Shown here in pieces: positions 1-64,000 of a DNA stretch of 64,000 nt. Where the stretch lies: NCBI GenBank assembly GCA_036476995.1, contig JAZGCO010000100.1:16428-80427 (forward strand). Reading direction: 5' to 3'. Each line of letters starts with the position of its first letter. Positions within the stretch are counted from its first letter, which is position 1. The notes beneath the pieces are model-generated. The model was not told the DNA's origin. It saw only the letters and a list, made by a program, of their open reading frames with translations, and did not search any database. The translations under genes and the position numbers were made by a program. Source of the stretch: Gemmatimonadota bacterium (GTDB taxonomy: Bacteria; Gemmatimonadota; Gemmatimonadetes; Palauibacterales; Palauibacteraceae).

Positions 1-449
1 GGCTCGTGGCGGCCGCCCGTAGGAGGTGGATACTTCTCCCGGATGGGGGCCGGCATGAGCTTCCCGTCGTGTACGCCGGAAACGTAGCCCTCGCCTGCCT
101 GTTGGCCGCGACCAGGCCGGAGGCGGCCGGGGAGACATACAACGTAGCGGATGACGGGCCGTTGACCCTCCGGCACATGCTGTTGACCGCGACATCGGAA
201 AAGCGGCCGATTCGGGTCGCTGGCGTGCCCGGTAGAATGTTTGCGAGTGCGTTCGCCTTGGGGCAGGCGTTGATCGCACTCATCCCGGGCACGAGCCTAC
301 CGGTAAACGCTCGCAATGTTTGGTTTATCGCCAACGACAATCCGTTCTCCAGCCACCGGCTTCAGTCACTGCCGGGATGGGAACCCACCATTTCCACGGA
401 AGAAGGCTGGAGGCGCTCTGTCGCGTGGTTCGAAGCGCGCTCGAGCTAA
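1..449 (+). CDS. NAD-dependent epimerase/dehydratase family protein, C-terminal fragment (5' end outside window)
   Basis: ORF is open at the window start. C-terminal region resembles the NAD(P)-dependent sugar epimerase / 3-beta-HSD family (YNVADDGP...). Family-level guess only. Confidence 0.4.
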   Translation, partial: LVAAARRRWILLPDGGRHELPVVYAGNVALACLLAATRPEAAGETYNVADDGPLTLRHMLLTATSEKRPIRVAGVPGRMFASAFALGQALIALIPGTSLPVNARNVWFIANDNPFSSHRLQSLPGWEPTISTEEGWRRSVAWFEARSS

Positions 450-648
450 GCGACAACAGCCCGGTTCGACTGGCGGAGTGATCGCGCGGGGTCGCGAAAC
501 CGGCGGGCTGACACTATATTCTGGCCTCCATGTCCTGCCTGCTGCCTCAGGTTCTGCCAGCCTGGGGTTATCCTATACGTACCATATTTTCTGCTTTCTC
601 GTCGTGCTGCCGGGACAAGCAAGAAGACGCAAGTCAAGGAGAACACGT

Positions 649-1323
649 ATGTTCCGGACGAAATCTGTCGTTGTGCCGGCTTTTGCGGTGCTTCTGGTAT
701 CCGCCGGCTGCAGTCATGTGGGACAGGACGATTTTGACACATCGATCGCCGATCTGCGATCAGAGCTCAGCGCCCAGAACTCCGCGATTGAAGAGAACCA
801 GCAGGCCATCTTTGAGCTGTCCAGCATGACCGAAGAGATGCGCGGTGACATTGCCAGCCTGAGGGACGAGTTCCAGGTTGCCGTTGAGCAGCTCAAGGAC
901 GGGATCCGCTTCGCGGCGCCCGTGCACTTTGATTATGACCGTGCCGATATCCGGCCCGAGGATGTGCCCCTTCTGAAGCGCTTCGCTTCCGTGATTAACG
1001 AGCACTATCCGAATAGCGTTGTCACGGTTGAAGGCTTCGCCGATCCGGCGGGATCGAGAGCCTACAACGAGCAGCTCTCGCAGCACCGCGCTGAGAACGT
1101 CGCCAGCTTTCTGAAGACGGAAGCGGGACTTATGGTCGCCGAGATCAAGTCCGTTGGATACGGCGAAAATCGGCTCGTCATCGAGGGCGCGTACGGTCCT
1201 GGTGCCTACGGCCTCGAGAATCGCCGTGTTGCCTTCGTGGTAGAGCAGGCAGGCGAGATCGAGGAGATGGAAGAAGAGGAGCCGGAGGAGAACGCTGAAG
1301 AGGCGGTCACAACCAGCCTCTAG
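649..1323 (+). CDS. OmpA/MotB-domain lipoprotein (Pal-like) with acidic Glu-rich C-terminal tail
   Basis: ATG at 649 is followed by a signal peptide with lipobox LLVSAGCS. C-terminal OmpA-like peptidoglycan-binding motifs (FDYDRADIRPE, NRRVAF). The upstream part of the listed ORF 316..1323 has no coding-like features. Confidence 0.8.
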   Translation: MFRTKSVVVPAFAVLLVSAGCSHVGQDDFDTSIADLRSELSAQNSAIEENQQAIFELSSMTEEMRGDIASLRDEFQVAVEQLKDGIRFAAPVHFDYDRADIRPEDVPLLKRFASVINEHYPNSVVTVEGFADPAGSRAYNEQLSQHRAENVASFLKTEAGLMVAEIKSVGYGENRLVIEGAYGPGAYGLENRRVAFVVEQAGEIEEMEEEEPEENAEEAVTTSL

Positions 1324-1402
1324 GCGCGCTCATAGGCGCGTTCCTTCGACTTTCAACGGCAAGTCCTGGTCGCCTCGCCGGTAGACCGCTTGCAGCACAA
1401 CG

Positions 1403-1440
1403 AAGCTCCCGGAGATACAATCCGGGAGCTTTTCGTTTTC
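1403..1440 (+). terminator. Rho-independent terminator candidate after the OmpA-family gene
   Basis: Stem-loop aagctcccgga / gatacaa / tccgggagctt, followed by T-rich ttttcgttttc. Confidence 0.6.
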
Positions 1441-1483
1441 CAGGACACTGGTTGATCGTGCTGTTCAGCCAAGGAGCTGCGCT

Positions 1484-1819
1484 GTGCCCATCGCTTACGA
1501 CGAATTCGACCGGATAGAGATTCGGGTCGGGACTATCGTCGCGGCTGAGGAATTTCCACGTGCCCGCAAGCCGCTCTACAAGCTGCGGATCGATTTCGGA
1601 GAACAGGTGGGCGTGCGTCAGTCGGCGGCCGGCCTACCCCCTCGGTATACACGCGGAGAACTTGTCGGCCGCCAGGTGCTTGCGGTCCTGAACTTGGAAC
1701 CTCGAAACATCGCGGGATTTGAGTCGGAGTGCCTCACTCTGGGAGTACCCGACGCTGAGGGTGAGGCGATACTGCTTGAGCCGAACCGACCGGTGCCCAA
1801 CGGCGGACGGCTGTTTTAA
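1484..1819 (+). CDS. tRNA-binding domain protein (CsaA/EMAP-like)
   Basis: GTG start. 111 aa with the CsaA-like tRNA-binding fold signature (RVGTIV...LNLEPRNIAGFESE). Confidence 0.65.
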   Translation: MPIAYDEFDRIEIRVGTIVAAEEFPRARKPLYKLRIDFGEQVGVRQSAAGLPPRYTRGELVGRQVLAVLNLEPRNIAGFESECLTLGVPDAEGEAILLEPNRPVPNGGRLF

Positions 1820-2814
1820 TGGGAGTGAACGGCGCTCCGGCTGTCCCGCCAGCGGGGTACGAGTCGTTGGGCTCCGGCGTAGGAATATTTGCCGACAGCT
1901 CGCGTACCTTCCTGCGCGTTGAGGGGCCAAGAGGGGTGCAAATGCTTGCGGGCCTGGTTAGCAACGATCTCGCCTCGCTCACCCCTCCAGCGGCTCAATA
2001 CGCATTCGTGCTGAACCCGAAGGGCCGGCCTATCGCTGACCCGCGTGTGATCCTCCTCGATGACCAGGTCGTGCTGGATGTCGCTTCCGCCAGTGTGCCG
2101 GCCCTGACCGAGCACCTGGGCCGCTTCCTTCCCCCGCGGTTTGCGACGTTGACGGAGCCAGAAGGCCTAAGCCGGCTATCGCTGCTTGGGCCAGACGCGG
2201 AAGGCGTGTTGGCCGGGTTGATTCCGGACGTGAAGCCGGCCGGGCTCCCGCCGCTGGGTGTCGCTGTCACGGGCGCCCCGGCACCCGTCGTGGTCGTGCG
2301 GCGGGAGGCGATCGAGGGTCCGGGTTTCGACCTCTACGGCGATTTCGGCCAGGGCTCGCTGGGGGAGGACCTCCATGAAGCGGTGCTCCAGGCCGGTGGG
2401 TCTGCTGTGTCGGAGGAAGCCTACAACATCTGGCGCATCGAGCGTGGCATTCCATTGTACGGTCCGGACATCAGCCTGGAAAATCTGCCCCAGGAGACAG
2501 GGCAGGAAGAACGCGCCATCAGCTTGACGAAGGGCTGCTATACAGGCCAAGAGGTCGTGGCGAGGATTCACTATCGCGGACACGTGAATCGCGTTCTCCG
2601 GGGTCTTCGGTGTGCAGAGCCACTGGCTGCCGGAATGGAGCTGCATGCGGGCGAGCGCCGCGCCGGCCATGTCACCTCGGCAGTGGCCTCTCCCACGTTC
2701 GGCCACATCGCGCTAGGCTATGTGCGGCGCCAACTCGAGCCTGGAGCGGCACTCACGGGCCCGAGCCCGGTCGAATCTCCTATTCAGATGGTCGAGCTAC
2801 CCTTTGCAACCTGA
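1819..2814 (+). CDS. ygfZ: Folate-binding protein YgfZ (GcvT-like fold)
   Basis: Contains the KGCYTGQE motif characteristic of YgfZ, embedded in an aminomethyltransferase-like fold. Confidence 0.7.
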   Translation: MGVNGAPAVPPAGYESLGSGVGIFADSSRTFLRVEGPRGVQMLAGLVSNDLASLTPPAAQYAFVLNPKGRPIADPRVILLDDQVVLDVASASVPALTEHLGRFLPPRFATLTEPEGLSRLSLLGPDAEGVLAGLIPDVKPAGLPPLGVAVTGAPAPVVVVRREAIEGPGFDLYGDFGQGSLGEDLHEAVLQAGGSAVSEEAYNIWRIERGIPLYGPDISLENLPQETGQEERAISLTKGCYTGQEVVARIHYRGHVNRVLRGLRCAEPLAAGMELHAGERRAGHVTSAVASPTFGHIALGYVRRQLEPGAALTGPSPVESPIQMVELPFAT

Positions 2815-2857
2815 AGGAACGCTTTACGTATAGGTAAAGCGAGTTGCCATTGGGCTT

Positions 2858-3967
2858 TTGTGCGATAGGTTCGGGGTTCCTGCGCACACCGGAGCCACTC
2901 GCGAGGATCGTACGCTGAGTTCTTTGACCGGGCCGGACCTGCTGAGACTTTGCCGATTCATGCACGTGACGCGCGCGCTGGAAGAGCGTCTTGAGATTCT
3001 GTTCAAGCAGGGACATGTCGTCGGCGGTCTCTACCGCAGTCTCGGCCAGGAGGGCACGGCGGTGGCCAGCGCCTTCGCTCTGCAAGATGGGGATTGGCTG
3101 GCGCCTTCGATCCGGGACATGGGAGCCCTTTTCGTTCGGGGGCTGGATCCTGCAGAGATGCTGCGCCAGTACACGGCCCGGCGCAGCTCGCTGTGTGCCG
3201 GGAAAGACAACACCACCCACTTCACGGTGCCTGACCTCGGGCTCGTAGGGCCCGTTAGCCCGCTCGGTACGCAGCTCTGCGTCCTCAACGGTGTCGCGCT
3301 GAGTTTCAAGATGCGGGGCCAGCCTCAGGTGTGCATGACGTATCAGGGTGAAGGGGCGAGTCGCACCGGAGCTGCTCATGAGGGAATGAACTTCGCCGCT
3401 GCGCTCGAACTCCCCATGGTCGTCGTCCTGGAGCACAATCACTGGTCATTCGGCACACGTAGCACGAGTGAGGCTGCGGTCGAAAAGTGGGTGGATGTGG
3501 CCGAGGCCTACGGCGTCCCGTGTGCAGAGGTGGACGGAAACGACGTTCTCCAGGTGTACGACGAGGCTGTCATCGCCGTCTCCAGGGCGCGCCGCGGCGA
3601 AGGAATGACGCTCATCGTGGCTGAAACATATCGCATGCTGGGACACGCACAGCACGATGCGCAGAAGTACGTGCCGCCTGAAGAACTGGAACGCTGGCGC
3701 GACCTTGACCCGATCGCCCGGTTCGAAACCTACCTGGAGGAGTCCGGCTTCGCCGACCGAGCGGAACTCGACCGGATGAAAATCGATGTTGAGAAGGAGA
3801 TCGCTGAGGCAGCCGCGGTGGTGGTAGCCGAGCCCGCTCCGGAGCCTGAAGAGGCTCGAACGCGTGTGTATGAGGATGAAACGCTGGCCCCGCCGGCCCC
3901 GTGGACGCGGCGAGATGCCGTTTACCCTGACCTGGCGACCGTCACGCCGAGCCAGACGCGAGGATAA
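2858..3967 (+). CDS. 2-oxoacid dehydrogenase E1 component alpha subunit (TPP-dependent, PDH/BCKDH type)
   Basis: E1-alpha family similarity, including a TPP-binding region. Exact start is uncertain: 2858 ATG, or 2960 ATG. Confidence 0.85.
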   Translation: MCDRFGVPAHTGATREDRTLSSLTGPDLLRLCRFMHVTRALEERLEILFKQGHVVGGLYRSLGQEGTAVASAFALQDGDWLAPSIRDMGALFVRGLDPAEMLRQYTARRSSLCAGKDNTTHFTVPDLGLVGPVSPLGTQLCVLNGVALSFKMRGQPQVCMTYQGEGASRTGAAHEGMNFAAALELPMVVVLEHNHWSFGTRSTSEAAVEKWVDVAEAYGVPCAEVDGNDVLQVYDEAVIAVSRARRGEGMTLIVAETYRMLGHAQHDAQKYVPPEELERWRDLDPIARFETYLEESGFADRAELDRMKIDVEKEIAEAAAVVVAEPAPEPEEARTRVYEDETLAPPAPWTRRDAVYPDLATVTPSQTRG

Positions 3968-3975
3968 CCGACTGT

Positions 3976-4965
3976 ATGCCTGAGCTGCGCGAAACCACTT
4001 ATCTCGAAGCGATTCGAGAGGCCATGTGGGAGGAGATGACGACAGACGAGTCTGTCTTCGTGCTCGGGCAGGATATCGGCGTCTACGGCGGCGCCTTCAA
4101 GGTCACGGCTGGTTTCCTGGAAGAATTTGGGCCCGAGAGAGTCATCGACACGCCGATCAGTGAGGCCGCGATCGTGGGCGCGGCCATCGGCGCGGCGCAC
4201 ATGGGCCTGAAACCGGTGGCAGAGATGCAGTTCATCGATTTCATCGCCCCGGCGTTCGACATGATCGTGAACTTCGCGGCCAAGTCCAGATACCGTACCG
4301 GGATCGGCGCGGGCCTGGTTATCCGGGGACCGTGTGGAGGAGGAGCCCGGGCGGGCCCGTTCCACTCTCAGAACGTCGAGTCGTATTTCGCCAATGTAGC
4401 GGGTCTCAAGATGGTGGCGCCGGCTACGGCGCGTGACGCGAAGGGGCTGCTTCGCTCGGCGATCCGCGACCCGGATCCCGTTCTCTTCTTTGAACACAAG
4501 TTTCTGTACCGAAGGATCAAAGAGGATCTCCCGGTAGATGAGGAAATCCTCGTTCCGCTTGGAGAGGCGAGGATTCACAGGCCGGGCAGCGATCTGACGA
4601 TCGTTACCTACGGCGCCATGCTGTATAAGGCAGGAGGCGCCGCTGAACGAATCGCGGACGAGGACGGAGCTCAAGTCGAAGTGATCGACCTGCGTACGCT
4701 GCGGCCGCTGGATACAGATTCGATCATGGACAGCGTTCGGCGCACCGGTCGGCTGCTCATCGTGCACGAAGCGTCGGGTTTCGGTGGCTTCGCCGGCGAG
4801 ATTACGGCTCAGGTGTCCGAACAGGCGTTTGAGTGGCTGGATGCTCCGATTCGGCGCGTCACGGCACTGGACACGCCGGTGCCCTACGCTCCGACTCTGG
4901 AGGACTACTACCTCCCGCAGGAAGAGGACATAGTTGCAGCCGCCAGGTGGCTGCTGGCCTATTAG
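3976..4965 (+). CDS. 2-oxoacid dehydrogenase E1 component beta subunit
   Basis: Transketolase-like pyrimidine-binding and C-terminal domains. Lies immediately downstream of E1-alpha. Confidence 0.9.
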   Translation: MPELRETTYLEAIREAMWEEMTTDESVFVLGQDIGVYGGAFKVTAGFLEEFGPERVIDTPISEAAIVGAAIGAAHMGLKPVAEMQFIDFIAPAFDMIVNFAAKSRYRTGIGAGLVIRGPCGGGARAGPFHSQNVESYFANVAGLKMVAPATARDAKGLLRSAIRDPDPVLFFEHKFLYRRIKEDLPVDEEILVPLGEARIHRPGSDLTIVTYGAMLYKAGGAAERIADEDGAQVEVIDLRTLRPLDTDSIMDSVRRTGRLLIVHEASGFGGFAGEITAQVSEQAFEWLDAPIRRVTALDTPVPYAPTLEDYYLPQEEDIVAAARWLLAY

Positions 4966-4980
4966 AAAGAGAGTAGTGAG

Positions 4981-6450
4981 ATGCCCAAGGTAGACGTGAT
5001 CATGCCGCAGATGGGGGAGTCGATCGCAGAGGGGACACTCACGAGATGGCTGAAGAATGTGGGCGACGCCGTAGAGCGCGACGAAGATCTGTTTGAGATT
5101 TCGACCGACAAGGTGGATGCGGATATCCCGTCCCCCGCGACAGGCACACTCGCGGAAGTCTTGGTCCAGGAAGGGGACACGGTCGAGGTAAATTCGGTCG
5201 TGGCGCGGATCGAAACTTCCGGCGAGGGCGCCGGCGAGGGCGGCGGCGGCGCGGAGGAGGAAGCGGCCACAGCCGCCGTGACCGAAGAGCCGGCTGCGGT
5301 GGTACCGGCAGAGGCGCCCGCCCCGGCGGTCGCGGAGACCATACCCGAGCCTGTAGCTCCCGCTGCCGAGGCCGATACTTCGGCCGGGGCCGATACTCCG
5401 GCCGGGGCCGGCGAAGTGATGACGCGTGAGGAACGGCTCCGCACGAAATCCACGCCTCTTGTCCGGAAGCTGGCTGAGGAGCACGGAGTGAAGATCAGCC
5501 AGATCACGGGCACGGGCATCGCGGGCCGTGTGACACGCGACGACCTGCTGGCGTACCTGGAGCGCCGGCCGGCCGGCGCCGAGGCGGCGGAACCCTCAGC
5601 ACCGGCTGCGACGCCGAGCGCGCCGGCTCCGGTGCCCGGAACGCCGGTTGCCGCGCCATCCATAGGCCAGCCAGGCGTGATGCGGGTTCCGATTCACGGA
5701 GCCACACTCGATATCAAGATCCCGGGCGTAACGATTCGAGAGGGAGACCGGGTCGAGGAAATGAGCCGCGTCCGGCTCCGCACGATGGAACACATGCTTA
5801 TGTCGAAACGGATTTCAGCTCACGTGACGTCCGTGTCCGAGATCGACTTTGAGCGAGTGGTCCAGCTCCGACGCAGGCTGAAGGGGAAGTACGCTGATAA
5901 GGGCGTAAAGCTGACCTACGGTCCGTTCATCATGAAGGCCGTGACCGAAGGTCTGCTGGCCTATCCCATCCTTAATTCGTCCGTCAACGGCACCCAGATC
6001 GTGTACCACGGCGACATCAACCTGGGCATCGCCGTATCCATCAACGACGGCCAGGAACTCATCGTCCCGGTGCTCAAGAATGCCGACCAGCTTTCCCTGA
6101 TGGGACTGGCCAGCGGCGCCAACGATCTCGCGGAGAAGGCGCGCACGAAGTCGTTGGACTTCGACGACATTCAGGGCGGGACGTTCACGATCACCAACGT
6201 CGGTGTGTTCGGGAACCTGTTCGGAACGCCTATCGTGAACCAGCCGCAGGTGGCCATCCTCGGCACAGGCGTGATCGAGAAGCGGCCAGTGGTCCTCCAG
6301 GACGCGATGGGCAACGATGTGATCGGAATCCGGCACATGTGCTACTTCGGCCTGAGCTACGACCACAGGGTCGTGGACGGCGCGATGGCCGCGTTCTTCC
6401 TCAACAAGGTTCAGGAGGTCCTCGAGAACTTCCCGGAGGACGGCGTCTAG
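4981..6450 (+). CDS. Dihydrolipoamide acyltransferase E2 component
   Basis: N-terminal lipoyl domain (EISTDKVDADIPSP), Ala/Pro-rich linkers, an E3-binding domain, and a catalytic domain with DHRVVDG. Confidence 0.9.
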   Translation: MPKVDVIMPQMGESIAEGTLTRWLKNVGDAVERDEDLFEISTDKVDADIPSPATGTLAEVLVQEGDTVEVNSVVARIETSGEGAGEGGGGAEEEAATAAVTEEPAAVVPAEAPAPAVAETIPEPVAPAAEADTSAGADTPAGAGEVMTREERLRTKSTPLVRKLAEEHGVKISQITGTGIAGRVTRDDLLAYLERRPAGAEAAEPSAPAATPSAPAPVPGTPVAAPSIGQPGVMRVPIHGATLDIKIPGVTIREGDRVEEMSRVRLRTMEHMLMSKRISAHVTSVSEIDFERVVQLRRRLKGKYADKGVKLTYGPFIMKAVTEGLLAYPILNSSVNGTQIVYHGDINLGIAVSINDGQELIVPVLKNADQLSLMGLASGANDLAEKARTKSLDFDDIQGGTFTITNVGVFGNLFGTPIVNQPQVAILGTGVIEKRPVVLQDAMGNDVIGIRHMCYFGLSYDHRVVDGAMAAFFLNKVQEVLENFPEDGV

Positions 6451-6694
6451 TCCTCATGGACCGGCAGGGCCGAGTCCGCCCACCAGTAGTTCGGGATTAT
6501 GGCCTTGCCGGCGATATGATCGGCCGTTAACAGGCTTCTCGCCGAGAAATCAGCCGCAATAGCAGTCCCCCGCGCCCGTTATCGTTCGCTTTCGGGACAG
6601 TATGTGCGATATTGAAGACGCGAATAGCCCTCGACTAAAGAAGTGACATAACGTATATGCGGGCAGCCAAAGAATTTACCGTACGACACGGTAA

Positions 6695-6710
6695 CGGCAC
6701 AGCCGTTGCA
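6695..6710 (+). promoter_or_regulatory. Sigma-54 (-24/-12) promoter candidate upstream of the adaptor/ABC/EBP/HK operon
   Basis: cGGCACagccgTTGCA matches GG-N10-GC with consensus spacing (TGGCACG-N4-TTGCW). The operon it precedes encodes a sigma-54 activator. Confidence 0.45.
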
Positions 6711-6831
6711 TTCTGTGGCCATGATTCGTTGGGCGGAAACCTGATCGTTCATCTTCACGTACGAACACTCGCGGTGGATCCGGGAAGTCGGAGCACGGAT
6801 CTGAAATCAATAGCAGAGAACCAGGGCACGG

Positions 6832-8166
6832 ATGTCTGAACCAAGTCAGAAAACCGGCGGCGAGCCATCGGCAAGGCCGCGGCGCGAGCGGCCGGGAGTA
6901 GCCGAGAGCCTTCGTGGCCCGTCCGGCATGGACATACGGCGGGAGCCGAAGAGCAAGCGCCCGCGGAACATCTTGATTGCGGCCGTAGTTGTTGCGGCAG
7001 TCTTGATCACCGTCTTCCTGGCTCGTCTGGAGCCGGCGGCGCCATCGATCGACAGGAACACGATAGTCCTGGGCCAGGTGGAGCGAGGGAACATGGTTCG
7101 CGCCGTGCGTGGATCGGGCACCCTCGTCCCGGAAAAGGTTCAGTTCGTGGCCGCCGTAACCGCTGGGCGCGTGGAGTCTGTGCACTTCGAGCCCGGCGAG
7201 ACGGTCACCGCCGACGACATCATTCTCGTCCTTTCGAACCCGGACGAAGAGCTGAACGTGTTACAGGCGGAGCAGCAATGGACGGCGGCCAAGGCCACAC
7301 TGGTGTCTCTTCAGCAGAGTCTCGGTACGCAGGAGCTCTCACAGGAAGCCTCCGTGGCCACCACCCGGGCTCAGTACCTGGAAGCCAAGCGTCGCTCCGA
7401 TGCCTTCGCCAAGCTTGTGGGGAGCCAGGGAGTGTCGCGCGACGAGTACGCCACCGCGTTGGGGAACACGGAGGCGTTAGCGACGCTGCTTCGGACATCG
7501 GAGCAGCAACTCGAGTTGCTGAACCGTACGACTACAGAGCAATTGGCCGTTCAGCGGGATCAGGTGGCCCGGCTTCGGTCCATCTTAGACTTTCGGCGCG
7601 CCCAGGCCGCATCCATGCAGGTCCGCGCCGGCGCGGACGGTGTCCTGCAGGACTTCTCGCTCGAGACGGGGCAGTGGGTCCAATCCGGGACGACTCTGGC
7701 CCGCGTCGCGCAGGCGGATCGTCTCAAGGCCGAAATTCGCATACCGCAGACGCAGGCCCGCGATGTCCGGGTCGGGCTTCCGGCTACCATCGACATGAGA
7801 ACCGACACGATTCCGGGGCGGGTCCGCCGCGTAGACCCGAACGTGCAGAACGGCTCAGTACTGGTCGAGGTGACGCTGGAAGGTGAGTTGCCAGCGGGCG
7901 CACGGCCCGACCTGAGCGTGGACGGGACCGTGGAGCTGGAGCGACTCGAAGACGTACTGTTCGTCGGCCGGCCGGCCTTCGGACAGAGCAACAGCACGGT
8001 GACAGTATTCCTCGTTGACGGTTCTGCAGCTGAGCGTAGGACCGTAAGTCTCGGCCGGAGCTCAGTGAACCACATCGAGATTCTGGACGGGTTGGGTGAG
8101 GGGGACGAGATCATCCTCTCAGATATGTCCCGGTACGACAACACCGATCGTGTACGGCTCCGCTAG
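6832..8166 (+). CDS. HlyD-family periplasmic adaptor (membrane fusion protein)
   Basis: N-terminal transmembrane anchor, long coiled-coil region and a beta-barrel/lipoyl-like C-terminus. Alternative start is ATG at 6928. Confidence 0.75.
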   Translation: MSEPSQKTGGEPSARPRRERPGVAESLRGPSGMDIRREPKSKRPRNILIAAVVVAAVLITVFLARLEPAAPSIDRNTIVLGQVERGNMVRAVRGSGTLVPEKVQFVAAVTAGRVESVHFEPGETVTADDIILVLSNPDEELNVLQAEQQWTAAKATLVSLQQSLGTQELSQEASVATTRAQYLEAKRRSDAFAKLVGSQGVSRDEYATALGNTEALATLLRTSEQQLELLNRTTTEQLAVQRDQVARLRSILDFRRAQAASMQVRAGADGVLQDFSLETGQWVQSGTTLARVAQADRLKAEIRIPQTQARDVRVGLPATIDMRTDTIPGRVRRVDPNVQNGSVLVEVTLEGELPAGARPDLSVDGTVELERLEDVLFVGRPAFGQSNSTVTVFLVDGSAAERRTVSLGRSSVNHIEILDGLGEGDEIILSDMSRYDNTDRVRLR

Positions 8167-8214
8167 CTGACTTCGATCGGACCGATTGGATTACAACACG
8201 GAGGGGTAACGAGA

Positions 8215-8919
8215 ATGAGTGAGCAGATGCCGCTGATACGGATGGAAGAAATCCGGAAAGTATTCACGACGGACGAGTTGGAGACACACGCCCTGTCCGA
8301 CATCCACCTGGAAGTCCAGGACGGTGAGTTTGTAGAGGTGGTTGGTCCCTCGGGCTGCGGAAAGTCCACTCTCCTGTCACTTCTGGGATTGCTCGACACG
8401 CCGACCGCCGGGGATTACTGGCTGGACGGCGAGCCGGTAGCGGACCTCACCGCTTCGGAACGCGCCAAGGTGCGCAACCAACATATTGGGTTCATTTTCC
8501 AGGCGTTCAACCTGATCGGCGACCTGACGGTGGAAGAGAATGTGGAGCTGCCTCTGACTTACCGCGGTATGGCGGCCGCTGAGAGAAAGCAGCGGGTACA
8601 GAATGCCCTGGAGAAGGTTGGGATGTCGCACAGGATTGATCACTTCCCGTCGCAGCTGTCAGGCGGGCAACAGCAGCGCGTGGCCGCCGCCCGGGCGGTA
8701 TCCGGCGACCCGCTGATCCTCCTGGCCGACGAGCCGACCGGTAACCTGGATTCGACCAACGGCAACGCGGTCATGGAATTGCTCCAGGAGCTTCACGAGA
8801 GCGGCTCGACGATTCTCATGGTAACCCACGATCCGCGGTATTCAGCCTATGCCCAGCGGACGATCCGTCTGTTTGACGGTCAGGTGGTGGAAGAAGAGGA
8901 AGCTCTTGCCCCGGCCTAG
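8215..8919 (+). CDS. ABC transporter ATP-binding protein (MacB/LolD-like, stand-alone ATPase)
   Basis: Walker [10 protein letters not shown], signature LSGGQQQRV, Walker [12 protein letters not shown]. No fused or adjacent permease. Confidence 0.85.
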
Positions 8920-8943
8920 AGACGCGCGGGAGGCGGCGGTCCG

Positions 8944-10311
8944 ATGAGCGAGTCTGCAGTCGATATTTTGATCGCGGATGACCAGGCGGATGTCCTGGCC
9001 GCGCTGCGCATTCTGCTCAAGAGCGAGGGCTTCAGAGTCGAATGCGTGTCATCACCGTCTGCGGTGCTCGACTCCCTGCAGACGAGCGATTTCGACCTGG
9101 TTTTGCTGGACCTAAACTACACGCGGGATACCACCTCGGGCCGCGAGGGCCTCGATCTCATCAAGCGCATTCGAGATATTGACGGTACGCTGCCGATAAT
9201 CGTTATGACGGCCTGGGGGAGTGTCGAAGGGACTGTCGAGGCGATGCGGAACGGGGCGCGTGACTTTATCGAGAAGCCTTGGGACAACGGCCGGTTATTG
9301 GCCACGATTCGATCTCAACTCGAGCTTGGCACCGCACTGCGAAAGGCCAAGTTCCTGGAGGCGGAGAACGAGTTTCTGCGCGAGAGCGGGCTGCCCAGCC
9401 TGGTAGCGGAAGCCAAGAGCATGCAGCCTGTGCTCAAGCTCATTGAGCGCGTGGCTCCGTCGGACGCCAATGTCCTGATTAGCGGCGAGCCGGGAACTGG
9501 GAAGGAAGTCGTGGCGCGCTGGCTGCACCATCGCTCGAACCGGAAAGGCCGGGCTCTGGTCACGGTCAATACGGGCGGACTCTCGGAGGGCCTGTTCGAG
9601 AGCGAGATGTTCGGCCATGTGCGCGGCGCCTTCACGGACGCCCGCAGTGATCGGGTGGGGTACTTCGAGCTGGCGGACCACGGGACCCTTTTCCTCGACG
9701 AGATCGGTAACGTTCCTCTGGCGCAGCAGGCCAAGCTTCTGCGGGTCATCGAGTCCGGCGAACTGCAGAGAGTGGGCTCTTCACGCACCCAGCACGTGGA
9801 TGTGCGGCTGCTTTCCGCCACGAACTCCCGTCTCGAAACCGCGGTGGCGGAGGGTCGGTTTCGAGAGGACCTCTACTACCGGCTTAATGCGGTAGAGATC
9901 GATCTACCGCCCCTGCGTGACCGCCGTGAGGACATTCCTCTCCTGGCCGCGCACTTCCTCCGGCAGCGCGGAGAGAAATACGGACGGCCTGACGTTTCCT
10001 TTTCTCCCGGCGCTATGGACGCGATACTCAGGTATCCGTGGCCTGGAAACATCAGGGAGCTGCAGCACGCCGTAGAGAGATCTGTCCTGATGACGGAAAG
10101 CGATCGGGTGGACGCTCACCATCTCGGACTCCGGGCGTCCCAAGACGGGACGCTGCGCCTTGAGGGTCTTCCACTGAACGAAGCCGAGCGTGTGTTGATT
10201 CGAAAAGCGCTGTCCAGGAATCGGGGCAACGTGAGCCGGGCGGCGCGAGATCTCGGGCTCAGCCGCAGCGCTCTGTACCGGAGGCTGAAGCGGCACGGCC
10301 TGCACGTGTGA
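8944..10311 (+). CDS. Sigma-54-dependent response regulator (NtrC family enhancer-binding protein)
   Basis: Receiver domain (DDQADV...DLVLLD), AAA+ sigma-54 interaction domain (GEPGTGKE, GAFTDA, ESEMFGH) and a C-terminal HTH. Confidence 0.9.
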   Translation: MSESAVDILIADDQADVLAALRILLKSEGFRVECVSSPSAVLDSLQTSDFDLVLLDLNYTRDTTSGREGLDLIKRIRDIDGTLPIIVMTAWGSVEGTVEAMRNGARDFIEKPWDNGRLLATIRSQLELGTALRKAKFLEAENEFLRESGLPSLVAEAKSMQPVLKLIERVAPSDANVLISGEPGTGKEVVARWLHHRSNRKGRALVTVNTGGLSEGLFESEMFGHVRGAFTDARSDRVGYFELADHGTLFLDEIGNVPLAQQAKLLRVIESGELQRVGSSRTQHVDVRLLSATNSRLETAVAEGRFREDLYYRLNAVEIDLPPLRDRREDIPLLAAHFLRQRGEKYGRPDVSFSPGAMDAILRYPWPGNIRELQHAVERSVLMTESDRVDAHHLGLRASQDGTLRLEGLPLNEAERVLIRKALSRNRGNVSRAARDLGLSRSALYRRLKRHGLHV

Positions 10312-11666
10312 ACAACCGATTGGAATGGAAAGGCGGGCGGCTTTCCTTCCAGCGGCACATTCCGCTTCTCGCCCTGTTATCCGGCCTACCGGCCGTCGTT
10401 ATCGCCCTGGTGCTCATCTGGAACGGCGAGCTGGCAGGCCGAATTCAGACCACCCTCACGGTAGTCATCCTTGGAACCTGGGTCGGTCTACTGGCTGCTC
10501 TCCGCGACCGGCTCGTCCGGCCCTTGCATGCGGTCTCAAACCTGCTCGCGGCGCTGCGAGAGGGTGACTATTCGCTTCGAACGAGAGGCTCCCGGCCGGA
10601 TGATGCGCTCGGCCTGATCCTGACCGAAGTGAACGCGCTGGGACAGTCGTTTCACGACCAGCGTCTGGAAGCGCTGGAGGCGGAGAATCTTCTCGAGCGC
10701 CTGCTGACTGTAATCGATGTCGCCCTCTTCGCGTTCGACGATCACGATCAGCTCATCCTGGTCAACCCGGCCGGCGAACGGGTGCTCGGACAGACTAAGC
10801 TAGAGCTCGAAGGCCAGCACGCGGAAGATCTCCGGCTGGCCGATTGCCTCGCGGGCGATACACCGCGAGTCATGGAACTTGCGTTTGCCGAGGGGCTGCG
10901 CCGGTATGAACTCCGCCGCCGGTCGTTCCGGCAGAACGGGCGGCGTCACCGGCTGGTCGTCCTGGCGGACCTGAGCAAGATTCTTCGCGAAGAGGAACGT
11001 ATCGCCTGGCAGAGGCTGATTCGCGTGCTCAGCCATGAAATCAACAACTCACTGACCCCGATCAAGTCGATCGCCGACAGTCTCGACGGCTTGCTCGATC
11101 GGTTGCCGGCTGACGCGCCCCTGCGGGAAGACCTGCAGGAAGGTCTACAGGTCATTTCGGGCCGATCGGCATCCCTCGGCCGGTTCATGTCAAGGTATGC
11201 ACGGCTCGCGAGATTGCCGAGACCGGCGCTGGCCGATGTCGATGTCGATGCCTGGGTGCGGCGCGTGGCCGACCTGGAGACACGTAGGCCGGTCACCGTG
11301 GAGGGCGGGCCGCGTGTGACGATCAAGGCGGACGGGGACCAACTCGACCAGCTGTTGATCAACCTGCTCGACAACGCTCTAGACGCAGCCGATGTTACGG
11401 ATGGAACTGTATCGGTCTCCTGGCGGGCGGATTCCCACCAGATCCAGGTGGATGTTACCGACACCGGGCCTGGCCTGGCGGAGACGGCCAATCTCTTCGT
11501 GCCTTTCTATACGACGAAGCCGGAGGGATCCGGCATTGGCCTCGCGCTCAGTCGGCTGATCGTGGAGGCGCACGGAGGCGTCCTTTCGCTCACAAACCGC
11601 ACTGACGGTCCGGGCTGCGTCGCCAGGGTGCGCCTGCCGCGAACCCTGGAGTCAGCCCCAGAGTAG
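10308..11666 (+). CDS. Sensor histidine kinase (TM-HAMP-PAS-HisKA-HATPase)
   Basis: Two N-terminal transmembrane segments, H-box LSHEINNSLTPI, and ATPase G-boxes (DTGPGL, GSGIGLAL). GTG start overlaps the response-regulator stop codon. Confidence 0.85.
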   Translation: MNNRLEWKGGRLSFQRHIPLLALLSGLPAVVIALVLIWNGELAGRIQTTLTVVILGTWVGLLAALRDRLVRPLHAVSNLLAALREGDYSLRTRGSRPDDALGLILTEVNALGQSFHDQRLEALEAENLLERLLTVIDVALFAFDDHDQLILVNPAGERVLGQTKLELEGQHAEDLRLADCLAGDTPRVMELAFAEGLRRYELRRRSFRQNGRRHRLVVLADLSKILREEERIAWQRLIRVLSHEINNSLTPIKSIADSLDGLLDRLPADAPLREDLQEGLQVISGRSASLGRFMSRYARLARLPRPALADVDVDAWVRRVADLETRRPVTVEGGPRVTIKADGDQLDQLLINLLDNALDAADVTDGTVSVSWRADSHQIQVDVTDTGPGLAETANLFVPFYTTKPEGSGIGLALSRLIVEAHGGVLSLTNRTDGPGCVARVRLPRTLESAPE

Positions 11667-12428
11667 CTGGACGGTCGCCTCGAGGTTCGCCGCCACATGG
11701 TCTGGCTTAAGGTGAGCGTCGGCTCTGTCGAGTCGGCCTGCGTCGAATTTTCCTGTCTGCACCAACACGGTAATCATGCCGACCCCATTCCCACCCAAGA
11801 TGTCGCTCGCAAGATCGTCGCCCACCACCGCCAGCTCAGCCGGCTGGATGTTCAGACGCCGCGCGGCTGCCTGAAAGAAGGCGGGCGCCGGCTTGCCAGT
11901 TAGAACGGCCTGCGTTTCGGCCGCATACTCGAGTGCCGCGACGAAAGGGCCCGCGTCGAGCGTTGGTCCTTGCTCGGGGAGCCAGAAGCGATTCTTGTGC
12001 ACGGCTACGAGACGCGCTCCGCCTCTTAGGCTCGTGAACGCCGCGTTGAGCACTTCGAAGGTGAAGCCCGGTCCCATGTCACCGACCACAACGGCGTCGG
12101 GTGACCGGTCGGTAATCTCGAAGTCTTCGAAATCCTCCCAGGTGGACTTGCTCAACAGCGGATGCACCCGCTCCAGCGCCTCAGAAGCAAGCCACTCTGC
12201 CGTAGCGACCGGTGCCGTGTATACGTGGTCTACACTCACTTCGAGTCCCATGGCTGCCAGCGATCGAACTACGTCGGCCCGAGATTTGCGGCTGGTGTTC
12301 GTACTGAACAAATGCGGGATGCCTTGCTCACGTAGCTGCGACACCGCCTGCCGAGTACCCGGCAGCAGCTCCCGGCCCAGGTAGACAGTTCCGTCCAGAT
12401 CGATGAGTAGCCCACCAGGTGAGTTCAT
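11652..12428 (-). CDS. HAD-superfamily hydrolase, subfamily IIA (NagD-like)
   Basis: DLDGTVY motif I and a C-terminal GDDLASDILGG motif. Start set at the ATG giving MNSPGGLLIDLDGTV; the longer listed ORF extends over a non-coding-looking region. Confidence 0.7.
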   Translation of the reverse strand: MNSPGGLLIDLDGTVYLGRELLPGTRQAVSQLREQGIPHLFSTNTSRKSRADVVRSLAAMGLEVSVDHVYTAPVATAEWLASEALERVHPLLSKSTWEDFEDFEITDRSPDAVVVGDMGPGFTFEVLNAAFTSLRGGARLVAVHKNRFWLPEQGPTLDAGPFVAALEYAAETQAVLTGKPAPAFFQAAARRLNIQPAELAVVGDDLASDILGGNGVGMITVLVQTGKFDAGRLDRADAHLKPDHVAANLEATVQLLWG

Positions 12429-12529
12429 GTCCGCCCTTCCTGTCTTCACTTGCCGGCAACCGAAGCCGGAACGAGGTTCCTGCCTGCAAGCTAGAATCGA
12501 TATCCCTTCTGTCAAAATTCGGAGACTCC

Positions 12530-13783
12530 ATGCCCGAGCTTCGTCCGCTCGTTGGCCTGAGATACATGGATCCAGCCGGTTCGGCTGAGGAATTGCTGGC
12601 GCCGCCTTACGATGTGATTGATGAGGCGCAGGCGGCAGAACTGCGGAGCCGGAGTCCGTGGAACGCGGTGCGGCTCGTTCTTCCCGAAGGGGAGGGCGAA
12701 GCCCGCTACCAAAACGCATCCCGTCTGCTTCAGAAGTGGAAGCGGGAAGGTATCCTGGGCCGAGACCCGGAGGCGGTGTACGCCTGTCGGCAGACTTTTC
12801 CCTGGAATGGTGCTGAGGAGCCGGTAAGCCGAGTGGGCCTCTTCGCCGAGCTACGCCTGACACCTTTCGCGGACGGCGAGGTGCTCGCTCACGAGGAGAC
12901 GCAAGCAGGTCCCAAGAAGGATCGCCTCGCTCTTACGCTCGCGTGCCGGACTCAGCTCTCACCGGTATTCATGGTGGCGCGCGATCCTGACGGACGCCTG
13001 CAGCAGCTGCTCGGCCATGCTACAACGGGCCAGCCCGTGCTCGTAGCGGATATGGACGACGGAGTTCGCCACGAACTCTGGCGCATCGATGACCCCGATC
13101 TCCGGAACGCAGCGTGCGAGGCGGCCGCTGCGCAGTCTCTGATGGTTGCAGATGGACACCATCGCTATGAGACGGCGCTGGCTGCTTCTGAACTGCTAAG
13201 CGATCTGGTAAAGTCTCGTTATCTATTGACGTTTGTGGTTAGCGAGGCGGATCCCGGCCTCCGAATTCTCCCGACCCACCGGGTGCTGGCGGGCAGTTCC
13301 GAGGGCGTCCTCCAATCCAGCTGGAGTGAGAGTCTCGGGTCTGACTTCTCCGTAGAAATGATTGACAGCTCCGGAGCGGCTGAGACCAGTTTCCTTCCGG
13401 AGGCAGAGGAAATTATCGTACATGTTCCGGGACAGGAGACATTTAGGATCAGGGCCACAGCAGAAGCCTGTGAGCGCGTGGAGCTTACGCCGGTGACGCG
13501 CCGAATCGCCGCGGCCGTCTTCGACCGGCTGGTGTTGCGGCCTCGTCTCGGGATAACGGCCGACGAAGCAGCCAGCCGGTCGCTCCTTTCCTATCATAGA
13601 CTGGCCGAGGATGCAGCCCGGGAGGCGGCAAGAGTTTACGGCGGAGCCGCATTCATTTTGCCGCCTGTTTCCCTGGACGATGTGTGGGCGGAGGCAGAGG
13701 CGGGCCGACGGATGCCCCCAAAGACCACGTATTTCGAGCCGAAGGTGCCTTCCGGCCTACTGTTTCGGCCTCTTGAAGAGTAG
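12530..13783 (+). CDS. DUF1015 family protein
   Basis: N-terminus MPELRPLVGLRY...APPYDVI and a DGHHR motif, both typical of DUF1015. Confidence 0.6.
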   Translation: MPELRPLVGLRYMDPAGSAEELLAPPYDVIDEAQAAELRSRSPWNAVRLVLPEGEGEARYQNASRLLQKWKREGILGRDPEAVYACRQTFPWNGAEEPVSRVGLFAELRLTPFADGEVLAHEETQAGPKKDRLALTLACRTQLSPVFMVARDPDGRLQQLLGHATTGQPVLVADMDDGVRHELWRIDDPDLRNAACEAAAAQSLMVADGHHRYETALAASELLSDLVKSRYLLTFVVSEADPGLRILPTHRVLAGSSEGVLQSSWSESLGSDFSVEMIDSSGAAETSFLPEAEEIIVHVPGQETFRIRATAEACERVELTPVTRRIAAAVFDRLVLRPRLGITADEAASRSLLSYHRLAEDAAREAARVYGGAAFILPPVSLDDVWAEAEAGRRMPPKTTYFEPKVPSGLLFRPLEE

Positions 13784-13786
13784 GAA

Positions 13787-14644
13787 ATGGAATCGCAGCG
13801 CACGATCCACGTAGCCCATAGTCCGGACTCGGATGACGCGTTCATGTTCTACGCCCTGGCCGAAGGCATCATCGATACGGGAGATCTTCGGTTCGTTCAC
13901 GAGCTGGAGGGAATCCAGTCACTCAATGAGCGGGCCATGAAAGGCGAACTCGAGGTTAGCGCGGTCTCGATTCATGCGTACGCCTACCTGACTGACCGTT
14001 ACCTGCTGCTGCCGCACGGAGCCAGCATGGGAGAGCGGTACGGGCCACGCCTCGTCAGTCGCAGCGCGCTCGATCTGTCGGAGGTGAAGAAGTCCGTAGT
14101 AGCGGTGCCCGGCAAGCTGACGTCAGCCTACCTCGGCCTCAAACTGTGGGCTCCCGAGATTCGGACCGTCGATGTTCCGTTTGATGAGATTCAGGAGGGC
14201 GTGGCGGCTGGAGCATACGACGTGGGCCTGATCATTCATGAAGGGCAGCTAACGTACGGCGATAGCGGACTTCATATGCTCCTCGACCTGGGTGAGTGGT
14301 GGCATGAAGAGACCGGTCTTCCGTTACCCCTGGGCGGCAATGTGATACGACGCGACCTGGGCGACGAACTCATTCAAAGGGTTTCGAGACTGTTGTTCGA
14401 GAGCATTCGGTACTCGCTCGAGCATCGGGAGGCCGGAATGAACTATGCGATGCAGTTCGCGCGCGGCCTGGAGCCGCAGGTGGCGGACGAGTTCGTGGGC
14501 ATGTATGTCAATCAACGCACGCTCGACTATGGTGCCGATGGGCGGGCCGCGGTCAGCCTATTCCTGGAGAAAGGGTTTGAGGCGGGCATCTTTCCGGGTC
14601 CGGTCCACGTCGAGTTCGCTGAGATGGCCCATGCCAGCTCTTAG
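13787..14644 (+). CDS. Menaquinone (futalosine pathway) MqnA/MqnD family protein
   Basis: HSPDSDDAFMFYAL resembles the SPCPNDTFIFYAL motif of the PF02621 family. The MqnA versus MqnD subfamily is not resolved. Confidence 0.5.
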   Translation: MESQRTIHVAHSPDSDDAFMFYALAEGIIDTGDLRFVHELEGIQSLNERAMKGELEVSAVSIHAYAYLTDRYLLLPHGASMGERYGPRLVSRSALDLSEVKKSVVAVPGKLTSAYLGLKLWAPEIRTVDVPFDEIQEGVAAGAYDVGLIIHEGQLTYGDSGLHMLLDLGEWWHEETGLPLPLGGNVIRRDLGDELIQRVSRLLFESIRYSLEHREAGMNYAMQFARGLEPQVADEFVGMYVNQRTLDYGADGRAAVSLFLEKGFEAGIFPGPVHVEFAEMAHASS

Positions 14645-15096
14645 GTGAAGCCGTCGAGCGACATCACACTCATCCCGGCGATTCTCCGCAGCCCCGAGTG
14701 CGGCGTAAGGTATGCGTTGGCCTCTGAGACGAGAGCTGTAGCGATCTGGATAGCCCGCTCTGTGCGCCCTCCGAGCTGTGCCCGCACCTGAGCCGACTGG
14801 GTCGCGATCAGAAAGGAAACCGGCACTATCTCGAGACCCGGCAGGGCCGAAATATGGGCGCAGGCCTTCAGTGCGAGCGCATCGTCGCCTCTTCGGTATG
14901 GTTCAACACCGATCTGAAAGATGCTGATCACGGATGTCTGAGCCGTACAGGCTCCCGTGCGCAGGCTCGAGAACAGGAGACGCGTGAGATCCAGGTACGA
15001 GGAGTCACCTAGCAGGTGGAGCGCCAAGACCCCGGCATCGACATGAATGCGGCCCGCCTCTGAAAGTTGCGAGACGAAACGGCTGTGACTACTCAA
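14641..15096 (-). CDS. Putative PIN-domain toxin (VapC-like)
   Basis: Immediately downstream of the AbrB-type antitoxin and overlapping it. Candidate N-terminal beta-strand with Asp (IHVDAGVLAL) and spaced acidic residues. Start is uncertain (TTG proposed). Confidence 0.4.
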   Translation of the reverse strand: MSSHSRFVSQLSEAGRIHVDAGVLALHLLGDSSYLDLTRLLFSSLRTGACTAQTSVISIFQIGVEPYRRGDDALALKACAHISALPGLEIVPVSFLIATQSAQVRAQLGGRTERAIQIATALVSEANAYLTPHSGLRRIAGMSVMSLDGFT

Positions 15097-15316
15097 CTCC
15101 CAGCTCCTCCCACAGAGTGGGCTCGGTCCCGCCGACCGAGCTGAGCATTCCCTCCATTTCCGCAGCCACGTCCACTGGTTCCGACTGCATCTCGACACCG
15201 CCGTCCGGACGGACGATGATCAGCAGGCGGCTTCCGGCCCGAAGCCCCAGAGCCCGCCGGGCCTCCTTCGGAACCACGATCTGATTCTTGCTGCTGAGCT
15301 TCACGGAGCTCGCCAT
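15089..15316 (-). CDS. AbrB/MazE/SpoVT-family antitoxin (VapB-like)
   Basis: SSKNQIVVPKEARRALGL is a swapped-hairpin AbrB-type motif. 75 aa. Confidence 0.6.
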   Translation of the reverse strand: MASSVKLSSKNQIVVPKEARRALGLRAGSRLLIIVRPDGGVEMQSEPVDVAAEMEGMLSSVGGTEPTLWEELGVE

Positions 15317-15418
15317 AAACTACCCCTCTCCCTCTATACAGGGCTAACGGTGCCAGCTTTACGTTCTTACTTTACAGTGGAAGGCGGGTGGTCGAAAGGA
15401 GGGGCCAGACCGGGCGGG

Positions 15419-16480
15419 TCAGACGAGCCAGACCACAAACAGTCCGTAGGCAGTGAGAAGCAGCACTCCCTCCGCACGTGTGATGCGCGAGCCGGAGTAC
15501 GCGATCGGGAGCAGCGCCACACTGAATATCAGGGCCGGGATTACCTCGCGCCCGACAGTGATCGGAGAAAGGGGCAGAGGCTTGATCATCGCTGCGCCGC
15601 CCAGAACGAGTCCAAGATTGAAGATGTTCGAACCGATTACGTTTCCCACCGCAATGTCCCCGAGCCTGCGAACAGCGGCCGCCACGGTCGAGGCGAGCTC
15701 GGGAATCGAGGTCCCAACGGCCACGACGGTAGCTCCGATGATCTCTTCTGAGACGTTGTAGTGCCGTGCGCCCGCAACAGCCGCTTGGACCAGCCACTGC
15801 GCCCCAATCAAGAGGAGGGCAAGGCCGGCCACGATGCGTGGAACCGGCGGGATCTTCCAGCGGCGCAAGGCGGAGGGCAGGGGAGTGTGGTCCGGTAATC
15901 CTTGTGGTTCGGACACGGTAGCGGAGGCCTCTTCCGCGGAGGCCTCCTCTTTCGTCGCACTTCGACTCAGTCGGTTTTCATCTTTCATGCCCCAGCGTAT
16001 CAGGCTGGCCAGGTATATGGCGAAACCCGTCATGAGGGCCAAGCCTTCCAGCCTGCCCAGCATTTCGTTCCACGAGAGAAGCACCACGATGGCAAGGACG
16101 AAAATCAGCAGTGGCCCCTCACGCTCAATCAGGCGGCGGTGAACCGTGATGGGTCTGATGAGAGCGGCGATACCAACGATCAGGCCGACGTTCGCGATTG
16201 TGGAACCCATCACGTTTCCTACGGCCAGGCCCTCCCGGTTCTGGAGCACCGCGGTGAAGGACACGACGAGTTCCGGAGCCGATGTTCCGAACGCGACCAC
16301 CGTGAGACCCAGCAGGAGGGGATTGACCCCACGCTTTTCGGCCAGGCTGGATGTGCCGGTGACGAGCCAGTCAGCCCCAATGGCGAGCGAGACGAGACCG
16401 AGAATGAACAGGCCTAGCTGGATGATCACAACCCGGCCGCGTCTCCCGTGCAGTGTGGATAACCCGCCCTCAGCTCCCAC
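15419..16480 (-). CDS. Ca2+/cation antiporter (CaCA family, YrbG-like)
   Basis: Two alpha-repeats with GTSxPE motifs (GTSAPELVVS, GTSIPELAST), about 10 transmembrane segments and an acidic central loop. GTG start. Confidence 0.85.
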   Translation of the reverse strand: MGAEGGLSTLHGRRGRVVIIQLGLFILGLVSLAIGADWLVTGTSSLAEKRGVNPLLLGLTVVAFGTSAPELVVSFTAVLQNREGLAVGNVMGSTIANVGLIVGIAALIRPITVHRRLIEREGPLLIFVLAIVVLLSWNEMLGRLEGLALMTGFAIYLASLIRWGMKDENRLSRSATKEEASAEEASATVSEPQGLPDHTPLPSALRRWKIPPVPRIVAGLALLLIGAQWLVQAAVAGARHYNVSEEIIGATVVAVGTSIPELASTVAAAVRRLGDIAVGNVIGSNIFNLGLVLGGAAMIKPLPLSPITVGREVIPALIFSVALLPIAYSGSRITRAEGVLLLTAYGLFVVWLV

Positions 16481-16565
16481 ACGCCCAATCGCATGTGGAC
16501 AGCCGTGGACAATCTAGTCGTCCATATCATCTCATCTGTAACTACATACGAAATCTAGAGATGTA

Positions 16566-17069
16566 CTATCCTGTCAGTTTTTCAGCCTTCGCGGGAAGCT
16601 CTGCCGGCATCGGTTTGTCCCCAGTGGGGAAATCAGCATCAACTCTCTCGCTATCGACTTTCCGCTTGGACTTTGGCTCGCCCATGTGGAGGCTACCATC
16701 GACCTGCCCACCTTCATCCAGTTTCACGCGACGGCTCCTGATGTCGCCTTCCACTCTGCAGGTGGCCTGAAGTTCTACACGGCTGTCCGCTGACACACTG
16801 CCTTGTACCCTGCCAGCCACAATGCAATCTTGCGTCTCAATATCGCCGACCACGATGCCTTCCTGGCCGACAACAACGCTCTTGCCAGCTCGAATGGATC
16901 CCTCCACTCGACCTTCCACGCGGATCGTGCCGTCGCTCGAGCAGTCGCCGACGATCTTCATACCGGGCCCGACGATCGATACGAAATCGCCCGCGTCCCG
17001 CAACCCATTCTCGCTTCGAGGCTTCATCTCCACAGCTGCCTTTCTCCTGATTTCACCCTGCCTGTCCAT
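16566..17069 (-). CDS. Bactofilin (DUF583 polymer-forming cytoskeletal protein)
   Basis: Repetitive beta-helical bactofilin pattern (VxGxVxG repeats) with a charged C-terminal tail. Confidence 0.8.
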   Translation of the reverse strand: MDRQGEIRRKAAVEMKPRSENGLRDAGDFVSIVGPGMKIVGDCSSDGTIRVEGRVEGSIRAGKSVVVGQEGIVVGDIETQDCIVAGRVQGSVSADSRVELQATCRVEGDIRSRRVKLDEGGQVDGSLHMGEPKSKRKVDSERVDADFPTGDKPMPAELPAKAEKLTG

Positions 17070-17084
17070 CCGTGCTTGGCGCGC

Positions 17085-17858
17085 TCAGCCGCCGCTCACG
17101 AACCCAAGGGGATCCAAAGGCTCCCCATCTCGCTCGACTTCCAAGTGCAAATGCGGTGCCGTCGATCGACCCGTGTTTCCGGTCAAGGCGATGACCTCTC
17201 CCCGTTGTACAGAGTCGCCAGAAGTGACGAACAACCAAGAATTATGCGCGTACAGCGTCGACAGACCATCCGCGTGCGCAATCCTCACGTATTTCCCGTA
17301 GGATTCCTCTTCTTCTGCAGCCTCGACGACTCCAGCTCCTGAAGCCCGTACATAGGAACCGATCGGCACCGCGATGTCGAGTCCCACATGTCCCTCGAAC
17401 GGAGCCGACAACGTGTCACCGAAGGAGCGGGTAACAAATCCCTGCGCCACTAGTGGCCACAGGGAAGGAATGGTCGTCTGCTCTGATGAGCCAGCGGCAC
17501 CGCCACCCGGCATTACTTCCGGAAGCGTAACGTCCCGTTGACCCGGTGCCAACTCGCCGCCCATCACCCGGCGCACCTGGGAATACTCAGCCTCCAACCG
17601 CGCGAGCTGGTCTGAGAGGACGGCGATCTTCGAGTTCTCGCGTGCCAGGGACACGATTCTCTCTCGCTGTGACGCGACCAGGTCGGCCCGCGAGAAGCGG
17701 CCCAGCCAAATTCCGAACGTAACGAACGCCGCGATTACAACAAGTACTGCCCCGGCGACGAAGAGTGTCTGCCTGCGTTCCCCGAGTTCGAATCTGTGGG
17801 AGCGGGTGGCGCCCCCTCGAATCACCAGGATCGTGAACCGGCTTCTCTGAGTCGCCAT
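17085..17858 (-). CDS. M23 family metallopeptidase (LytM domain) with N-terminal TM and coiled coil
   Basis: HxGxD motif (HVGLDIA) and the HxH region (GNTGRSTAPHLHLEV). Confidence 0.85.
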   Translation of the reverse strand: MATQRSRFTILVIRGGATRSHRFELGERRQTLFVAGAVLVVIAAFVTFGIWLGRFSRADLVASQRERIVSLARENSKIAVLSDQLARLEAEYSQVRRVMGGELAPGQRDVTLPEVMPGGGAAGSSEQTTIPSLWPLVAQGFVTRSFGDTLSAPFEGHVGLDIAVPIGSYVRASGAGVVEAAEEEESYGKYVRIAHADGLSTLYAHNSWLFVTSGDSVQRGEVIALTGNTGRSTAPHLHLEVERDGEPLDPLGFVSGG

Positions 17859-17864
17859 GTAAGT

Positions 17865-18791
17865 CTAGGTGAACAGGTCGGTTCGGGCCTGCGGGACCAG
17901 CTTCGTCACCAGACGCTCAAAATCCGAAGAGTCGTGGAAGGCGAGCCGAATCTCGCCCGAGGTCGCCGTGCTGAGCCGTACGGCCACCCGGGTGCCGAGC
18001 TCTCGGGCCAGCAATGTCTCCGCTCGCCTGGCTACTGGATCCTGCTTCACCGGGCTGCGAGGCCGCTTCTTTCCGGCGCCGGCGCCAAAGTTTCGCGCCT
18101 GGTTCTCGGCCTGTCGGACGGACAGCCGCTTCGCGACGATCTTCCGGGCCAGCTCGAGTTGATCCTTCCGAGCCTCTACGCTTAGGATCGCCCGTGCATG
18201 ACCCGCCGTGATTTTCTCCGCAGCCAGAAGCTTTCGGATAGCCTCGGGGAGGCCCAGTAGTCGCAGCGAATTGGCTACGGCGGGCCGGCTTTTGCCTACC
18301 CGTTCGGCCACCTGCTGCTGTGAGAACCCGAAGGTCTCAACGAGCGTTTGGTAGGCCATCGCTTCATCCAGCGCGCCCAGTGACTCTCGCTGGAGATTCT
18401 CGACGAGCGCGCTCAGGAGCATTTGCTCGTCCGAGAACTCGCGTACGACGGCGGGGGCCGCCTCCCAGCGGAGACGCTGAAGGGCGCGAAAACGCCTCTC
18501 GCCAGCTACGATCTCCCATTCGTCACCCGCAGCCCGGACCACGAGGGGCTGTAGTAAGCCGTTGTGCTTGATCGACTGCTGCAACTCCTCCAGCGACTCG
18601 GACTGAAACGCTGACCGCGGCTGAAACGGATTCGGGCGAAGGCGCTTCAGGGGTATCTGGCGAACCGACCCGGCATCCGGAGCAGGCTCGTCCATGTAGT
18701 CACCCAGGAGCGCACCGAGACCCTTGCCGAGGCGGGTACGGTGGTTGTCAACCAACTTTGGCTCTCCTGTAGTCCTTGCGAACGATCTCAC
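17865..18791 (-). CDS. parB: Chromosome partitioning protein ParB
   Basis: ParB box (GERRFRA), an HTH, and the N-terminal GKGLGALL motif. Start is GTG at 18791, or TTG at 18755 overlapping the parA stop. Confidence 0.9.
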   Translation of the reverse strand: MRSFARTTGEPKLVDNHRTRLGKGLGALLGDYMDEPAPDAGSVRQIPLKRLRPNPFQPRSAFQSESLEELQQSIKHNGLLQPLVVRAAGDEWEIVAGERRFRALQRLRWEAAPAVVREFSDEQMLLSALVENLQRESLGALDEAMAYQTLVETFGFSQQQVAERVGKSRPAVANSLRLLGLPEAIRKLLAAEKITAGHARAILSVEARKDQLELARKIVAKRLSVRQAENQARNFGAGAGKKRPRSPVKQDPVARRAETLLARELGTRVAVRLSTATSGEIRLAFHDSSDFERLVTKLVPQARTDLFT

Positions 18792-19533
18792 CAGCCAGAC
18801 TCAAATAGCCTCGCGCACCGGTCGACAGCACGTCGTACACAGCAATTGGCTCCCCGAAACTCGGAGCCTCTGCAAGACGGACGTTTCGCGGAATATACGT
18901 GCGAAAAACGCGGGTACCGAAGTATTCCTTCACATCCCCCGCGACCTGCTTGGACAGGTTCAGCCTGGAGTCGAACATCGTGAGCAGTACGCCCTCGATA
19001 TCGAGCTCGGGGTTCAGGCCCCGTTGAACGATTCGAACCGTGTTCAGGAGCTGACTAAGGCCCTCCAGCGCATAGAACTCACACTGAATCGGGATGAGAA
19101 CAGTGTCGGCTGCGACGAGGGTGTTGAGTGTCAGCAGGCCCAGTGATGGCGGACAGTCGATGAGAATGTACTCGTAGCGATCCCGAATGGAGGCGATAAC
19201 ATTCTTCAGCACTCGCTCTCGGTTCGGCCATTCGATCAACTCTACTTCAGCGCCGGTTAGATCTCGGTTGGCGGGAATCGCGTCTAAGTGCGGGAGGTGA
19301 ACCCCCTCGTAGATGGCGTCTTGGGCTGGCCTACGGTTTACCAGACAGTCATAAACGGAGGGCCTGCCTCCCCCTTTCGAAATCCCCAGCCCGCTTGTGA
19401 GGTTGCCTTGCGGATCACAATCGATCACCAACGTTTTTTTTTCGTGGACGGCCAGCGAGGCTCCGAGGTTGATGGCAGTCGTTGTTTTTCCGACCCCACC
19501 CTTCTGGTTGGCAATTGAGATTACCCGAGCCAT
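18748..19533 (-). CDS. parA: Chromosome partitioning ATPase ParA (Soj)
   Basis: Deviant Walker A motif KGGVGKTT. Confidence 0.95.
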   Translation of the reverse strand: MARVISIANQKGGVGKTTTAINLGASLAVHEKKTLVIDCDPQGNLTSGLGISKGGGRPSVYDCLVNRRPAQDAIYEGVHLPHLDAIPANRDLTGAEVELIEWPNRERVLKNVIASIRDRYEYILIDCPPSLGLLTLNTLVAADTVLIPIQCEFYALEGLSQLLNTVRIVQRGLNPELDIEGVLLTMFDSRLNLSKQVAGDVKEYFGTRVFRTYIPRNVRLAEAPSFGEPIAVYDVLSTGARGYLSLAGEIVRKDYRRAKVG

Positions 19534-19699
19534 CTACCTCTAACCGATTGTCTGATACTAGTTTATGATATTCGCTACGTCCAGCAGCAGCTGGGTGCAC
19601 GCCTTGGTTCCGGGTAGCCCCTGCCTGGCCATCCGGCCAGGCAGGGGCTCGGCGACCGCAATATGGCTGCGCCTGAATAGAGCCGCAATATTTTACGAA

Positions 19700-19715
19700 T
19701 GTTTCCCGTGAAACA
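19700..19715. promoter_or_regulatory. parS centromere-like site
   Basis: tGTTTCcCGTGAAACa matches the 16-bp parS consensus TGTTTCACGTGAAACA at 15 of 16 positions. It lies in the mnmG-parA intergenic region. Confidence 0.6.
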
Positions 19716-19738
19716 TCTAGTGCAGCCTCTAGCGAGCC

Positions 19739-21670
19739 TCAAGAGCGCGCGGCCGAAGGTGACGCGGCAGCTTTGCCCTGCGCTCTGAACTTACGGACCT
19801 CTACCAAGAGTGCGAGCAAGTCGGCTGGGGAAATCCCCGGGATTCGGGAAGCTTGACCGAGCGTCGAAGGACGGATTTGGTCGAGCTTCTGCCTGGCCTC
19901 TGTAGAAAGGGAGACCAGACCTCGATACGGAAGGTCCGACGGCAAGGGAAGCGACTCCCGTTCGCGAAGCTGCCCGGCGCGTTCTTTCTCGCGGCTGATG
20001 TACCCGTCGTATTTGGTCTCCATTTCCAAAACCGTTACAGCGTCCGCACCGAGGGCCGATTCGATTGTCGGCTCCAGTAGTTCTCCCAGTACTCCCAGCT
20101 GAACGCCTGGCCTCTTCAGCAAGCGCTGGGCGGGCTGCGTTTCGCGAAGTTCGGCGCTTCCGATCGACACCAGGTACGAATTGACCCGAGCGGGTAAGGC
20201 GCGAGCCTGTCCAAGCCAGTCCCGGCCACGATCGAGCGCCTCCAGGTGCGAGTCCAGGATTCTCTTCTCGGCGTCCGTCAGAAGGCCGAGTCGCGTGGCC
20301 GTTGGCCCGAGACGCTGGAGACAATTGTCCTGCCGAAGTATCAGGCGAAACTCGGCCCTGGAGGTGAACAGGCGATACGGCTCGTCCACTCCGCGGGTGA
20401 CCAGATCGTCGATCAAGACGCCCAGGTATGCTTCATCGCGGGCCGGGACCCAGGGTTCCCGCTCGGAGACCGCGAGAGCAGCGTTGATGCCGGCTACAAT
20501 GCCCTGTCCGGCCGCCTCCTCGTAGCCTGTCGTGCCGTTGATCTGCCCAGCGAGATAGAGGCCAGGAAGAGGCTTGAGCTCCAGGGTCGACGTTAGCTGC
20601 GTAGGCGTGAAGAAGTCGTACTCTATCGCGTAGCCGGGCTGGGTCATCCGCGTCGCTTCAAGGCCTGGGATGCGGGCCAGAAACCGGCGCTGAACGTCGG
20701 CCGGGAGTGAGGTTGAGAGGCCGTTTACATACAACTCGGCAGTCTCAAGTCCTTCAGGCTCGAGAAACACCCGATGGCTCTCCGCATCGGGAAACTTGAG
20801 CACCTTGTCCTCGATCGACGGGCAGTAGCGGGGGCCCTGGGCTGAACTAGCTCCGGAGTACATCGCCGATTCTGCCAGGTTGTCCGCGACCACTTCCTTG
20901 ACGGCAGGACCCGCCTGAGTGATCCAGCAGGGCCGCTGAGGGAGGATTTCCGCGAGCTCCCAATGTGAAAACCGGAGGCCGTTCAGCTCGCCGTCCTGCC
21001 GTTCGAAACGGCTGAAGTCCACTGTACGGCCATCGATTCGCGGTGGTGTGCCCGTTTTGAATCGCCCCGACTCCAGTCCCAGATCGAGTAGTTGCTCGGC
21101 GAGCGGCACCGAAGGAGCGTCTCCCGCTCGCCCTGCTCCTATCTTCACCGAGCTGCCCATCAAGATCTGGCCGCGGAGAAATGTTCCCGCGGTCAGAATA
21201 GTGCAGCGGGCCCTAAACACTGTCCCGTCCTGGCACTCGACCCCTGCTGCACGACCTCGATCCGTATGGAGCGCAACCACACTGCCCTGATAGAGATCCA
21301 GCCCGGCTTCCAACTCTAGAAGTGTTCGTACGGCACGTGAGTAGAGACCGCGGTCACACTGGGCCCTTGGCGCCCAAACCGCAGGACCCTTCGACCGGTT
21401 GAGCATGCGGAAGTGGAGCGTCGTCTGATCTGCTGCGCGCCCCATGATCCCGCCGAGAGCGTCCACCTCCCGTGCTACCGTACCCTTGGCGATTCCACCG
21501 ATGGCCGGGTTGCACGACATCTGTCCAACACGGGCGAGAAAAGACGTTACCAGCAGTGTCTTCGCTCCCATCCTGGCGGCGGCTCGCGCCGCCTCGCAGC
21601 CGGCATGGCCTCCCCCGATTACCAGAACGTCGTACGACAATTTCTTCGCCCCTCTCCCGATTCCGTCCAT
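19739..21670 (-). CDS. mnmG: tRNA uridine 5-carboxymethylaminomethyl modification enzyme MnmG (GidA)
   Basis: N-terminal FAD-binding motif [16 protein letters not shown] and overall GidA similarity. Start set at the Met preceding the FAD motif. Confidence 0.9.
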
Positions 21671-21748
21671 TTGCGTTAACTTGTAGCCGCAATATCGGCA
21701 CTGCACGGTGGCGGGGCTAGTTCAGGACAGTCAGGAATCGCGGTAGGC

Positions 21749-22033
21749 GTGAGCAAAGACGACAACGTCCAACAAGGTTTCGTGGTCCGTGGACGGGTGC
21801 AAGGCGTGGGATATCGCTACTGGGTGGCACGGTTGGCTCGCCGCCATGACATGGCCGGGACCGCGCGAAATACCGCTGATGGTGCTGTCGAAGTCCACGT
21901 GCGCGGCCCTGAAGCCGACATGCCGCGCTTTGAAGCACGGTTGCTTGAAGGGCCTTTCTCGGCGCGAGTTACGAGTGTCACCCGAACCGAATCGGACCAG
22001 GACTTGCCGCTGGAGTTTTGGATCTTGGGCTAG
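21749..22033 (+). CDS. acyP: Acylphosphatase
   Basis: VRGRVQGVGYR and GxVE motifs. 94 aa. Confidence 0.8.
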   Translation: MSKDDNVQQGFVVRGRVQGVGYRYWVARLARRHDMAGTARNTADGAVEVHVRGPEADMPRFEARLLEGPFSARVTSVTRTESDQDLPLEFWILG

Positions 22034-22092
22034 CCACTGGTGTAAGAAGTCTAGCTGCTGTTGCGTGACTATATAGAAAGGGAGGCGACCGC

Positions 22093-22887
22093 ATGATTGA
22101 ACTGCCTGATGTCGAGCGAATGATTGAGGGTTTCGCCGGCTACGCGACTGGCAAAACCGTCAAGCGAATCCATATAGATGACGATTCGATCGATATCACC
22201 GCCGAGGAGGCGCAGGAACACCTCTCCGGCCAGGTAATAGACGCCGTCACGAGACAGGGAAAGTTCGTCGTGATCCGGTTCCGTTCGGCCCACAGTCTGG
22301 TAGTTGATATGGGGTCTGCCGGCAGGATTTATCTGGACTCTCAGACCGCACCGCCGGAAGAGACAAGCAAGATTAGGCTCCAGTTTGCGGCCGGCAAGGA
22401 GCTTCGATTTAGCAGTCCAGGCCAGGAGGGAACGGTCTACATGGTGGCTGGAGACGATTTCTCGGGGCTGGGCTCGCTACAGAGCCTTGGACTGGATCCG
22501 CTAAGTGAGGAGCTCACCGCTGAGGCGTTTGTACGCCTATCACAGGCCCACCCGCGGAGCACGCTCAAGGGACTGCTGATGAACCAGGAGGTGGTGGCTG
22601 GGATCGGCAATGAGTATGCCGATGAAATCTGCTTCCAGGCTGGATACCGGCCGGATCTGAAGATCTCGCTTATGAGCTCGGATCAGTTGGAGAAAACGCA
22701 CCTGTATCTCCGGCGAGTTCTGCGCCGAGCTACCCTGCATTGGCAGGCAGCCCATTCTGATCCCGGCTGGCTGATAAATCACCGTAAAGCAGGCACGGCG
22801 TGTCCGAGATGCACCAACGCCCTCACGTCGATGCGCGTCAGCGGCCGTGCCACTTTTGTGTGCACGCGCTGTCAGCGAGCCGCCTGA
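22093..22887 (+). CDS. Fpg/Nei-family DNA glycosylase homolog with atypical N-terminus (Met-Ile-Glu)
   Basis: H2TH region (VAGIGNEYADEI) and a C-terminal zinc finger (CPRC...CTRC). An aaagggagg RBS precedes the ATG. Residue 2 is Ile instead of the catalytic Pro. Confidence 0.8.
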   Translation: MIELPDVERMIEGFAGYATGKTVKRIHIDDDSIDITAEEAQEHLSGQVIDAVTRQGKFVVIRFRSAHSLVVDMGSAGRIYLDSQTAPPEETSKIRLQFAAGKELRFSSPGQEGTVYMVAGDDFSGLGSLQSLGLDPLSEELTAEAFVRLSQAHPRSTLKGLLMNQEVVAGIGNEYADEICFQAGYRPDLKISLMSSDQLEKTHLYLRRVLRRATLHWQAAHSDPGWLINHRKAGTACPRCTNALTSMRVSGRATFVCTRCQRAA

Positions 22888-22903
22888 GCTTGAGCGCCTA
22901 AAC

Positions 22904-24277
22904 CTACTTTCCAACGCAGAAGCTGCCGAAGACAACGTCCAGTATGTCGTCGGTGGCTACTACGCCAAGCAATTCCTCCAGGGCAAGGGTTGCTTCGGCC
23001 ACGTGTGTAGCCGCGATCTCGGGAGGCCCCGTCTGTAGGACCTCCTGGAATGCTTCGAGTTCCGTTCTGGCGCGCTCAAGAGCTCGCGATTGCCTTATCT
23101 TTGTAATAAAGGGTGGCGAATCTGCGCTCCGGAGACCGCCGAAGGCCTCCTGAGCGAGGCGCTCCCTCAGCGCGGCCAGACCCTCGCCTGTCACTGCGGA
23201 AACAGCAATAGATCCGTCCGGATGCTCAGGTCCGGCAGCGCTCCCTGGCAGCATATCCACCTTGGTCCACACCCTGATCACTCGCCGGGCGTCTCCTACC
23301 GGCCGCTCCTCCTCGAGTTGTGCCAGGAATCGCTCCTCTTCGGGGTCCACGCCCCCTCCGGCCTCGGCGCATAATAGGATCACGTCGGCCGCGGCCAGGT
23401 AGCTTCGCGCTACCTCTACGCCCATTCCTTCCACCTCGTCTGTGGTCGAGCGTAGGCCGGCCGTATCCACCAGCCGGAAGGGGTATCCGTCTACCGCGAT
23501 CACGGACTCGATAGCGTCTCTTGTGGTACCCGGAACCGGCGTAACTATAGCACGTTGCGTTCCATGTAAACTATTGAACAAACTAGACTTACCGACGTTC
23601 GGCCTGCCGGCCAGAACGACCAGGGCGCCGTCCCGTAGGAGCTCCCCCTCGGGAGCCAGGCTCAGGAGTTCTAGCATCTGAGCATGTAGTTCCCTGGCCG
23701 ATGCAGAGATCGTCCCCACGTCCAGGACGCCGTCATCTTCTTCAGGGAAGTCGATATCGTAGGCCAGGAGGGCCTGTAGCTCGAGTAGACCGCGGCGCAA
23801 TTGCTCCACCCGGCACGAAAGTCCTCGCTCCAATTGATGGACAGCTGCGCGCTGCATGGCTGGCGATCGGGCGTCGATAAGGTCTAGGGTGGCCTCCGCC
23901 TGTATCAGATCCAGCTTCCCGTTGAGGTATGCCCGGCGGGTGAACTCTCCACGAGCGGCGGGCGCTGCTCCGGCGGCGATCACGGCGTCCAGCACCCGGT
24001 GCGGCACGATCGCTCCACCGTGCGTGCTGATTTCCAATACATCCTCTCCCGTGTAGGAGGCGGGCGCCGAGAATAGCGTCACCAGGGCGTGATCCAGAAC
24101 CTCGCCGGTCTCGGGGTCGTGTAGGTGACGCTGGCTGCTGTGTCGGGGTTGGAGCCCGGAGAGACCGAGCTGTGAGCAGATTTCAGATACGTCCGGACCG
24201 CTGACCCGGATGAGCGCCACTCCTGCTCTTCCGGGCGCCGTAGATATTGCGGCTACCGTCCGGTTCACAGCGACCAC
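22904..24277 (-). CDS. mnmE: tRNA modification GTPase MnmE (TrmE)
   Basis: G-domain (GRPNVGKSSL) and the C-terminal CVGK motif. Confidence 0.9.
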   Translation of the reverse strand: MVAVNRTVAAISTAPGRAGVALIRVSGPDVSEICSQLGLSGLQPRHSSQRHLHDPETGEVLDHALVTLFSAPASYTGEDVLEISTHGGAIVPHRVLDAVIAAGAAPAARGEFTRRAYLNGKLDLIQAEATLDLIDARSPAMQRAAVHQLERGLSCRVEQLRRGLLELQALLAYDIDFPEEDDGVLDVGTISASARELHAQMLELLSLAPEGELLRDGALVVLAGRPNVGKSSLFNSLHGTQRAIVTPVPGTTRDAIESVIAVDGYPFRLVDTAGLRSTTDEVEGMGVEVARSYLAAADVILLCAEAGGGVDPEEERFLAQLEEERPVGDARRVIRVWTKVDMLPGSAAGPEHPDGSIAVSAVTGEGLAALRERLAQEAFGGLRSADSPPFITKIRQSRALERARTELEAFQEVLQTGPPEIAATHVAEATLALEELLGVVATDDILDVVFGSFCVGK

Positions 24278-24289
24278 AGCCGCTCTTCC

Positions 24290-26083
24290 TCAGCCCGTTT
24301 GCGAGCGGGGCTTCCCTCGCTGCTTTCCAACACTGTCCTCACGCGAGGCTTTCATCTTGGCGTGCGCCGCCCGCCGCTCGCGAGACAGGTAGATCTGCTG
24401 GGGAAGCGAGGCGAGGTTGCTCGTCGTGTAGTAAAGGTTCAGCCCGGACGCAAAATTCAGAAAGATGAAGGTAAGAAAAACCGGCATCGCCCAGCCCATC
24501 ATCTTCATCTGGGCGTTCATCTCCATTCCGCGCTGGCTGATACGCTGAACCAGGAACATCGACGCACCCATGACGAGCGGAATGATATACAGAGGGTCTT
24601 TCAGCGACAGGTCCGGAAGCCACAAGAACGGCACTCCCCTGAACTCAATGGTGCCCTGAAACACGAAGAAGAGCGTAAACAGGATCGGCATCGGCACGAG
24701 CATCGGGAGACAGCCCGACAACGGATTGATGTGATGCTCCTTGTAGAGCTTCACCATCTCCTGCTGCAGCCGCTGCGGGTCCTCCTTGTATCTCGCCTGG
24801 ATATCCTTCATGAGCGGCTGAACCGCCATCTGCTCCATCTGCGACCGCATCGATTTCTGATACAGCGGGAACAGGATAACCCGCATCATCACACCAAATA
24901 CGACCAGCACCCAGCCATAGGCCAGACTAAGTGTGCTGTGGAGCCAGGTGAGCACCACCAACACGATCGCCACCAGGGGGCGCATGATGGGCTGGATCCA
25001 ACTAAAACCGTATGGGTTTACATTCTGCAGGCCTTCGCCGACCGCTTCCAGCCGGCCGTAGTCCTGCGGTCCGAGATACGTCTCGAACGCGAAACCGGCT
25101 GTACCGGCGGGAACTGGCATTGAGGCGGTGATCGCTGCCGCGTGCTCTTGTTCCACGCCCTGCGCCACGAGACCTCCGAAGTCACTCCTGTCCGGATCCG
25201 CTACGAGCGCCACCAGAAAATACTTGTTCTTTATGGCCACCCACCGGAACGGGCCTCCGTCGGCCATGCGGATCTGACCCGCCTTGACCTTGTCCAGGTT
25301 GGTTGCACGGATGCCACCACGGCGATCCTTTACCACATAGGCGAGCTCCCTGTGATCCTCGTCCGGGTTCTTCTCGTTGGTTCTGAGGCCGTTTCCGAGC
25401 GAGACGAGAACGGTATATCCCCGCTCAGGAACACCTTCCAAGCGGCCTTCCGTCTCGATCACGTAAGACCCGGGTGTAAACCGGTACGTGGTCACGAAAG
25501 CCGCATCGGAGCCCGGAAAGCGGTATGTGAACTCCAGCTCGCGGGGCGAATCGCCAGGCCTCAAGAGCAACTCCCGCTCCGACGGCTCGAACGTCGCATT
25601 CTGGAGCGGAACGGTGTCTCGGCCGAGTGTAATGGCGTACTGGAGCAACCGATCGCCGGCACGCACCAATTCCACGCCGGTGAGCCCATTCCCGTTCTCT
25701 ACGTATGAATCGTACTGAGTCAGCTCCGCTCCAATAACCGCTGCGCCGATCGTTGAAAACCGGAGATTGAACACGTCAGTTTGAACACGGATTGTGTCCG
25801 CCGCCTCCCCAGGGCCGCCTGGCAGCGCTGGCTCCAGCCCATCAGCCGGGACGACGGCCGGACTCAGTTGTTCATCTACCGGACGGCCGAGGACGTCAGC
25901 CGCCTGCGCCAGTCCTGGAGCGGTGGGTTCCGCTTCACGTGGGTCTACTCGGGGCGGAGCGGTCGCCTCTGGAGAGTCGGCCCTGAAGGTTTCCGGAGGG
26001 GGTGCTGCCGGCGGAAAGAGGACGTTGGAGAGGATAACTACTCCAATCATCAAGACCACCGCCAGCAGCGCTCGTCTCTGCAT
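24290..26083 (-). CDS. yidC: Membrane protein insertase YidC
   Basis: Large periplasmic domain followed by the conserved 5-TM insertase core. Start set at MQRRALLAVVLMIG, just after the yidD stop. Confidence 0.9.
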   Translation of the reverse strand: MQRRALLAVVLMIGVVILSNVLFPPAAPPPETFRADSPEATAPPRVDPREAEPTAPGLAQAADVLGRPVDEQLSPAVVPADGLEPALPGGPGEAADTIRVQTDVFNLRFSTIGAAVIGAELTQYDSYVENGNGLTGVELVRAGDRLLQYAITLGRDTVPLQNATFEPSERELLLRPGDSPRELEFTYRFPGSDAAFVTTYRFTPGSYVIETEGRLEGVPERGYTVLVSLGNGLRTNEKNPDEDHRELAYVVKDRRGGIRATNLDKVKAGQIRMADGGPFRWVAIKNKYFLVALVADPDRSDFGGLVAQGVEQEHAAAITASMPVPAGTAGFAFETYLGPQDYGRLEAVGEGLQNVNPYGFSWIQPIMRPLVAIVLVVLTWLHSTLSLAYGWVLVVFGVMMRVILFPLYQKSMRSQMEQMAVQPLMKDIQARYKEDPQRLQQEMVKLYKEHHINPLSGCLPMLVPMPILFTLFFVFQGTIEFRGVPFLWLPDLSLKDPLYIIPLVMGASMFLVQRISQRGMEMNAQMKMMGWAMPVFLTFIFLNFASGLNLYYTTSNLASLPQQIYLSRERRAAHAKMKASREDSVGKQRGKPRSQTG

Positions 26084-26084
26084 C

Positions 26085-26324
26085 CTATTTGTGCTCGTGA
26101 CTCGGGTCGGAGAGCGGCACCGGGTCAGGGCCAAGTCCGCCGAACGGATGGCATTTGAGGAGCCTGCGGACACCCAACCACGCGCCCCGCCGGACCCCGT
26201 GCGTGTCGATCGCGATACGCGCGTATTCGGAGCATGTCGGGGTGAAGCGGCAGGCCCCTGGTAGCAACGGCGACACGCCGGCCTGATATGCCTGAATAAC
26301 CAAAAGCAACACTCTCTTCAGCAC
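26085..26324 (-). CDS. yidD: Membrane protein insertion efficiency factor YidD
   Basis: CRFTPTCSEYA and CHPFGGLGPDPVP motifs. Confidence 0.8.
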   Translation of the reverse strand: MLKRVLLLVIQAYQAGVSPLLPGACRFTPTCSEYARIAIDTHGVRRGAWLGVRRLLKCHPFGGLGPDPVPLSDPSHEHK

Positions 26325-26677
26325 CCCACCTCCCGCGTGCAGCGTTCAAAATCGGCCGCCAGAGCCGCAGCGCTCGCGCCGTACGCCTCGGCACGCGCTC
26401 TCACTATCATGTCTCTACTACCACCCGCGTGTCGCCGTGCCGGAAGCCAGCTTGTGCGAGCGATCTCACGCAGCAGCCGCCGGACCTTGTTTCGCTCGAC
26501 AGCGCTATGGCCGCGCTTGGCCACGATCACGGCCAGCCTCGATTCGGACCCGGGCGAGCTGGTTTCGATGATATCAACGAAACGGCCCCGTACGCGTTTC
26601 CCGCCGCGAAACACGGCAGAGATGTCCGTAGTTCTACGTAGCCGGGACTGTCGGGGATAATCGTAGCGAGCTTTCAC
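26318..26677 (-). CDS. rnpA: Ribonuclease P protein component RnpA
   Basis: RNR-like basic motif and position between rpmH and yidD. Confidence 0.8.
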   Translation of the reverse strand: MKARYDYPRQSRLRRTTDISAVFRGGKRVRGRFVDIIETSSPGSESRLAVIVAKRGHSAVERNKVRRLLREIARTSWLPARRHAGGSRDMIVRARAEAYGASAAALAADFERCTREVGC

Positions 26678-26712
26678 CGGATCCTCCGGCGCACGGCTGG
26701 CCGCGCGCCCGC

Positions 26713-26880
26713 CTAGCGGCGGCGCTTCCAGTGGGTCTCGTCGCTCACCGTCAAGGAGTGACGGCCTTTTTTCCGCCGGCGGGACAAGACCGCACGGCCT
26801 GCGCGCGTTTTCATTCGAGCGCGGAAGCCATGATCTTTCAGTCGTTTTCGCCGACTCGGATTTCTATATGTCGGTTGCAT
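26713..26880 (-). CDS. rpmH: 50S ribosomal protein L34 (absent from the ORF track, under 60 aa)
   Basis: Manual translation gives [45 protein letters not shown] plus a 10-aa C-terminal extension. This is L34-like throughout. Confidence 0.7.
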
Positions 26881-27086
26881 TATCTATTTCGCTCTTGCGG
26901 CTACTACCGTCGCCACGACACTCGCTAAACAGCCGCATATGCTAGGCGCAAAAAGGTTTGTTGTCAACGTGTTTTCCGGCACCGGTGCTGGGGATTCGGA
27001 AAAGTTTGACAGCCTCTGACAAGCGATCTACGTTGCCCGACCGCCAGTCCCCTTCCGCTCACATTACTACGATACGAAGGTCTTGG

Positions 27087-28463
27087 ATGGAGCTTACGGC
27101 TAGCGAAGTCTGGTCTTCCATAACCGATGCGGCGCGCGAGGTTCTGCCCGAGCAGACGTTCCGGACCTGGCTCGCAGCAACGGAAGCGCTGAGCCTTTCC
27201 GATGATACCCTGGTTGTCGGTGCGCCGACCCGATTCGCGGCTGAATGGATCGAGGACAAGTACGGCGGACGCCTCTCCGAGCTTGCAGGTCGCGTCTTGG
27301 ATCGCCCTCTCGAACTCACCTTTGAGCACCACGGAAGTCTTGAGCGACCCGATTTTCCGGAGTTGCCACCGCTTGGCGAAGTAGGGGGAGACGGTCCGGG
27401 CTCAGCACCGGCGTCTGCGGTCTCTCGGCGGGGCGCGGCCGGTAGCGGCCTGAACGAAAGATACCGGTTCGAACGATTCGTTATCGGCTCGAACAACCAG
27501 TTCGCCGCCGCCGCCTGCCAGGGCGTAGCCGATTCGCCCGCTCAGTTGTACAACCCACTCTTTGTGTACGGCGACACAGGGCTTGGCAAGACGCACCTGA
27601 TGCACGCCATCGGGCACGCGATCCTCGACCGTTTGCCAGACCGGCAGATCGCGTACGTGACATCCGAGCGCTTTACGAACGAAATGATCTCGGCCATTCA
27701 GAGTGGCCAAACCGCGGAGTTCAGGCAGCGGTATAGGTTGATTGATGTCCTCTTACTGGACGATGTGCACTTCCTCGGAAACAAGGAGGGGACTCAGGAG
27801 GAGTTCTTCCACACGTTCAATACGCTCTACGATGCTCACAAACAGATCGTGATTACGAGCGATCGGCCTCCTTCCGAAATCCCAGGCCTTCAGGAGCGCC
27901 TCGTGTCCCGGTTTGAGTGGGGCCTGGTTACCGACATTAAACCTCCGGACTTCGAGACGCGTGTCGCCATTTTGCAGAAGAAGGCGGATGAAGACCGGCT
28001 TGTTCTCGAAGAAGAGGTGATTACGTACATCGCGCGCAACAGAAAGACCTCTGTGCGACAACTCGAGGGCGCTGTTATCAAACTCCTGGCCTATAGTTCG
28101 TTGACTCGACGCGAAATATCGTTGGACCTGGCGCGAGAAGCCCTGGGAGCTCGGCCCGGTGAAGAGCGGGGATCGCCGGTCACCGCCGAGGAAATCCGGC
28201 GGCGCGCGGCAAACGAGTGGGCGGTATCCGTCGAACAGTTGGTCTCGAAGCGGCGCACCAAAACCCTAACGATCCCTCGCCAGGTTGCGATGTATCTGAT
28301 AAAGACATCGCTCGACCTTCCCTACACGGAGATAGGTACCCTGTTCGGTGGCCGGGATCATTCCACGGTGATTCACTCGGTAAACAAGGTGGAGGCAGCA
28401 ATGGTGGGCGACCGAGAGTTACGCTCGCGAGTTCAGCGACTGCAGGACGACCTCGTTCGGTGA
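27087..28463 (+). CDS. dnaA: Chromosomal replication initiator DnaA
   Basis: AAA+ Walker A GDTGLGKTHL and C-terminal DnaA-box binding domain. Start at MELTASEVW. Confidence 0.95.
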   Translation: MELTASEVWSSITDAAREVLPEQTFRTWLAATEALSLSDDTLVVGAPTRFAAEWIEDKYGGRLSELAGRVLDRPLELTFEHHGSLERPDFPELPPLGEVGGDGPGSAPASAVSRRGAAGSGLNERYRFERFVIGSNNQFAAAACQGVADSPAQLYNPLFVYGDTGLGKTHLMHAIGHAILDRLPDRQIAYVTSERFTNEMISAIQSGQTAEFRQRYRLIDVLLLDDVHFLGNKEGTQEEFFHTFNTLYDAHKQIVITSDRPPSEIPGLQERLVSRFEWGLVTDIKPPDFETRVAILQKKADEDRLVLEEEVITYIARNRKTSVRQLEGAVIKLLAYSSLTRREISLDLAREALGARPGEERGSPVTAEEIRRRAANEWAVSVEQLVSKRRTKTLTIPRQVAMYLIKTSLDLPYTEIGTLFGGRDHSTVIHSVNKVEAAMVGDRELRSRVQRLQDDLVR

Positions 28464-28483
28464 TTCGGGGTGTCGGTAATTCT

Positions 28484-28720
28484 GTGGACAAGCGTGGAGC
28501 GCTTGGGACAAAAACCGGGTTACGCCTCTTCGCTGTGGATAGCTGTGGAACACTCGACCACGATCCACAGTTCGTCCACATGGGACATCTAGCCGAAAAG
28601 TAGCTCGGAATGTACGCCTTGAAGCCACCGGTGAGTCTTTTTCAACATACCCACACAGCCTACTATTACTACGTATTTTAGATGTATAGAAGGAAGTACT
28701 AACACCGTCTCTTGAAAACG
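28484..28720. other. oriC candidate: DnaA-box cluster plus AT-rich DNA-unwinding element between dnaA and dnaN
   Basis: Five DnaA-box-like 9-mers: TGTGGACAA at 28484, TGTGGATAG at 28535, TGTGGAACA at 28545, ATCCACAG at 28563 and TCGTCCACA at 28573. They are followed by an AT-rich tract at 28661-28720 in an otherwise GC-rich genome. Confidence 0.6.
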
Positions 28721-28749
28721 TGACATTCTGCCCGGGAAGAAGGTTCTAG

Positions 28750-29853
28750 ATGAAGTTGTCGCTTACCCGCGAGTCGTTGCATTCCGGCCTCGGGGCTGTT
28801 GCAGCCACGATTCCCACGAAAACGACGTTGCCGGTCCTATCCAACCTCCTGATGCAAGCCAAGGATGGGAAGCTGACGATCCGAGGCACAGATCTGGACA
28901 TGACGGTATCCGTAACGGTCGATGCTGAGATTGAGAATGAGGGTGCGGTAACAGTCCCGGCACGGAAGCTGGCTGAGATTACACGCGAACTTCCTGAAGC
29001 ACCGGTACATATCGATGTAGATGGTGTTCAGATTCAGGTAAGCTGCGGGTCCAGCCGGTTTAAGCTTTTCGGAATACCAGAAGAGGAGTTTCCGGCCTTA
29101 CCGGAATTTGACTTCGCCGGAAGCTGGAAGATACAGGCCCATGTTCTCCAGAATCTGATCAGCCATACAGCGTTTGCCGCCTCCAACGAGGAGAGCCGTC
29201 CGATACTTAACGGTGTGCTGTGGCAGATTCGGCCGGGCACGCTAGCCATGGTCGCGACAAACGGCCACCGCCTGGCGAAGATGATCGTGAAGATCGACGG
29301 GGCGAGTCCGCCCGATGCCGATCTCATAGTGCCACCGAAGGCGCTACTACAGGTGCAAAAGCTATTTGACAAGGATGCGGAGCTGGAAGTCGCAGACTCG
29401 AAGAACCACCTCGCGTTCAGGTCACCCGGAAGGTCTGTATATACTCGGCTGATAGAGGGCCCGTACCCGAATTACGAGCAGGTTATTCCGAAGGACAACG
29501 ACAAGCAGGCTACAGCGAACAAAGACAACCTGGCAGCTGCGATACGGCGTATGGCAGTTCTTGCGAGCGACCAGACACATCGGGTCCGTATGGCGTTTTC
29601 GGAAGGAAACGTCTCCTTTCGTGTCCAGACGCCGGATCTAGGCGAAGCAGAGGATGAGATGCCGCTTGACTACTCGGGCGACACTCTCGAGATCGGTTTC
29701 AATGCGAACTATCTTCTCGAGGTGCTCCGGTTCATGCCGGATGACGACGTGATGATCGGATTCAAGGCGCCTGAGCGGGCCGTGACTTTCAGGCCCACAA
29801 GTAACGACTCCGATTACTTGTGCCTGGTTATGCCGCTGCGGCTTCTCGACTAG
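28750..29853 (+). CDS. dnaN: DNA polymerase III beta sliding clamp
   Basis: Three-domain clamp of 367 aa, positioned immediately after dnaA. Confidence 0.95.
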   Translation: MKLSLTRESLHSGLGAVAATIPTKTTLPVLSNLLMQAKDGKLTIRGTDLDMTVSVTVDAEIENEGAVTVPARKLAEITRELPEAPVHIDVDGVQIQVSCGSSRFKLFGIPEEEFPALPEFDFAGSWKIQAHVLQNLISHTAFAASNEESRPILNGVLWQIRPGTLAMVATNGHRLAKMIVKIDGASPPDADLIVPPKALLQVQKLFDKDAELEVADSKNHLAFRSPGRSVYTRLIEGPYPNYEQVIPKDNDKQATANKDNLAAAIRRMAVLASDQTHRVRMAFSEGNVSFRVQTPDLGEAEDEMPLDYSGDTLEIGFNANYLLEVLRFMPDDDVMIGFKAPERAVTFRPTSNDSDYLCLVMPLRLLD

Positions 29854-29862
29854 CAATATCCG

Positions 29863-30609
29863 ATGCGAGCTTGCCACCACTGCGGCTTCGAGTTCGCGGC
29901 CGCAGCTGATGAGTGCCCCCTGTGTCAGACACCGGCCAGTAAGACAGAGCCGAGTCGGGCCAACTCCGAGAGAGCCGACAAGGTCGCCTGGGAAGACGCC
30001 AGCGAAGGTTTCCCCGGCAATCTTTTGCAGACGTGGCTCGACTGTGTCACCCGTCCTACCGAGTTCTTTTCCAAGGTTGATCTCTCGGCCTCACTGGGCC
30101 GGCCGGTTCTGTACTATCTCATCGTCAGCATGTTGTCTGCCTTCTTCTACATGGCATGGGGTTCGCCCGGCTTCGACGAGAGCTGGAGTTCAGCCCTTGG
30201 CGTGCAGGCAGACCAACTGGGTCCGATATCGTCGTCCTTCAAGTTGCTGTACTTCTTCGCGACACCGTTCGCCAGCCTGCTCGCCCTCTGTATCGGGACA
30301 CTCGCCTATCACGTCTTCAGGCTATTCTTGGCCCCAAACGGGCGGCGTTTGTCGGACACGGCACGGGTCCTCTGTTACGCCGGTAGTCCCGGGATTTTGA
30401 ACGTTATTCCCTGGGTAGGCGGCCTGGTCGGTGGCATCTGGTCGCTGGTGCTGCTCGTCGTCGGGATCCGTGAGATGCACCGGACCACGACCGGCCGCTC
30501 CGTAGCCATCGTTCTTCTCCCCATGGTAATCTTGATGGTGGTCGCTGTGTTGTTCACTCTCCTTCTGGTTTTCATGCTCGCCGGCGTGCCTGATGGATTC
30601 TCTCGGTAG
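29863..30609 (+). CDS. Zinc-ribbon plus Yip1-domain membrane protein
   Basis: N-terminal CHHCG...CPLC zinc ribbon, followed by about five transmembrane helices resembling the Yip1/DUF1282 family. Confidence 0.5.
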   Translation: MRACHHCGFEFAAAADECPLCQTPASKTEPSRANSERADKVAWEDASEGFPGNLLQTWLDCVTRPTEFFSKVDLSASLGRPVLYYLIVSMLSAFFYMAWGSPGFDESWSSALGVQADQLGPISSSFKLLYFFATPFASLLALCIGTLAYHVFRLFLAPNGRRLSDTARVLCYAGSPGILNVIPWVGGLVGGIWSLVLLVVGIREMHRTTTGRSVAIVLLPMVILMVVAVLFTLLLVFMLAGVPDGFSR

Positions 30610-30651
30610 GCAGGTGCTAGCACTCTGCCTCGCAGATCGGACGGCAGCAGA

Positions 30652-31455
30652 ATGACCACGCCGCGACCGAGGGATAGGGAGCACCTGGAGCGACTGGAGT
30701 TGTCTCGCGGGCATATTCCGCCCGGGTCCGAGCCCGTCGAGCCGCGGCCCGCGGCCCCGATCATCACGGCCCGGCGTTGCAACACAGGGTTCGAGGTGCT
30801 CCTGCTGAAACGGCCCGACACAGCCCGTTTCGCCGCCGGCGTGTTCGTATTCGCCGGGGGGGTTGTGGACGCGGCCGACCACGGCGATACCCTCCTGGAA
30901 ACTCTTCCTCCCGGTTTCGCCGGCCACGAAAGGGCGGCGCTGGCCGCAGGCCTTCGCGAGCTGTTTGAAGAGACCGGATTTCTCCTGAGTGATGAGCCGG
31001 TTTCGCCGGCCGACGCGGACCGGGTCCGGAGGGACCTGCTGAGCGGGACCACCTCGTTCACGGACATTGTGACGCAGATGCGCATCAGCTTCAGGAGCCT
31101 CCGTGTCGCCTACATCGGGCGTTGGGTCACCCCGGTGAACCTCGCGCGCCGATACGACGCTCACTTCTTCCTGACTGAAGCCCCGGGCGATGACCCTCAG
31201 TTGACGGGCGAGCTGACCGGTCATGTGTGGCTTCAGCCGGCTGAGGCCGTCCACAGATTCGAGACCGGAGACCTCCCTATGTTGTTTCCGACCCGGCGTA
31301 CCCTCGAAGACCTCGCCCGCTTCGCAGGACTGGATGAGGCCTTGGACGCCTACGTGAACCGCCAAGTCGAAGCCGTTATTCCGAGGCTGCTGGTGAGGGG
31401 TGATTCGGTGGTGCCCGTCCTACCTGGCGATCCCGGCTTCGAAGAAGCGGGCTGA
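30652..31455 (+). CDS. NUDIX hydrolase
   Basis: Nudix box GLRELFEETGF. Confidence 0.75.
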   Translation: MTTPRPRDREHLERLELSRGHIPPGSEPVEPRPAAPIITARRCNTGFEVLLLKRPDTARFAAGVFVFAGGVVDAADHGDTLLETLPPGFAGHERAALAAGLRELFEETGFLLSDEPVSPADADRVRRDLLSGTTSFTDIVTQMRISFRSLRVAYIGRWVTPVNLARRYDAHFFLTEAPGDDPQLTGELTGHVWLQPAEAVHRFETGDLPMLFPTRRTLEDLARFAGLDEALDAYVNRQVEAVIPRLLVRGDSVVPVLPGDPGFEEAG

Positions 31456-32306
31456 TGACCGAGGTCATCCCAGGAGTGCTTCGGCTGTTGGCCGACAACC
31501 CGGGTCCGATGACGCTCAGCGGCACATGCACGTACCTGCTGGGCGCGGAGACCGTCACCATCGTGGACCCCGGCCCGGCGGGACAGCAGCAGATGGGCCT
31601 GCTCGAGCGGAGAGTCGCTGGTAGGCCTGTAGGCGCAATCCTTCTGACGCACGCGCACCTGGATCACTCCGGATCGGCAGAGAGAGCCGCCGAGTTCTTT
31701 GAGGCCCCGATTCTTGGATCAGCGGCTACGCTTGAGCGTCTTAACTTGACCGGCCGGCCACTGGCCGACGGCGCGCCTGTCGTGCCCGGCGACCTCGACG
31801 GGTCTATCGTCGCGATGCACACCCCCGGCCACTCCTCCGATCACGTTTGCTTCTTTCTCGAGGGAGCCAGGGCTGTATTCACGGGCGACCTTGTTCTAGG
31901 TACCGGTACCAGCGCGATCCTGTATCCCGATGGCTGCGTGACGGAGTACCTGGCTAGCCTTCAGCGCCTGGAACGTGTGGATCCGGTGTTCCTGCTACCG
32001 GGTCATGGGCCGCTCGTGAAAAACGCCACAGAGAAGCTTCGTGAGTATTCAGAGCACAGACTGAACCGAGAACAGCAGATCCTGGGCGCGGTTACGGCTG
32101 GCGCAAGCACCCTGGCGGCTGTGCGCGAAGAGGTCTACGGCTCGCTCGCCCCAGGGTTGGACACCCCGGCCGAATTATCGATCTGTGCCCACCTGCAACG
32201 CCTGGGGGCCGGCGCGTCTTCTAGTCGAGACGGAGAGGACCGGCTGCGGTCGTTGCTCGAGGAGTGTGCTTGCACTTGGGGCAAACGGCCGGCAACGGAC
32301 CCCTGA
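31455..32306 (+). CDS. MBL-fold metallo-hydrolase
   Basis: HxHxDH motif (LTHAHLDHSG). ATGA overlap with the NUDIX hydrolase stop codon. Confidence 0.75.
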   Translation: MTEVIPGVLRLLADNPGPMTLSGTCTYLLGAETVTIVDPGPAGQQQMGLLERRVAGRPVGAILLTHAHLDHSGSAERAAEFFEAPILGSAATLERLNLTGRPLADGAPVVPGDLDGSIVAMHTPGHSSDHVCFFLEGARAVFTGDLVLGTGTSAILYPDGCVTEYLASLQRLERVDPVFLLPGHGPLVKNATEKLREYSEHRLNREQQILGAVTAGASTLAAVREEVYGSLAPGLDTPAELSICAHLQRLGAGASSSRDGEDRLRSLLEECACTWGKRPATDP

Positions 32307-32345
32307 TCCGGCGAGTCGACCGGCCACCTGGCTGCCGGTCGCCGG

Positions 32346-33176
32346 TTAGACCCCACGATCACGTGGCGGCAACGTGCCGCGGAAACAGGCCTGCGCACCT
32401 CCGGCAAGGCCGATTCGCGAGGTACTTCGGGCTCCCACGGGAAGATCCTCAGGGAGCGTAACGGTGAGCGTGTCGCCTCCTCTGACACTCAGGTGCAGCG
32501 TGCGGCCACATCGCTCGGCGGCGAATAGGGCCAGAGCTGCGGCCATGCATCCGCTCCCACAGGCCATCGTCTCTCCCTCCACTCCGCGCTCGAAGGTTCG
32601 AATCCGAGCCCTATCGGAGCTGGAAAGAGTGACCAGGTTCACGTTGGTTCCGTGCTCGCCGAACTCGGGAGCGGTTCGAATCGGGCGGCAAATCTCGCCG
32701 ATATCCTCCGTCGGCAGGACCTCGAGGGGCAGCACGAAGTGAGGCGTTCCAATCCTTACGAGCCAGCCGGCCGTGGTGGCTCCACCAGGACCTGGCATCG
32801 TATGCTCACCGACCACTTCGGCAGGAATCTCGTAGCCCAGTTCAACGGAACGGCCGGAGACAGAGGCCCGCACCCAGCCGTCCGCCGTCTCGATTCCGAA
32901 CGGACCGTTCGGCACCAGGTCTTCATCGCAGGCGTAAAGGGCGGCGCAACGGGTCCCGTTCCCGCACGTTCCGAATTCCGAACCGTCCGGGTTGAAAAAC
33001 CGCACCCTGATTCCGCCTTCAGTCTTACCCACCAGGATGAGCCCGTCTACGCAAACTCCGAGCGTTCGCGAACACACCCACCTCGCCAGGTCGTCGGCAG
33101 CCATATCCTGGAGTAGATCCTCGCGGATCAACACGAAGTCGTTTCCGGCCCCCGAGTACTTGGCGAACGGCAACAC
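32346..33176 (-). CDS. dapF: Diaminopimelate epimerase
   Basis: N-terminal FAKYSGAGNDFVL motif and both catalytic cysteines (CGNGTRC, ACGSGCMAA). Confidence 0.9.
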   Translation of the reverse strand: MLPFAKYSGAGNDFVLIREDLLQDMAADDLARWVCSRTLGVCVDGLILVGKTEGGIRVRFFNPDGSEFGTCGNGTRCAALYACDEDLVPNGPFGIETADGWVRASVSGRSVELGYEIPAEVVGEHTMPGPGGATTAGWLVRIGTPHFVLPLEVLPTEDIGEICRPIRTAPEFGEHGTNVNLVTLSSSDRARIRTFERGVEGETMACGSGCMAAALALFAAERCGRTLHLSVRGGDTLTVTLPEDLPVGARSTSRIGLAGGAQACFRGTLPPRDRGV

Positions 33177-33535
33177 GAAGAATTCCGGTCCTTCCCTTAT
33201 CGGGGTTGAAGCGGCAAGGGCCGCCGGCGCACTGCCTGCGGCCCTACCGTACTTATCCGGTCGTAGCTCGGCACAGGCACAGTGCCGGCCCGTTGGCCTT
33301 AGAGGCGACCGCCGTTCTGTGCCACGCTCGGCACGGATCTACATCCATCAGACACGAGATCACCTCCTTGTTTCTGGTTCAACAAAGGGCCTGGTCAAAG
33401 CTAGAGACGCCAGTCAAGGCTCGCAACGGACGCCTGGACCAGGCGGACTCCGATTCTGCAGGTTGTCTCCTGCGCGACTATTATTCGCCATCGATCCAAT
33501 GGATCGTCAAACACGGACAGGACCTTGCAAGGACA

Positions 33536-34258
33536 ATGGCAGTGAGCGAAAAGCTTCCATACCAACTTTCAGACCAACCAGCCGGCCAGCCCGTCGCCCT
33601 CGCACGGGCGCGAGAAGAGGCCGTCCGCCAGCTAGTGGCCCAGTACGCCGGCGACAACCTGACCGTGGAGGAGTTCGAGGCGCGGGTAGACGCTTCGTAC
33701 CAGGCCTCAACGCGGCAGCAGTTGGAGGCTCTGACCGCCGATCTTCCCGTCCTGCACGGCGGCGCGGCGGTGGCCCCCGCTGCGGTCAGCGCAACCACTG
33801 CGACGGTGCCGTCTCATACAGTGTCCAAACGCAGCGTTCAGATCGCGGTTTGCGGGGGATCGAAACGGCAGGGTGGCTGGCGACCTGGTCGTCACCACTT
33901 CTCTTTTTCCGTGATGGGCGGTTCTGATATTGACTTTCGCGAAGCCCTACTACCGCCAGGCGAGACCGAGGTGACGATCTTGAACCTGATGGGCGGAACC
34001 ACAGTTATCGTTCCCCCGGGCCTGGACGTGAAGTCGCACGGATTCGCTCTCATGGGGGGCTTCGATGGAGTGGACCAACAGGGCGATCTGGCTCCGGACG
34101 CTCCCCGACTAACGATTAGGGGCTTCGCGCTCATGGGCGGGATTTCGATCGAGGTGCGAGGGCCGGGAGAGTCCCACCGCGACGCGAAGCGCCGGCGGAG
34201 GGCCGAGCGCAAGGCTTTGCGAACCTCGCACCGGGCGCAGTTGCCGGGCGGCGAATAA
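33536..34258 (+). CDS. DUF1707 (SHOCT-like) / LiaF-like C-terminal domain protein
   Basis: N-terminal DUF1707 motif (LTVEEFEARVDASYQASTRQQLEALTADLP) and C-terminal beta-strand repeats like LiaF/DUF2154 (ILNLMGGTTVIV, GFALMGG). Start set at the ATG at 33536. Confidence 0.55.
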   Translation: MAVSEKLPYQLSDQPAGQPVALARAREEAVRQLVAQYAGDNLTVEEFEARVDASYQASTRQQLEALTADLPVLHGGAAVAPAAVSATTATVPSHTVSKRSVQIAVCGGSKRQGGWRPGRHHFSFSVMGGSDIDFREALLPPGETEVTILNLMGGTTVIVPPGLDVKSHGFALMGGFDGVDQQGDLAPDAPRLTIRGFALMGGISIEVRGPGESHRDAKRRRRAERKALRTSHRAQLPGGE

Positions 34259-34379
34259 CCCTACCTGACACACATTTCAGCGTGCTTGACGCCCTGAGCC
34301 GCGCCCCGGTATTCTGCTCACCCGGCGGCACGTGGAAGCCCCCGCGGTGCCAGGCAAGCCAACCCCCTGGAGGCAGTGA

Positions 34380-34766
34380 ATGTCAGAGATCCCAGACGGA
34401 CTCAAGTATTCTGAGGAACATGAGTACGTTCGCGAGGCCGCCGAAGCTGTCGTAACGATCGGGATCACGGACTACGCTCAGGGAGAGCTGGGGGACGTAG
34501 TCTTCGTGGAACTTCCGACCGCGGGCGACGCACTTGAGAGAATGGATGTATTCGGCACGATAGAGGCCGTGAAGGCGGTTTCCGAGCTATTCGCGCCGCT
34601 CGCCGGCGAGGTCATCGAGGTAAACGAAGCTCTCGACGAAGATCCGGCTCTGGTCAATTCTGATCCGTACCAGGAGGGCTGGATGATACGTCTCCGGGTT
34701 CGGAACCCCAACGAGTTGGACGACCTCATGTCCGCCGCTGACTACGCAGCCCACATCGACGCCTAG
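34380..34766 (+). CDS. gcvH: Glycine cleavage system H protein
   Basis: Lipoyl-lysine motif region (GTIEAVKAVSEL). Confidence 0.9.
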   Translation: MSEIPDGLKYSEEHEYVREAAEAVVTIGITDYAQGELGDVVFVELPTAGDALERMDVFGTIEAVKAVSELFAPLAGEVIEVNEALDEDPALVNSDPYQEGWMIRLRVRNPNELDDLMSAADYAAHIDA

Positions 34767-34767
34767 C

Positions 34768-36099
34768 ATGTCCTTCGTCCCACACAGCGAAGAAGATCGG
34801 CGGGAGATGCTGGAGCTCATCGGCGTGTCGAGCGTGCGAGATCTCTATTCCGATGTCCCGGAAAATCTCATCCTGGACCGCGACCTCGACATCCCGGTTG
34901 CGCTGTCCGAGTGGGAGGTCGTCCAGCGGCTCGAGACCATCGCCGCGGAGAACGAACACCTTGTGAGCTTTGCCGGTGCCGGTATATACGATCACTACGT
35001 ACCGGCCGCGGTGGATCACCTTATCCGCAGAAGCGAGTTCTACACCGCGTATACTCCCTACCAGCCGGAGGTCGCGCAGGGGACTCTGCAAGTGATCTAT
35101 GAGTTCCAGTCCATGACCTGCGAGCTCACCGGTATGGACGTGGCCAACGCCTCGATGTACGACGGGCCGTCGGCTGCGGCTGAGGCTGCGATCCTCGCCA
35201 GGGCCGTGACTCGCAGAAGCCGGGTTGTAGCCGCCTCATCCCTCCACCCGCACTACCGGAAGGTGATTGAGACGTACCTGTCGGGACAGGGAGTAGCCCC
35301 ACACCCGGTTGCCTGGACCGAGGCTGGTTCTCTGGACAGTTCGGAGCTCGCAGCGCAGCTAGGCGACGACACCGCCTGCGTGATCGTCCAGCAGCCCAAT
35401 TTCTTCGGACTCATAGAGGACCTTGAGCCGATCGCCGAGCAGGTTCACTCAGCCGGAGCGTTGCTTGTCGTGGTCGCGGACCCGATGGTCCTGCCAATCC
35501 TTCGGTCGCCTGGTGAGTGTGGAGCGGACATCGTCGTGGCCGAGGGACAGCCGTTTGGCAACACGCCGAACTACGGCGGCCCGGTCGTGGGCCTGTTCGC
35601 CGCTCGAGAGAAGTTTATTCGTAAGATGCCGGGCCGAATTGTCGGTGCGACCGTGGACGCAGAAGGACGCCGAGGTTACGTGCTGACGCTGCAGACGCGG
35701 GAGCAACAGATCCGCCGAGAAAAGGCGACGAGCAACATCTGCACGAACCAGGGGCTGAACGCGCTGGCAGCCACCATTCACCTGGCCTTGCTCGGACGCG
35801 CCGGCCTGCGGGCAGCAGCTGAGGCTTCGGCACAGAACGCGCACTACGCCCGGCGGTTGCTCGTCGACGCTGGTGTGGAGTTGATGTTCCCGGATTTGCC
35901 GTTCGTGCGCGAATTCGCGGTTCGAACCGCTGATCAGTCTCATGAGATCCTGGAGCGGGGCATCAAACGCGGAATCTTGGCGGGTGTCAGCCTGTCCCGA
36001 TTCCCCTCGCTGGAAGCTGGCGACGGCCTGCTCCTGGCCTTTACCGAAAAACGCAGCCGTGAGGAGATTCAGCTCCTGGCGGACGTAATAGCAGGTTAG
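34768..36099 (+). CDS. gcvPA: Glycine dehydrogenase (decarboxylating) subunit 1
   Basis: Family similarity throughout. 443 aa. Confidence 0.9.
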   Translation: MSFVPHSEEDRREMLELIGVSSVRDLYSDVPENLILDRDLDIPVALSEWEVVQRLETIAAENEHLVSFAGAGIYDHYVPAAVDHLIRRSEFYTAYTPYQPEVAQGTLQVIYEFQSMTCELTGMDVANASMYDGPSAAAEAAILARAVTRRSRVVAASSLHPHYRKVIETYLSGQGVAPHPVAWTEAGSLDSSELAAQLGDDTACVIVQQPNFFGLIEDLEPIAEQVHSAGALLVVVADPMVLPILRSPGECGADIVVAEGQPFGNTPNYGGPVVGLFAAREKFIRKMPGRIVGATVDAEGRRGYVLTLQTREQQIRREKATSNICTNQGLNALAATIHLALLGRAGLRAAAEASAQNAHYARRLLVDAGVELMFPDLPFVREFAVRTADQSHEILERGIKRGILAGVSLSRFPSLEAGDGLLLAFTEKRSREEIQLLADVIAG

Positions 36100-36124
36100 T
36101 TTCCGCCCCGGCAAAGAGGCAATC

Positions 36125-36817
36125 ATGGGACGAGTAGTATTTCACGGACATGCGACCTTCGAGGTGGCGCTCTCGGACGGGACACGTCTTTTGATTGACC
36201 CCTTCTTTACCGGCAACCCGGCCGCGACCGTCGGGCTCGAGCATTTCGATGATGGACTCGACTTTCTTCTGCTCACGCACGGTCACGCGGATCATGTCGC
36301 GGACGCCTGGAACATAATCGAGCGGACCGGGTGCACCGTGATCAGCAGCGTCGAGCTTTGCACGTATGTGAGCGACGTGCTCGGCCACGGCGATACTCAT
36401 CCGATGAGCATCGGTGGAGGGTTCGGTTTTCCGTTCGGCCGAGTGGAAATGACGCCCGCTCTCCACGGCGGCAGGCTGGACGCTCCGGGTGGGGAAGGCT
36501 ACACGTGCCCCCCGGCGGGCTTCCTGCTCGAGATTGAGGGCGCCGGACTGTACTTCGCCGGTGACACAGGGCTTACACGCGAAATGGAGCTACTGCGTGA
36601 TCGAGTAGACGTGGCCATGCTCCCTATCGGCGACAACTTCACAATGGGGCCTAGAGACGCCGCCAGAGCCGTCGGGATGATCGGACCGGACATCGTCGTT
36701 CCGTGCCACTACAACACATTTGACGTAATCCATCAGGATCCGGCCAGGTTCGCCGACCTGGTGGGCGATGCGGCGGAAGTCAGAGTGCTAGAAGCGGGGG
36801 AATCTCTGGAGTTTTGA
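36125..36817 (+). CDS. UPF0173-type metal-dependent hydrolase (MBL fold) interposed between gcvPA and gcvPB
   Basis: LTHGHADH motif. 230 aa. Confidence 0.7.
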
Positions 36818-38298
36818 TGAATCGATTTCCGTTTAAGGGCGACCACACGCCGACGATCTTCGAGAAGTCGAGGCCCGGAAGGCGCGGGACATCCGTTCCC
36901 GCGCCGAACGTGGATGTCAGGGCCTTGGCTGACCTGATTCCGCAGCGATTTCTACGGTCCGATGACCCGCGTCTCCCGGAAGTGCCTGAGCATGAGGTAG
37001 TCCGACACTACACAGAACTGTCGCTCAAGAATCACCATGTGGACCGGGCCATGTACCCGCTTGGCTCGTGCACGATGAAGTACAACCCGAAAGTCAACGA
37101 GGCGATGGCCCGCCTGCCGGACCTGGCCGGCCTACATCCCATGGCGCCGCATTCGGCAGTCCAGGGCGCTCTGCGCCTCATGTTCGAACTGGCGCAGATT
37201 CTGGGTGAGATTTCCGGCATGGACGACGTCACCTTGCAGCCGGCGGCCGGCGCTCAGGGAGAGATGACCGGTGTCCTGCTAATGCGTGCCTATCACCGTG
37301 CCAACGGTCAAAGGCAGCGCACCAAGGTGCTGATTCCGGACTCCGCCCATGGGACCAATCCCGCTACGGTCGCTCTGGCGGGATTCGAGACGGTGACGCT
37401 CAAGTCCAGCGAAACAGGGCGTACCGACATGGATGCGCTCCGCGGGGCACTGAACGAAAACGTCGCCGGGATGATGCTGACCAATCCCAATACGCTCGGC
37501 GTTTTCGAGCCCGATATCGCCGAGATCTGCGGACTGGTGCACGAGGCCGGTGGTCTCATGTATATGGACGGCGCGAATTTGAATGCGCTCATGGGGGTCA
37601 CCCGGCCGGGTGATATGGGATATGACATCGTGCACTTCAATCTGCACAAGACGTTCAGCACGCCACACGGCGGGGGTGGTCCCGGCGCAGGGCCCGTAGG
37701 CGTCAAGAGTCACCTCAGTCCGTTCCTGCCTGTGCCCCGTGTAGTCGAGGCGAGCGGAGAATTCCGGTTCGACTGGGATCTGTCAGAGTCGATTGGCAAG
37801 CTGCACGGATTTTTCGGCAACTTCGGAGTACTGGTACGAGCCTACACCTACATCCGGATGCTCGGCCGACAGGGCATAAGAGATACGGCCGAGGCGGCGG
37901 TCCTCAACAACGCATATCTGACCGCGCTCCTGGAAGGTCACTACCCCGTTCCTTACGGTCGCGGAATGCACGAATCTGTTTTCTCAGGTTCCGACCTGAA
38001 GAAGAGAACCGGGGTGAAAACAACGGATATTGCAAAGCGTCTGCTGGACTATGGCTTCCACGCACCGACCATCTATTTTCCGCTGATCGTGCCCGAGGCG
38101 CTGATGATAGAGCCCACGGAGACGGAGACGCGCGAGGAACTGGGCCGCTTTGCCGAGGCCATGATCGCGATCGCCGATGAAGCGGAGACGGACCCCGAAA
38201 TGGTTGCATCCGCTCCTCATTTCACCCCGGTCAACCGGATGGACGAGGGCAGGGCCGGCCGCGAGCTGGACGTGAGATGGAGCTTCCCGGACAGCTAG
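36814..38298 (+). CDS. gcvPB: Glycine dehydrogenase (decarboxylating) subunit 2
   Basis: PLP-dependent GcvP C-terminal half, including a CTMKYNPK region. Confidence 0.9.
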
Positions 38299-39080
38299 GA
38301 GTCTTGCTCGCAGCCACCAGCCTCCGGGTTCTTCGCCACGGGCCGCAGTCGGGGGCGTTCAACATGGCTGTTGACGAAGCGCTCCACGACTCCGCACGAA
38401 CCGGCCAGGTAACGCTTCGATTCTACGCCTGGCGACCCGCATGTCTTTCTCTCGGCCGTAACCAGACTGCCAGGGGTCGATACCGAGAGGACGAAGCACT
38501 GCGACGCGGTATCGACATCGTGAGACGTCCGACCGGTGGCCGAGCGGTGTACCACGACCGCGAACTCACCTACAGCGTTACGGCCCCGGCCGATCTATGG
38601 GGCCCGCTTCCAGACAGCTATCGCCGCATAAATCGAGCGCTGAGTGCGGGTCTCATCGCTTTGGGAGTGCCTGCTTCGCTCGCACCATCGACCATATCCG
38701 CGCCTCGTCCTACGACCAGAGCTTGTTTTCGAGATCCTTTGGAAGGCGAGATCGTAGCTGGTGGTGCCAAACTGGTGGGTAGCGCTCAGTGGCGCAGCAA
38801 AGGCGCCCTGCTCCAGCATGGCTCTCTCTTGCTGCACGACGACCAGGATGTCGCGGATGAGCTTCACGTGTCGTCATCGCCTGCCATCCGGGCGGCTAGC
38901 CTGACCGACTTTCTCGGCCAGGTGCCGCCCACAACCGAAATCGCCGACAATCTCAGCCAGGCTTTCGGGCACGAGTTCGGGATGGCTGTGAGTGACGAAT
39001 GTCTCACGACCGGCGAACGAGAAACCGCTGTCCGGTTGGAAGCCAAGTACCTCTCACCGGACTGGACCTGGCGCCGCTGA
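38277..39080 (+). CDS. Lipoate-protein ligase / octanoyltransferase (LplA/LipM-like BPL_LplA_LipB catalytic domain)
   Basis: [10 protein letters not shown]-terminal motif and [12 protein letters not shown] motif. Positioned after gcvPB. Confidence 0.8.
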
Positions 39081-39104
39081 GCCAAGGTTACATACCTTCG
39101 AATC

Positions 39105-40700
39105 GTGGCAAATCTTAGGCGCTTTCGGCGTATTTGCATTGCTACGGCGACCGCTCTCGCGGCAGCCTGTGGTGGCAAGGATTCCGGCTCCGGTGCGGAC
39201 CGTACACTGATCCTGGGCTACGCATCCGAGCTTCAAACACTGAATCCGCTCGTCAGCACCGATCAGAACGCCAATGAACTGATCAACTACCTCCTCTTCA
39301 CTCCGATAATCACGTTCGATTCCAATTTCGAGCCGGCACCCGGACTTGCCGAGTCGTGGGAGCAGACGGACACGGAGGTCGTTTTCCACCTCCGCGCGGA
39401 CGTGAACTGGCACGACGGACGACCCGTGACCGCCGAGGATGTCGCGTTCACCTTCGAGCGGGCCAAGGACCCTGCGCTTGCCTCGCCCTTGGCTTCGGCC
39501 TTCCTAGAGAATGTGAATTCGGTGGAAGTGCTGGATACTCACACGATCCGGTTCACTTTCAGCGTGGTCCACGCACAGGCTCTCGAGGACTTCTTCTGGG
39601 CCCCAGTTCCCAAGCATCTGCTCGAAGACACTGCCCCGGAAGAGATGATTCGAGCCGAGTACAACCGGTCTCCAGTCGGCAGCGGTCCATACCGGTTCGT
39701 TAGCTGGGAAGTGAACCGAATGCTGGTCTTTGAGGCGAACGAGGACTTTTCACCTTCCCTTGGCGGCCCGCCAAGTTTCCCGCGGGTCGTATACCGCATC
39801 ATTCCTGACGCGACAACCCGGGCGGCCGAGTTGCAGAGCGGCGGCATAGACGTAGATGGTCCACTCGGGCCGGCCAGTGCCCGGGCGATTGACGCCGACG
39901 AGACCACGACGCTGCATCGTTTTCCGTGGAGGCAGTTCAGCTATATCGGCTGGAACACGAAACGGCCAATCCTCGCTAATCCGGCCGTTAGGAGAGCGCT
40001 CACCATGGCGATCGACAGGGAATCGATCCTGGCGTCGGTGCTGCAAGGCTATGGCTCCGTGGCCAGTGGCATAATTCCTCCGTGGAGCCCGTACTCACCG
40101 GGGCTGACGCCGCTCCCGTATGCGCCTGATTCGGCTGCCGCTATTCTCGAGCGCGAAGGCTGGAGCGACTCGGACGGGGATGGGGTCAGGGACAGGAATG
40201 GAGTGCCGCTGCGTTTCGAGCTTCTCACCAACCAGAGAAGTCCGATCTACCCGGACATGGCGCAGATCGTCCAGGCTCAGCTGGCGGACATTGGAGTAGT
40301 AGCGGTGCCACGCATGCTAGAGTGGCAAACCGTGCTGGCCATGCACCGAGCCCGAGACTTTGATGCTGTTTTGACCAACTGGGTCTTGGACAATTTTCGA
40401 GTAGATCCGCGTATATTGTTCCACAGCAAGTATGCGACGATGCCCAACTCCGCGAACCGAAGCGCGTACCAGAGCGAGGTGGCGGATCAGCTCATGGACG
40501 AGGGCGCCGGTACTACAGAAGCCGAACCGGCCAGACGAATCTGGTCCGATTTCGCACGAGTCATCCAGGCAGATCAACCGCTCACCTTCCTCTTCTGGCA
40601 GGACGAACTGGCCGGAGTCTCGGCCGATCTTGAGGGTGTCCGCATGGATGCACGAGGAGAGCTGGTGACGATTACGGAGTGGCACCGGGGGAGCGAGTGA
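39105..40700 (+). CDS. ABC transporter substrate-binding lipoprotein, family 5 (peptide/nickel)
   Basis: Lipobox LAAACGG and SBP_bac_5 similarity. Confidence 0.85.
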   Translation: MANLRRFRRICIATATALAAACGGKDSGSGADRTLILGYASELQTLNPLVSTDQNANELINYLLFTPIITFDSNFEPAPGLAESWEQTDTEVVFHLRADVNWHDGRPVTAEDVAFTFERAKDPALASPLASAFLENVNSVEVLDTHTIRFTFSVVHAQALEDFFWAPVPKHLLEDTAPEEMIRAEYNRSPVGSGPYRFVSWEVNRMLVFEANEDFSPSLGGPPSFPRVVYRIIPDATTRAAELQSGGIDVDGPLGPASARAIDADETTTLHRFPWRQFSYIGWNTKRPILANPAVRRALTMAIDRESILASVLQGYGSVASGIIPPWSPYSPGLTPLPYAPDSAAAILEREGWSDSDGDGVRDRNGVPLRFELLTNQRSPIYPDMAQIVQAQLADIGVVAVPRMLEWQTVLAMHRARDFDAVLTNWVLDNFRVDPRILFHSKYATMPNSANRSAYQSEVADQLMDEGAGTTEAEPARRIWSDFARVIQADQPLTFLFWQDELAGVSADLEGVRMDARGELVTITEWHRGSE

Positions 40701-42358
40701 CGAACCAGCGGTCCTCGAACAGCAGACCGGGATTCACGACCAGAGGCACGCCGTTTTTTCTGATCGGTCTGTTCGCTCAACTGGGATGTGGTGGGACCGA
40801 TGCCGGATCAGCGTCAAACGGTCCACCCGTAGCCGAGGAGGACAGGTACGGCGGTACCGTCGTGGTGTCCGGCGTCTCTGACATCCAGACGATGAACTCT
40901 CTGGTTACGACCGACTACACAAGCGATCAACACCAGGCCTTCGTGCTCTTCGCGCCGCTCGCCCGTCTGGACGAGGAGTTCAAGGCGCAGCCTTACCTGG
41001 CCCGCTCCTGGGAGATCAACGCCGACACGAGCCAGGTCATTCTCCATTTGCGCGAGGATGCCGCCTGGCACGACGGCGTGCCGGTCACGGCAAATGACGT
41101 GATTCTGACGTTCAATCTGGCCAAGAATCCGGCCACCGGATTCCCCAATGCATCCTACTTTGACTTCTGGGATGCCGCGGAAGTCATAGACTCACTAACA
41201 GTCCGGTTTACTATCCGCAGTCACAACGAACCCTTCTTCGGCTGGGCCCGAACGGCTCTCGTTCCGGCTCATATTCTCAGCGGGACGCCGCCCGAGGAGC
41301 TGGCCAAACATCCATTTGGAAGCCAGAGCCCTGTCGGCAACGGCCCGTTTCGATTTGTTGAACGGACCTCAGACGCGTGGGTGTTCGAGGCCAACGAAGA
41401 TTTTCCGCAGGATCTAGGTGGCCGGCCATACTTAGATCGACTGGTATACCGCCAAATCGAAGACCACGTGACTCGGGCCGCGGAGCTTCGGGTGGGGGGC
41501 ATCGACCTGGCCGTCGACCTGATACCGCCGGTTCTGTCGGGTCTGGAGTCGAGTGCGGAGGTCCGAGTCGTAGATATCGATGCTCCTGAGTACGACTTCA
41601 TCGCCTGGAACTCCAAGCGGCCGTTCTTTCAGGATCCGCAGGTGCGACGCGCCCTGACCATGGCCATCGACCGAGGCGCGATGGTGCGCGCCCTGAGGTC
41701 CGGCCACGGGTCAGTGGCGACCGGCCCGTTGGGTCCGTGGCATTGGGCGTATGATGCGACATGGAGTCCGCTTCCCGTTGATCCAGACTCCGCCAGAGCG
41801 TTGCTTGACGCGGCAGGCTGGAAGGACAGCGACGGCGACGGGATCCGGGATCGAGACGGACAACCGTTTCGCTTCGACTTGATGATTGCCCCCAACCCTG
41901 AGCGGGAGGACATAGCAGTCATCGTTCAAGCAGGCCTGGCGGCGGTAGGAATCGATGTCCAGATCGCCATCCGAGAGGTCGCTGCCATGATTCCGGCCGT
42001 GACGGGGCCTGAGCGCCGATATGATGCTGTTCTCGTTGGCAACGTGAGCGACATGATCGTTGACGAGCGCGATTCCTGGGCCTGCGACCAGATCGGACAG
42101 CCGAACCAGTTCACGAGCTACTGCAATCCGAGCCTGGATGTGGTGATGGACTCGATTCCCATCGTACAGGACCGAGAAGTACTGGGCGGCCTACTTCGGC
42201 GTTTCCACGAGATTATCGCGGCTGACCAGCCCTATACTTTCCTCTTCTACTTGGACCGGATCAACGGAGTGCGAGGCGTACAGGGCGTGGAATTCGGAGT
42301 GCGGGGGGACTGGTTGTCCGTACACGACTGGTGGGTGCACCCGAACGACCGCAGATGA
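40679..42358 (+). CDS. ABC transporter substrate-binding lipoprotein, family 5 (second paralog)
   Basis: Lipobox LGCGG and SBP_bac_5 similarity. Start is uncertain. Confidence 0.85.
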   Translation: MAPGERVTNQRSSNSRPGFTTRGTPFFLIGLFAQLGCGGTDAGSASNGPPVAEEDRYGGTVVVSGVSDIQTMNSLVTTDYTSDQHQAFVLFAPLARLDEEFKAQPYLARSWEINADTSQVILHLREDAAWHDGVPVTANDVILTFNLAKNPATGFPNASYFDFWDAAEVIDSLTVRFTIRSHNEPFFGWARTALVPAHILSGTPPEELAKHPFGSQSPVGNGPFRFVERTSDAWVFEANEDFPQDLGGRPYLDRLVYRQIEDHVTRAAELRVGGIDLAVDLIPPVLSGLESSAEVRVVDIDAPEYDFIAWNSKRPFFQDPQVRRALTMAIDRGAMVRALRSGHGSVATGPLGPWHWAYDATWSPLPVDPDSARALLDAAGWKDSDGDGIRDRDGQPFRFDLMIAPNPEREDIAVIVQAGLAAVGIDVQIAIREVAAMIPAVTGPERRYDAVLVGNVSDMIVDERDSWACDQIGQPNQFTSYCNPSLDVVMDSIPIVQDREVLGGLLRRFHEIIAADQPYTFLFYLDRINGVRGVQGVEFGVRGDWLSVHDWWVHPNDRR

Positions 42359-42419
42359 CGCGCTGATCAAGTACGCGCTGCGCCGGCTCCTGCAGTCGAT
42401 CCCCCTGCTTCTGGGGATC

Positions 42420-43346
42420 GTGACGCTCATCTTCGTTATTCTGCATCTGGCCCCAGGCGACCCCACTTCAACCTACTTCAGCCCGCGAATTCCTCCCGAA
42501 GTTCTAGAGCAGATGCGCCGAAACATGGGCCTCGACCAGCCCATCCACGTCCAATACGTCCAGTGGCTGCGGCTGTCACTGAGCGGCGATTTCGGTTACA
42601 GCTACAGCGAGTTTCGGCCGGTGACGAGCGTACTGGCCGACCATCTCCCCAACACTCTTCTTTTGGGCACCGTATCCCTAGTGTTGATCTTCGTGGTAGG
42701 CTGCTTCATCGGCGCAGTGCAGGCTGTCCGCAAGTACAGTAAGCTCGATTCCGTCCTTACGTTCTTCGCGCTACTGATCTATTCCGTGCCTGGCTTCTGG
42801 CTGGGCCTCATGCTCGTCTTGTTGGTTTCTTCCGGCGCACTTGGCTGGCTGAACCTGCCGGTGTCGGGAATGCTGGACGTCAACCACGAATTCATGAGCC
42901 CTATCGGCCGCATGGCCGACATCGCGCGCCACCTCGTCATGCCGACGATCGCTCTGGGGTTGGCCTCGGCGGCTGGCGTAGCCCGCTACATGCGCGGCGA
43001 ATTGCTCGAGGTCATCGGTCAGGACTACATTCGGACCGCCCGCGCGAAAGGACTGCGCGAGAGCAGTGTCATCTGGCGGCATGCACTTCGAAACGCGCTG
43101 CTCCCGGTGATCACTCTCCTGGGCCTCTATCTACCGCTACTGATCGGCGGCACAGTCGTCATCGAGGTTGTGTTCGCGTGGCCGGGGATGGGGCGACTGC
43201 TGTATGACGGCATTCTAGCGCGCGACTACCCCCTGGTGACCGCGGCAAGCTTCTTGTTCGCGGTGATCGTGTTGGCGGGCAACCTGCTCGCCGACCTGCT
43301 CTACGCGGCCGTAGATCCCCGCATTCGCCTTGGGGCACGCGAATGA
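42420..43346 (+). CDS. ABC transporter permease (DppB/OppB-like); N-terminus appears truncated at the first canonical start
   Basis: The EAA-loop permease fold is present. The conserved N-terminal helix (LIKYALRRLLQSIPLLLGIV) is encoded in-frame upstream of the GTG at 42420 but has no canonical start. An ATG at 42355 overlaps the upstream stop as ATGA but lies in a different frame. Confidence 0.8.
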   Translation: MTLIFVILHLAPGDPTSTYFSPRIPPEVLEQMRRNMGLDQPIHVQYVQWLRLSLSGDFGYSYSEFRPVTSVLADHLPNTLLLGTVSLVLIFVVGCFIGAVQAVRKYSKLDSVLTFFALLIYSVPGFWLGLMLVLLVSSGALGWLNLPVSGMLDVNHEFMSPIGRMADIARHLVMPTIALGLASAAGVARYMRGELLEVIGQDYIRTARAKGLRESSVIWRHALRNALLPVITLLGLYLPLLIGGTVVIEVVFAWPGMGRLLYDGILARDYPLVTAASFLFAVIVLAGNLLADLLYAAVDPRIRLGARE

Positions 43347-44383
43347 CGGCGGGGCTGAAGTGGTACCTGGGTGCCGGGCTGCTCCTGGCTCTGGGCTTGT
43401 GGCGCCGTGGCAGAGTGGCGGCGACAGTGGTCGGTGGCGATGTGGCCGGCTGGGTTGCGCTAGCCACCCTGGTCATCGGCATTGTCCTGTGTGCGCACCT
43501 AGGCCTGCGGGCTCGGCGCGCTCTGCCCGCGGTCCGCGGCCACTCATGGTGGGAGATCGGCCTGCGTCAGTTCAGGCTGCACCGATCCGCGGTGCTCGGA
43601 CTGCAGCTGCTGCTGCTCCTTAGTCTGGCCACGCTGCTCACGCCGCTGCTCAGCTCGTTCGACCCGAACGCCATCGATCCAGCTGCGGGACGACTCCTGA
43701 CACCGTCGTTGACTCATCTAATGGGTACCGACCACCTGGGCCGAGACGTTTTGAGCCGTGTGCTATACGGGGGGCGAATAAGCCTGTCGATAGGGTTTCT
43801 AGCCATCCTAATCTCGGTAACACTCGGCGTCGTCGTCGGAGCCACCGCCGGCTATGTAGGTGGATGGGTCGATGGGCTGCTCATGCGTATCGTGGATCTG
43901 TTTCTGAGTTTCCCCCGCCTGATTCTGCTCATGATGATCGTCGCCGTGTTTCCTCCCTCTGTGCTCCTGATCGTGGCCATACTCGGTCTCACGGGCTGGA
44001 TGGGAGTGGCGCGGCTCGTCCGCGGCCAGGTGCTCAGCCTGCGGGAGCGCGAGTACATTCTAGCCGCCCGTGCCCTGGGCTTTCGCGGCACGCGAATCAT
44101 GGCCCGGCACATACTGCCCAACGTACTCACGCCGGTAATCGTGGCTGCCACCCTGGGTATCGGAAACGCGATTCTGGCCGAGGCCGCACTGAGCTTCCTC
44201 GGCCTGGGCGTGGCTCCTCCTACCGCTTCGTGGGGCAACGTGATCCGCGACGGAAGCCGCTTCATGGTCGATGGCTGGTGGATCACGAGCTTCCCGGGCC
44301 TGGCGGTCGTACTCACGGTGATGAGTTTCAATCTCGTAGGTGACGGCCTTCGCGATGCCCTGGACCCGCGGCACAGCGCATGA
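43343..44383 (+). CDS. ABC transporter permease (DppC/OppC-like)
   Basis: Permease fold. ATGA overlap with the upstream stop codon. Confidence 0.85.
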
Positions 44384-45363
44384 GCGTACTCTCTGTCCGT
44401 GATCTACGGACGTACTTCCACACCGATGATGGCGAAGCGCGGGCCGTAGACGGCGTGTCGTTCGACCTTGCGGATGGAGAAATCCTCGCCCTGGTCGGTG
44501 AGTCAGGCTGCGGCAAGTCCGTCACCTCCCTGTCCATTCTCGGACTGATTGCTTCGCCGCCCGGTGAGATCATTGCTGGTTCCAGCGTACAACTCGGAGG
44601 CCGAGAACTCCTGGACCTGACCGAAGACGAAATGCGACACGTCCGCGGTGGCCAGATCGCCATGATTTTCCAGGAGCCCATGACGAGCCTGAACCCCGTG
44701 ATGCGCGTAGGCGAACAGGTCGCAGAGGCAATCAGAGCTCATTCGGATGACCCGGAGGGTGCTGTGCGCAAACGAGTGCTGGAGCTTCTCGGGCGCGTTG
44801 GAATCCCAGACCCGGACTCTCGTTACAACGCTTACCCGCACCAACTGTCCGGCGGAATGAGGCAGCGGGTGATGATCGCAATGGCACTCTCAAGTAAGCC
44901 CGCCGTGCTCATTGCCGATGAGCCAACCACGGCCCTGGATGTAACGATACAGGCCCAAGTCTTGGAGTTGCTTCGTGGACTCCGCGACGAACTGGGGATG
45001 GCGATACTTTTCGTAACGCACGATTTGGGCGTTGTTGCCGAGATAGCGGACAGGGTCGCCGTCATGTACGCGGGCCGTATCGTTGAGGAATCCCCCGTGG
45101 CTGACTTGTTCCGGCGCCCCCGGCACCCCTACACCGAAGGCCTGCTTCGGGCTGTTCCCGATCCGCAGGCGCCCGGCCGCCTGATGTCCATTCCAGGCGC
45201 TGTGCCCAGTCCCTTGGAGAGGTTACCGGGCTGCACGTTCGCGCCACGGTGCCCTCATGTCTGGCCGAAGTGCCGCGACGCGGAGCCGCCATCCATAGCG
45301 GACGGACAGACTGCCGTGCGTTGCTGGCTGGCAGAAGAGCCGGAACGGAGGCACGACACGTGA
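44380..45363 (+). CDS. ABC transporter ATP-binding protein (DppD/OppD-like)
   Basis: Walker [17 protein letters not shown] signature, and the C-terminal oligopeptide-type extension. Confidence 0.9.
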
Positions 45364-46343
45364 CCTCTCCGGATATTCTGTTCGACGTCGACGAGCTGAC
45401 ACGGACCTTCCGAGCAGTTCGAGCCCCCGGTCGGCCTCCAAGGGTCGTTCACGCTGTGCGTGAAGTGTCTCTACAGGTGCGCGCCGGCGAGACCTTGGGT
45501 CTGGTGGGCGAATCGGGCTGCGGCAAGAGCACGCTGGGGCGGCTCATGCTCCGACTGGACCGTCCCACGTCCGGCACCGTGCACTACCGGGGCCAAGATC
45601 TATTCGGTCTTTCCGGACCCGAGCTACTAGCGTTCCGCCGCAAGGCCCAAATTGTCTTCCAGGATCCGTTCGGCTCCCTGAACCCTCGTCTCACGATAGG
45701 CGGCGCTCTGCGGGAGGTCCTGGCCGTACATGAACTGGCTCAGGGGCGGGCGGCCGACGACCGGATAGATGAGCTACTGGACCTGGTGGGCCTCCCCATC
45801 TCCGCTCGCCGGCGTTACCCACATGAGTTCTCGGGAGGCCAGCGACAACGCATAGGAATTGCCCGGGCCCTTGCCGTGGAACCGGAATTCCTTCTGGCCG
45901 ACGAGCCCGTGTCGGCGCTGGACGTATCCGTGCAGGCACAGGTCCTCAACCTGCTGGCGGAATTGCAGGACAAACTTGGCCTAGCTTACGTGCTCATCGC
46001 CCATGATCTCGCGGTCGTACAGCTCATGAGCGACCGGGTCGCGGTGATGTACCTGGGCCGGATCGTGGAAAGCGGTCCGACGGACAGATTGTTCGAGAAC
46101 CCGCTACATCCCTACACAAAGGCGCTGATAGCGGCGGTACCGCGTGCGGAAGTGGCAGAAGACCGGCCGCCGCGAGAGCGAATCATATTGAGAGGCGACG
46201 CATCCACCGGAGCCACGTCTGCGTCTGGCTGCGCTTTCTACGCACGCTGTTTCCACGAGCGTCGCGATTCTGACTGTCTGGCAGCTGTGCCACCGCTGCG
46301 GACACTGGAAGCCGATCACGAGGTACGGTGCCTCAAAGTCTAA
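45360..46343 (+). CDS. ABC transporter ATP-binding protein (DppF/OppF-like)
   Basis: Walker [10 protein letters not shown] and FSGGQRQR signature. GTG start overlaps the upstream stop as GTGA. Confidence 0.9.
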
Positions 46344-46545
46344 GCCACCAGGACATCGCTCACGCGCCTCTACCTGCGCTCCACGGCGGCGAATCCGAAT
46401 CCGTAGCGGACCGCGTGCAGTACCGCGCAAAACTTGACACCGTATCAAGCGGCGAAATAGCTTCCCCAGCCCCGATGTCCGGGACAGGGGCGGTCCGGCG
46501 GGTAGCCCACTCAGGATCCCGGACACCCTCACGCTGGAGGTCACA

Positions 46546-47238
46546 TTGGTTAGCATGACCGGTGCGGTTATTTGGATGGCTCAGGAGACACCTGGCCTTG
46601 GGCAAGGGCAGGAGTTCGACATTCTCGACATCTGGTCGTCGGGTGGGTTCATGATGTGGCCCCTCGGCATATGCCTCCTGATCGGAATCCTCATCATCGT
46701 CTGGAAGTTCTTCGACCTCAATGTGAAGTCCGCCCAGAACCGCAGCCTGCTCAAGGAAGTAGATGAGCTGGTTGCTGGTGGACGGCTCTCGGAAGCACTC
46801 GGCGTATGCGAAAACTCGGCCTCGCCGGCCGGACGCATTCTGGCTGCCGGTCTGCAGAGGCATGACGAGGGAACAGAACGGGTGACGGCTGCCATCGAGC
46901 ACGCCGGCGCCGTACAGGTTGCTCAGCTCGAACGTGGCCTGGTATGGCTCGCCACACTATCCAACGTGGCTCCGCTGCTTGGCTTCCTGGGAACCGTGAT
47001 CGGAATGATCCAGGCTTTCCAGGCGATCGAAATCGCCGGAGAGGTGGAGGCCACACTGGTCGCTGGCGGAATCAAGGTCGCCCTTATCACGACCGCAACT
47101 GGTCTGACGATCGCGATTCCGATCAACATCTTCCATAACTATTTCGTGTCGAAGGTCGATCGGATGGTGATCGACATGGAAGAAAGCGCTCAGAAGATGA
47201 TCGACGCTGTTCACGCTCGAGAGCGCGAGGCCGTCTAG
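46546..47238 (+). CDS. MotA/TolQ/ExbB proton-channel family protein
   Basis: Three transmembrane segments with the ExbB/TolQ signature (LATLSNVAPLLGFLGTVIGMI). Confidence 0.8.
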   Translation: MVSMTGAVIWMAQETPGLGQGQEFDILDIWSSGGFMMWPLGICLLIGILIIVWKFFDLNVKSAQNRSLLKEVDELVAGGRLSEALGVCENSASPAGRILAAGLQRHDEGTERVTAAIEHAGAVQVAQLERGLVWLATLSNVAPLLGFLGTVIGMIQAFQAIEIAGEVEATLVAGGIKVALITTATGLTIAIPINIFHNYFVSKVDRMVIDMEESAQKMIDAVHAREREAV

Positions 47239-47282
47239 ATTCTGGAAGAAGCTCACTTTGTACTAGCACTGTAGTGGGTGAG

Positions 47283-47312
47283 CAGCCCCGGGGGGTACGC
47301 GCCCCCGGGCTG
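47283..47312 (+). terminator. GC-rich hairpin after the exbB-like gene (terminator candidate, weak T tract)
   Basis: cagccccgggggg / tacgcg / cccccgggctg. Confidence 0.35.
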
Positions 47313-47345
47313 TCTATTCCCAACTCACGAGATGCGAGGCTTTAA

Positions 47346-50204
47346 ATGCGCACTTTGATTGTACGCTTCCCCACGTTTCGTATGCTCCTCGCCGGTCTGG
47401 TTGCCGTTTCCTTAAACGCCCGGCCGCTGGCTGCTCAGGAAGGCGCTATCGCCGGAACGGTCAAGGATGCTAAGACCGGTGCGGCTCTTTCGACGGTCCA
47501 GGTGGAGATTCTGGGCGCTGACGCGGCCGTGATCGCCGGGGACTTTACAGCCTCTTCGGGCACCTACCGGATTCCCGTTCCCGCCGGCGTGTACTCAGTC
47601 ACGTTTACCAGTCCTGGTTGGGACATTCTGACGCAGGAGGGTGTTACGGTCGCGGCGGGTCAGACCACCTCACTCAGCGTGGATCTGATCGAGCGGGCGT
47701 TTAATCTGAATCCGATCACCGTGACCGCCTCGAAGCACGAAGAAAAGATTCTTGACGCTCCCGCCGCCGTGCAGGTCGTCTCGACTCAGGACATCCGGGA
47801 AGCGAACGCGATCACCTCCGCTGACCACGTGAAGGACCAGGCCGGCGTGGACGTGATCGTCACGGGCCTGCAGAGCAACTACGTAGTGGCTCGCGGCTTC
47901 AACAATATTTTCTCGGGTGCCACCCTTTCGCTGACGGACAACCGAATTGCTCGGGTACCGTCGCTGCGTGCCAACATTACCTGGCTTGATCCCACGAATA
48001 ACTGGGATCTCGACCGGATCGAGGTCGTACTGGGCCCGGGCTCGGCACTATACGGCCCCAACGCGGCGAACGGAGTCATCCATTCGATCACGCGGTCGCC
48101 GATCGACGACCCAGGGGTGGATGTTTCGGTATCAACCGGTTTCCGGAATCAGGCGGATCAGCCGTCGGCCGGCCTGACATCAAGCACGGAATCCATCGTG
48201 CTGACCGAGGCGCGTCTCGCGACTCGTACCGAGGACGGGAAGTTCGGGTTCAAGGTCAGTGGCCAATACTTCGAGGGGACGGACTGGGAGACCACGGATC
48301 TGGTCGAGCAGGCTCAGCTGTCGCTCGCGCAGGCGTGTCAGGCCAGCAGTTTCAATCTAGCGGATCCCTCCTGCCTGAATTTCTCGAATGGTCTCGATCT
48401 TACTGATCCGAACCAGCAGGCTCTTCTTCAGACGTTCGTGAACAACGTGGCTGGTGGCCGGGATTACGACCTTAAGCGTTGGTCTTTGGATGCTCGATTC
48501 GACATCCGGCCCCGCGACGGAACGAGCGTAATCATCAACGGCGGCTACACGAATGCGGTCAACAGCGTGGACCTTACCGGTCTCGGGGCTGGCCAGGTCG
48601 ACAACTGGGGGTACTACTACCTGCAAGGCCGGCTGCAAGTAGACGATTTCTTCGCCCAGGCGTTCTTCAACAAGAGCAACAACGAAGACACGTACCTGCT
48701 CCGGTCCGGTCGGCCACTTGTGGACAAGTCCCAGATCTTCGTCGCGCAGCTTCAGCACTCGGCGCTTCTCGGAGATAACCAGCGGTTCGTATACGGCGTA
48801 GACTTCATCAGTACGCGACCCGACACCGACGGGACGATCAACGGGCAGAACGATGCTGACGACGATGTCACCGAAGTCGGTGGGTACGTTCAGTCGGAGA
48901 CAGCGCTGAGTCCGATGTGGGACTTGGTCCTGGCGGCGCGGGTGGACCATCACACAGCGCTCGAAGATCTAGTGTTCTCGCCCAGGGCGGCGCTAGTCTA
49001 CAAGCCGACGCAGGAGCACAGCATTCGGCTCACGTACAACCGGGCGTTCTCGACCCCGACCAGCCTAAATCTGTTCCTCGACATCTCGGGCGGTACGGTG
49101 CCGCTCGGCGGTCCGTTCCGGTACGACATTCGGGCACAGGGGGTCACTGAGGACGGGCTTCAGATGCTCAGGGACGCCAATGGTGTCCCAATGCACCAAT
49201 CGCCGTTCAATCTCTTACTGGGTGGAGCGACGAACACGTTTCTCCCGACCACGACGGGACAGCTATGGGCTGAAGCCGTGGCCGTGGTAGCCGCTCAGGA
49301 TCCGGCTGCGGGCGGGCTGCTGGGGCTGATCGCGCCGCCGAGCGGCACGGATGTTCCGGTGGTGGCCGCCACGCTGGATCTAGGCTCTCAAACGTTTGTG
49401 CCGGTGCTCACGCCGCTATCCGAGGTGAGCGATATCAACGTTCTGAAGCCGACTATCACCCAAACGATCGAGTTCGGCTACAAGGGACTGATCAGCGGGA
49501 AACTGCTTCTCGGAATCAACGGATACTGGTCCCACATCTCAGACAACGTGTCGGCCCTGCGTCTCGTCACGCCGAACGTGTTCCTCGAGGGCACTGCTCT
49601 CGGTGGCTATTTGACGCAGCAGTTCAGGGGGCTGGTCGGACTCGTTTTCCCTGACGACCCCACCGCTGATGCGACGGCGGCGGCGCTGGCCGGAACGATC
49701 GCCACCATTCCGCTCGGCGTGCTGACACCAGGACAGGCGGGCGGAAACGACGCCACGATGATTCTGACCTACCAGAACATCGGCAGCCTGAATCTCGGCG
49801 GCGGGGACTTGTCGCTCACATATCTGGCCAATGAGAACTGGGAAATCTCGGCCGGCGCGGCCTTCGTGAGCGATGAAGCGTTTACGGCCGGTAGCGAAAT
49901 TATCTCCCTCAACGCACCTACAGCTAAGGGCGCGCTGTCAGTGCGGTATCGCAATGCCGCGAGCGGTTGGTCTGGCCGGGTTCGGTCCCGGTTCCAGGAC
50001 GGCTACGAGGCGAACTCCGGAGTGTTCGTCGGAACCGTTGACGGATTCGCCGTTGTAGATCTTGGGCTGGGCTACACGTTCCCGCGCAGCGGTGTAACGG
50101 CGCAGCTGGACATCCAGAACGCGTTCGACAACAACTACGCCAGCTTCGTGGGATCTCCGGCGCTCGGCCGACTTTCCACACTGCGGCTGTCTTACTCGCA
50201 CTAG
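47346..50204 (+). CDS. TonB-dependent receptor-like outer membrane protein with N-terminal carboxypeptidase-regulatory-like domain
   Basis: Signal peptide, a CarbopepD_reg-like beta-sandwich (GTVKDAKTGAAL...YRI), a plug-like region, and a long beta-barrel with alternating hydrophobic strands. Confidence 0.7.
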   Translation: MRTLIVRFPTFRMLLAGLVAVSLNARPLAAQEGAIAGTVKDAKTGAALSTVQVEILGADAAVIAGDFTASSGTYRIPVPAGVYSVTFTSPGWDILTQEGVTVAAGQTTSLSVDLIERAFNLNPITVTASKHEEKILDAPAAVQVVSTQDIREANAITSADHVKDQAGVDVIVTGLQSNYVVARGFNNIFSGATLSLTDNRIARVPSLRANITWLDPTNNWDLDRIEVVLGPGSALYGPNAANGVIHSITRSPIDDPGVDVSVSTGFRNQADQPSAGLTSSTESIVLTEARLATRTEDGKFGFKVSGQYFEGTDWETTDLVEQAQLSLAQACQASSFNLADPSCLNFSNGLDLTDPNQQALLQTFVNNVAGGRDYDLKRWSLDARFDIRPRDGTSVIINGGYTNAVNSVDLTGLGAGQVDNWGYYYLQGRLQVDDFFAQAFFNKSNNEDTYLLRSGRPLVDKSQIFVAQLQHSALLGDNQRFVYGVDFISTRPDTDGTINGQNDADDDVTEVGGYVQSETALSPMWDLVLAARVDHHTALEDLVFSPRAALVYKPTQEHSIRLTYNRAFSTPTSLNLFLDISGGTVPLGGPFRYDIRAQGVTEDGLQMLRDANGVPMHQSPFNLLLGGATNTFLPTTTGQLWAEAVAVVAAQDPAAGGLLGLIAPPSGTDVPVVAATLDLGSQTFVPVLTPLSEVSDINVLKPTITQTIEFGYKGLISGKLLLGINGYWSHISDNVSALRLVTPNVFLEGTALGGYLTQQFRGLVGLVFPDDPTADATAAALAGTIATIPLGVLTPGQAGGNDATMILTYQNIGSLNLGGGDLSLTYLANENWEISAGAAFVSDEAFTAGSEIISLNAPTAKGALSVRYRNAASGWSGRVRSRFQDGYEANSGVFVGTVDGFAVVDLGLGYTFPRSGVTAQLDIQNAFDNNYASFVGSPALGRLSTLRLSYSH

Positions 50205-50329
50205 GCTCTACCCAGCGAGCGGGCTCCCGCTCCGCGTGAAACAGTCCCAACGGGGCGCCGATCGGCGCCCCGTTGTTGCAGCGGGCTCCCGCTCTTTACC
50301 CGCGCTCGCCGTCGGCCTATTTAGTTCTC

Positions 50330-52729
50330 ATGAGCAGCTCTTGCAGGGCCTTGAGATTCAGGTCGGCGTGGCGTCCAAGCCGAACTCTTTGCCTGGTGGT
50401 CGCCGCGTGGTTGCTGACCCTTCCAGCCCGAGCCGGAGCACAGGGCACGAACGCTGACATGCTAGCTTCCTTGGAGCAGCGACTGGCTGAGGGCTACGCG
50501 CTCTCAGTGAGCCGTGAACTGGCCCGGGAACTATCGCTTCACCCGGACCAGGCCACCCCCGACGAACTGCTTCTGGCGGCGCGCGCACATGCGCAGGCTG
50601 GCTTCTGGAAGGTCGTCGATCGGTTGCTCTCCGATCGGGCGTGGATCGATGAATTGGAGTCGGGCGGCGGCCGCCTCCTTCTAGCCCGGTCGGCTCAGGA
50701 GCAGGGCCGTCATGACGAGGCGGACGAACACTTCGCCCGCTTTGCCGCTTCGGGTGCGTTGCGCGGGTCACCGCCGCCGGCGGAGACTCACGTCCTGTGG
50801 GCCAGAAGCCTGGCAGCGCTGGGGCGCCACGCAGAGGCCGCCCGCCGGTATGAGGACGCCGCTGCGGACGCGCCCGAAGTCGCCCACTGGCTGAGATTGA
50901 GCGCCATGCAGGAACTGGCGGAGCTCGGAGAAGTGGACGCACTGGTCGTCCTGGCTACACTGATAGGGCGAGGTTCTGCCGTGCCGCGTGACTCGATCTG
51001 GCTCACCGCCGCCACAGCCGCGTTTCGTGCTGGTGAGACAGACCGTGGCATCCGCTTCACCGACTCTCTGAGCGTTCGGGCAAAGACGCGGCTGGCGGGC
51101 GATTGGGTGGCGCCGGCCCTGCTCGCGGCGGGTGATACGGTCTCCGCGCGTTCGGTCCTGGACGCAGCGATGAGGGTTGGAGGGGGCGGCCGGACGGTTG
51201 GAGACCTGATCCTGAGGCTGGATGACTCGTGGTCCGCTCGCCACGCCGTCGCGCAGTCAGACCTGGCAGAGGGTCGGTATCGGAGGGCGGCCGAAGGCCT
51301 CTCCGCCGCGCTCCAGGCCGCCCCGCAACCAACCCAGCCCGCCATGGTGCTCGAGCACGCCCGGGCCCTGTTCGGGCAGCGGAAGTATGCAGACGTACAC
51401 CGCCTGCTGATGCCGTGGATCGAGCCTACGCGCCGCACAGGGGAGCGGCCAACCGTGTATGCGCCAACGCTAGCGGCGATGTGGTTTCTCTCCGGCCGCT
51501 CGCTGTATCGCCGCGGCCAGAGAACGGCGGCGCTCGAAGCCTTCGAGCGGACGTCGGAGATTCCGAACTCCCGAGACGGGGCCTACGCCTCCTTCCTGAT
51601 AGCCGATACGTGGCACGACCGAGGCAGACTGGACGACGCGCTCTCCGCGTATGAGAGAACAGTGACCCGGTTCCCTCGTTCCGGCTACGCCGGTACCGCG
51701 CTCATACGTCTCGGTCTCCTCAAACTTGCCCAGGCTGAGCCGACGACCGCCCGCGAGTATTTTGAGCGTTACCGACAACGCTTTCCACGCGGAAACTGGT
51801 ACCAGGCGGCCACCTACTGGTCTGCCGCGGCGGTCGATCAGGCGGGCCAGGCTTCAGAAGCCCACGTCCTGTACCGGGAAACGATCGGGTACGACCCGAT
51901 AACGTTTTACGCGATGCGGGCAGGCGAACGTATAGGAGTGGATACTTGGGAAGAGATTCTTCGGCATCCTGAGCCGCAGATGCCGGACCTGGCCGCCCGG
52001 CACGACCGGTTGCTTGAGCAAATGGACCTCCTGCGGTCCATGGGTTGGACGGCCCGCGCGAAACTGGAATTCAGACAGCAGCGCCGTTCGGTGCGAGGTC
52101 TAGGCCAGTCTCTGGCTCTGGCCACGGCCCTCAACCAGGCCGGCTGGACGCGGGAGGGCTCCGCGATCGGCTGGACCCTCTATGGCAATCAGGCGGGCAA
52201 GTGGAACCGGGCGCTCCTACGCACCGTGTTCCCGCTCAACTATGCCGATCCCCTGATGGAAGCCTCCTCCCGGGAGGGCCTGGACCCGGCCCTCGTGGCT
52301 GCCCTGATTCGGCGAGAGTCGATTTTCGACCCGAACGTGGTTTCGAGCGCCAACGCGATAGGTCTCATGCAAATCATCCCCGCCACTGGGACCGAGCTGG
52401 CCAGAAGGATCGGACTCACCGAGTTCACTTCCGCTCAACTGACGGTGCCCGAGATCAATCTCGCTCTGGGGACTCGCTACCTGCGCGACCTCCTGCGTCG
52501 CTTCCAAGGCCAGCCCGTGGCCGCACTCGTGTCATACAACGCAGGGCCGCATCGCTACCTGCGTTGGCGCGAGTTTCCGGAGTTCAAGGCCGGCGGCGAC
52601 ATTGAAATCGACCGGATTCCCTTTGCGGAGACACGCCGGTACGTGAAAGCCGTTCTTTCCTATCGCTTTCTGTATCGCCGCCTTTACGGACTGGAACCGG
52701 ACCAAGACGACGGATCATCGGGCCCGTAA
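50330..52729 (+). CDS. Soluble lytic murein transglycosylase (Slt family)
   Basis: Signal peptide, superhelical TPR-like domain, and the SLT catalytic motif (ESIFDPNVVSSANAIGLMQIIPATG). Confidence 0.8.
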   Translation: MSSSCRALRFRSAWRPSRTLCLVVAAWLLTLPARAGAQGTNADMLASLEQRLAEGYALSVSRELARELSLHPDQATPDELLLAARAHAQAGFWKVVDRLLSDRAWIDELESGGGRLLLARSAQEQGRHDEADEHFARFAASGALRGSPPPAETHVLWARSLAALGRHAEAARRYEDAAADAPEVAHWLRLSAMQELAELGEVDALVVLATLIGRGSAVPRDSIWLTAATAAFRAGETDRGIRFTDSLSVRAKTRLAGDWVAPALLAAGDTVSARSVLDAAMRVGGGGRTVGDLILRLDDSWSARHAVAQSDLAEGRYRRAAEGLSAALQAAPQPTQPAMVLEHARALFGQRKYADVHRLLMPWIEPTRRTGERPTVYAPTLAAMWFLSGRSLYRRGQRTAALEAFERTSEIPNSRDGAYASFLIADTWHDRGRLDDALSAYERTVTRFPRSGYAGTALIRLGLLKLAQAEPTTAREYFERYRQRFPRGNWYQAATYWSAAAVDQAGQASEAHVLYRETIGYDPITFYAMRAGERIGVDTWEEILRHPEPQMPDLAARHDRLLEQMDLLRSMGWTARAKLEFRQQRRSVRGLGQSLALATALNQAGWTREGSAIGWTLYGNQAGKWNRALLRTVFPLNYADPLMEASSREGLDPALVAALIRRESIFDPNVVSSANAIGLMQIIPATGTELARRIGLTEFTSAQLTVPEINLALGTRYLRDLLRRFQGQPVAALVSYNAGPHRYLRWREFPEFKAGGDIEIDRIPFAETRRYVKAVLSYRFLYRRLYGLEPDQDDGSSGP

Positions 52730-52739
52730 CAGGCCTTCA

Positions 52740-55547
52740 ATGCCGATTTCAGAGGCTGTCACCGAGCGACCAACCCTGTTCTTGGTGGACGGGTACGCCC
52801 TGATATACAGGGCTTTCTTCGCCATGATCAGCCGTCCGCTGACCACCTCAAGTGGCGAGAACACCTCTGCGCCCTTCGGTCTCGCCCGCTTTCTCATGGC
52901 CCTGATCGAGGAGCAGCATCCCGACTACATCGGCGTAGTGTTCGACGCGGGAGACAGCGGACGTGAGGCCATCTATCCTGAGTACAAGGCGACACGCGAA
53001 AAGATGCCGGACGAACTCAGGGCATCCCTCCCCCGCTGCCGCGAGATCATCGAGGCCATGCGGATCCCGGTGCTGGAAGTGGAAGGTTGGGAAGCGGACG
53101 ATATCATCGGGACGCTGTCCAACCAGGCCTCGAAGGCAGGTCTCCGAACGATCATCGTGTCGGGCGACAAGGACTTCTACCAGCTTATCGACGAAAACAC
53201 GTGGCTTCTGAATCCGGGGCGCCGCGGACCGGCTGCCGTGGACCCGGAGTGGGTAACTCCGGCGAACGCTGCGGCTCGGCTCGGCGTGCCTCCCGAGTAC
53301 GTCACGGACGTTCTGGCCCTGCTCGGTGACGCCTCCGACAACGTGCCGGGAGTTCGCGGAATCGGCCAGAAGACTGCGCCGGGACTGATCGAAGAGTTCG
53401 GAAGCATCGAATCCCTGCTGGAGCGCGTTGATGAAGTGAAGAGCGGCCGGGCCCGGAAGGCGCTCGAAGCCGGTGCCCACCTGGCTCGTCTGTCCAAGCG
53501 GCTTGTGACCATTCGGGACGACGCTCCGGTGGAACTAGATCAGGAACTGCTCCGTACTGAGGCGCCCGACCGACCGCGCCTGAAGCGCATTTTCCTGGAC
53601 CTCGAATTCCGGACCCTGGCCCGCGAGATGGATCAGGCTCCGGAGGCCGGTGGAGCTGTAGAGCAGGCCGATCTGTCTGTCCGAGTGATCGAGAGCCTGA
53701 CGGAACTCCACAGCCTGACGGAGGAGCTGCGGACGGCTGGACGGTTTGCTCTCGACGTCCTGGCCGCTCCCGCCGGACACCTTCGGCCGAACATCGTAGG
53801 AATCGCTCTCGCTACCCGACCGGGTGAAGCGTACTACCTGCCGGTCGGACACCGAACACCTGCCGCTGTCCTGGATAGCGACGGGAACCCCGAACTGGCA
53901 CTGGCAGCGGAACGGTCAACCAATCTCCCGATCCTGTGCCAAGAGTCTGAAGAAACCGCTGAGGTGACCGGGTTCCGGAGGCTTCTCTCGGACGCCGCCT
54001 CAGCCAAGACGGGCCACGACACGAAAGCACTCCGTCACGCGTTCGAATCCGTCGGCGTCACCCTCGGGGGAGTTGAATTCGACACGGAAATCGCGTCGTA
54101 CTGCCTCGATCCGGGCCGCCGTGAGCATGACCTGGCGTCGCTGGCGCGGGACAAGCTGGGTGCTGAGCTGCGGCCCTTGAGCGAACTGACGGGCTCCGGG
54201 CGGACAGCGCAGCCCCTCGCCGAGTGTGCCCCGGAATCAGTGGCCCGATATGCGGCGGCCAGGGTAGACACAATTCTCAGACTCCGTCAGCCGCTGGATG
54301 AGGAACTGAAGGCGCACGAGACCCTCTCTCTGATGCACGCCGTTGAGATGCCGCTCGTACCGGTGCTGGTTCGGGTGGAGCGGACAGGAATCCTGCTGGA
54401 CACGGAGGTGTTTTCGGGCCTGGCCGAACGCATGGCCAGGGAGATCGCCCAAATTCAGGAGGAGATTTACAAGCTGGCCGGGGGAGAAGTGAACCTCAGG
54501 TCGGTACCGCAGCTTCGTCAGCTGTTGTTTGAACAGCTAGCGCTGCCAGTGGTACGGAGCACTAAGACCGGACCCTCCACCGATGAAGCCGTCCTCTCTC
54601 AGCTGGCAGCCGAGGGCCACGAGGTTCCCCGGCTCATTCTGGAGCATCGCGAACTCGACAAGCTCAATTCCACGTACGTGCTCAAGCTGCCCGAGCTGGT
54701 GGATCCTGTCACGGGCCGAATTCACACTCGGCTGAACCAGACGGTAGCGGCTACGGGCCGGCTATCCTCATCGGACCCCAACCTTCAGAACATTCCGATT
54801 CGGTCCGCTTTGGGCAGGGAGATTCGGAGAGGGTTCATAGCCGCTCCCGGCGCGGTGCTCCTCTCCGCCGATTATTCGCAGGTTGAACTAAGAATCATGG
54901 CGCATCTCTCGGGTGACCCGGCCTTCGTGGAGGCGTTCCGGGCCGACCGCGACATTCACCGCGAGACTGCCGCTCTCATCTTCGGTGTTTCCTCAGATGC
55001 GGTAAGCGCCGGCATGCGGGCACAGGCCAAGACGATCAACTTCGCGACGCTGTACGGCCAGGGACCCGTAGCGCTCGCCGGCCAACTCGGAATATCGCGT
55101 CAGGACGCATCAGATTTCATTCGTACTTACTTCGAGCGCTTCGCGGGCGTTAGCGCGTATCTCGACAGCATGAAGGCGCAAGCTCGCGAACGGGGATTCG
55201 TGGAGACTCTGCTCGGCCGACGCCGCTACATTCCCGAAATCCGTTCACAAAACCCGGGTATCCGGGGCTTTGGCGAGAGAACCGCCGCCAATTCCCCTAT
55301 CCAGGGAACCGCGGCTGACCTGATAAAGCTGGCCATGATACGCATGGATGATCGTCTGTCCGGATCGGGCGGGCGCCTGCTGCTACAGGTACACGATGAA
55401 CTCCTGCTCGAGGTGCCGGAGGCGGAACTCGCCACCGTATCGTCTTGGGTGCGAGAGGAAATGGAAGAAGCGATCGAGCTAGACGTGCCACTCCGGGTCG
55501 ACATGCGGAGCGGAAGAACCTGGTATGATTGCAAGAGCAACGAGTAG
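52740..55547 (+). CDS. polA: DNA polymerase I
   Basis: 5'-3' exonuclease domain, 3'-5' exonuclease-like domain, and polymerase motifs (RAQAKTINFATLYG, QVHDEL). Confidence 0.95.
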   Translation: MPISEAVTERPTLFLVDGYALIYRAFFAMISRPLTTSSGENTSAPFGLARFLMALIEEQHPDYIGVVFDAGDSGREAIYPEYKATREKMPDELRASLPRCREIIEAMRIPVLEVEGWEADDIIGTLSNQASKAGLRTIIVSGDKDFYQLIDENTWLLNPGRRGPAAVDPEWVTPANAAARLGVPPEYVTDVLALLGDASDNVPGVRGIGQKTAPGLIEEFGSIESLLERVDEVKSGRARKALEAGAHLARLSKRLVTIRDDAPVELDQELLRTEAPDRPRLKRIFLDLEFRTLAREMDQAPEAGGAVEQADLSVRVIESLTELHSLTEELRTAGRFALDVLAAPAGHLRPNIVGIALATRPGEAYYLPVGHRTPAAVLDSDGNPELALAAERSTNLPILCQESEETAEVTGFRRLLSDAASAKTGHDTKALRHAFESVGVTLGGVEFDTEIASYCLDPGRREHDLASLARDKLGAELRPLSELTGSGRTAQPLAECAPESVARYAAARVDTILRLRQPLDEELKAHETLSLMHAVEMPLVPVLVRVERTGILLDTEVFSGLAERMAREIAQIQEEIYKLAGGEVNLRSVPQLRQLLFEQLALPVVRSTKTGPSTDEAVLSQLAAEGHEVPRLILEHRELDKLNSTYVLKLPELVDPVTGRIHTRLNQTVAATGRLSSSDPNLQNIPIRSALGREIRRGFIAAPGAVLLSADYSQVELRIMAHLSGDPAFVEAFRADRDIHRETAALIFGVSSDAVSAGMRAQAKTINFATLYGQGPVALAGQLGISRQDASDFIRTYFERFAGVSAYLDSMKAQARERGFVETLLGRRRYIPEIRSQNPGIRGFGERTAANSPIQGTAADLIKLAMIRMDDRLSGSGGRLLLQVHDELLLEVPEAELATVSSWVREEMEEAIELDVPLRVDMRSGRTWYDCKSNE

Positions 55548-55590
55548 TTTGCCTGAGCACAGAGGGCCTGGTGCGCTTGAAGCGCCCCAG

Positions 55591-57711
55591 CTAGAGGACC
55601 TCCCGGAATGCTTTGTTGAGGGAGATCATCCACTCCCAATCGCCGAACTCACCCAGTCCCCGCATAGCGTCGATCCGGAGCAGGTCGTAGAACAACGCCA
55701 CGCCGCCTCCCAGGGACGAACGAAAGCCATTGGAATCTCCAACGCCTGCCAGGGCGCCAGCCGGTTGACCTACGGAGGAGAGATCGGACCAACCGGTAGC
55801 ACCCAGGAGGCGAAGCCGCACCCACGGAAACCGCGTTTTCTGTGATATCGCAGCCTGAAGATAGAGCGCCTTGTCGCCTCCCCAACCACGGAATGGCCAG
55901 CCGGGAATCGTCCCGCGTCCGCCAATAAGGAGTGTCTGTTGGGGCGGCAAGACTCCGGTGGCGAGCGCTACTTCCGCGTCCATTTCGAATGTCCACTCCG
56001 ACCCGGGCCCGCCCGGCGCTGCATGAATTCCGAATACCCAACGTGAGTATCCGAAGTCGCCGAGCGCGACCAGCCTGCTTCGGGCCCGCGCGGTCCACAC
56101 GCTTCCAAGTCCACTGCCCAGAAACTGCCCGGTACTCAGGGTGACGGCGAACTCCTTGCCTTCTTCAATCGGCCTGACCGGGCGCGCTACTGCTCCTCCT
56201 ATCGGATTCCCCAGGAGGGCTGCCTGTTTGTGGTCCTCGAAATTGAGACCGAGTCGTGTACGCCCACCCCACAGCGGCAGGTCAATTACCAGCTCGACAC
56301 CATCTGCGAAATAGGAATCCAGAAAATCGTCGCCTCGCAGAGCAGCGCCGATACTCGAGACGAGTCCCGACGATGCCCTAAACGGTCCGATATCCTTTAG
56401 CCGATTGAAGTACGCGCCAACGGAGCCTCGGACCCGGACATCGTCGAACGCGATCCGTACCTCCGCCTCCGGCTCCTGCCGCTCGAACGGGAAGGCCGCC
56501 CAGGCCGTGACGTTCTGCGCCCCACTCAGCTCCGCGCGCATGCCGGAACCGACGACGATGCCCTCGGCTCGACTGAACCGGATACCGTCAGAAACCGTGG
56601 AAAGGAAAGGCCTGATCCTGGCATTCCCACCCAGGTATCTGCGAGCGGCCACGGCCAGCGCCTGATGCCGCACGGCAGCAAGGCGAATCGAATCTTCTCG
56701 CATGTTCCGTGGCATACCGTCGATGGCTCCGGACTCCCAACCGGCGAACCGTTCCAGGTCGCGCTTGGGCAACGTCACGATGTGATCGCCCGGCTGAACC
56801 TGGCGATCCGCGGGTGGGCTGAAATCGTACTCAAGCACTCGAAGAACGGCGACGATCGTTCCGCCTAGCGGCAGATCAAAGTATTTGGTGCGCCGCCGAA
56901 CCTCGGTGCGCTGCTCGTAGGGAAGCCACATCCGCTGGTTCATCCACTGGTTTTCCACCAGCAAAGTGACGTACTCGATGTCCGGATCGACATACGAGCT
57001 CGGGGTGAACGTCAGCGAGAGCCGGGCGATCGCCTTCGAGTCGCGGTCCACGTCCACGGTTCCAACGACGCCCGGATCATCCGGGCAACGCGGACGGACC
57101 TGCACTCGGTATACATGCGTGACCTCTTCCTTCACCTTGATGCCCAGGGAGTCCACCAACCGAAATTCATAGACTTGAAGACCGTGAGCGGTCAGGGGGT
57201 GCGGCACTTCTCTGACTTCGTCACCCTCACCGACGCTGATTCGATCGCCGTAGTTGTCCACCGCGAGGACCAGATGGTCCATGTGATATCGGATTCCAGT
57301 GGGAAAACTGGTGGTGTGGCGCCGGCCGACTACCGTCTGGAGGGCATGGCCACGTCCTAACCAGTCCAGTTCGAGGGCGACCTGATCGGAACGAATCAGC
57401 CACCGTGCGGATTCATCCCCAAGGTCAGCGTAGAAGAAGACATGGCCCTGAGCTTCCGCTCGAAAACGGCCGAGGGAGGGCTCGGCGTACGGCGCCCGGC
57501 GAGCTTCGATGGCGGATTCCACGACGCTCCGGGTCCGGGCATCGTTCCAGGTCGGTGTAAAACCCATCCGGCCTGCCTCGCACGCACCGAACGCCGCGCC
57601 CCACACTGGAGCCACGTCCTGTGCCGAAAGTCCAGCTACCACGACAGACTGACCCGCGAAAGCGAAGGCGAGCCCGCCGACGTATATGCGCAACAAGAGG
57701 CTTGAATTCAC
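55591..57711 (-). CDS. Uncharacterised large secreted/outer-membrane protein
   Basis: N-terminal signal peptide (LLLRIYVGGLAFAFAGQSVVVAGLSAQD). 706 aa. C-terminal alternating-hydrophobic, beta-barrel-like segments. No family assignment possible from sequence inspection. Confidence 0.5.
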   Translation of the reverse strand: MNSSLLLRIYVGGLAFAFAGQSVVVAGLSAQDVAPVWGAAFGACEAGRMGFTPTWNDARTRSVVESAIEARRAPYAEPSLGRFRAEAQGHVFFYADLGDESARWLIRSDQVALELDWLGRGHALQTVVGRRHTTSFPTGIRYHMDHLVLAVDNYGDRISVGEGDEVREVPHPLTAHGLQVYEFRLVDSLGIKVKEEVTHVYRVQVRPRCPDDPGVVGTVDVDRDSKAIARLSLTFTPSSYVDPDIEYVTLLVENQWMNQRMWLPYEQRTEVRRRTKYFDLPLGGTIVAVLRVLEYDFSPPADRQVQPGDHIVTLPKRDLERFAGWESGAIDGMPRNMREDSIRLAAVRHQALAVAARRYLGGNARIRPFLSTVSDGIRFSRAEGIVVGSGMRAELSGAQNVTAWAAFPFERQEPEAEVRIAFDDVRVRGSVGAYFNRLKDIGPFRASSGLVSSIGAALRGDDFLDSYFADGVELVIDLPLWGGRTRLGLNFEDHKQAALLGNPIGGAVARPVRPIEEGKEFAVTLSTGQFLGSGLGSVWTARARSRLVALGDFGYSRWVFGIHAAPGGPGSEWTFEMDAEVALATGVLPPQQTLLIGGRGTIPGWPFRGWGGDKALYLQAAISQKTRFPWVRLRLLGATGWSDLSSVGQPAGALAGVGDSNGFRSSLGGGVALFYDLLRIDAMRGLGEFGDWEWMISLNKAFREVL

Positions 57712-57837
57712 GGACAGTAGATACCGGTCACGTCACCGGGCGTTCCCACCGTGGTGAGCTGTCCTGATTGCGGCGCCGGCAGGCATCGGGCATCTTGACG
57801 CCCCTCAATAAAGGCTTCAGCAAACAACGGTGATGCA

Positions 57838-59358
57838 ATGTTGACCATATCTGCTGAGAACGTCCCTGTCTTCGCGCGGATAGTACCGAATCCGGAACCC
57901 GATGAACTTCGCGATCTGGCCCGACACCACGAGCGAACCACACAGTTCGGCAGCGCCTCGTATGTCACCAAGTTCAGGTCTCGCGGTGCGGCGGATACCC
58001 GGACGACAGTAGATGGTCAGGTTACGGACGGCGACTTGCAAACGATCGAAGAGATCAAGGCGTACCTGCAGGACCGGGAAGTAATACAGCTCGACGGTCT
58101 AATGGGCATGTCCACCGGAATGGGGTCCCTGCATTGCCGCCTGTACGTGACCCGGGAGTATGCTCGTCTGGCCTTGATGCTTCAGTCGAGCCTGTATCCG
58201 GTTTCCACGCCGACAGATATACCTGACTTCGTCACGATCGATGTGCCGGAGTGGCCGGGCGGCAGGTCGATCATTGTGGATACGAACGAGGGCGTCACAT
58301 ACGTGCTCGGCTCCGACTACTACGGCGAAATCAAGAAGTCCTTTCTGCGTCAGACTATGTATCGAGCCAAACAAGCGGGTCAGTTGGGGCTGCACGCGGG
58401 AAGCAAGGTCGTCGTAGCGAAGAGTGCGGTTGACGGCCAGCTGAAGGAGAGCGGCCTGTTGTTCTTCGGGCTGTCTGGAACCGGGAAAACGAGCCTGACG
58501 TGTCACAGCTTCGACCTTGACCGGTCTGCCGGAGAATATGTTCGGGTCAGGCAGGACGATGTAGTGATCCTCGCACCCGATGGCTTCTGCAAGGGAACCG
58601 AGGGCGGTGGCTTCTATATCAAGACGGACGGCCTCAACCCTGAGGATCAGGGAGCGCTCTACGGCTCAGCCGTGAGCCCGCGCGCGATCTTTGAGAACGT
58701 GTGGGTGGAAGAAGACGGTACCGTCGATTTCTATAACGAAGAACTCACGAGCAACGGCCGCGCCGTGGTTCCGATCGATGCGGTGCTCAACACGGACGAC
58801 ACGATCGACGTGGATCGTGTGACGCACATCTACTTTATCACGAGAAATCCGCTGATGCCAGCCGTCTGCCGGCTTGATTCTGGCCAGGCCGCTGTGGCGT
58901 TCATGCTCGGCGAGTCCATCAAGACGTCTGCGGCGGATCCGACCGCGAAAGGAGAACCGGTGCGCAGCGTCGGCACCAACCCATTCATCGTCGGCCCCAA
59001 GGGTGAGGAAGGCAGCACCTTCCATGAGATACTGGAAGCCAACCCCGGAATGCGTAGCTATATCCTCAATACCGGCAAAATAGGCGAAGGGGAGGAGGCC
59101 CTCAAGATCACGCTCTCAGACACGGTTGGCGTTCTCCGGTCGATCGCACGCGAGGAAATCGACTGGACCCGCGACGACGCGTCGGGGCTCGAAGTCCCGT
59201 CCTCTGTCCCCGGAGTGGATCCGGCGAAGTTCCGGCTGGCCGAGAACTTCGAGTCCGACGAACTGGCCGAGAGGTTGGCGGGGCTTCGGTCGGAGCGTGT
59301 AGGCTGGCTCGCCCGGTTCGACGATTTTCCGGCGGAACTCGCCGAAGCCGTTTACTAG
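57838..59358 (+). CDS. pckA: Phosphoenolpyruvate carboxykinase (ATP)
   Basis: Kinase-1a motif FFGLSGTGKTSLT, the YYGEIKKS motif, and a substrate-binding N-terminal region. Confidence 0.85.
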   Translation: MLTISAENVPVFARIVPNPEPDELRDLARHHERTTQFGSASYVTKFRSRGAADTRTTVDGQVTDGDLQTIEEIKAYLQDREVIQLDGLMGMSTGMGSLHCRLYVTREYARLALMLQSSLYPVSTPTDIPDFVTIDVPEWPGGRSIIVDTNEGVTYVLGSDYYGEIKKSFLRQTMYRAKQAGQLGLHAGSKVVVAKSAVDGQLKESGLLFFGLSGTGKTSLTCHSFDLDRSAGEYVRVRQDDVVILAPDGFCKGTEGGGFYIKTDGLNPEDQGALYGSAVSPRAIFENVWVEEDGTVDFYNEELTSNGRAVVPIDAVLNTDDTIDVDRVTHIYFITRNPLMPAVCRLDSGQAAVAFMLGESIKTSAADPTAKGEPVRSVGTNPFIVGPKGEEGSTFHEILEANPGMRSYILNTGKIGEGEEALKITLSDTVGVLRSIAREEIDWTRDDASGLEVPSSVPGVDPAKFRLAENFESDELAERLAGLRSERVGWLARFDDFPAELAEAVY

Positions 59359-59365
59359 CACGGCT

Positions 59366-60706
59366 ATGCGGGCGCCTGTCCGGGCGCGCACTATTCGGGA
59401 TCCGGTGTGGCAGAACATCGACCTGGATCCCGTTGCTGCCGCTATCGTCGAGGCACCCGAGTTTCAGAGGTTGAGACGCGTCAAGCAGCTGGGGTTCGCG
59501 CATCTAGTCTACCCCGGAGCGGTGCACACTCGCTTTCTCCACGCTCTTGGCGTGTACCATCTGACCCGGCGGGCGATCGCTTTTCTCACCGGGCCCGATC
59601 ATGCGCGCTGCAAACTGGAGCCAGAAGATCTGGCTACGGTGCCCTTGCTCCCTCTCGCCGCCCTGCTTCACGACGTCGGGCACTACGCGTTTTCTCACGC
59701 CATGGAGGAGCTCGAAACGCAGGCCATTCCCGGTCACCACGAAGAAATGGCCAGCCGGTTTCTTGACACCCCGGCCATTCGAGAGCCGCTCGAACGGGTT
59801 CACAGTGACGCTCTACCGATGGTTGCAGACTTGATTCGTGGCCAATCCTCCCACCCCCTCCAGGGATTGATTTCTGGATCGCTGGATTTGGACAAGATTG
59901 ATTATCTGCGGCGTGACAGTTTCTTCTGCGGGGTTCCTTACGGCGCGGTTGACGTGGAAAGATTGCTGCACTCGCTTACGCTGGCGGAAGAACACGAGGG
60001 CAAGGGCCTCGAAGTTGCCGTCACCGAGAAGGGAATCAGCGCCCTGGAGTCGCTTCTCTTCGCCAAGTACCAGATGTTCCGGAACGTCTACTGGCACCAC
60101 GGCGTGAGGGCTGCAACGGTCACGTTCCGCAGGCTAGTGGAGTCGGCACTCGAGACCGGCGCTCTCGAGTCGGAAGACCTTCCAGGCCGAACAGATGAAG
60201 AACTACTGGGTCTGATCGGAAATCGTTCTCAGGATGAAGCGGACTCCTCCGTGACCCGCGTGCTGCTCCGAGCATTGGCCGACCGCCGGCTCCCCAAACG
60301 TACCATCGAGCTGCTGGCTGACGAGATCCCTGCCACCATGGCCAGCTGGATTCCGGAGCGCCGAGATCTGGTCAGAAAGGTAGAGGACAGCCTGGCCGAA
60401 CGGTGGGGGCAGGCGCCTGGGACCGTCTTTCTGGATTATCCGGTCAATCCGAATATGCTAGAACTACAGATCCTGCTCGTGAGCCGGCACGGAGAAGTGC
60501 GGCGGCTCACGTCTGCCGGTGAGGAGGGGCTGATCGATCTTCCCAGGCTCAGCCGCTCCCTGCACCACACGACGCGGGGTCTTCGAGTATTTACACTGGA
60601 GCGGCTCGATTCCGTGGACCCCGGCCCGTTGCTGGACCTGCTCGTGATGACTGAGAAAGAAGTGCGGGGCCGACTGGCACGGGGAGAACCGCTTCTGGCC
60701 GGCTAG
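59366..60706 (+). CDS. HD-domain phosphohydrolase (dGTPase-like family)
   Basis: HD motifs (RFLHALGV, LLHDVGHYAFSH). Confidence 0.75.
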   Translation: MRAPVRARTIRDPVWQNIDLDPVAAAIVEAPEFQRLRRVKQLGFAHLVYPGAVHTRFLHALGVYHLTRRAIAFLTGPDHARCKLEPEDLATVPLLPLAALLHDVGHYAFSHAMEELETQAIPGHHEEMASRFLDTPAIREPLERVHSDALPMVADLIRGQSSHPLQGLISGSLDLDKIDYLRRDSFFCGVPYGAVDVERLLHSLTLAEEHEGKGLEVAVTEKGISALESLLFAKYQMFRNVYWHHGVRAATVTFRRLVESALETGALESEDLPGRTDEELLGLIGNRSQDEADSSVTRVLLRALADRRLPKRTIELLADEIPATMASWIPERRDLVRKVEDSLAERWGQAPGTVFLDYPVNPNMLELQILLVSRHGEVRRLTSAGEEGLIDLPRLSRSLHHTTRGLRVFTLERLDSVDPGPLLDLLVMTEKEVRGRLARGEPLLAG

Positions 60707-61455
60707 GCGGCCGCCTCTTCGATCCGGACCAGGAGCACCGTGATGTTGTCGCGTCCACCCGCCCGGTTGGCTTGGTCGACCAGGGTAGTCGCCAGAAGAT
60801 CGAGGTTCTCCTCCGCGCCGATGAACCCGGCTATCTCGTCGTCCGTCAGCATATCGGTAAGCCCATCGGTTGTCATAAGAAACACATCACCCGCCTGAGC
60901 CTCACCACGGTACACGTCGGGGGCGCCGCTGCAGCTTGCCCCGAGTGCTCGCGTAATGATGTTCGATTGTGGGTGTCCCCTGGCCTGCTCCGGAGAAATA
61001 AGACCCTGCGTGACCTGCTCCTGGACCCAGGAGTGGTCCAGTGTCAGCTGGTCCAGCTTTCCGGCTCGAAACAAATAGATGCGGCTGTCTCCGATGTGGC
61101 CGATGCCATAGCAGCCGTCCTTGTGCACGACCAGAGCGCTGGCAGTGGTGCCCATGCCCCGCCGCTCCGAGTGTACGCTGGCCTCTTCGGCGATCGATTT
61201 CTCAGCATCGGCAAACGCATCGAGAAACCCTTGCTCGACCACGCAGCCGTCTGAATCGCCGGTGTGTGCGCAGAGCTTGTCGCCGATCGTACGGGCGGCG
61301 ATGGCGCTGGCCTCCTCGCCGGCGGCGTGTCCGCCCATACCGTCTGCTACCAGAAAGACACCCACTTCCGGAGATGCAAATGCAGAGTCCTCGTTCTCGG
61401 CTCGCACCATGCCGGTGTCGCTCAGGGCTTTCCAGCTCCAGGTATACTCGGTCAT
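60703..61455 (-). CDS. PP2C-family Ser/Thr protein phosphatase
   Basis: RAENEDS, DGMGGH and GDSR motifs. Confidence 0.85.
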   Translation of the reverse strand: MTEYTWSWKALSDTGMVRAENEDSAFASPEVGVFLVADGMGGHAAGEEASAIAARTIGDKLCAHTGDSDGCVVEQGFLDAFADAEKSIAEEASVHSERRGMGTTASALVVHKDGCYGIGHIGDSRIYLFRAGKLDQLTLDHSWVQEQVTQGLISPEQARGHPQSNIITRALGASCSGAPDVYRGEAQAGDVFLMTTDGLTDMLTDDEIAGFIGAEENLDLLATTLVDQANRAGGRDNITVLLVRIEEAAA

Positions 61456-61590
61456 ACGCCCCTATCTATGGCTCCGAACACAGTTGGACAAGCAAGGTCA
61501 AGAACCGTTTGACGAGGTGAAATTCCCCTCCTAGCTTGAAGCTGCGACAACGCGAAGCAGTTCCTGCGCCAGCCTATCAAGAGGTACCAG

Positions 61591-62469
61591 GTGATGTCCG
61601 CTGATGCGGCACGGCAGCAGAGATGGATTCCTAGCCAGGACTATTCGTCTGCGATCGATCTCTATCTAAGCGATCTCAGCCGGTACCACCTACTTGACTC
61701 TCAAGAAGAAGACCGCGTCGCTCGCCTTGCTCGCGCAGGTGATTTGGTGGCTCGTGAGACTCTGGTCCGCTCAAATCTGCGTTTTGTGATTTCCGTGGCC
61801 AAGCGATACCAGAACCGCGGCATGGCCTTCGCAGATCTAGTTCAAGAAGGCAATGTTGGCCTCATCACGGCGGCCGTGAAATTCGACCCGGACCAGGGCG
61901 TCAAGTTCATCAGTTACGCCGTCTGGTGGATCCGTCAGGCGATCCTCGCCGCACTGGCCAAGCAGAGTCGCGCCGTCCGCCTTCCCCTGAACCGGGCCAC
62001 AGAGCTCTCGAAGATCGTCCGGGTTCGCAATGACTTGCGCCAGCGATTCGGCAGCGATCCGACCGTAGAACAAATCGCCAGCGGCACAGAGCTCCGGCAA
62101 TCAACCGTAGAGATGCTCCTGGCCCTAAACGTGTCGGAGGTGCGGTTGGATGCACCTGTGGGCGATGATGAAGACAACAGGCTCATCGAGCGGTTCCTGA
62201 CCGATGAAATCAGCCTCGAACAGAACTTCGAGAACACGCTGATTCAGGAGAGCATCGCGGTGGCGCTGCAGTCCCTCCGGCCGCGTGACGCGCGCGTGGT
62301 TCGCCTATATTACGGTCTCCAGGGAGAGTCTTCGCACACTCTGGAGCAAATCGGACTAGTGCTGGGTGTCACCCGGGAGAGGGTGCGTCAGCTTCGTGAC
62401 AGAGCTCTCCGCGAACTGCGCGACGGTGAATCCGGCTCCGTGCTGGAAAGTTTCGCTGCTGCCAGTTGA
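61591..62469 (+). CDS. RNA polymerase sigma factor, sigma-70 family (group 2/3-like)
   Basis: Regions 2.1-2.4 (DLVQEGNVGLITAAVKFDP, FISYAVWWIRQAI), region 3, and region 4 HTH (LEQIGLVLGVTRERVRQL). Confidence 0.85.
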   Translation: MMSADAARQQRWIPSQDYSSAIDLYLSDLSRYHLLDSQEEDRVARLARAGDLVARETLVRSNLRFVISVAKRYQNRGMAFADLVQEGNVGLITAAVKFDPDQGVKFISYAVWWIRQAILAALAKQSRAVRLPLNRATELSKIVRVRNDLRQRFGSDPTVEQIASGTELRQSTVEMLLALNVSEVRLDAPVGDDEDNRLIERFLTDEISLEQNFENTLIQESIAVALQSLRPRDARVVRLYYGLQGESSHTLEQIGLVLGVTRERVRQLRDRALRELRDGESGSVLESFAAAS

Positions 62470-62480
62470 GTCTCCGGCGG

Positions 62481-63716
62481 CTAGGCCCCGCCCGCGGAGG
62501 GTGGGGGAGTCTGCTCGGTAGTATCAGGTGGAACTAACTCGGGCTCTGGTTCGTCAGCAGACTGCTCTGGTGCAGCCTGCTCTGGGGTCGGATCCACCTG
62601 CTCAGGCACCGGCTGCTGCTCCGGTTCCGGCTGCTCCCGGATCGGTTCGGGTTCACGCTCCTGCTGTGCCGGCCGCTGCTGGGCTTGTGCACGGGTAGTC
62701 TCCGGCGCCACGGGCTCAGCGGGTGCCAGGCCTATCATCCGCAGTGGCTCACAGTTGCCGGGATCCAGCCAGTCCACCTGCCGCTCCCGTTCCCGGGCGA
62801 TGCCTGCGGCCAGTCGGTGCGAGTGCCCATCGCGGCGTACCAGAACGTCCACCCGTCCGAACCCGGCGGCGAACGACTCGAGGTAGGTGAACGACTCCTT
62901 GCCCCTGCCCTGGCCGTACCTTCGCACCTCACTCCACACGGGAACGTAGCCACGGCTGGGTTCAAACCGCGCTAGGAAAAACACAGACGAAGCCTGGCCA
63001 CGAGGCGCCTGACCCTCGAGTCGGTCATTGACGATATACGTTGCCACCATAGCGTCACGCTGATCATCGCCGTACGAGAGCGCCTCCATCGACGTGCGCT
63101 GGGCCAGGTACGGGCGGTTCTCGCCCGCGCTCGTCAGCAGGCGCTCCGCCAGAACCGGGCCCGAAGCGCGCATGCGGTTGTCGACCTGACCGGCACGGAC
63201 CGTCCGAAGTTCCGAATCGAATCGCACCGGGTGGGCGAAAGCGGCCCGTGGCACGGCCGAACCGGGACGTAAGAGCAGGCTCACCGACATGGCGGCCGGG
63301 CATTCCCCAGCACCGGTTCCGATCAATGAGTCTACGACCAGCGATCCAACCCGAGTTCCGCCTGCGTACAACCCCAGCTCGGTTCCGGGCGCTTGAAACG
63401 TTTCCTCAAAGCGCGGCCAAAACGTCTCATCCCCACCGGACGAAGCGCCAAGATCCAACACCCCGTCGTCCGCCAACCGCGCTACAGGAACCGCGCGCGC
63501 GCCGTCCGAATCCGTGCCGACGGCAAACAGCAGCGGTTCCTGAGGTAGTGGCACGCTCTCGAGGCGTGCGGAGTCCTCTTCGGCCGCCTCGGCTTCCGGG
63601 GCCGGATCGACGAGAGCGATCTGCGCTCCGCCCCACTGGACGTCGCACGCTGCCACCCCAAACACCAAAGCGGCGCACAGAGCGAATCCGGCCTCGGCTG
63701 GTAGATCTTTAGGCAT
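62481..63716 (-). CDS. Hypothetical lipoprotein with Pro/Glu-rich C-terminal tail
   Basis: Lipobox VFGVAACD after the Met at 63716. C-terminal low-complexity PEPEQQ repeats. Confidence 0.45.
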   Translation of the reverse strand: MPKDLPAEAGFALCAALVFGVAACDVQWGGAQIALVDPAPEAEAAEEDSARLESVPLPQEPLLFAVGTDSDGARAVPVARLADDGVLDLGASSGGDETFWPRFEETFQAPGTELGLYAGGTRVGSLVVDSLIGTGAGECPAAMSVSLLLRPGSAVPRAAFAHPVRFDSELRTVRAGQVDNRMRASGPVLAERLLTSAGENRPYLAQRTSMEALSYGDDQRDAMVATYIVNDRLEGQAPRGQASSVFFLARFEPSRGYVPVWSEVRRYGQGRGKESFTYLESFAAGFGRVDVLVRRDGHSHRLAAGIARERERQVDWLDPGNCEPLRMIGLAPAEPVAPETTRAQAQQRPAQQEREPEPIREQPEPEQQPVPEQVDPTPEQAAPEQSADEPEPELVPPDTTEQTPPPSAGGA

Positions 63717-63825
63717 GCTCGTGTAGATTGTCACGTTCTCGAATGGCGGTGTGGGCGTCGGATCCGGTCGAGCCAAAACTAGACTGGGTCGCGTCTCCTT
63801 TCAACAAGTGGCTGACCGGAGCGGG

Positions 63826-64000
63826 ATGGGCAAGGTCGCTTTCGTTCATCACGAAGCATGCAGCCTGCACGACACGGGCTGGCAGCATCCCGAACATCAG
63901 GGCCGGCTCAGGGCGGTGATGCAGTCCCTGTCGGGGGCGCTACCCGAGCTGCACGGTCTGGTCGAGCCGATCGAAGGAGTGCCCGCCGATCCGTCTATTC
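63826..64000 (+). CDS. Histone deacetylase-family protein (acetoin utilization/HDAH-like), N-terminal fragment running off the window
   Basis: Manual translation from ATG 63826 gives MGKVAFVHHEACSLHDTGWQHPEHQGRLRAV, which matches the HDAC-family N-terminus. The ORF is open to the window end and so is absent from the ORF track. Confidence 0.45.
   Translation, partial: MGKVAFVHHEACSLHDTGWQHPEHQGRLRAVMQSLSGALPELHGLVEPIEGVPADPSI

Follow-up and report, generated by a model that had tools for sequence, protein, structure and literature searches.

We propose that the adaptor and ATPase genes of the present locus belong to a split MacB-type pump that is controlled through both a sigma-54 and an ECF-type promoter and whose permease, encoded elsewhere, acts in trans; this is the reading toward which we lean. 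The DNA analyzed here (the window, 64 kb) contains four co-directional genes that constitute one operon. The locus is a trimmed form of a Gemmatimonadota-wide arrangement, with the permease and second-ATPase genes absent in its clade, and the absence of the permease is not a loss by decay. In the proposed mechanism, the operon would supply two parts of an exporter of the MacB type (type VII ABC) that spans the envelope, namely its periplasmic adaptor and its cytoplasmic ATPase. The dedicated two-component system that the operon also encodes pairs a sigma-54 activator of the NtrC type with a sensor kinase lacking a periplasmic domain. Transcription would start from tandem promoters, one of the sigma-54 type and one of the ECF type. 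The activator encoded in the operon would most likely switch on the sigma-54 promoter from an enhancer located some 112 nt upstream of it, which would amount to positive autoregulation. In the window's clade, the permease would be a stand-alone duplicated FtsX permease of the ADOP family, encoded elsewhere behind the same ECF-type promoter, so that one adaptor/ATPase 'engine' would serve a permease in trans; the outer-membrane channel would likewise come from trans. The substrate is probably an envelope-active toxic compound or peptide. The features of the locus are listed in Table 1.

Table 1. Features of the operon and its upstream region (positions in the window)
Feature	Position	Strand	Remarks
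Candidate enhancer (UAS)	6583-6619	+	dyad 1 CGTTCGCTTTCGGGACA, 6583-6599; dyad 2, 6603-6619, degenerate
AT-rich spacer, enhancer to promoter	6620-6694		46.7% GC vs 61.8% in the window
Sigma-54 promoter	6695-6710	+	CGGCACAGCCGTTGCA; -24 GG, -12 GC; kept in 15/15 clade loci; predicted start ~6721
ECF-sigma-type promoter	6736-6761	+	-35 GAAAC, 6736-6740; N17; -10 CGTA, 6758-6761; predicted start ~6768
HlyD/MFP-type adaptor gene	6832-8166	+	444 aa; membrane-anchored, periplasmic, long predicted coiled-coil hairpin
Stand-alone ABC ATPase gene, MacB/LolD/FtsE clade	8215-8919	+	234 aa; catalytic motifs intact
NtrC-type response regulator/sigma-54 enhancer-binding protein	8944-10311	+	455 aa; receiver, AAA+ with GAFTDA loop, Fis-type HTH
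Sensor histidine kinase gene	10308-11666	+	452 aa; two TM helices, HisKA, HATPase_c

The operon and its locus family

The preliminary description of this DNA had named an adaptor, an ATPase, an NtrC-type activator and a kinase, and the Pfam and NCBIfam profiles bore out this gene content. The gene junctions were also as first described: the activator start is free of overlap, lying after a 24-nt gap from the ATPase gene, and the GTG start of the kinase overlaps the activator stop in the tetranucleotide GTGA (10308-10311). The next gene downstream of the kinase is a convergent HAD hydrolase.

We classified 80 Gemmatimonadota genome loci (given L numbers below) by tblastn. The full layout of the family consists of adaptor, ATPase, ADOP permeases (one to five or more), second ATPase, activator and kinase. 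Seven loci contain the adaptor, the ATPase, one to three permeases, the second ATPase, the activator and the kinase, and their activators are 61-69% identical to that of the window. The second ATPase adjoins the activator and kinase genes in full loci, and the sigma-54 activator is encoded in the operon of every complete locus. Only the permeases are missing from the full layout in L003 and L033, while the window, L005, L006, L012 and L017 contain adaptor, ATPase, activator and kinase and nothing more; pairwise adaptor identity within this last group is 67-92%. In the scan of species-representative genomes, the permease-less locus was present in 13 assemblies and the adaptor-ATPase-permease locus in 4, and a paralogous cis locus beside the permease-less locus in one genome was not observed in 17 assemblies. 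An OEP gene is located immediately before the adaptor gene in L003 and L049. A tblastn search with the L003 OEP gave no match in the 64-kb window, and a TolC-like outer-membrane factor is not encoded there.

Permease genes outside the operon

The missing cis permease, which had been noted earlier, was confirmed by a tblastn search with an ADOP/FtsX permease that returned no match anywhere in the 64-kb window. The absence had been treated as an unexplained gap; instead, orthologous loci carry ADOP permeases, and the assembly of the closest relative contains a stand-alone ADOP gene on another contig. ADOP (TIGR03434) stands for 'Acidobacterial duplicated orphan permease'. Permeases near orthologous adaptor/ATPase pairs exceeded the TIGR03434 cutoff of 622 bits (L001, 847; L027, 921; L023, 820), and the relatives' permeases have the architecture 2 x (MacB_PCD + FtsX) in one fused double unit of about 810 aa. 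Such above-cutoff members adjoin orthologous adaptor/ATPase pairs, and most metagenomic members are orphans without an adjacent ATPase: among the 38 metagenomic ADOP loci whose upstream flank spans 2.5 kb or more, 32 had no adaptor or ATPase gene in that flank. The exact ECF-type motif was found in 11 of these 32 orphan loci. The window contains no member of the family, and its locus would provide the ATPase and adaptor that the orphans are missing.

The nearest relative is GCA_039714435.1, which has the permease-less operon on JBDLJJ010000004.1 (L005), with proteins 88-97% identical to those of the window. The same assembly also has a stand-alone ADOP gene on JBDLJJ010000113.1 (L175, 6046-8481), a link found through cluster membership (P0249 = MEN8145485.1) in what is a metagenome bin at a dS of about 0.6-1.1 from the window, whose two contigs may be mis-binned (GC 62.7% vs 64.2%). 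The L175 gene is preceded by CGAAAC-N17-CGTA, and the 6 kb upstream contain no adaptor or ATPase gene. Its product shows the 2 x (MacB_PCD + FtsX) domain pattern in Pfam and shares 47% identity with the permease of L001 across 804-809 residues. Only the ECF-type motif is present at L175, without a sigma-54 promoter or enhancer, so that co-regulation with the operon would depend on a single one of its two promoters. The adaptor identity matrix was mirrored by the permease identity matrix, and the GC contents matched. The group-1 orphan permeases sit in their own conserved DUF819-permease-SH3 neighborhood, and no synteny was shared between their loci and the cis (adaptor-ATPase-permease) loci. 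From these sequence comparisons, we infer that the ATPase and adaptor may pair physically with the orphan permease.

The adaptor and ATPase might instead serve other ADOP permeases that have the sigma-54 promoter and enhancer and form the activator's regulon, the ECF-driven orphan being either not the partner or one of several. We regard this as somewhat unlikely. Stand-alone ADOP genes preceded by the enhancer and sigma-54 promoter do exist in relatives (L040, 2868-5288, minus strand; L078, 2386-4875, minus strand), and up to five or more different permeases lie behind a single adaptor/ATPase pair in relatives, such that one-to-many pairing is normal in the family. However, the window's own clade yielded none of the sigma-54-driven orphans, the single orphan detected in the assembly of the nearest relative carries just the ECF-type motif, and the co-phylogeny of permease and adaptor favors the ECF-driven orphans.

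We tentatively extend the split-pump reading to a possible 'hub and spoke' exporter. In this proposal, an adaptor/ATPase hub with its own intramembrane-type kinase, sigma-54 activator and ECF-type promoter would power interchangeable, separately encoded ADOP permeases via shared promoters. If true, the proposal would explain how the ADOP 'orphan' families of Gemmatimonadota, and by extension those of Acidobacteriota, are energized, and it would predict a two-input logic that combines envelope stress (ECF sigma) with transporter or membrane status (kinase). Few transporter families of soil and sediment phyla have expanded as much as the ADOP permeases or are as poorly understood. We found essentially no literature on their powering or regulation, and none linking such an adaptor/ATPase locus to ADOP 'orphan' permeases. 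The locus suggests an answer that can be tested, in which the conserved stand-alone adaptor/ATPase pair would be a shared motor, and the enhancer with the sigma-54 promoter and the ECF-type promoter would be the regulatory wiring. The genomes form a natural series in which the same pump occurs as a cis locus, as an array, or in parts scattered over the chromosome. A 'missing permease' annotation need not mean a broken system.

Regulators and promoters

The activator contains the Pfam domains Response_reg, Sigma54_activat (PF00158; 218 bits), AAA_lid_14 and HTH_8. Its best NCBIfam matches were ZraR, a PEP-CTERM regulator, AtoC and NtrC, all far short of their equivalog cutoffs (ZraR, for instance, reached 370 bits where 760 are required). 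The recognition helix of its HTH (LGLSRSALYRRL) is identical in 10 of 11 orthologs and differs by a single residue in L051, and the AAA+ loop reads GAFTDA in 11/11 orthologs. GAFTDA is a natural variant of GAFTGA that has been listed as functional or expected to keep function (PMC4641369).

The kinase carries HisKA and HATPase_c domains, and its best NCBIfam matches were AtoS and ZraS, with scores far below the equivalog cutoffs. Of the earlier designation 'PAS histidine kinase', the histidine kinase part stands; PAS_8 scored 21.6 bits, just under its cutoff of 21.8, and the 'PAS' label is therefore only borderline. Two hydrophobic segments, at residues ~17-38 and ~48-66, are linked by a conserved loop of about nine residues with the pattern W-x-G-D/E...R-x-Q-W-T. 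They are followed by a linker that is HAMP-like by eye (without a profile match) and then by a PAS-like region. The predicted input of the kinase is of the intramembrane type, without a periplasmic domain, which is its notable feature. The regulator and kinase share their domain architecture with ZraSR, AtoSC and NtrBC, and, as in NtrC-family systems, the regulator genes lie inside the predicted target operon with the enhancer 100-130 nt upstream. The window differs from ZraSR, AtoSC and NtrBC in having GAFTDA rather than GAFTGA, a kinase without a periplasmic sensor domain, and an ABC exporter as the target.

BceAB-type transporters signal to an intramembrane-sensing kinase and belong to the FtsX/MacB superfamily. 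The window resembles BceRS-BceAB, the modules by which Firmicutes sense and detoxify antimicrobial peptides, in the genetic coupling of a two-TM, minimal-loop kinase with an ABC transporter of the FtsX superfamily. The transporter parts could be mainly a sensory accessory of the kinase, of the flux-sensing Bce type; the kinase, with no sensing domain of its own, would read the activity of the transporter, and export would be secondary. This possibility, which we judge distinctly unlikely, would fit the two TM helices, the short conserved loop and the absence of a periplasmic domain in the kinase, as well as the second ATPase that directly adjoins the activator and kinase genes in full loci. 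In contrast to BceRS-BceAB, the regulator is NtrC-type and sigma-54-dependent, not OmpR-type, an adaptor is present, the host is diderm, and the relatives' permeases are ADOP-type rather than BceB-type. The HAMP-like and PAS-like cytoplasmic modules of the kinase could also sense alone, the window has no second ATPase, and the long-hairpin adaptor implies a periplasm-spanning export conduit.

We return to the split pump and its predicted dual control. The pattern GGCAC-N5-TTGCW had two matches in the 64-kb window, compared to 0.24 expected. A sigma-54 element scoring at least 10/12 was found upstream of the adaptor gene in 15/15 orthologous clade loci, against a background for such matches of 0.032 per kb per strand, and the sigma-54 promoter was also conserved in type B loci. 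The window's own element has two mismatches among the 12 specified positions. The -24/-12 element of the preliminary description is upheld as real, and we consider its conservation across loci weightier than the match count in the window. Sigma-54 control of an adaptor/ABC pair had been called uncommon, but loci of this family have conserved it throughout Gemmatimonadota. Among the long ORFs of the 64-kb window, none was RpoN-sized or RpoN-like upon inspection of the ORF list. Gemmatimonadales arrays use the -12 variants TTCC and TTAC, which are missed by a scan demanding GC at -12.

The preliminary description had suggested 6450-6690 as the place to look for upstream activator sites, and a conserved candidate enhancer lies within that range. 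The block begins 112 nt upstream of the -24/-12 16-mer and is conserved in the 15-locus clade alignment. In the family consensus, two TGTCCG-N4/5-CGGACA dyads are separated by about 20 bp and keep an almost constant distance to the promoter. Upstream activator sites are expected ~80-150 bp from the promoter, and the block, at such a distance, is a candidate for one. The nhmmer model of the enhancer matched the window block weakly (17.9 bits, E 0.003), the window being among the training sequences, and also matched the non-training loci L063, L055, L083, L078, L049 and L060 directly upstream of adaptor/permease genes. The distance between enhancer and promoter was kept despite indels, at 112 nt in the window against 115 nt. 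We infer that the operon's own activator most likely acts at this candidate enhancer. The autoregulated arrangement described earlier is likely, with the activator and kinase genes inside the operon predicted to be under their control. The GC drop in the spacer that separates the enhancer from the promoter was similar in relatives. A 19-nt perfect palindrome within the spacer (TTACCGTgtcgtACGGTAA, 6676-6694) was rejected as an activator site, being a window-specific insertion absent from L005 and all other relatives.

The second promoter, of the ECF type, is located 26 nt downstream of the sigma-54 -12 box and had been missed by the preliminary description. The motif GAAAC-N17-CGTA had 93 matches in 3.84 Mb of loci, compared to roughly 29 expected from a uniform-base estimate, and 59 of the 93 preceded an adaptor or ADOP permease gene by no more than 330 nt. 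The exact motif was present in 13 of the 15 window-clade loci. The window motif has the 'AAC' of an ECF -35 element, the 'CGT' of a -10 element, a spacer within 16-17 nt and enrichment upstream of linked genes, and the sigma-W-type consensus of B. subtilis, tgaAAC / CGTA, is similar to it (PMC5758882). These features suggest that an ECF sigma would read the motif. A tblastn search with the ECF sigma of L007, the only one seen near a related locus, found none in the window or the other loci; given the diversity of ECF sigmas, this search has little power. No structured RNA leader was found when 6400-7000 was scanned against Rfam.

It is very unlikely, in our view, that the -24/-12 match is unused and that transcription starts only from the ECF-type or another sigma-70-family promoter. 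The closeness of the ECF-type promoter, the two mismatches in the -24/-12 element and the lack of an rpoN gene among the window's long ORFs would agree with an unused element. However, the element is kept in 15/15 loci while its flanks diverge, its distance from the enhancer is fixed despite indels, and every complete locus encodes a sigma-54 activator within the operon.

Adaptor, ATPase and related pumps

The adaptor matched HlyD_3 and HlyD_D23 in Pfam and TIGR01730 in NCBIfam (124.6 bits, above the cutoff of 94.9). Its sequence has an N-terminal TM segment and a coiled-coil region of roughly 120 residues. The ATPase matched ABC_tran in Pfam, and its top NCBIfam matches were DarD, the MacB N-terminal domain, LolD, FtsE and DevA, each below the equivalog cutoff. 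The MacB/LolD-like label first given to it holds at the level of the MacB/LolD/FtsE clade. The closest solved structures were 5xu1_A (1e-69) and MacB NBDs (~1e-61), followed by MJ0796, YbbA and LolD. The Walker A, Q-loop, LSGGQ, Walker B (LILLADEPT, from the translation) and H-loop motifs are all intact, and a stand-alone ATPase of ~230-255 aa occurs in every homologous locus.

When compared to L005, the adaptor had a dN/dS of 0.072 and the ATPase one of 0.013, on a par with or below that of a flanking E2 housekeeping gene (0.061); compared to L006, L012 and L017, the adaptor and ATPase gave values of 0.09-0.19. Both genes are under strong purifying selection. The possibility that the ATPase is a truncated MacB pseudogene was excluded by the intact motifs, the stand-alone homologues, the low dN/dS and the structural matches. 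It is scarcely credible that deletion of the permease genes has left behind an adaptor and an ATPase without function, which are merely carried along with the two-component system, a view for which the clean 24-nt ATPase-activator junction could speak, as relatives have permeases and a second ATPase at that position, but against which stand the dN/dS of 0.013-0.07 (L005) and 0.09-0.19 (L006, L012, L017), the intact catalytic motifs and the persistence of the layout in the window and these four loci.

The closest known pumps are of the MacB type, namely MacAB-TolC of E. coli, the MacAB-like pump of S. pneumoniae (5xu1), YknWXYZ of B. subtilis and the cyanobacterial DevBCA. Like these pumps, the window has a membrane-anchored, long-hairpin HlyD/MFP adaptor and an ATPase of the MacB/LolD/FtsE clade, and the partner permeases of its relatives have the MacB_PCD + FtsX architecture. 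The window ATPase is a separate polypeptide, unlike that of E. coli MacB, which is fused. The relatives' permease also differs from MacB-type pumps as a fused double unit, and the window operon differs from them in containing neither a permease nor an outer-membrane channel and in its sigma-54 and ECF-type promoters. Met33 (6928), at which the invariant alignment columns begin, is a possible alternative start of the adaptor.

The operon and its relatives

The four genes assigned to the operon in the preliminary description were recovered as co-directional ORFs, and profile searches agreed with their assignments (see the table). The adaptor scored 124.6 bits against TIGR01730 (cutoff 94.9). The ATPase, whose catalytic motifs are intact, best matched the profiles of DarD, the MacB N-terminal domain, LolD, FtsE and DevA, none at the equivalog cutoff; among solved structures the top match was 5xu1_A (1e-69), the ATPase component of the S. 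pneumoniae MacAB-like pump, followed by MacB NBDs, MJ0796, YbbA and LolD. The activator carries receiver, Sigma54_activat, AAA lid and Fis-type HTH domains, and its stop overlaps the kinase start, as had been described. The kinase contains HisKA and HATPase_c domains and two transmembrane helices separated by a conserved loop of ~9 residues, with no periplasmic domain; of the earlier label, PAS histidine kinase, the second part held, whereas the PAS match was borderline. The FtsX/MacB-type permease reported as missing from the locus was not detectable in any part of the 64-kb window.

The window is a replication-origin region (dnaA, dnaN, yidC, mnmE, mnmG, parAB), and the operon is flanked by a 2-oxoacid dehydrogenase E1/E2 cluster at its 5' side and a convergent HAD hydrolase gene at its 3' side. 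An overlap of 15 nt joins the 3' ends of the hydrolase ORF and the kinase gene both here and in L005, the nearest relative of the window; no terminator-like hairpin was found between the two ORFs in the window. L005 carries a thioredoxin/redoxin-like gene between E2 and adaptor genes. Only a short stretch resembling the 3' end of that gene is present in the window (54% identity to the last 22 residues of the product, E 0.35, tblastn), which suggests that the gene was deleted there.

Close homologues of the adaptor number in the hundreds, and every one belongs to Gemmatimonadota. We collected 80 genomic loci with the adaptor alignment and classified them by tblastn with the window proteins and with a permease and an outer-membrane factor from relatives. 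Four arrangements recurred. Full loci (L027, L032, L044, L051, L056, L062, L086) encode the adaptor, ATPase, one to three permeases of ~810 aa, a second ATPase that shares 45-48% identity with the first, an activator 61-69% identical to that of the window, and the kinase. L003 and L033 have this set without the permeases, the second ATPase being kept. The window, L005, L006, L012 and L017 have the adaptor, ATPase, activator and kinase immediately 3' of the E2 gene, and eight further loci share the upstream E2 synteny but are all truncated by contig ends (L010, L013-L016, L019, L020, L022); two short contigs (L011, L018), also cut by their ends, share only the promoter region with this class. 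The regulator-less 'type A' loci (L001, L021, L023, L025, L026 and others) have the adaptor, ATPase and one permease. Long arrays, with at least three and up to five or more permeases behind a single adaptor/ATPase pair, were also frequent. The relatives' permeases belong to the ADOP family (TIGR03434, 820-921 bits against a cutoff of 622), each being a single chain of 2 x (MacB_PCD + FtsX).

The regulators of the window have their orthologs in the full loci, and its ATPase-activator junction is 24 nt long at the place where full loci hold permease and second-ATPase genes. By these comparisons the window operon is a reduced representative of a family that spans the phylum. Contigs of the window clade end within the ATPase gene in L010, L013, L018, L020 and L022 and just past the adaptor gene in L014, L015, L016 and L019; the breaks may be an assembly problem arising from near-identical ATPase paralogues or strain variation.

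Coordinates of the features discussed
Feature	Locus	Position	Strand	Remark
HlyD/MFP adaptor	window	6832-8166	+	444 aa
Stand-alone ABC ATPase	window	8215-8919	+	234 aa
NtrC-type sigma-54 activator	window	8944-10311	+	455 aa
Histidine kinase	window	10308-11666	+	452 aa
Kinase/HAD hydrolase overlap	window	11652-11666		15 nt
-24/-12 element	window	6695-6710	+	CGGCACAGCCGTTGCA
Candidate enhancer, first dyad	window	6583-6599		CGTTCGCTTTCGGGACA
Candidate enhancer, second dyad	window	6603-6619		degenerate
Perfect 19-nt palindrome	window	6676-6694		TTACCGTgtcgtACGGTAA; abuts -24 box
ECF-type motif	window	6736-6740, 6758-6761		GAAAC, CGTA
Second exact GGCAC-N5-TTGCW match	window	17146-17160	-	GGCACCGCATTTGCA
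The same match	L005	20279-20293		
Bactofilin ORF	window	16566-17069	-	
Putative remainder of redoxin-like gene	window	6451-6546		
Thioredoxin/redoxin-like gene	L005	9172-9705		
-24/-12-like element	L056, L060, L062, L066, L084	5324, 5389, 5320, 2815, 4260		(C/A/G)GGCACCCGACTTGCT
Orphan ADOP gene	L175	6046-8481		divergent from DUF4153 gene
Motif ahead of orphan ADOP gene	L175	5976-6001		CGAAACTTCGACGCGAGCGGCAGCGTA
Common leader	L023, L096	9746-9915, 2172-2285		..GGCGGTGTGG..GAAGGGGACA..GCCATGGAC
ECF-type motif of ADOP gene 1	L040	310-335		
Enhancer and sigma-54 promoter of ADOP gene 2	L040	5335-5460		gene on opposite strand
Distant ECF-type motif	L010, L012, L013, L017, L020	910, 927, 918, 882, 1287		
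Membrane protein gene	L012	1221-1550		109 aa

Sigma-54 promoter and candidate enhancer

The -24/-12 element proposed ahead of the adaptor gene was borne out by comparison. With a match of at least 10/12 to TGGCACG-N4-TTGCW as the criterion (background 0.032 per kb per strand), a sigma-54 match precedes the adaptor gene in 15/15 window-clade loci; the full loci L027, L032, L033, L044 and L051 have one too. Alignment of the upstream regions revealed a conserved block beginning 110-116 nt upstream of the element, which family-wide consists of two TGTCCG-N4/5-CGGACA dyads ~20 bp apart. A profile built from this block also matched ahead of the adaptor gene in the majority of the remaining loci, some of them outside the training set. 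In the Gemmatimonadales arrays the enhancer keeps its usual distance from a downstream GGCACG-N4-TT(C/A)C, in which CC or AC stands in place of the -12 GC. This variant, a putative lineage-wide non-canonical -12 box, occurs ~100 nt ahead of the adaptor gene in arrays of Gemmatimonadales/Gemmatimonadaceae (L055, L083, L049, L060, L074, L056, L062 and others).

The enhancer-promoter spacer of the window is AT-rich (46.7% GC versus 61.8% for the whole window). The palindrome abutting the -24 box is a window-specific insertion, missing from L005 and every other relative; the enhancer-promoter distance is kept despite it (112 nt versus 115 nt), a deletion elsewhere compensating.

All activator orthologs (11/11) have GAFTDA instead of GAFTGA, a variant listed as compatible with activation in a survey (PMC4641369). 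Their HTH recognition helix, LGLSRSALYRRL, is unchanged in 10/11; the L051 ortholog has one substitution in it. This invariance is consistent with a conserved DNA target, and GAFTDA also fits the sigma-54 picture; we infer that the operon's own activator binds the candidate enhancer (6583-6619).

A second exact sigma-54 match in the window precedes a bactofilin ORF by ~77 nt, falls within the 3'-terminal part of an M23 peptidase ORF and is conserved in L005. No adaptor-type enhancer accompanies it, and its conservation may reflect coding constraint alone. A -24/-12-like element is likewise conserved in five loci, 4.5-7 kb upstream of the adaptor gene.

ECF-type motif, orphan permeases and a proposed exporter

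The absence of the permease did not mark the operon as a remnant, a reading made very unlikely by the low dN/dS of adaptor and ATPase in permease-less loci. Between the window and L005, each without a cis permease, dN/dS was 0.072 for the adaptor and 0.013 for the ATPase, compared with 0.061 for the flanking E2 gene; values against L006, L012 and L017 were 0.09-0.19 for adaptor and ATPase.

We searched metagenomes with an ADOP alignment. Upstream flank of 2.5 kb or more was available for 38 loci, and 32 of these had neither an adaptor nor an ATPase gene within 3 kb upstream. Those orphan (stand-alone) ADOP genes whose nearest counterparts are the cis permeases found in the sister group of the window have the motif (C/T)GAAAC-N16/17-CGTA 33-95 nt before the start codon. 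The same motif is present in type A operons and, in exact form, just downstream of the sigma-54 promoter in 13/15 window-clade loci. It resembles the B. subtilis sigma-W-type ECF consensus, tgaAAC / CGTA (PMC5758882). A search by tblastn for a sigma factor to read it, with the L007 ECF sigma as query, gave no match in the window or the other loci. In 3.84 Mb of loci there were 93 matches to the motif, 59 of them no more than 330 nt ahead of the start of an adaptor or ADOP gene; the ~29 expected by chance (uniform-base estimate) is close to the 34 found elsewhere. From its sequence and placement, the motif is a predicted second promoter that links the operon to the orphan permeases.

Four kinds of evidence bear on the location of the permease: tree, exclusivity, co-phylogeny and composition. 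In a neighbour-joining tree of adaptor plus ATPase, the type A group L021/L023/L024/L025 is nested within the window clade, and no assembly holds both locus types (13 versus 4 assemblies). The permease identity matrix mirrors that of the adaptors. Group-1 orphans are 80-82% identical to type A permeases (matching adaptors 77-84%), and group-2 orphans (L169, L173) are 64-70% identical to both (adaptors of window/L005 versus the rest, 66-70%). GC contents agree as well (window 61.8%, L005 62.7%, L169 61.6%, L173 62.8%).

More direct evidence came from protein clusters. The cluster of the L169 permease includes MEN8145485.1, encoded on JBDLJJ010000113.1 (L175) of GCA_039714435.1, the assembly that also holds L005. 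The preliminary description had called for a search for an orphan permease and a check of co-regulation; an orphan was thus found in the nearest relative, a metagenome bin. No adaptor/ATPase genes occur in the 6 kb upstream of it. The promoter sequences agree with co-regulation in part: the gene has one of the operon's two promoter types, the ECF-type motif, and neither a sigma-54 promoter nor the enhancer. The key functional link, trans pairing of the operon's adaptor/ATPase with an orphan permease, is what we infer from these data.

In the model that we propose, the adaptor (membrane anchor, long hairpin) and an ATPase dimer would assemble with an ADOP permease from a separate gene and an outer-membrane channel likewise encoded elsewhere, giving a MacAB-TolC-like exporter. 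An ECF sigma factor would co-induce the operon and the permease gene. Once phosphorylated by the kinase, the activator would act at the sigma-54 promoter to raise transcription of the adaptor and ATPase genes and of its own. The kinase signal could be membrane or transporter status, as an analogy with Bce-type modules would suggest. Relatives of this exporter family export macrolides, peptides, lipids and siderophores.

We found no paper on ADOP energisation or regulation, or on sigma-54 control of MacB-type pumps in Gemmatimonadota. The component families are all known (MFP adaptor, MacB-clade ATPase, NtrC-type two-component system, ADOP permease). The locus differs from described systems in the proposed split encoding of the pump, in one adaptor/ATPase pair for one to many permeases, and in having a sigma-54 and an ECF-type promoter in tandem, together with a defined enhancer. 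The window is an ordinary member of this conserved, undescribed arrangement.

Three separately promoted ADOP genes lie beside the adaptor operon in L040 (1-9700), preceded by an ECF-type motif (gene 1) or by an enhancer and sigma-54 promoter (gene 2), or located immediately upstream of the operon's own enhancer and promoter (gene 3). Type A operons and group-1 orphans have a homologous leader and start-codon context besides the ECF-type promoter, which suggests that adaptor and ATPase genes either entered or left the interval separating a permease gene from its promoter; the flanking synteny of the two differs. Five syntenic loci have a further copy of the ECF-type motif ~9 kb ahead of the adaptor gene, the equivalent region falling outside the window; the L012 copy is within a patatin-like ORF, before a membrane protein gene.

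Follow-up and report, generated by a model that had tools for sequence, protein, structure and literature searches.

An origin-proximal parAB, M23 peptidase and bactofilin locus and its conservation in Gemmatimonadota

In Hyphomonas neptunium and Rhodospirillum rubrum, the bactofilin BacA is bound by LmdC, a bitopic protein with a coiled coil and an M23 domain, via a cytoplasmic beta-hairpin (PMC10945521; Pohl et al. 2024). M23 genes also cluster with a bactofilin gene in Helicobacter pylori, where Csd1, Csd2 and CcmA shape peptidoglycan; the Csd1/Csd2 pair has one active and one degenerate LytM domain and is accompanied by Csd5 and Csd7 (PMC9507126, PMC5053510). In the Myxococcus xanthus operon parA-parB-bacM-MXAN_7474, the bactofilin gene lies immediately downstream of parAB near oriC and is co-transcribed, the fourth gene encoding a putative lipoprotein (PMC3899335, PMC5703909). 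BacM acts in cell shape, and segregation does not require it (PMC5703909, PMC3899335). In Bdellovibrio bacteriovorus (parA3-parB-bd3904) the bactofilin gene is co-transcribed with parB, as found by RT-PCR, and a link of bd3904 to segregation, like the one considered here, was already a speculation of those authors (PMC7186360, PMC10547168). That bactofilins are able to position ParB-parS and ParA is shown by the BacNOP-PadC system of M. xanthus, which is encoded in its own operon away from parAB (PMC5703909).

At the locus described here, ParABS, the origin-segregation machine, and a bactofilin-M23 pair, of a kind known as local cell-wall sculptors, are joined in one four-gene unit. The window (the whole 64-kb stretch of DNA that was analysed) carries parS, parA, parB, a gene for a bitopic M23 peptidase and a bactofilin gene, all sharing the minus strand. 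An earlier note on this DNA had claimed these five elements; all were found, co-oriented and at coordinates that proved exact or nearly so, and profile matches confirmed the identities it had given to the four genes. The features are as follows.

19700-19715: parS centromere site, TGTTTCACGGGAAACA, one mismatch to the consensus TGTTNCACGTGAAACA
18748-19533, minus strand: parA, Soj-type Walker ATPase, 261 aa (AAA_31 4e-64, CbiA 1.6e-28)
17865-18755, minus strand: parB, 296 aa from the probable TTG start at 18755 (ParB_N 2e-32, HTH_ParB 1.9e-34, TIGR00180 4.5e-54)
17085-17858, minus strand: bitopic LmdC-like M23 metallopeptidase, 257 aa (Peptidase_M23 3.6e-30)
17784-17837, minus strand: M23 codons 8-25, predicted cytoplasmic beta-hairpin FTILVIRGGATRSHRFEL, putative bactofilin-binding element
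17559-17765, minus strand: M23 codons 32-100, TM helix (about 32-52) and periplasmic coiled coil (about 55-100)
17088-17426, minus strand: M23 codons 145-257, catalytic M23/LytM domain with HxxxD, LYAH and HLH motifs
16566-17033, minus strand: bactofilin, 153-155 aa from GTG 17033 or ATG 17027 (PF04519 1.4e-25)
24290-26880, minus strand: yidC-yidD-rnpA-rpmH, divergent from dnaA
26958-28463, divergent from the rpmH group: dnaA (TIGR00362 4.5e-154)

The claim that the module is next to the origin holds, since the rpmH|dnaA-dnaN neighbourhood lies about 7-9 kb from the par locus and the dnaA start is 7.2 kb from parS. A dnaN-sized ORF follows dnaA, and the dnaA-dnaN spacer contains two DnaA-box-like sites and a dip in G+C. 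No RNA family was detected in an Rfam scan of the whole 64-kb window. A weak M23-HMM match at 316-1323 was considered as a second M23 gene and rejected, as it is an OmpA-family protein.

The parS site lies 24 nt past the mnmG stop and 166 nt ahead of the parA ATG. It is the sole site with two or fewer mismatches in the 64 kb; shuffled sequences had a mean of 0.74 sites at three or fewer mismatches. Its core, GTTnCACGnGnAACA, was the only conserved block of the mnmG-parA spacer among the eight relatives compared. The near-consensus parS that had been proposed upstream of parA is confirmed. Between parS and parA lies a GC-rich 15-bp hairpin; it was rejected as a conserved regulatory element because it is missing even in a 91%-identical relative (L001). 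Several relatives have two parS copies.

The ParA translation contains KGGVGKT, the motif of deviant Walker-A ATPases of the Soj/ParA type. ParB has an N-terminal domain with AGERRFRA (GERRFRA), followed by an HTH, and its residues G85, E86, R87, R88 and R90 were invariant in 21 orthologues. The longest parB ORF begins at 18791. However, translation probably begins at TTG 18755, which gives an 8-nt overlap with parA, because AGGAG is found at 18764-18768 and the orthologues are 294-309 aa long. Judged by sequence, ParA, ParB and parS form a canonical chromosomal ParABS system.

The AF2 model of the M23 protein consists of a hairpin, one long helix (residues 27-100, pLDDT 82-90), a disordered linker and an M23 domain at 145-257, within which the Pfam match covers residues 156-250. 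The hairpin strands, at residues 10-12 and 21-23, were modelled with low confidence (pLDDT about 50). Its motif, R-x-hydrophobic-T-(4 hydrophobic)-(P/R)(D/E)G-x3-(S/T)R-x-(Y/F)-R-hydrophobic, was conserved in 80 orthologues and was also present in homologues from the candidate division KSB1 (KRISILLVPEDNSEPRSFRL) and Bacillota (RRFSFLVVYSHGKTRTFSL), making three phyla in all. The hydrophobic stretch LFVAGAVLVVIAAFVTFGIWL is preceded by seven Arg, from which an N-in topology is predicted under the positive-inside rule. Among the zinc and catalytic residues, H157, D161, H236 and H238 were retained in 80/80 orthologues and H205 in 79/80. The domain aligns with the active M23 enzymes 3slu and ShyA; NCBIfam gave sub-threshold, domain-level matches only, to MepM, ShyA, Pgp3 and DipM. 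The enzyme is a putative DD-endopeptidase.

On its predicted architecture and its residues this is an LmdC-like protein. As in BacA-LmdC, the bactofilin gene adjoins a bitopic M23 gene (directly 3′ of it in 80/80 loci), and the product is predicted to begin with a short cytoplasmic segment that includes a beta-hairpin, to cross the membrane by one TM helix, and to carry a coiled coil and a zinc-competent M23 domain in the periplasm. By analogy with LmdC, the hairpin would bind the bactofilin (PMC10945521). The pair differs from BacA-LmdC in lying inside a probable parAB operon beside oriC (parB is unmentioned in the text of PMC10945521), and its M23 protein is shorter at 257 aa. Unlike H. pylori, with its Csd1/Csd2 pair, the locus has a single M23 gene with intact catalytic residues, linked to parAB. 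In a Gemmatimonadota-like sub-lineage the hairpin, TM helix and coiled coil were kept, whereas the M23 domain was degenerate in one locus (L086) and absent from another (L087, 161 aa). It follows that peptidase activity is not what selection maintains in every version of the module.

The last gene encodes a bactofilin (PF04519/DUF583), as indicated by a match spanning profile positions 1-97 of 98 and by a predicted right-handed beta-helix. In the AF2 model the beta-helix covers residues 18-117 with pLDDT above 90, flanked by disordered tails below 50. The best Foldseek matches were the Thermus thermophilus bactofilin (6rib/6ria) and Caulobacter crescentus BacA (2n3d), with target TM-scores of 0.85-0.93 and rmsd of 1.3-2.1 A. 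The longest ORF is 16566-17069, from an ATG at 17069. Alignment with 79 orthologues and with database homologues of 147-155 aa placed the true start at GTG 17033 or ATG 17027 instead, leaving an M23-bactofilin spacer of 51-57 nt. Most bactofilins are described as having an MFSK-type N-terminal membrane-targeting sequence (PMC12448750). In the orthologue alignment no such sequence was found as a conserved feature, another difference from BacA; the N-termini read M(A/S)K(D/N)R... and were variable, and an MAMFTEK N-terminus was confined to a subgroup of Gemmatimonadales. The MFSK-type sequence is frequent in bactofilins, though not family-defining. The earlier note had suggested a search for a ParA- or ParB-interaction motif in the bactofilin tail. 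We made this search and found no motif conserved across the phylum in either the N- or the C-terminal tails, the latter being variable, low-complexity and of unequal length.

Gene order was compared in 80 Gemmatimonadota species genomes, 77 of which had enough upstream flank. The order parA-parB-M23-bactofilin was present at every one of these 77 loci and was reproduced by an independent gene call with Pfam labels. The parB and M23 genes overlap in 46/79 loci and lie within 30 nt of each other in 73/79; the M23-bactofilin junction is 30 nt or less in 55/79. For the window itself, the earlier note was right about short spacing but not about the exact lengths: the parB-M23 gap is 6 nt rather than 7, and that from M23 to the longest-ORF ATG of the bactofilin is 15 nt rather than 16. 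The flanks are variable. mnmG lies upstream in 48/70 loci, and a Na/Ca exchanger gene is restricted to the closest clade. The downstream gene families are many (23 ORF clusters), although this clustering by longest ORF is noisy in high-GC DNA, owing to spurious antisense ORFs, and was used qualitatively only.

A consensus scan of 15000-22500 for sigma-70-like promoters and intrinsic-terminator-like sites, a weak test limited to those site types, found none on the minus strand from parA to the bactofilin stop. Together with the tight or overlapping junctions, this supports the suggestion that the genes form a single transcription unit, and parAB, M23 and bactofilin are likely co-transcribed. 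There is precedent for parAB-bactofilin co-transcription in M. xanthus (PMC3899335) and B. bacteriovorus (PMC7186360). The unit may be a parAB-bactofilin operon of the bacM and bd3904 kind: its bactofilin gene has the orientation of parAB, the gaps are short and the scan saw no terminator-like site between the genes, but an M23 gene, absent between parB and bactofilin in M. xanthus and not reported in B. bacteriovorus, is intercalated.

Linkage to parAB in relatives, on which the earlier note had made its proposal depend, is decisively borne out and extends beyond the 77 Gemmatimonadota loci. In KSB1, 3/3 contigs had the same four-gene order, with a parB-M23 gap of 100-210 nt and an M23 protein homologous across the TM helix, coiled coil and M23 domain. 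A Bacillota contig carried parAB-alr-M23-bactofilin, and Acidobacteriota contigs parAB-bactofilin. We also made a ParB-anchored metagenome scan, a rough cross-phylum survey biased to ParBs resembling the query. Among the matches listed, bactofilin genes lay no more than two genes downstream in 9 of the 69 assessable parB loci, and 55 of the 69, from other bacteria, had neither M23 nor bactofilin downstream. As parAB-bactofilin linkage, with or without M23, recurs in several phyla, the proposal of a module "in this lineage" was too narrow.

The locus is probably one origin-proximal operon that unites a canonical ParABS system with a peptidoglycan-remodelling module of the BacA-LmdC type. ParB would load on the parS just upstream and, with ParA, segregate the origin region. 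The bactofilin would polymerise at the cytoplasmic face of the membrane, without a conserved membrane-targeting peptide, and bind the short cytoplasmic hairpin of the M23 protein, whose coiled coil and zinc-dependent endopeptidase domain would sit in the periplasm. With the peptidase tethered in this way, peptidoglycan cross-links would be cut only at sites of bactofilin polymer. The par promoter would drive the M23 and bactofilin genes, though there may be an internal promoter within parB, and in most relatives M23 would be translationally coupled to parB by the stop/start overlap. We propose that the dosage and timing of M23 and bactofilin are tied through this promoter and coupling to replication and segregation of the origin.

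A closer, physical connection, the idea of the earlier note, is unlikely. The bactofilin polymer would then be part of the segregation machinery, anchoring or positioning ParB-parS or sequestering ParA at a pole or subpolar site, comparable to BacNOP/PadC in M. xanthus or PopZ in Caulobacter, and would hold the M23 hydrolase there as well, so that origin capture and wall remodelling occur at one place. Linkage of parAB and bactofilin, with or without M23, across distant phyla (Gemmatimonadota, KSB1, Bacillota and Acidobacteria here; Myxococcota and Bdellovibrionota in PMC3899335 and PMC7186360) would be unusual for functionally unrelated genes. The nine bactofilin-linked metagenome loci among the matches listed point the same way, although that sample is biased as stated, and the parB/M23 overlap suggests matched stoichiometry. 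Min, MipZ and PomZ are reported absent in Gemmatimonadota, which bears on how pole and division site are organised (PMC11271474). However, the bactofilin tails have no motif conserved across the phylum. The BacNOP-PadC scaffold depends on three paralogous bactofilins and on the adaptor PadC, which has a ParB-like domain; an HMM scan of all ORFs in the 64-kb window found one ParB and one bactofilin, but neither a PadC-like protein with a second ParB domain nor a further bactofilin. The M. xanthus analogy drawn in the earlier note conflated two systems, as the bactofilins that scaffold ParABS are BacNOP (with PadC), encoded in a separate operon, and both the parAB-linked BacM and its neighbour are dispensable for segregation (PMC5703909, PMC3899335).

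The most far-reaching form of this idea, which we consider quite improbable, is that the bactofilin and its hairpin-TM-coiled-coil partner are an integral, physically coupled part of ParABS in Gemmatimonadota and KSB1, and the bactofilin without an M23 partner in Acidobacteria, Myxococcota and Bdellovibrionota. They would serve as a bactofilin-based membrane anchor, holding ParB-parS or ParA at one particular place on the envelope and at the same time steering peptidoglycan hydrolysis to that place. Such an anchor could underlie the inert polar spherical appendages ("buds") of Gemmatimonadota and the placement of their division site without Min, MipZ or PomZ (PMC11271474). If so, the sub-lineage that has the anchor but no peptidase domain would mark the scaffold-anchor function, and not hydrolysis, as the conserved core.

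It is very unlikely that the linkage carries no functional information, the M23-bactofilin pair having arrived behind parB in an ancestor and stayed because genes with a common promoter and overlapping frames are costly to separate. The order rpmH, rnpA, yidC, mnmE, mnmG, parAB near the origin is conserved in bacteria generally, overlapping junctions mechanically oppose rearrangement, and the 55 of 69 loci of other bacteria with neither gene, among the matches listed, agree with such an accident; yet the block persists though both flanks have repeatedly been rearranged within the phylum, and it takes several forms in several phyla (M23-bactofilin, alr-M23-bactofilin, bactofilin alone, and a hairpin-TM-coiled-coil protein with bactofilin), which argues for selection, maintained or repeated, and against one frozen accident.

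Under the preferred reading, of one operon uniting ParABS with an LmdC-type module, the conserved gene order suggests that chromosome segregation and the local shaping of the cell wall may be linked, and the locus offers a concrete starting point for tests of how a cell might coordinate segregation with envelope morphogenesis. The four-gene unit persists throughout a major phylum with very few cultured members, and also in KSB1; looser versions occur in four other phyla. Both component modules were already known; the parAB-M23-bactofilin unit was not described for Gemmatimonadota in the literature searched. The 226-species list of PMC10945521 contains no Gemmatimonadota, and the present loci add this phylum to the published census of bactofilin-M23 clusters. 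They also provide first candidate genes for the polar appendages and the atypical division-site placement of Gemmatimonadota. Finally, the survey identified natural variants with a degenerate or missing peptidase domain that still retain the membrane anchor and the bactofilin.

The minus strand at 16566-19738 carries, in order, the end of mnmG, a parS site, parA, parB, an M23 peptidase gene and a bactofilin gene, and this locus is near the origin. The features are as follows.

19739, minus strand: stop of mnmG, first element of the block
19700-19715: parS, TGTTTCACGGGAAACA, one mismatch to the consensus
18748-19533, minus strand: parA (Pfam AAA_31, 4e-64)
17865-18755, minus strand: parB (Pfam ParB_N, 2e-32; HTH_ParB, 1.9e-34)
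17085-17858, minus strand: M23 peptidase gene (Pfam Peptidase_M23, 3.6e-30)
16566-17069, minus strand, longest ORF: bactofilin gene (Pfam Bactofilin, 1.4e-25)
26958-28463: dnaA (TIGR00362, 4.5e-154), followed by a dnaN-sized ORF

The near-consensus parS reported upstream of parA in the earlier note was found to be the sole site with two or fewer mismatches across the 64-kb window (shuffled sequence gave a mean of 0.74 sites at three or fewer mismatches). The co-oriented gene block was borne out, but its spacers had each been given as one nucleotide too long: 6 nt, not 7, separate parB from M23, and the longest bactofilin ORF begins 15 nt, not 16, past the M23 stop. The most likely start of parB, judging by the AGGAG ahead of it, is TTG 18755, so that parB would overlap parA by 8 nt. 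Alignment with 79 orthologues and with database homologues of 147-155 aa places the probable bactofilin start at GTG 17033 or ATG 17027, which would make the M23-bactofilin spacer 51-57 nt. A consensus scan of the minus strand, a check proposed along with the module, detected no promoter-like or terminator-like sites between the genes of the unit, and an Rfam scan detected no families in the window. The placement next to the origin held up as well, since yidC, yidD, rnpA and rpmH (24290-26880, minus strand) are divergent from dnaA and its dnaN-sized neighbour, and the dnaA-dnaN spacer contains two DnaA-box-like sites and a dip in G+C. The window's only perfect DnaA box (TTATCCACA, 16454-16462) falls within the AT-rich stretch that separates the bactofilin stop from the Na/Ca exchanger gene; one such box per window is within chance (~0.5 expected).

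Homologues of the M23 protein were full-length and 45-55% identical to it, and the named ones were from Gemmatimonadota, one being labelled 'marine benthic group bacterium'. Gene order was surveyed in one genome per GTDB species, scanned with an M23 homologue alignment. The best 80 of 586 relatives were used, representing Gemmatimonadales, Gemmatimonadaceae, Longimicrobiales, Ca. Carthagonibacter and unclassified Gemmatimonadota, with M23 identity down to 35%. The earlier note had let its module stand or fall on the linkage of bactofilin and M23 to parAB in relatives. Among these best 80, every one of the 77 loci whose upstream DNA was long enough showed parA-parB-M23-bactofilin, co-oriented and in this order, bactofilin was immediately 3′ of M23 in 80/80, and in most loci parA was preceded by one or two parS sites. 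The junctions were tight: parB and M23 overlapped, typically by 4 nt, in 46/79 loci and were at most 30 nt apart in 73/79, and the M23-bactofilin gap was at most 30 nt in 55/79 (median 15 nt). By contrast, mnmG was upstream of parA in just 48 of 70 loci, the downstream Na/Ca exchanger was limited to the window's own clade, and outside that clade bactofilin preceded several unrelated gene families. With order and junctions kept while the flanks vary, the four-gene block is more stable than its surroundings. In a 795-kb contig with independent gene calls and Pfam labels, the order and the wider synteny matched the window. A contig labelled Akkermansiaceae (CAXMRU010000057.1) showed the full Gemmatimonadota synteny of mnmE, mnmG, parA, parB, M23, bactofilin and Na/Ca exchanger at 49-78% identity, and is probably mis-binned.

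The M23 protein is 257 aa long. Its AF2 model (22 homologues in the alignment, mean pLDDT 71.6) has a short, low-confidence β-hairpin at the N-terminus (residues 10-12 and 21-23), a single continuous helix at residues 27-100 that is first a hydrophobic TM segment and then coiled-coil-like, a disordered linker, and the M23 domain at 145-257. Seven arginines are N-terminal to the TM segment. Under the positive-inside rule, the basis for assigning membrane topology, they would make the N-terminus cytoplasmic and the M23 domain periplasmic. The catalytic site is intact: H157, D161, H205, H236 and H238 form the HxxxD, H and HxH motifs and align with those of active M23 enzymes, 3slu and ShyA among them, H205 being conserved in 79/80 orthologues and the other four residues in 80/80. 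This architecture of hairpin, TM helix, coiled coil and M23 domain matches that of LmdC, a DD-endopeptidase associated with bactofilin in Hyphomonas and Rhodospirillum, whose cytoplasmic β-hairpin is the bactofilin-binding element (PMC10945521). The hairpin region has a conserved motif, R-x-hydrophobic-T-(four hydrophobic)-(P/R)(D/E)G-x3-(S/T)R-x-(Y/F)-R-hydrophobic. By analogy with LmdC, the hairpin of the window's protein would bind bactofilin, and DD-endopeptidase specificity is presumed.

The bactofilin was modelled as a β-helix at residues 18-117 (pLDDT >90) with disordered tails. In the PDB its three top hits, at target TM-scores of 0.85-0.93, were the T. thermophilus bactofilin (6rib, 6ria) and C. 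crescentus BacA (2n3d). Across the phylum the C-terminal tail of the protein differs in both length and sequence. Most bactofilins have a conserved membrane-targeting peptide (PMC12448750), from which the N-terminus here, M(A/S)K(D/N)R..., differs; attachment to the membrane through the M23 partner is therefore plausible, and in Caulobacter a client protein can substitute for the targeting peptide (PMC12448750).

Outside the phylum, 80 metagenome parB loci among the matches listed, 34-47% identical to the query ParB and forming a rough sample across phyla, were scanned with HMMs from Gemmatimonadota proteins. Of the 69 assessable loci among the matches listed, 55 had neither M23 nor bactofilin downstream of parB, six had parB-bactofilin, three had parB-M23-bactofilin, and five had parB-M23, mostly at contig ends. 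Locus L095 was from candidate division KSB1. Three long KSB1 contigs (L162-L164) all possessed parA-parB-M23-bactofilin, with an atpI-like gene and then the F1Fo ATP synthase operon immediately downstream. A search within 5 kb detected no parS with one or fewer mismatches in any of them. Homology between the KSB1 M23 protein and that of the window extends through the TM helix, the coiled coil and the M23 domain (28% identity, residues 30-255). A Bacillota contig from Ca. Fermentithermobacillaceae (L104, 3788-7641) has the order parA-parB-alr-M23-bactofilin, where alr is alanine racemase, and its M23 protein also resembles LmdC, as the hairpin RRFSFLVVYSHGKTRTFSL precedes a TM helix and coiled coil. 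A perfect parS, TGTTTCACGTGAAACA, is at 4894 of this contig, within the start of the alr ORF. Two Acidobacteriota loci (Blastocatellia; L084 and L153) have parA-parB-bactofilin.

In a Gemmatimonadota-like clade (L086, L087, L098, L101, L092), whose ParBs share 51-57% identity with those of the phylum, parB is followed by a divergent hairpin-TM-coiled-coil gene (GYGNIYTPHAGSMIIQVQRE...). In L086 (4843-5649) the M23 domain is degenerate, with RGMD in place of HxxxD. L087 (998-1483) encodes a 161-aa protein without an M23 domain (no Pfam M23 match), belonging to a six-member database cluster in which all are the same length, and in L092 bactofilin appears to come straight after parB. Together these loci form a natural series of peptidase-domain loss. 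Since variants without a functional peptidase domain exist, the conserved core may be the bactofilin and its membrane anchor rather than hydrolysis, as these loci suggest. In a Bacillota-like contig (L148, 665-3049), parB was accompanied by genes for a DUF4446 protein and a bitopic M23 peptidase, downstream of which no bactofilin was detected; bitopic M23 genes near parAB may thus occur without a bactofilin partner.

The best-supported reading of the locus is a composite operon, canonical ParABS joined to a BacA-LmdC-type peptidoglycan-remodelling pair. The par promoter would drive the M23-bactofilin pair, and most relatives would couple M23 translationally to parB. We infer co-transcription of parAB-M23-bactofilin and, equally, any functional reason for their linkage. 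The stronger idea of the earlier note, a physical coupling of wall remodelling to segregation or its anchoring at the pole, draws some weight from the recurrence of parAB-bactofilin linkage across phyla, but we consider it unlikely. The bactofilin tails, proposed as the place for a ParA- or ParB-interaction motif, have no conserved motif across the phylum alignment, and neither a PadC-like adaptor nor an extra bactofilin was found in the window. The M. xanthus precedent, bactofilins beside parAB that scaffold ParABS, conflated two cases: BacNOP scaffold ParABS but are encoded elsewhere (PMC5703909), and segregation does not require BacM, the bactofilin linked to parAB (PMC3899335).

Both modules of the composite operon, ParABS and bactofilin-M23, are already known. 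Co-transcription of parAB with bactofilin has been shown experimentally in two species, for parA-parB-bacM-MXAN_7474 of M. xanthus (PMC3899335) and parA3-parB-bd3904 of B. bacteriovorus (PMC7186360, PMC10547168), and 226 species are known to have clustered bactofilin and M23 genes (PMC10945521). No Gemmatimonadota are in the published list of those 226, the text of PMC10945521 does not mention parB, and a full-text literature search for Gemmatimonad* with bactofilin returned just two papers, both unrelated. The phylum-wide four-gene operon, its KSB1 occurrence and the peptidase-less variants therefore appear to be undescribed. A recent cell-biology study of Gemmatimonadota, which makes no mention of bactofilins, described polar appendages that are still unexplained and reported that Min, MipZ and PomZ are missing (PMC11271474).

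Several minor features of the window were also recorded. The parS-parA interval has a perfect 14-bp inverted repeat at 19617-19648 (15 pairs with extension), GCCCCTGCCTGGCC GGAT GGCCAGGCAGGGGC, in a 205-nt spacer with a fold z-score of -4.0. It was not found in a 91%-identical relative (L001) or the other relatives compared, nor in a further copy in the window; it could represent a terminator of mnmG that lacks a U-tract, or have been inserted recently. No rsmG (gidB) is present between mnmG and parA (19739-24277 region). Between mnmE and mnmG there are two opposite-strand genes, fpg (22093-22887) and one for an acylphosphatase (21749-22033). This arrangement is shared with the relative L081. 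A MazE/AbrB-type antitoxin gene (15089-15316, PF04014, 1.6e-09; region 14641-15316) overlaps a downstream ORF that had no Pfam match in the frame and start tested; the matching ORF in L081 is a PIN-domain toxin. In 2-kb windows, AT skew was strongly negative at ~30000-32000 (-0.18) and 42000-45000 (-0.20), far from the rest of the window.

Follow-up and report, generated by a model that had tools for sequence, protein, structure and literature searches.

The replication origin of the chromosome in this uncultured Gemmatimonadota bacterium is very probably the 286-base spacer between dnaA and dnaN (positions 28464-28749). Coordinates refer throughout to the window, i.e. the whole 64-kb stretch of DNA that was analysed. 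We hold with high confidence that the spacer is the chromosomal origin or, at minimum, the part of the origin in which DnaA assembles and the duplex is unwound, and that it represents a one-part oriC of the basal unwinding system (BUS) type; it is very likely the unwinding region of that origin. The original prediction of an oriC between dnaA and dnaN is backed by a complete module of two DnaA-boxes, GC-rich spacer, DnaA-trios and AT-rich DNA, by the conservation of that module and by its match to published BUSs. Directly observed are the anatomy of the sequence, the statistical excess of its motifs, their selective conservation and the conservation of the residues with which DnaA contacts trios. 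The dnaA-dnaN oriC is of the ordinary BUS type, a textbook feature because its architecture is like that of the well-studied Bacillus subtilis origin; it holds no surprise and reveals no new mechanism.

The gene order around the spacer was derived from Pfam matches and from the genes called on the 123-kb contig JAZHCF012564425.1 (GCA_044345325.1), which includes the window (Table 1). Positions 28464-28749 coincide exactly with the dnaA-dnaN intergenic region, and the surroundings are of the origin type: rpmH and dnaA are divergent, the genes are directed outwards from the dnaA-dnaN spacer, and an origin-linked set (mnmG, parA, parB, mnmE, yidC, yidD, rnpA and rpmH, together with dnaA and dnaN) is present in an order common to relatives. 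The arrangement proposed at the outset, with rpmH-rnpA-yidD-yidC-mnmE on one side and dnaA-dnaN on the other, is thus confirmed. Past dnaN lie Yip1, NUDIX and metallo-beta-lactamase genes, and neither recF nor gyrB is present in the gene order around dnaA-dnaN given by Pfam and the contig gene calls. The GC content of the window is 61.8% (38.2% AT), rather than the roughly 65% that had been supposed for the genome. A parS-like site, TGTTTCCCGTGAAACA, with one mismatch to the 16-nt consensus, was found at 19700-19715, between mnmG and parA and upstream of parA; parAB and this site, the latter expected near an origin, are about 9 kb from the dnaA-dnaN spacer.

Table 1. Genes, DnaA-boxes and related elements of the origin region and of the second box cluster (positions within the window; mismatches are to the box sequence TTATCCACA)
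Feature	Position	Strand	Sequence, evidence or remark
Perfect box	16454-16462		TGTGGATAA; only perfect box of the window
Box of second cluster	16494-16502		TGTGGACAG; 2 mismatches; same sense as TGTGGATAA
Box of second cluster	16504-16512		CGTGGACAA; 2 mismatches; same sense as TGTGGATAA
AT-rich tract by second cluster	16515-16565		Second most AT-rich of the window
bactofilin	16566-17069	-	Pfam and contig gene calls; M23 peptidase gene beside it, between parB and bactofilin
parB	17865-18791	-	Pfam and contig gene calls
parA	18748-19533	-	Pfam and contig gene calls
mnmG	19739-21706	-	Pfam and contig gene calls
mnmE	22904-24277	-	Pfam and contig gene calls
yidC	24290-26083	-	Pfam and contig gene calls
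yidD	26085-26324	-	Pfam and contig gene calls
rnpA	26318-26677	-	Pfam and contig gene calls
rpmH	26713-26880	-	Pfam and contig gene calls
dnaA, initiator protein	27087-28463	+	458 aa; domains I, III and IV; Pfam DnaA_N, Bac_DnaA, Bac_DnaA_C
Distal box pair 1	28482-28503	-	TTGTCCACA at 28483-28491 (+ strand TGTGGACAA); 1 mismatch
Weak partner in pair 1	~28494-28502	-	GTGGAG core
Box pair 2, first	28534-28542	-	CTATCCACA (+ strand TGTGGATAG); 1 mismatch; pair spans 28533-28554
Box pair 2, second	28544-28552	-	TGTTCCACA (+ strand TGTGGAACA); 2 mismatches; starts 10 bp apart
Box pair 3, first	28561-28569	+	CGATCCACA; 2 mismatches
Box pair 3, second	28572-28580	+	TCGTCCACA; 2 mismatches; starts 11 bp apart
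Distal tandem box	28639-28647	+	TTTTCAACA; 9 nt; 2 mismatches, one of them C to A within the core
Proximal tandem box	28648-28655	+	TACCCACA; 8 nt, directly after the distal box; 2 mismatches
GC-rich spacer	28656-28659	+	CAGC; 4 nt; from the sequence
DnaA-trio array	28660-28672	-	CTACTATTACTAC; top CTA CTA TTA CTA C; lower 3'-GAT GAT AAT GAT-5'
AT-rich DNA-unwinding tract after the trios	28673-28720	.	Highest AT of the window
dnaN ribosome-binding site	28734-28743		GGGAAGAAGG
dnaN, sliding clamp, downstream origin flank	28750-29853	+	Pfam DNA_pol3_beta, all three domains

The evidence that bears most closely on this assignment is a complete box-box-GC-trio-AT unwinding module at 28639-28705, which had gone unnoticed in the original prediction. 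The top strand at 28639-28672 reads TTTTCAACA-TACCCACA-CAGC-CTACTATTACTAC, i.e. two co-oriented boxes, followed by 4 nt of GC spacer and then by four DnaA-trios; the four GAT/AAT trios (28660-28671) start 4 nt past the proximal box and 12 nt past the distal tandem box. The orientation is that of a BUS, with the TTATCCACA-sense boxes upstream on the strand that carries CTA and the trios on the complementary strand. By analogy with characterised trios, the lower strand at 28660-28672 is predicted to be the single-strand binding site for a DnaA oligomer. A point against the oriC reading is that both proximal tandem boxes are weak, with two mismatches each. The 60-bp tract at 28661-28720 had already been described as unusually AT-rich, and it is so: its 66.7% AT compares with 38.2% for the window, it ranks first for stretches of 30, 40 and 100 nt and ties for first at 60 nt, and only 12 of about 64,000 60-mers are as AT-rich or more so. 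Its description as an AT-rich unwinding element stands as regards composition, but the element is not just AT-rich DNA, since it begins with an ordered array of DnaA-trios.

As a control, a set of 88 dnaA loci, drawn from many phyla and totalling 1.58 Mb, was scanned under strict rules, namely a box with at most two mismatches followed, after a gap of at most 16 nt, by at least three [CT]TA triplets. On the plus strand of the dnaA-dnaN spacer lay 37 of the 43 matches, and the window gave a single match, at 28660.

Further DnaA-boxes lie upstream of the module within the spacer. A mismatch scan found five 9-mers within one or two mismatches of TTATCCACA at 28483-28580; these are the at least five degenerate boxes formerly placed at 28484-28581, all of which were recovered at positions agreeing within 1 nt, and three more sites with two mismatches (28471-28479, 28639-28647 and 28647-28655) can be added to them. 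Of the TCCACA/TGTGGA hexamers of the 64-kb window, 5 of 29 fall inside the approximately 100 bp at 28483-28580. Within each pair, the two boxes start 9-11 bp from one another, roughly a helical turn; the pairs at 28561-28580 and 28639-28655 are plus-sense and point towards the site of unwinding. The two minus-sense pairs are part of a 22-nt direct repeat, with copies CTGTGGACAAGCGTGGAGCGCT (28482-28503) and CTGTGGATAGCTGTGGAACACT (28533-28554) that are 73% identical and 51 nt apart; each copy carries one pair with its boxes about 10 bp apart, and the distal part of the origin therefore consists of duplicated double-box units. The rpmH-dnaA spacer (26881-27086), on the other side of dnaA, contains no DnaA-box with two or fewer mismatches. 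A bipartite oriC, like those of B. subtilis and H. pylori, would have a box cluster on each side of dnaA, and the origin is thus in one part.

Relatives were collected by protein search, together with the contigs carrying the exact proteins. One Gemmatimonadota MAG encodes a DnaA with 93% identity to that of the window, and in many others, some of them labelled Candidatus Palauibacterales, the identity is 72-78%. When the spacer was aligned with nine others, from relatives at 74-93% DnaA identity (10 spacers in all), the trios were nearly invariant, with a column identity of 0.96, followed by the tandem boxes at 28639-28655 (0.84), the ribosome-binding site and start of dnaN (0.79) and the distal boxes (0.72-0.77; pair 1 0.72, pair 2 0.72 and pair 3 0.76-0.77), whereas the sequence between motifs gave 0.50-0.58 (about 0.53 flanking box pair 1). 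The best-conserved 34-nt stretch of the spacer begins exactly at 28639. Such values for the tandem boxes and trios, set against about 0.5-0.6 elsewhere in the spacer, indicate purifying selection on boxes and trios. Within box pair 2, the motif GTGGATAG.TGTGGA is kept in most relatives. The box-box-GC-trio-AT layout recurs in one register in 14 Gemmatimonadota spacers, including those of relatives with a DnaA identity of 46-52%, with the register in three of the 14 (L002, L003 and L010) placed by hand from degenerate motifs. Over the same 14 spacers, the 50 nt from the first trio are 0.52-0.72 AT, compared with 0.27-0.47 AT for each whole locus; the AT-richness of the tract after the trios is kept in relatives but its sequence is not. 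The trios are thus selected for sequence and the tract that follows them for composition.

The initiator protein is consistent with such a site. The exact DnaA of the window is on record in GCA_044345325.1. Among solved structures it comes closest to the B. subtilis DnaA of the BUS cryo-EM complex (8BTG; E = 4e-124). In B. subtilis DnaA, the trio bases are held by Asn187, Ile190, Ile193, Arg202 and Glu228 (Pelliciari et al. 2023, PMC10721633); the aligned positions of the window protein, N198, I201, I204, R213 and E239, carry the same residue in every case. In domain IV, the signature RDHSTVIHS, compared with RDHTTVIHA in B. subtilis, fits recognition of canonical boxes by the window DnaA, as judged from the sequence.

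DnaA binding, unwinding and origin firing at 28464-28749 are taken over by analogy from the B. subtilis system, from which the following scheme may be drawn. Domain IV of DnaA would bind both the paired boxes of 28483-28580 and the tandem at 28639-28655, as proposed because of the canonical box sequences and the conserved domain IV. From the two co-oriented proximal boxes, ATP-DnaA would oligomerise one way across the 4-nt GC spacer and, via the initiator-specific motif of its AAA+ domain, would engage the lower-strand trios 3'-GAT GAT AAT GAT-5' (28660-28671), growth of the oligomer onto the trios being postulated because of homology with the B. subtilis BUS. Strand stretching and base capture would then open the duplex, with opening spreading into 28673-28720 as the helicase loading site. 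The distal box pairs probably supply DnaA to the proximal site, a role that upstream boxes have in B. subtilis incC.

The B. subtilis basal unwinding system was reportedly the subject of work by Richardson et al. 2016. In the incC region of B. subtilis oriC, the BUS comprises DnaA-boxes 6 and 7, DnaA-trios and an AT-rich tract (Richardson et al. 2019, PMC6669920; PMC8287927; PMC10721633), and has been written 3'-AATAGGTGT TTAGGTGT CCGG GATGATAATGAAGATGAT-5' (Pelliciari et al. 2021, PMC8287927 supplementary file 3). The similarities with the window are extensive: the site is between dnaA and dnaN; it has 9+8 co-oriented boxes (TTATCCACA-AATCCACA in B. subtilis) and a 4-nt GC spacer with the same polarity; the trios begin 12 nt after the distal box and their first 11 bases, CTACTATTACT, are identical; an AT-rich tract is present downstream and additional box pairs upstream of the unwinding module; and the five trio-contact residues of DnaA are the same. 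The differences are that the proximal boxes are weaker in the window (TTTTCAACA/TACCCACA rather than TTATCCACA/AATCCACA), that it has four clear trios in place of six, and that its origin is in one part, without a box cluster upstream of dnaA, in a genome of 62% GC.

In the BUS search of PMC8287927, a DnaA-box had to have three or more trios no farther than 16 bp away, with 3'-NAN-5' as the trio and GAT or AAT preferred; the window has such trios at 28660-28671. The commonest arrangement, in 57% of predicted BUSs, is a tandem of two co-oriented boxes beside the trios (PMC8287927), and that arrangement is present here (9+8 at 28639-28655). The Listeria BUS has the same layout and spacing, and the 4-nt spacers are CCGG in B. 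subtilis, CGCG in Listeria and AGGA in Gemmatimonas aurantiaca (PMC8287927). For G. aurantiaca T-27, of the same phylum, an oriC has been predicted just after dnaA (DoriC ORI97017024, NC_012489 positions 1656-1689; PMC8287927), with the predicted BUS 3'-AACATGTGT TCAGGTGT AGGA GACGACGATGAT-5' (PMC8287927 supplement). It shares with the window its dnaA-dnaN location, the layout of 9+8+4 plus trios and the spacer of 12, both being predictions; in contrast, it reads TTGTACACA AGTCCACA TCCT CTGCTGCTACTA with two trios of the GAC type, whereas the window has four GAT/AAT trios. A BUS between dnaA and dnaN is thus already predicted for the type strain of the phylum, to which the window adds another example; a literature search for Gemmatimonas and oriC returned no title or abstract on an origin in this phylum. 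In E. coli oriC (box R1 and the 13-mer DUE), too, a TTATCCACA-sense box points towards a GC-rich spacer and an AT-rich DUE (PMC8287927), and the DnaA oligomer binds one strand of the DUE; it differs, however, in that it is not next to dnaA, its trios are degenerate, it employs IHF and low-affinity sites, and it lacks the tandem 9+8 boxes.

By this assignment, the predicted origin is located at base resolution in the genome of an uncultured member of the Gemmatimonadota. With such a position as an anchor, MAG scaffolds may be oriented, growth rates estimated from the peak-to-trough ratio of read coverage, and quality controlled by means of skew. The 14 coherent Gemmatimonadota examples strengthen the case that the box-plus-trio module is conserved well beyond the Firmicutes, including in genomes of 62-75% GC.

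The GC skew follows gene orientation across the window; it does not single out 28.5 kb and lends no support to an origin. Genes are on the plus strand at 1-14.6 kb, mostly on the minus strand at 14.6-26.9 kb and mostly on the plus strand from 27 kb on, and the skew is positive at 1-15 kb, negative at 15-28 kb, positive at 28-30 kb and weakly positive from 27 kb on. The cumulative skew, calculated over these 64 kb only, has shallow local minima at about 28 kb and 33.6 kb and a maximum at about 15 kb. When orientation and side were separated in a regression over genes, the side term came out small and with the wrong sign (-0.02), whichever breakpoint from about 5 to 45 kb was used; orientation and side are confounded on the left, because the left flank consists of two single-orientation blocks. 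When 10-kb flanks were compared at seven loci, the left was negative in all six loci having a left side and the right was positive in four of seven. In the block of twelve genes at 1-14644, all on the plus strand, the GC skew is unusually positive (+0.03 to +0.11 per kb), on the side where negative skew would be expected from an origin at 28.5 kb; because of this plus-strand block, the skew test within the window is uninformative.

Other explanations of the dnaA-dnaN spacer need to be weighed against this background. AT content is generally higher in intergenic than in coding DNA, and the window contains 84 boxes with two mismatches, from which it might be argued that the box cluster and AT tract are chance features of ordinary intergenic DNA. 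That argument is effectively refuted, and we give it next to no credence: the spacer holds eight sites with at most two mismatches in 200 bp, a density reached in none of 200 block shuffles (where the maximum was usually three and never above six); a run of four YTA triplets occurs once on both strands of the 64-kb window (128 kb), as the trio array, compared with an expected 0.01 occurrences; and conservation falls selectively and exactly on the motifs in 10-14 genomes. DnaA-boxes also commonly control the dnaA and dnaN promoters, and in several phyla oriC lies away from dnaA, so the spacer could be a DnaA-controlled regulatory region only, acting in dnaA autoregulation or in the control of dnaN transcription, with replication starting outside the window; the failure of the in-window skew to mark the spacer would agree with this. 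We consider it improbable, since an operator has no need of four phased trios 12 nt from tandem boxes and then the most AT-rich DNA of the window, and since conservation within the spacer is highest at the trio block. Furthermore, no sigma-70-like promoter (nor an intrinsic terminator) was found in the dnaA-dnaN spacer, and the conserved promoters are located in the box-free spacer between rpmH and dnaA.

A second dnaA-linked cluster with stronger boxes had been named in the original prediction as something that would count against the dnaA-dnaN site. A second cluster, with the only perfect box of the window, does exist at 16454-16512, but it has no trios and does not displace that site. It is situated where the mnmG-parA-parB-M23-bactofilin block ends, in the spacer that separates bactofilin from the Na/Ca-exchanger gene, 12 kb from the dnaA-dnaN origin and about 3 kb from the parS site. 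As the true origin, together with its AT tract, it would be analogous to the gidA/parAB-near origins of other phyla. In its favour are its perfect TTATCCACA accompanied by two further boxes, the adjoining AT-rich tract, and the variation of its boxes in the window and two close genomes, which keep all three boxes, at only 2 of 27 columns, compared with 37 of 127 columns elsewhere in that spacer (p = 0.012). The contrast in orientation-corrected skew is also strongest near 16.5 kb, but its sign is terminus-like. Three boxes are, however, no more than the usual maximum of the shuffles, inspection of the sequence by eye shows no trios, even when the rule is relaxed to 3'-NAN-5', and the AT tract flanks the TTATCCACA-sense boxes on their 5' side, where it is wrongly placed for growth of a DnaA filament and for a BUS. 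Conservation is also limited: one or two boxes are left in relatives with a DnaA identity of 74-77%; in two loci (L085 and L089) the AT tract is lost and a deoxyhypusine-synthase gene is inserted in its place; and the cluster is absent in L002, no box being seen in the one relative with 52% DnaA identity that covers the region. The second cluster as origin was thus rejected for its lack of trios, wrong polarity and weak conservation, and is in our view very improbable; the dnaA-dnaN spacer is retained as the origin.

The sequence of the second cluster suggests that it may instead be an accessory DnaA-binding site, an operator or a titration site. DnaA binds at the centromere of Caulobacter, where it couples initiation with chromosome segregation, and datA and DARS titrate or re-activate DnaA. 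We suggest, tentatively, that the lineage keeps a second DnaA-binding locus at 16454-16512, which might titrate or re-activate DnaA in a manner like datA or DARS, or might couple initiation to segregation, because the boxes outlast their surroundings in three close genomes and one or two of them persist farther away. A scan for promoters and terminators around the second cluster found none.

Some minor features of the two spacers beside dnaA deserve mention. Rfam gave no match in the dnaA-dnaN spacer; its one match, a weak one to AsdA inside dnaA (E = 0.11; 23 bits compared with a gathering score of 52), was taken as chance. A 43-aa ORF that was called inside the dnaA-dnaN spacer in two loci (L084 11486-11617 and L086 11486-11617) overlaps the box cluster and has no Pfam match; it is probably spurious. 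Just before the ATG of dnaA is a trio-like sequence, CACATTACTACGATAC (27060-27075), that is not conserved past the relative with 93% identity and is probably due to chance. Across nine genomes, the only conserved elements of the rpmH-dnaA spacer are divergent promoter hexamers. The rpmH promoter is TTGACA-17-TAGCAT on the minus strand (26967-26939), and that of dnaA has TTGACA at 27006-27011, followed after N17 by TACGTT in the window and by TACAAT in most relatives.
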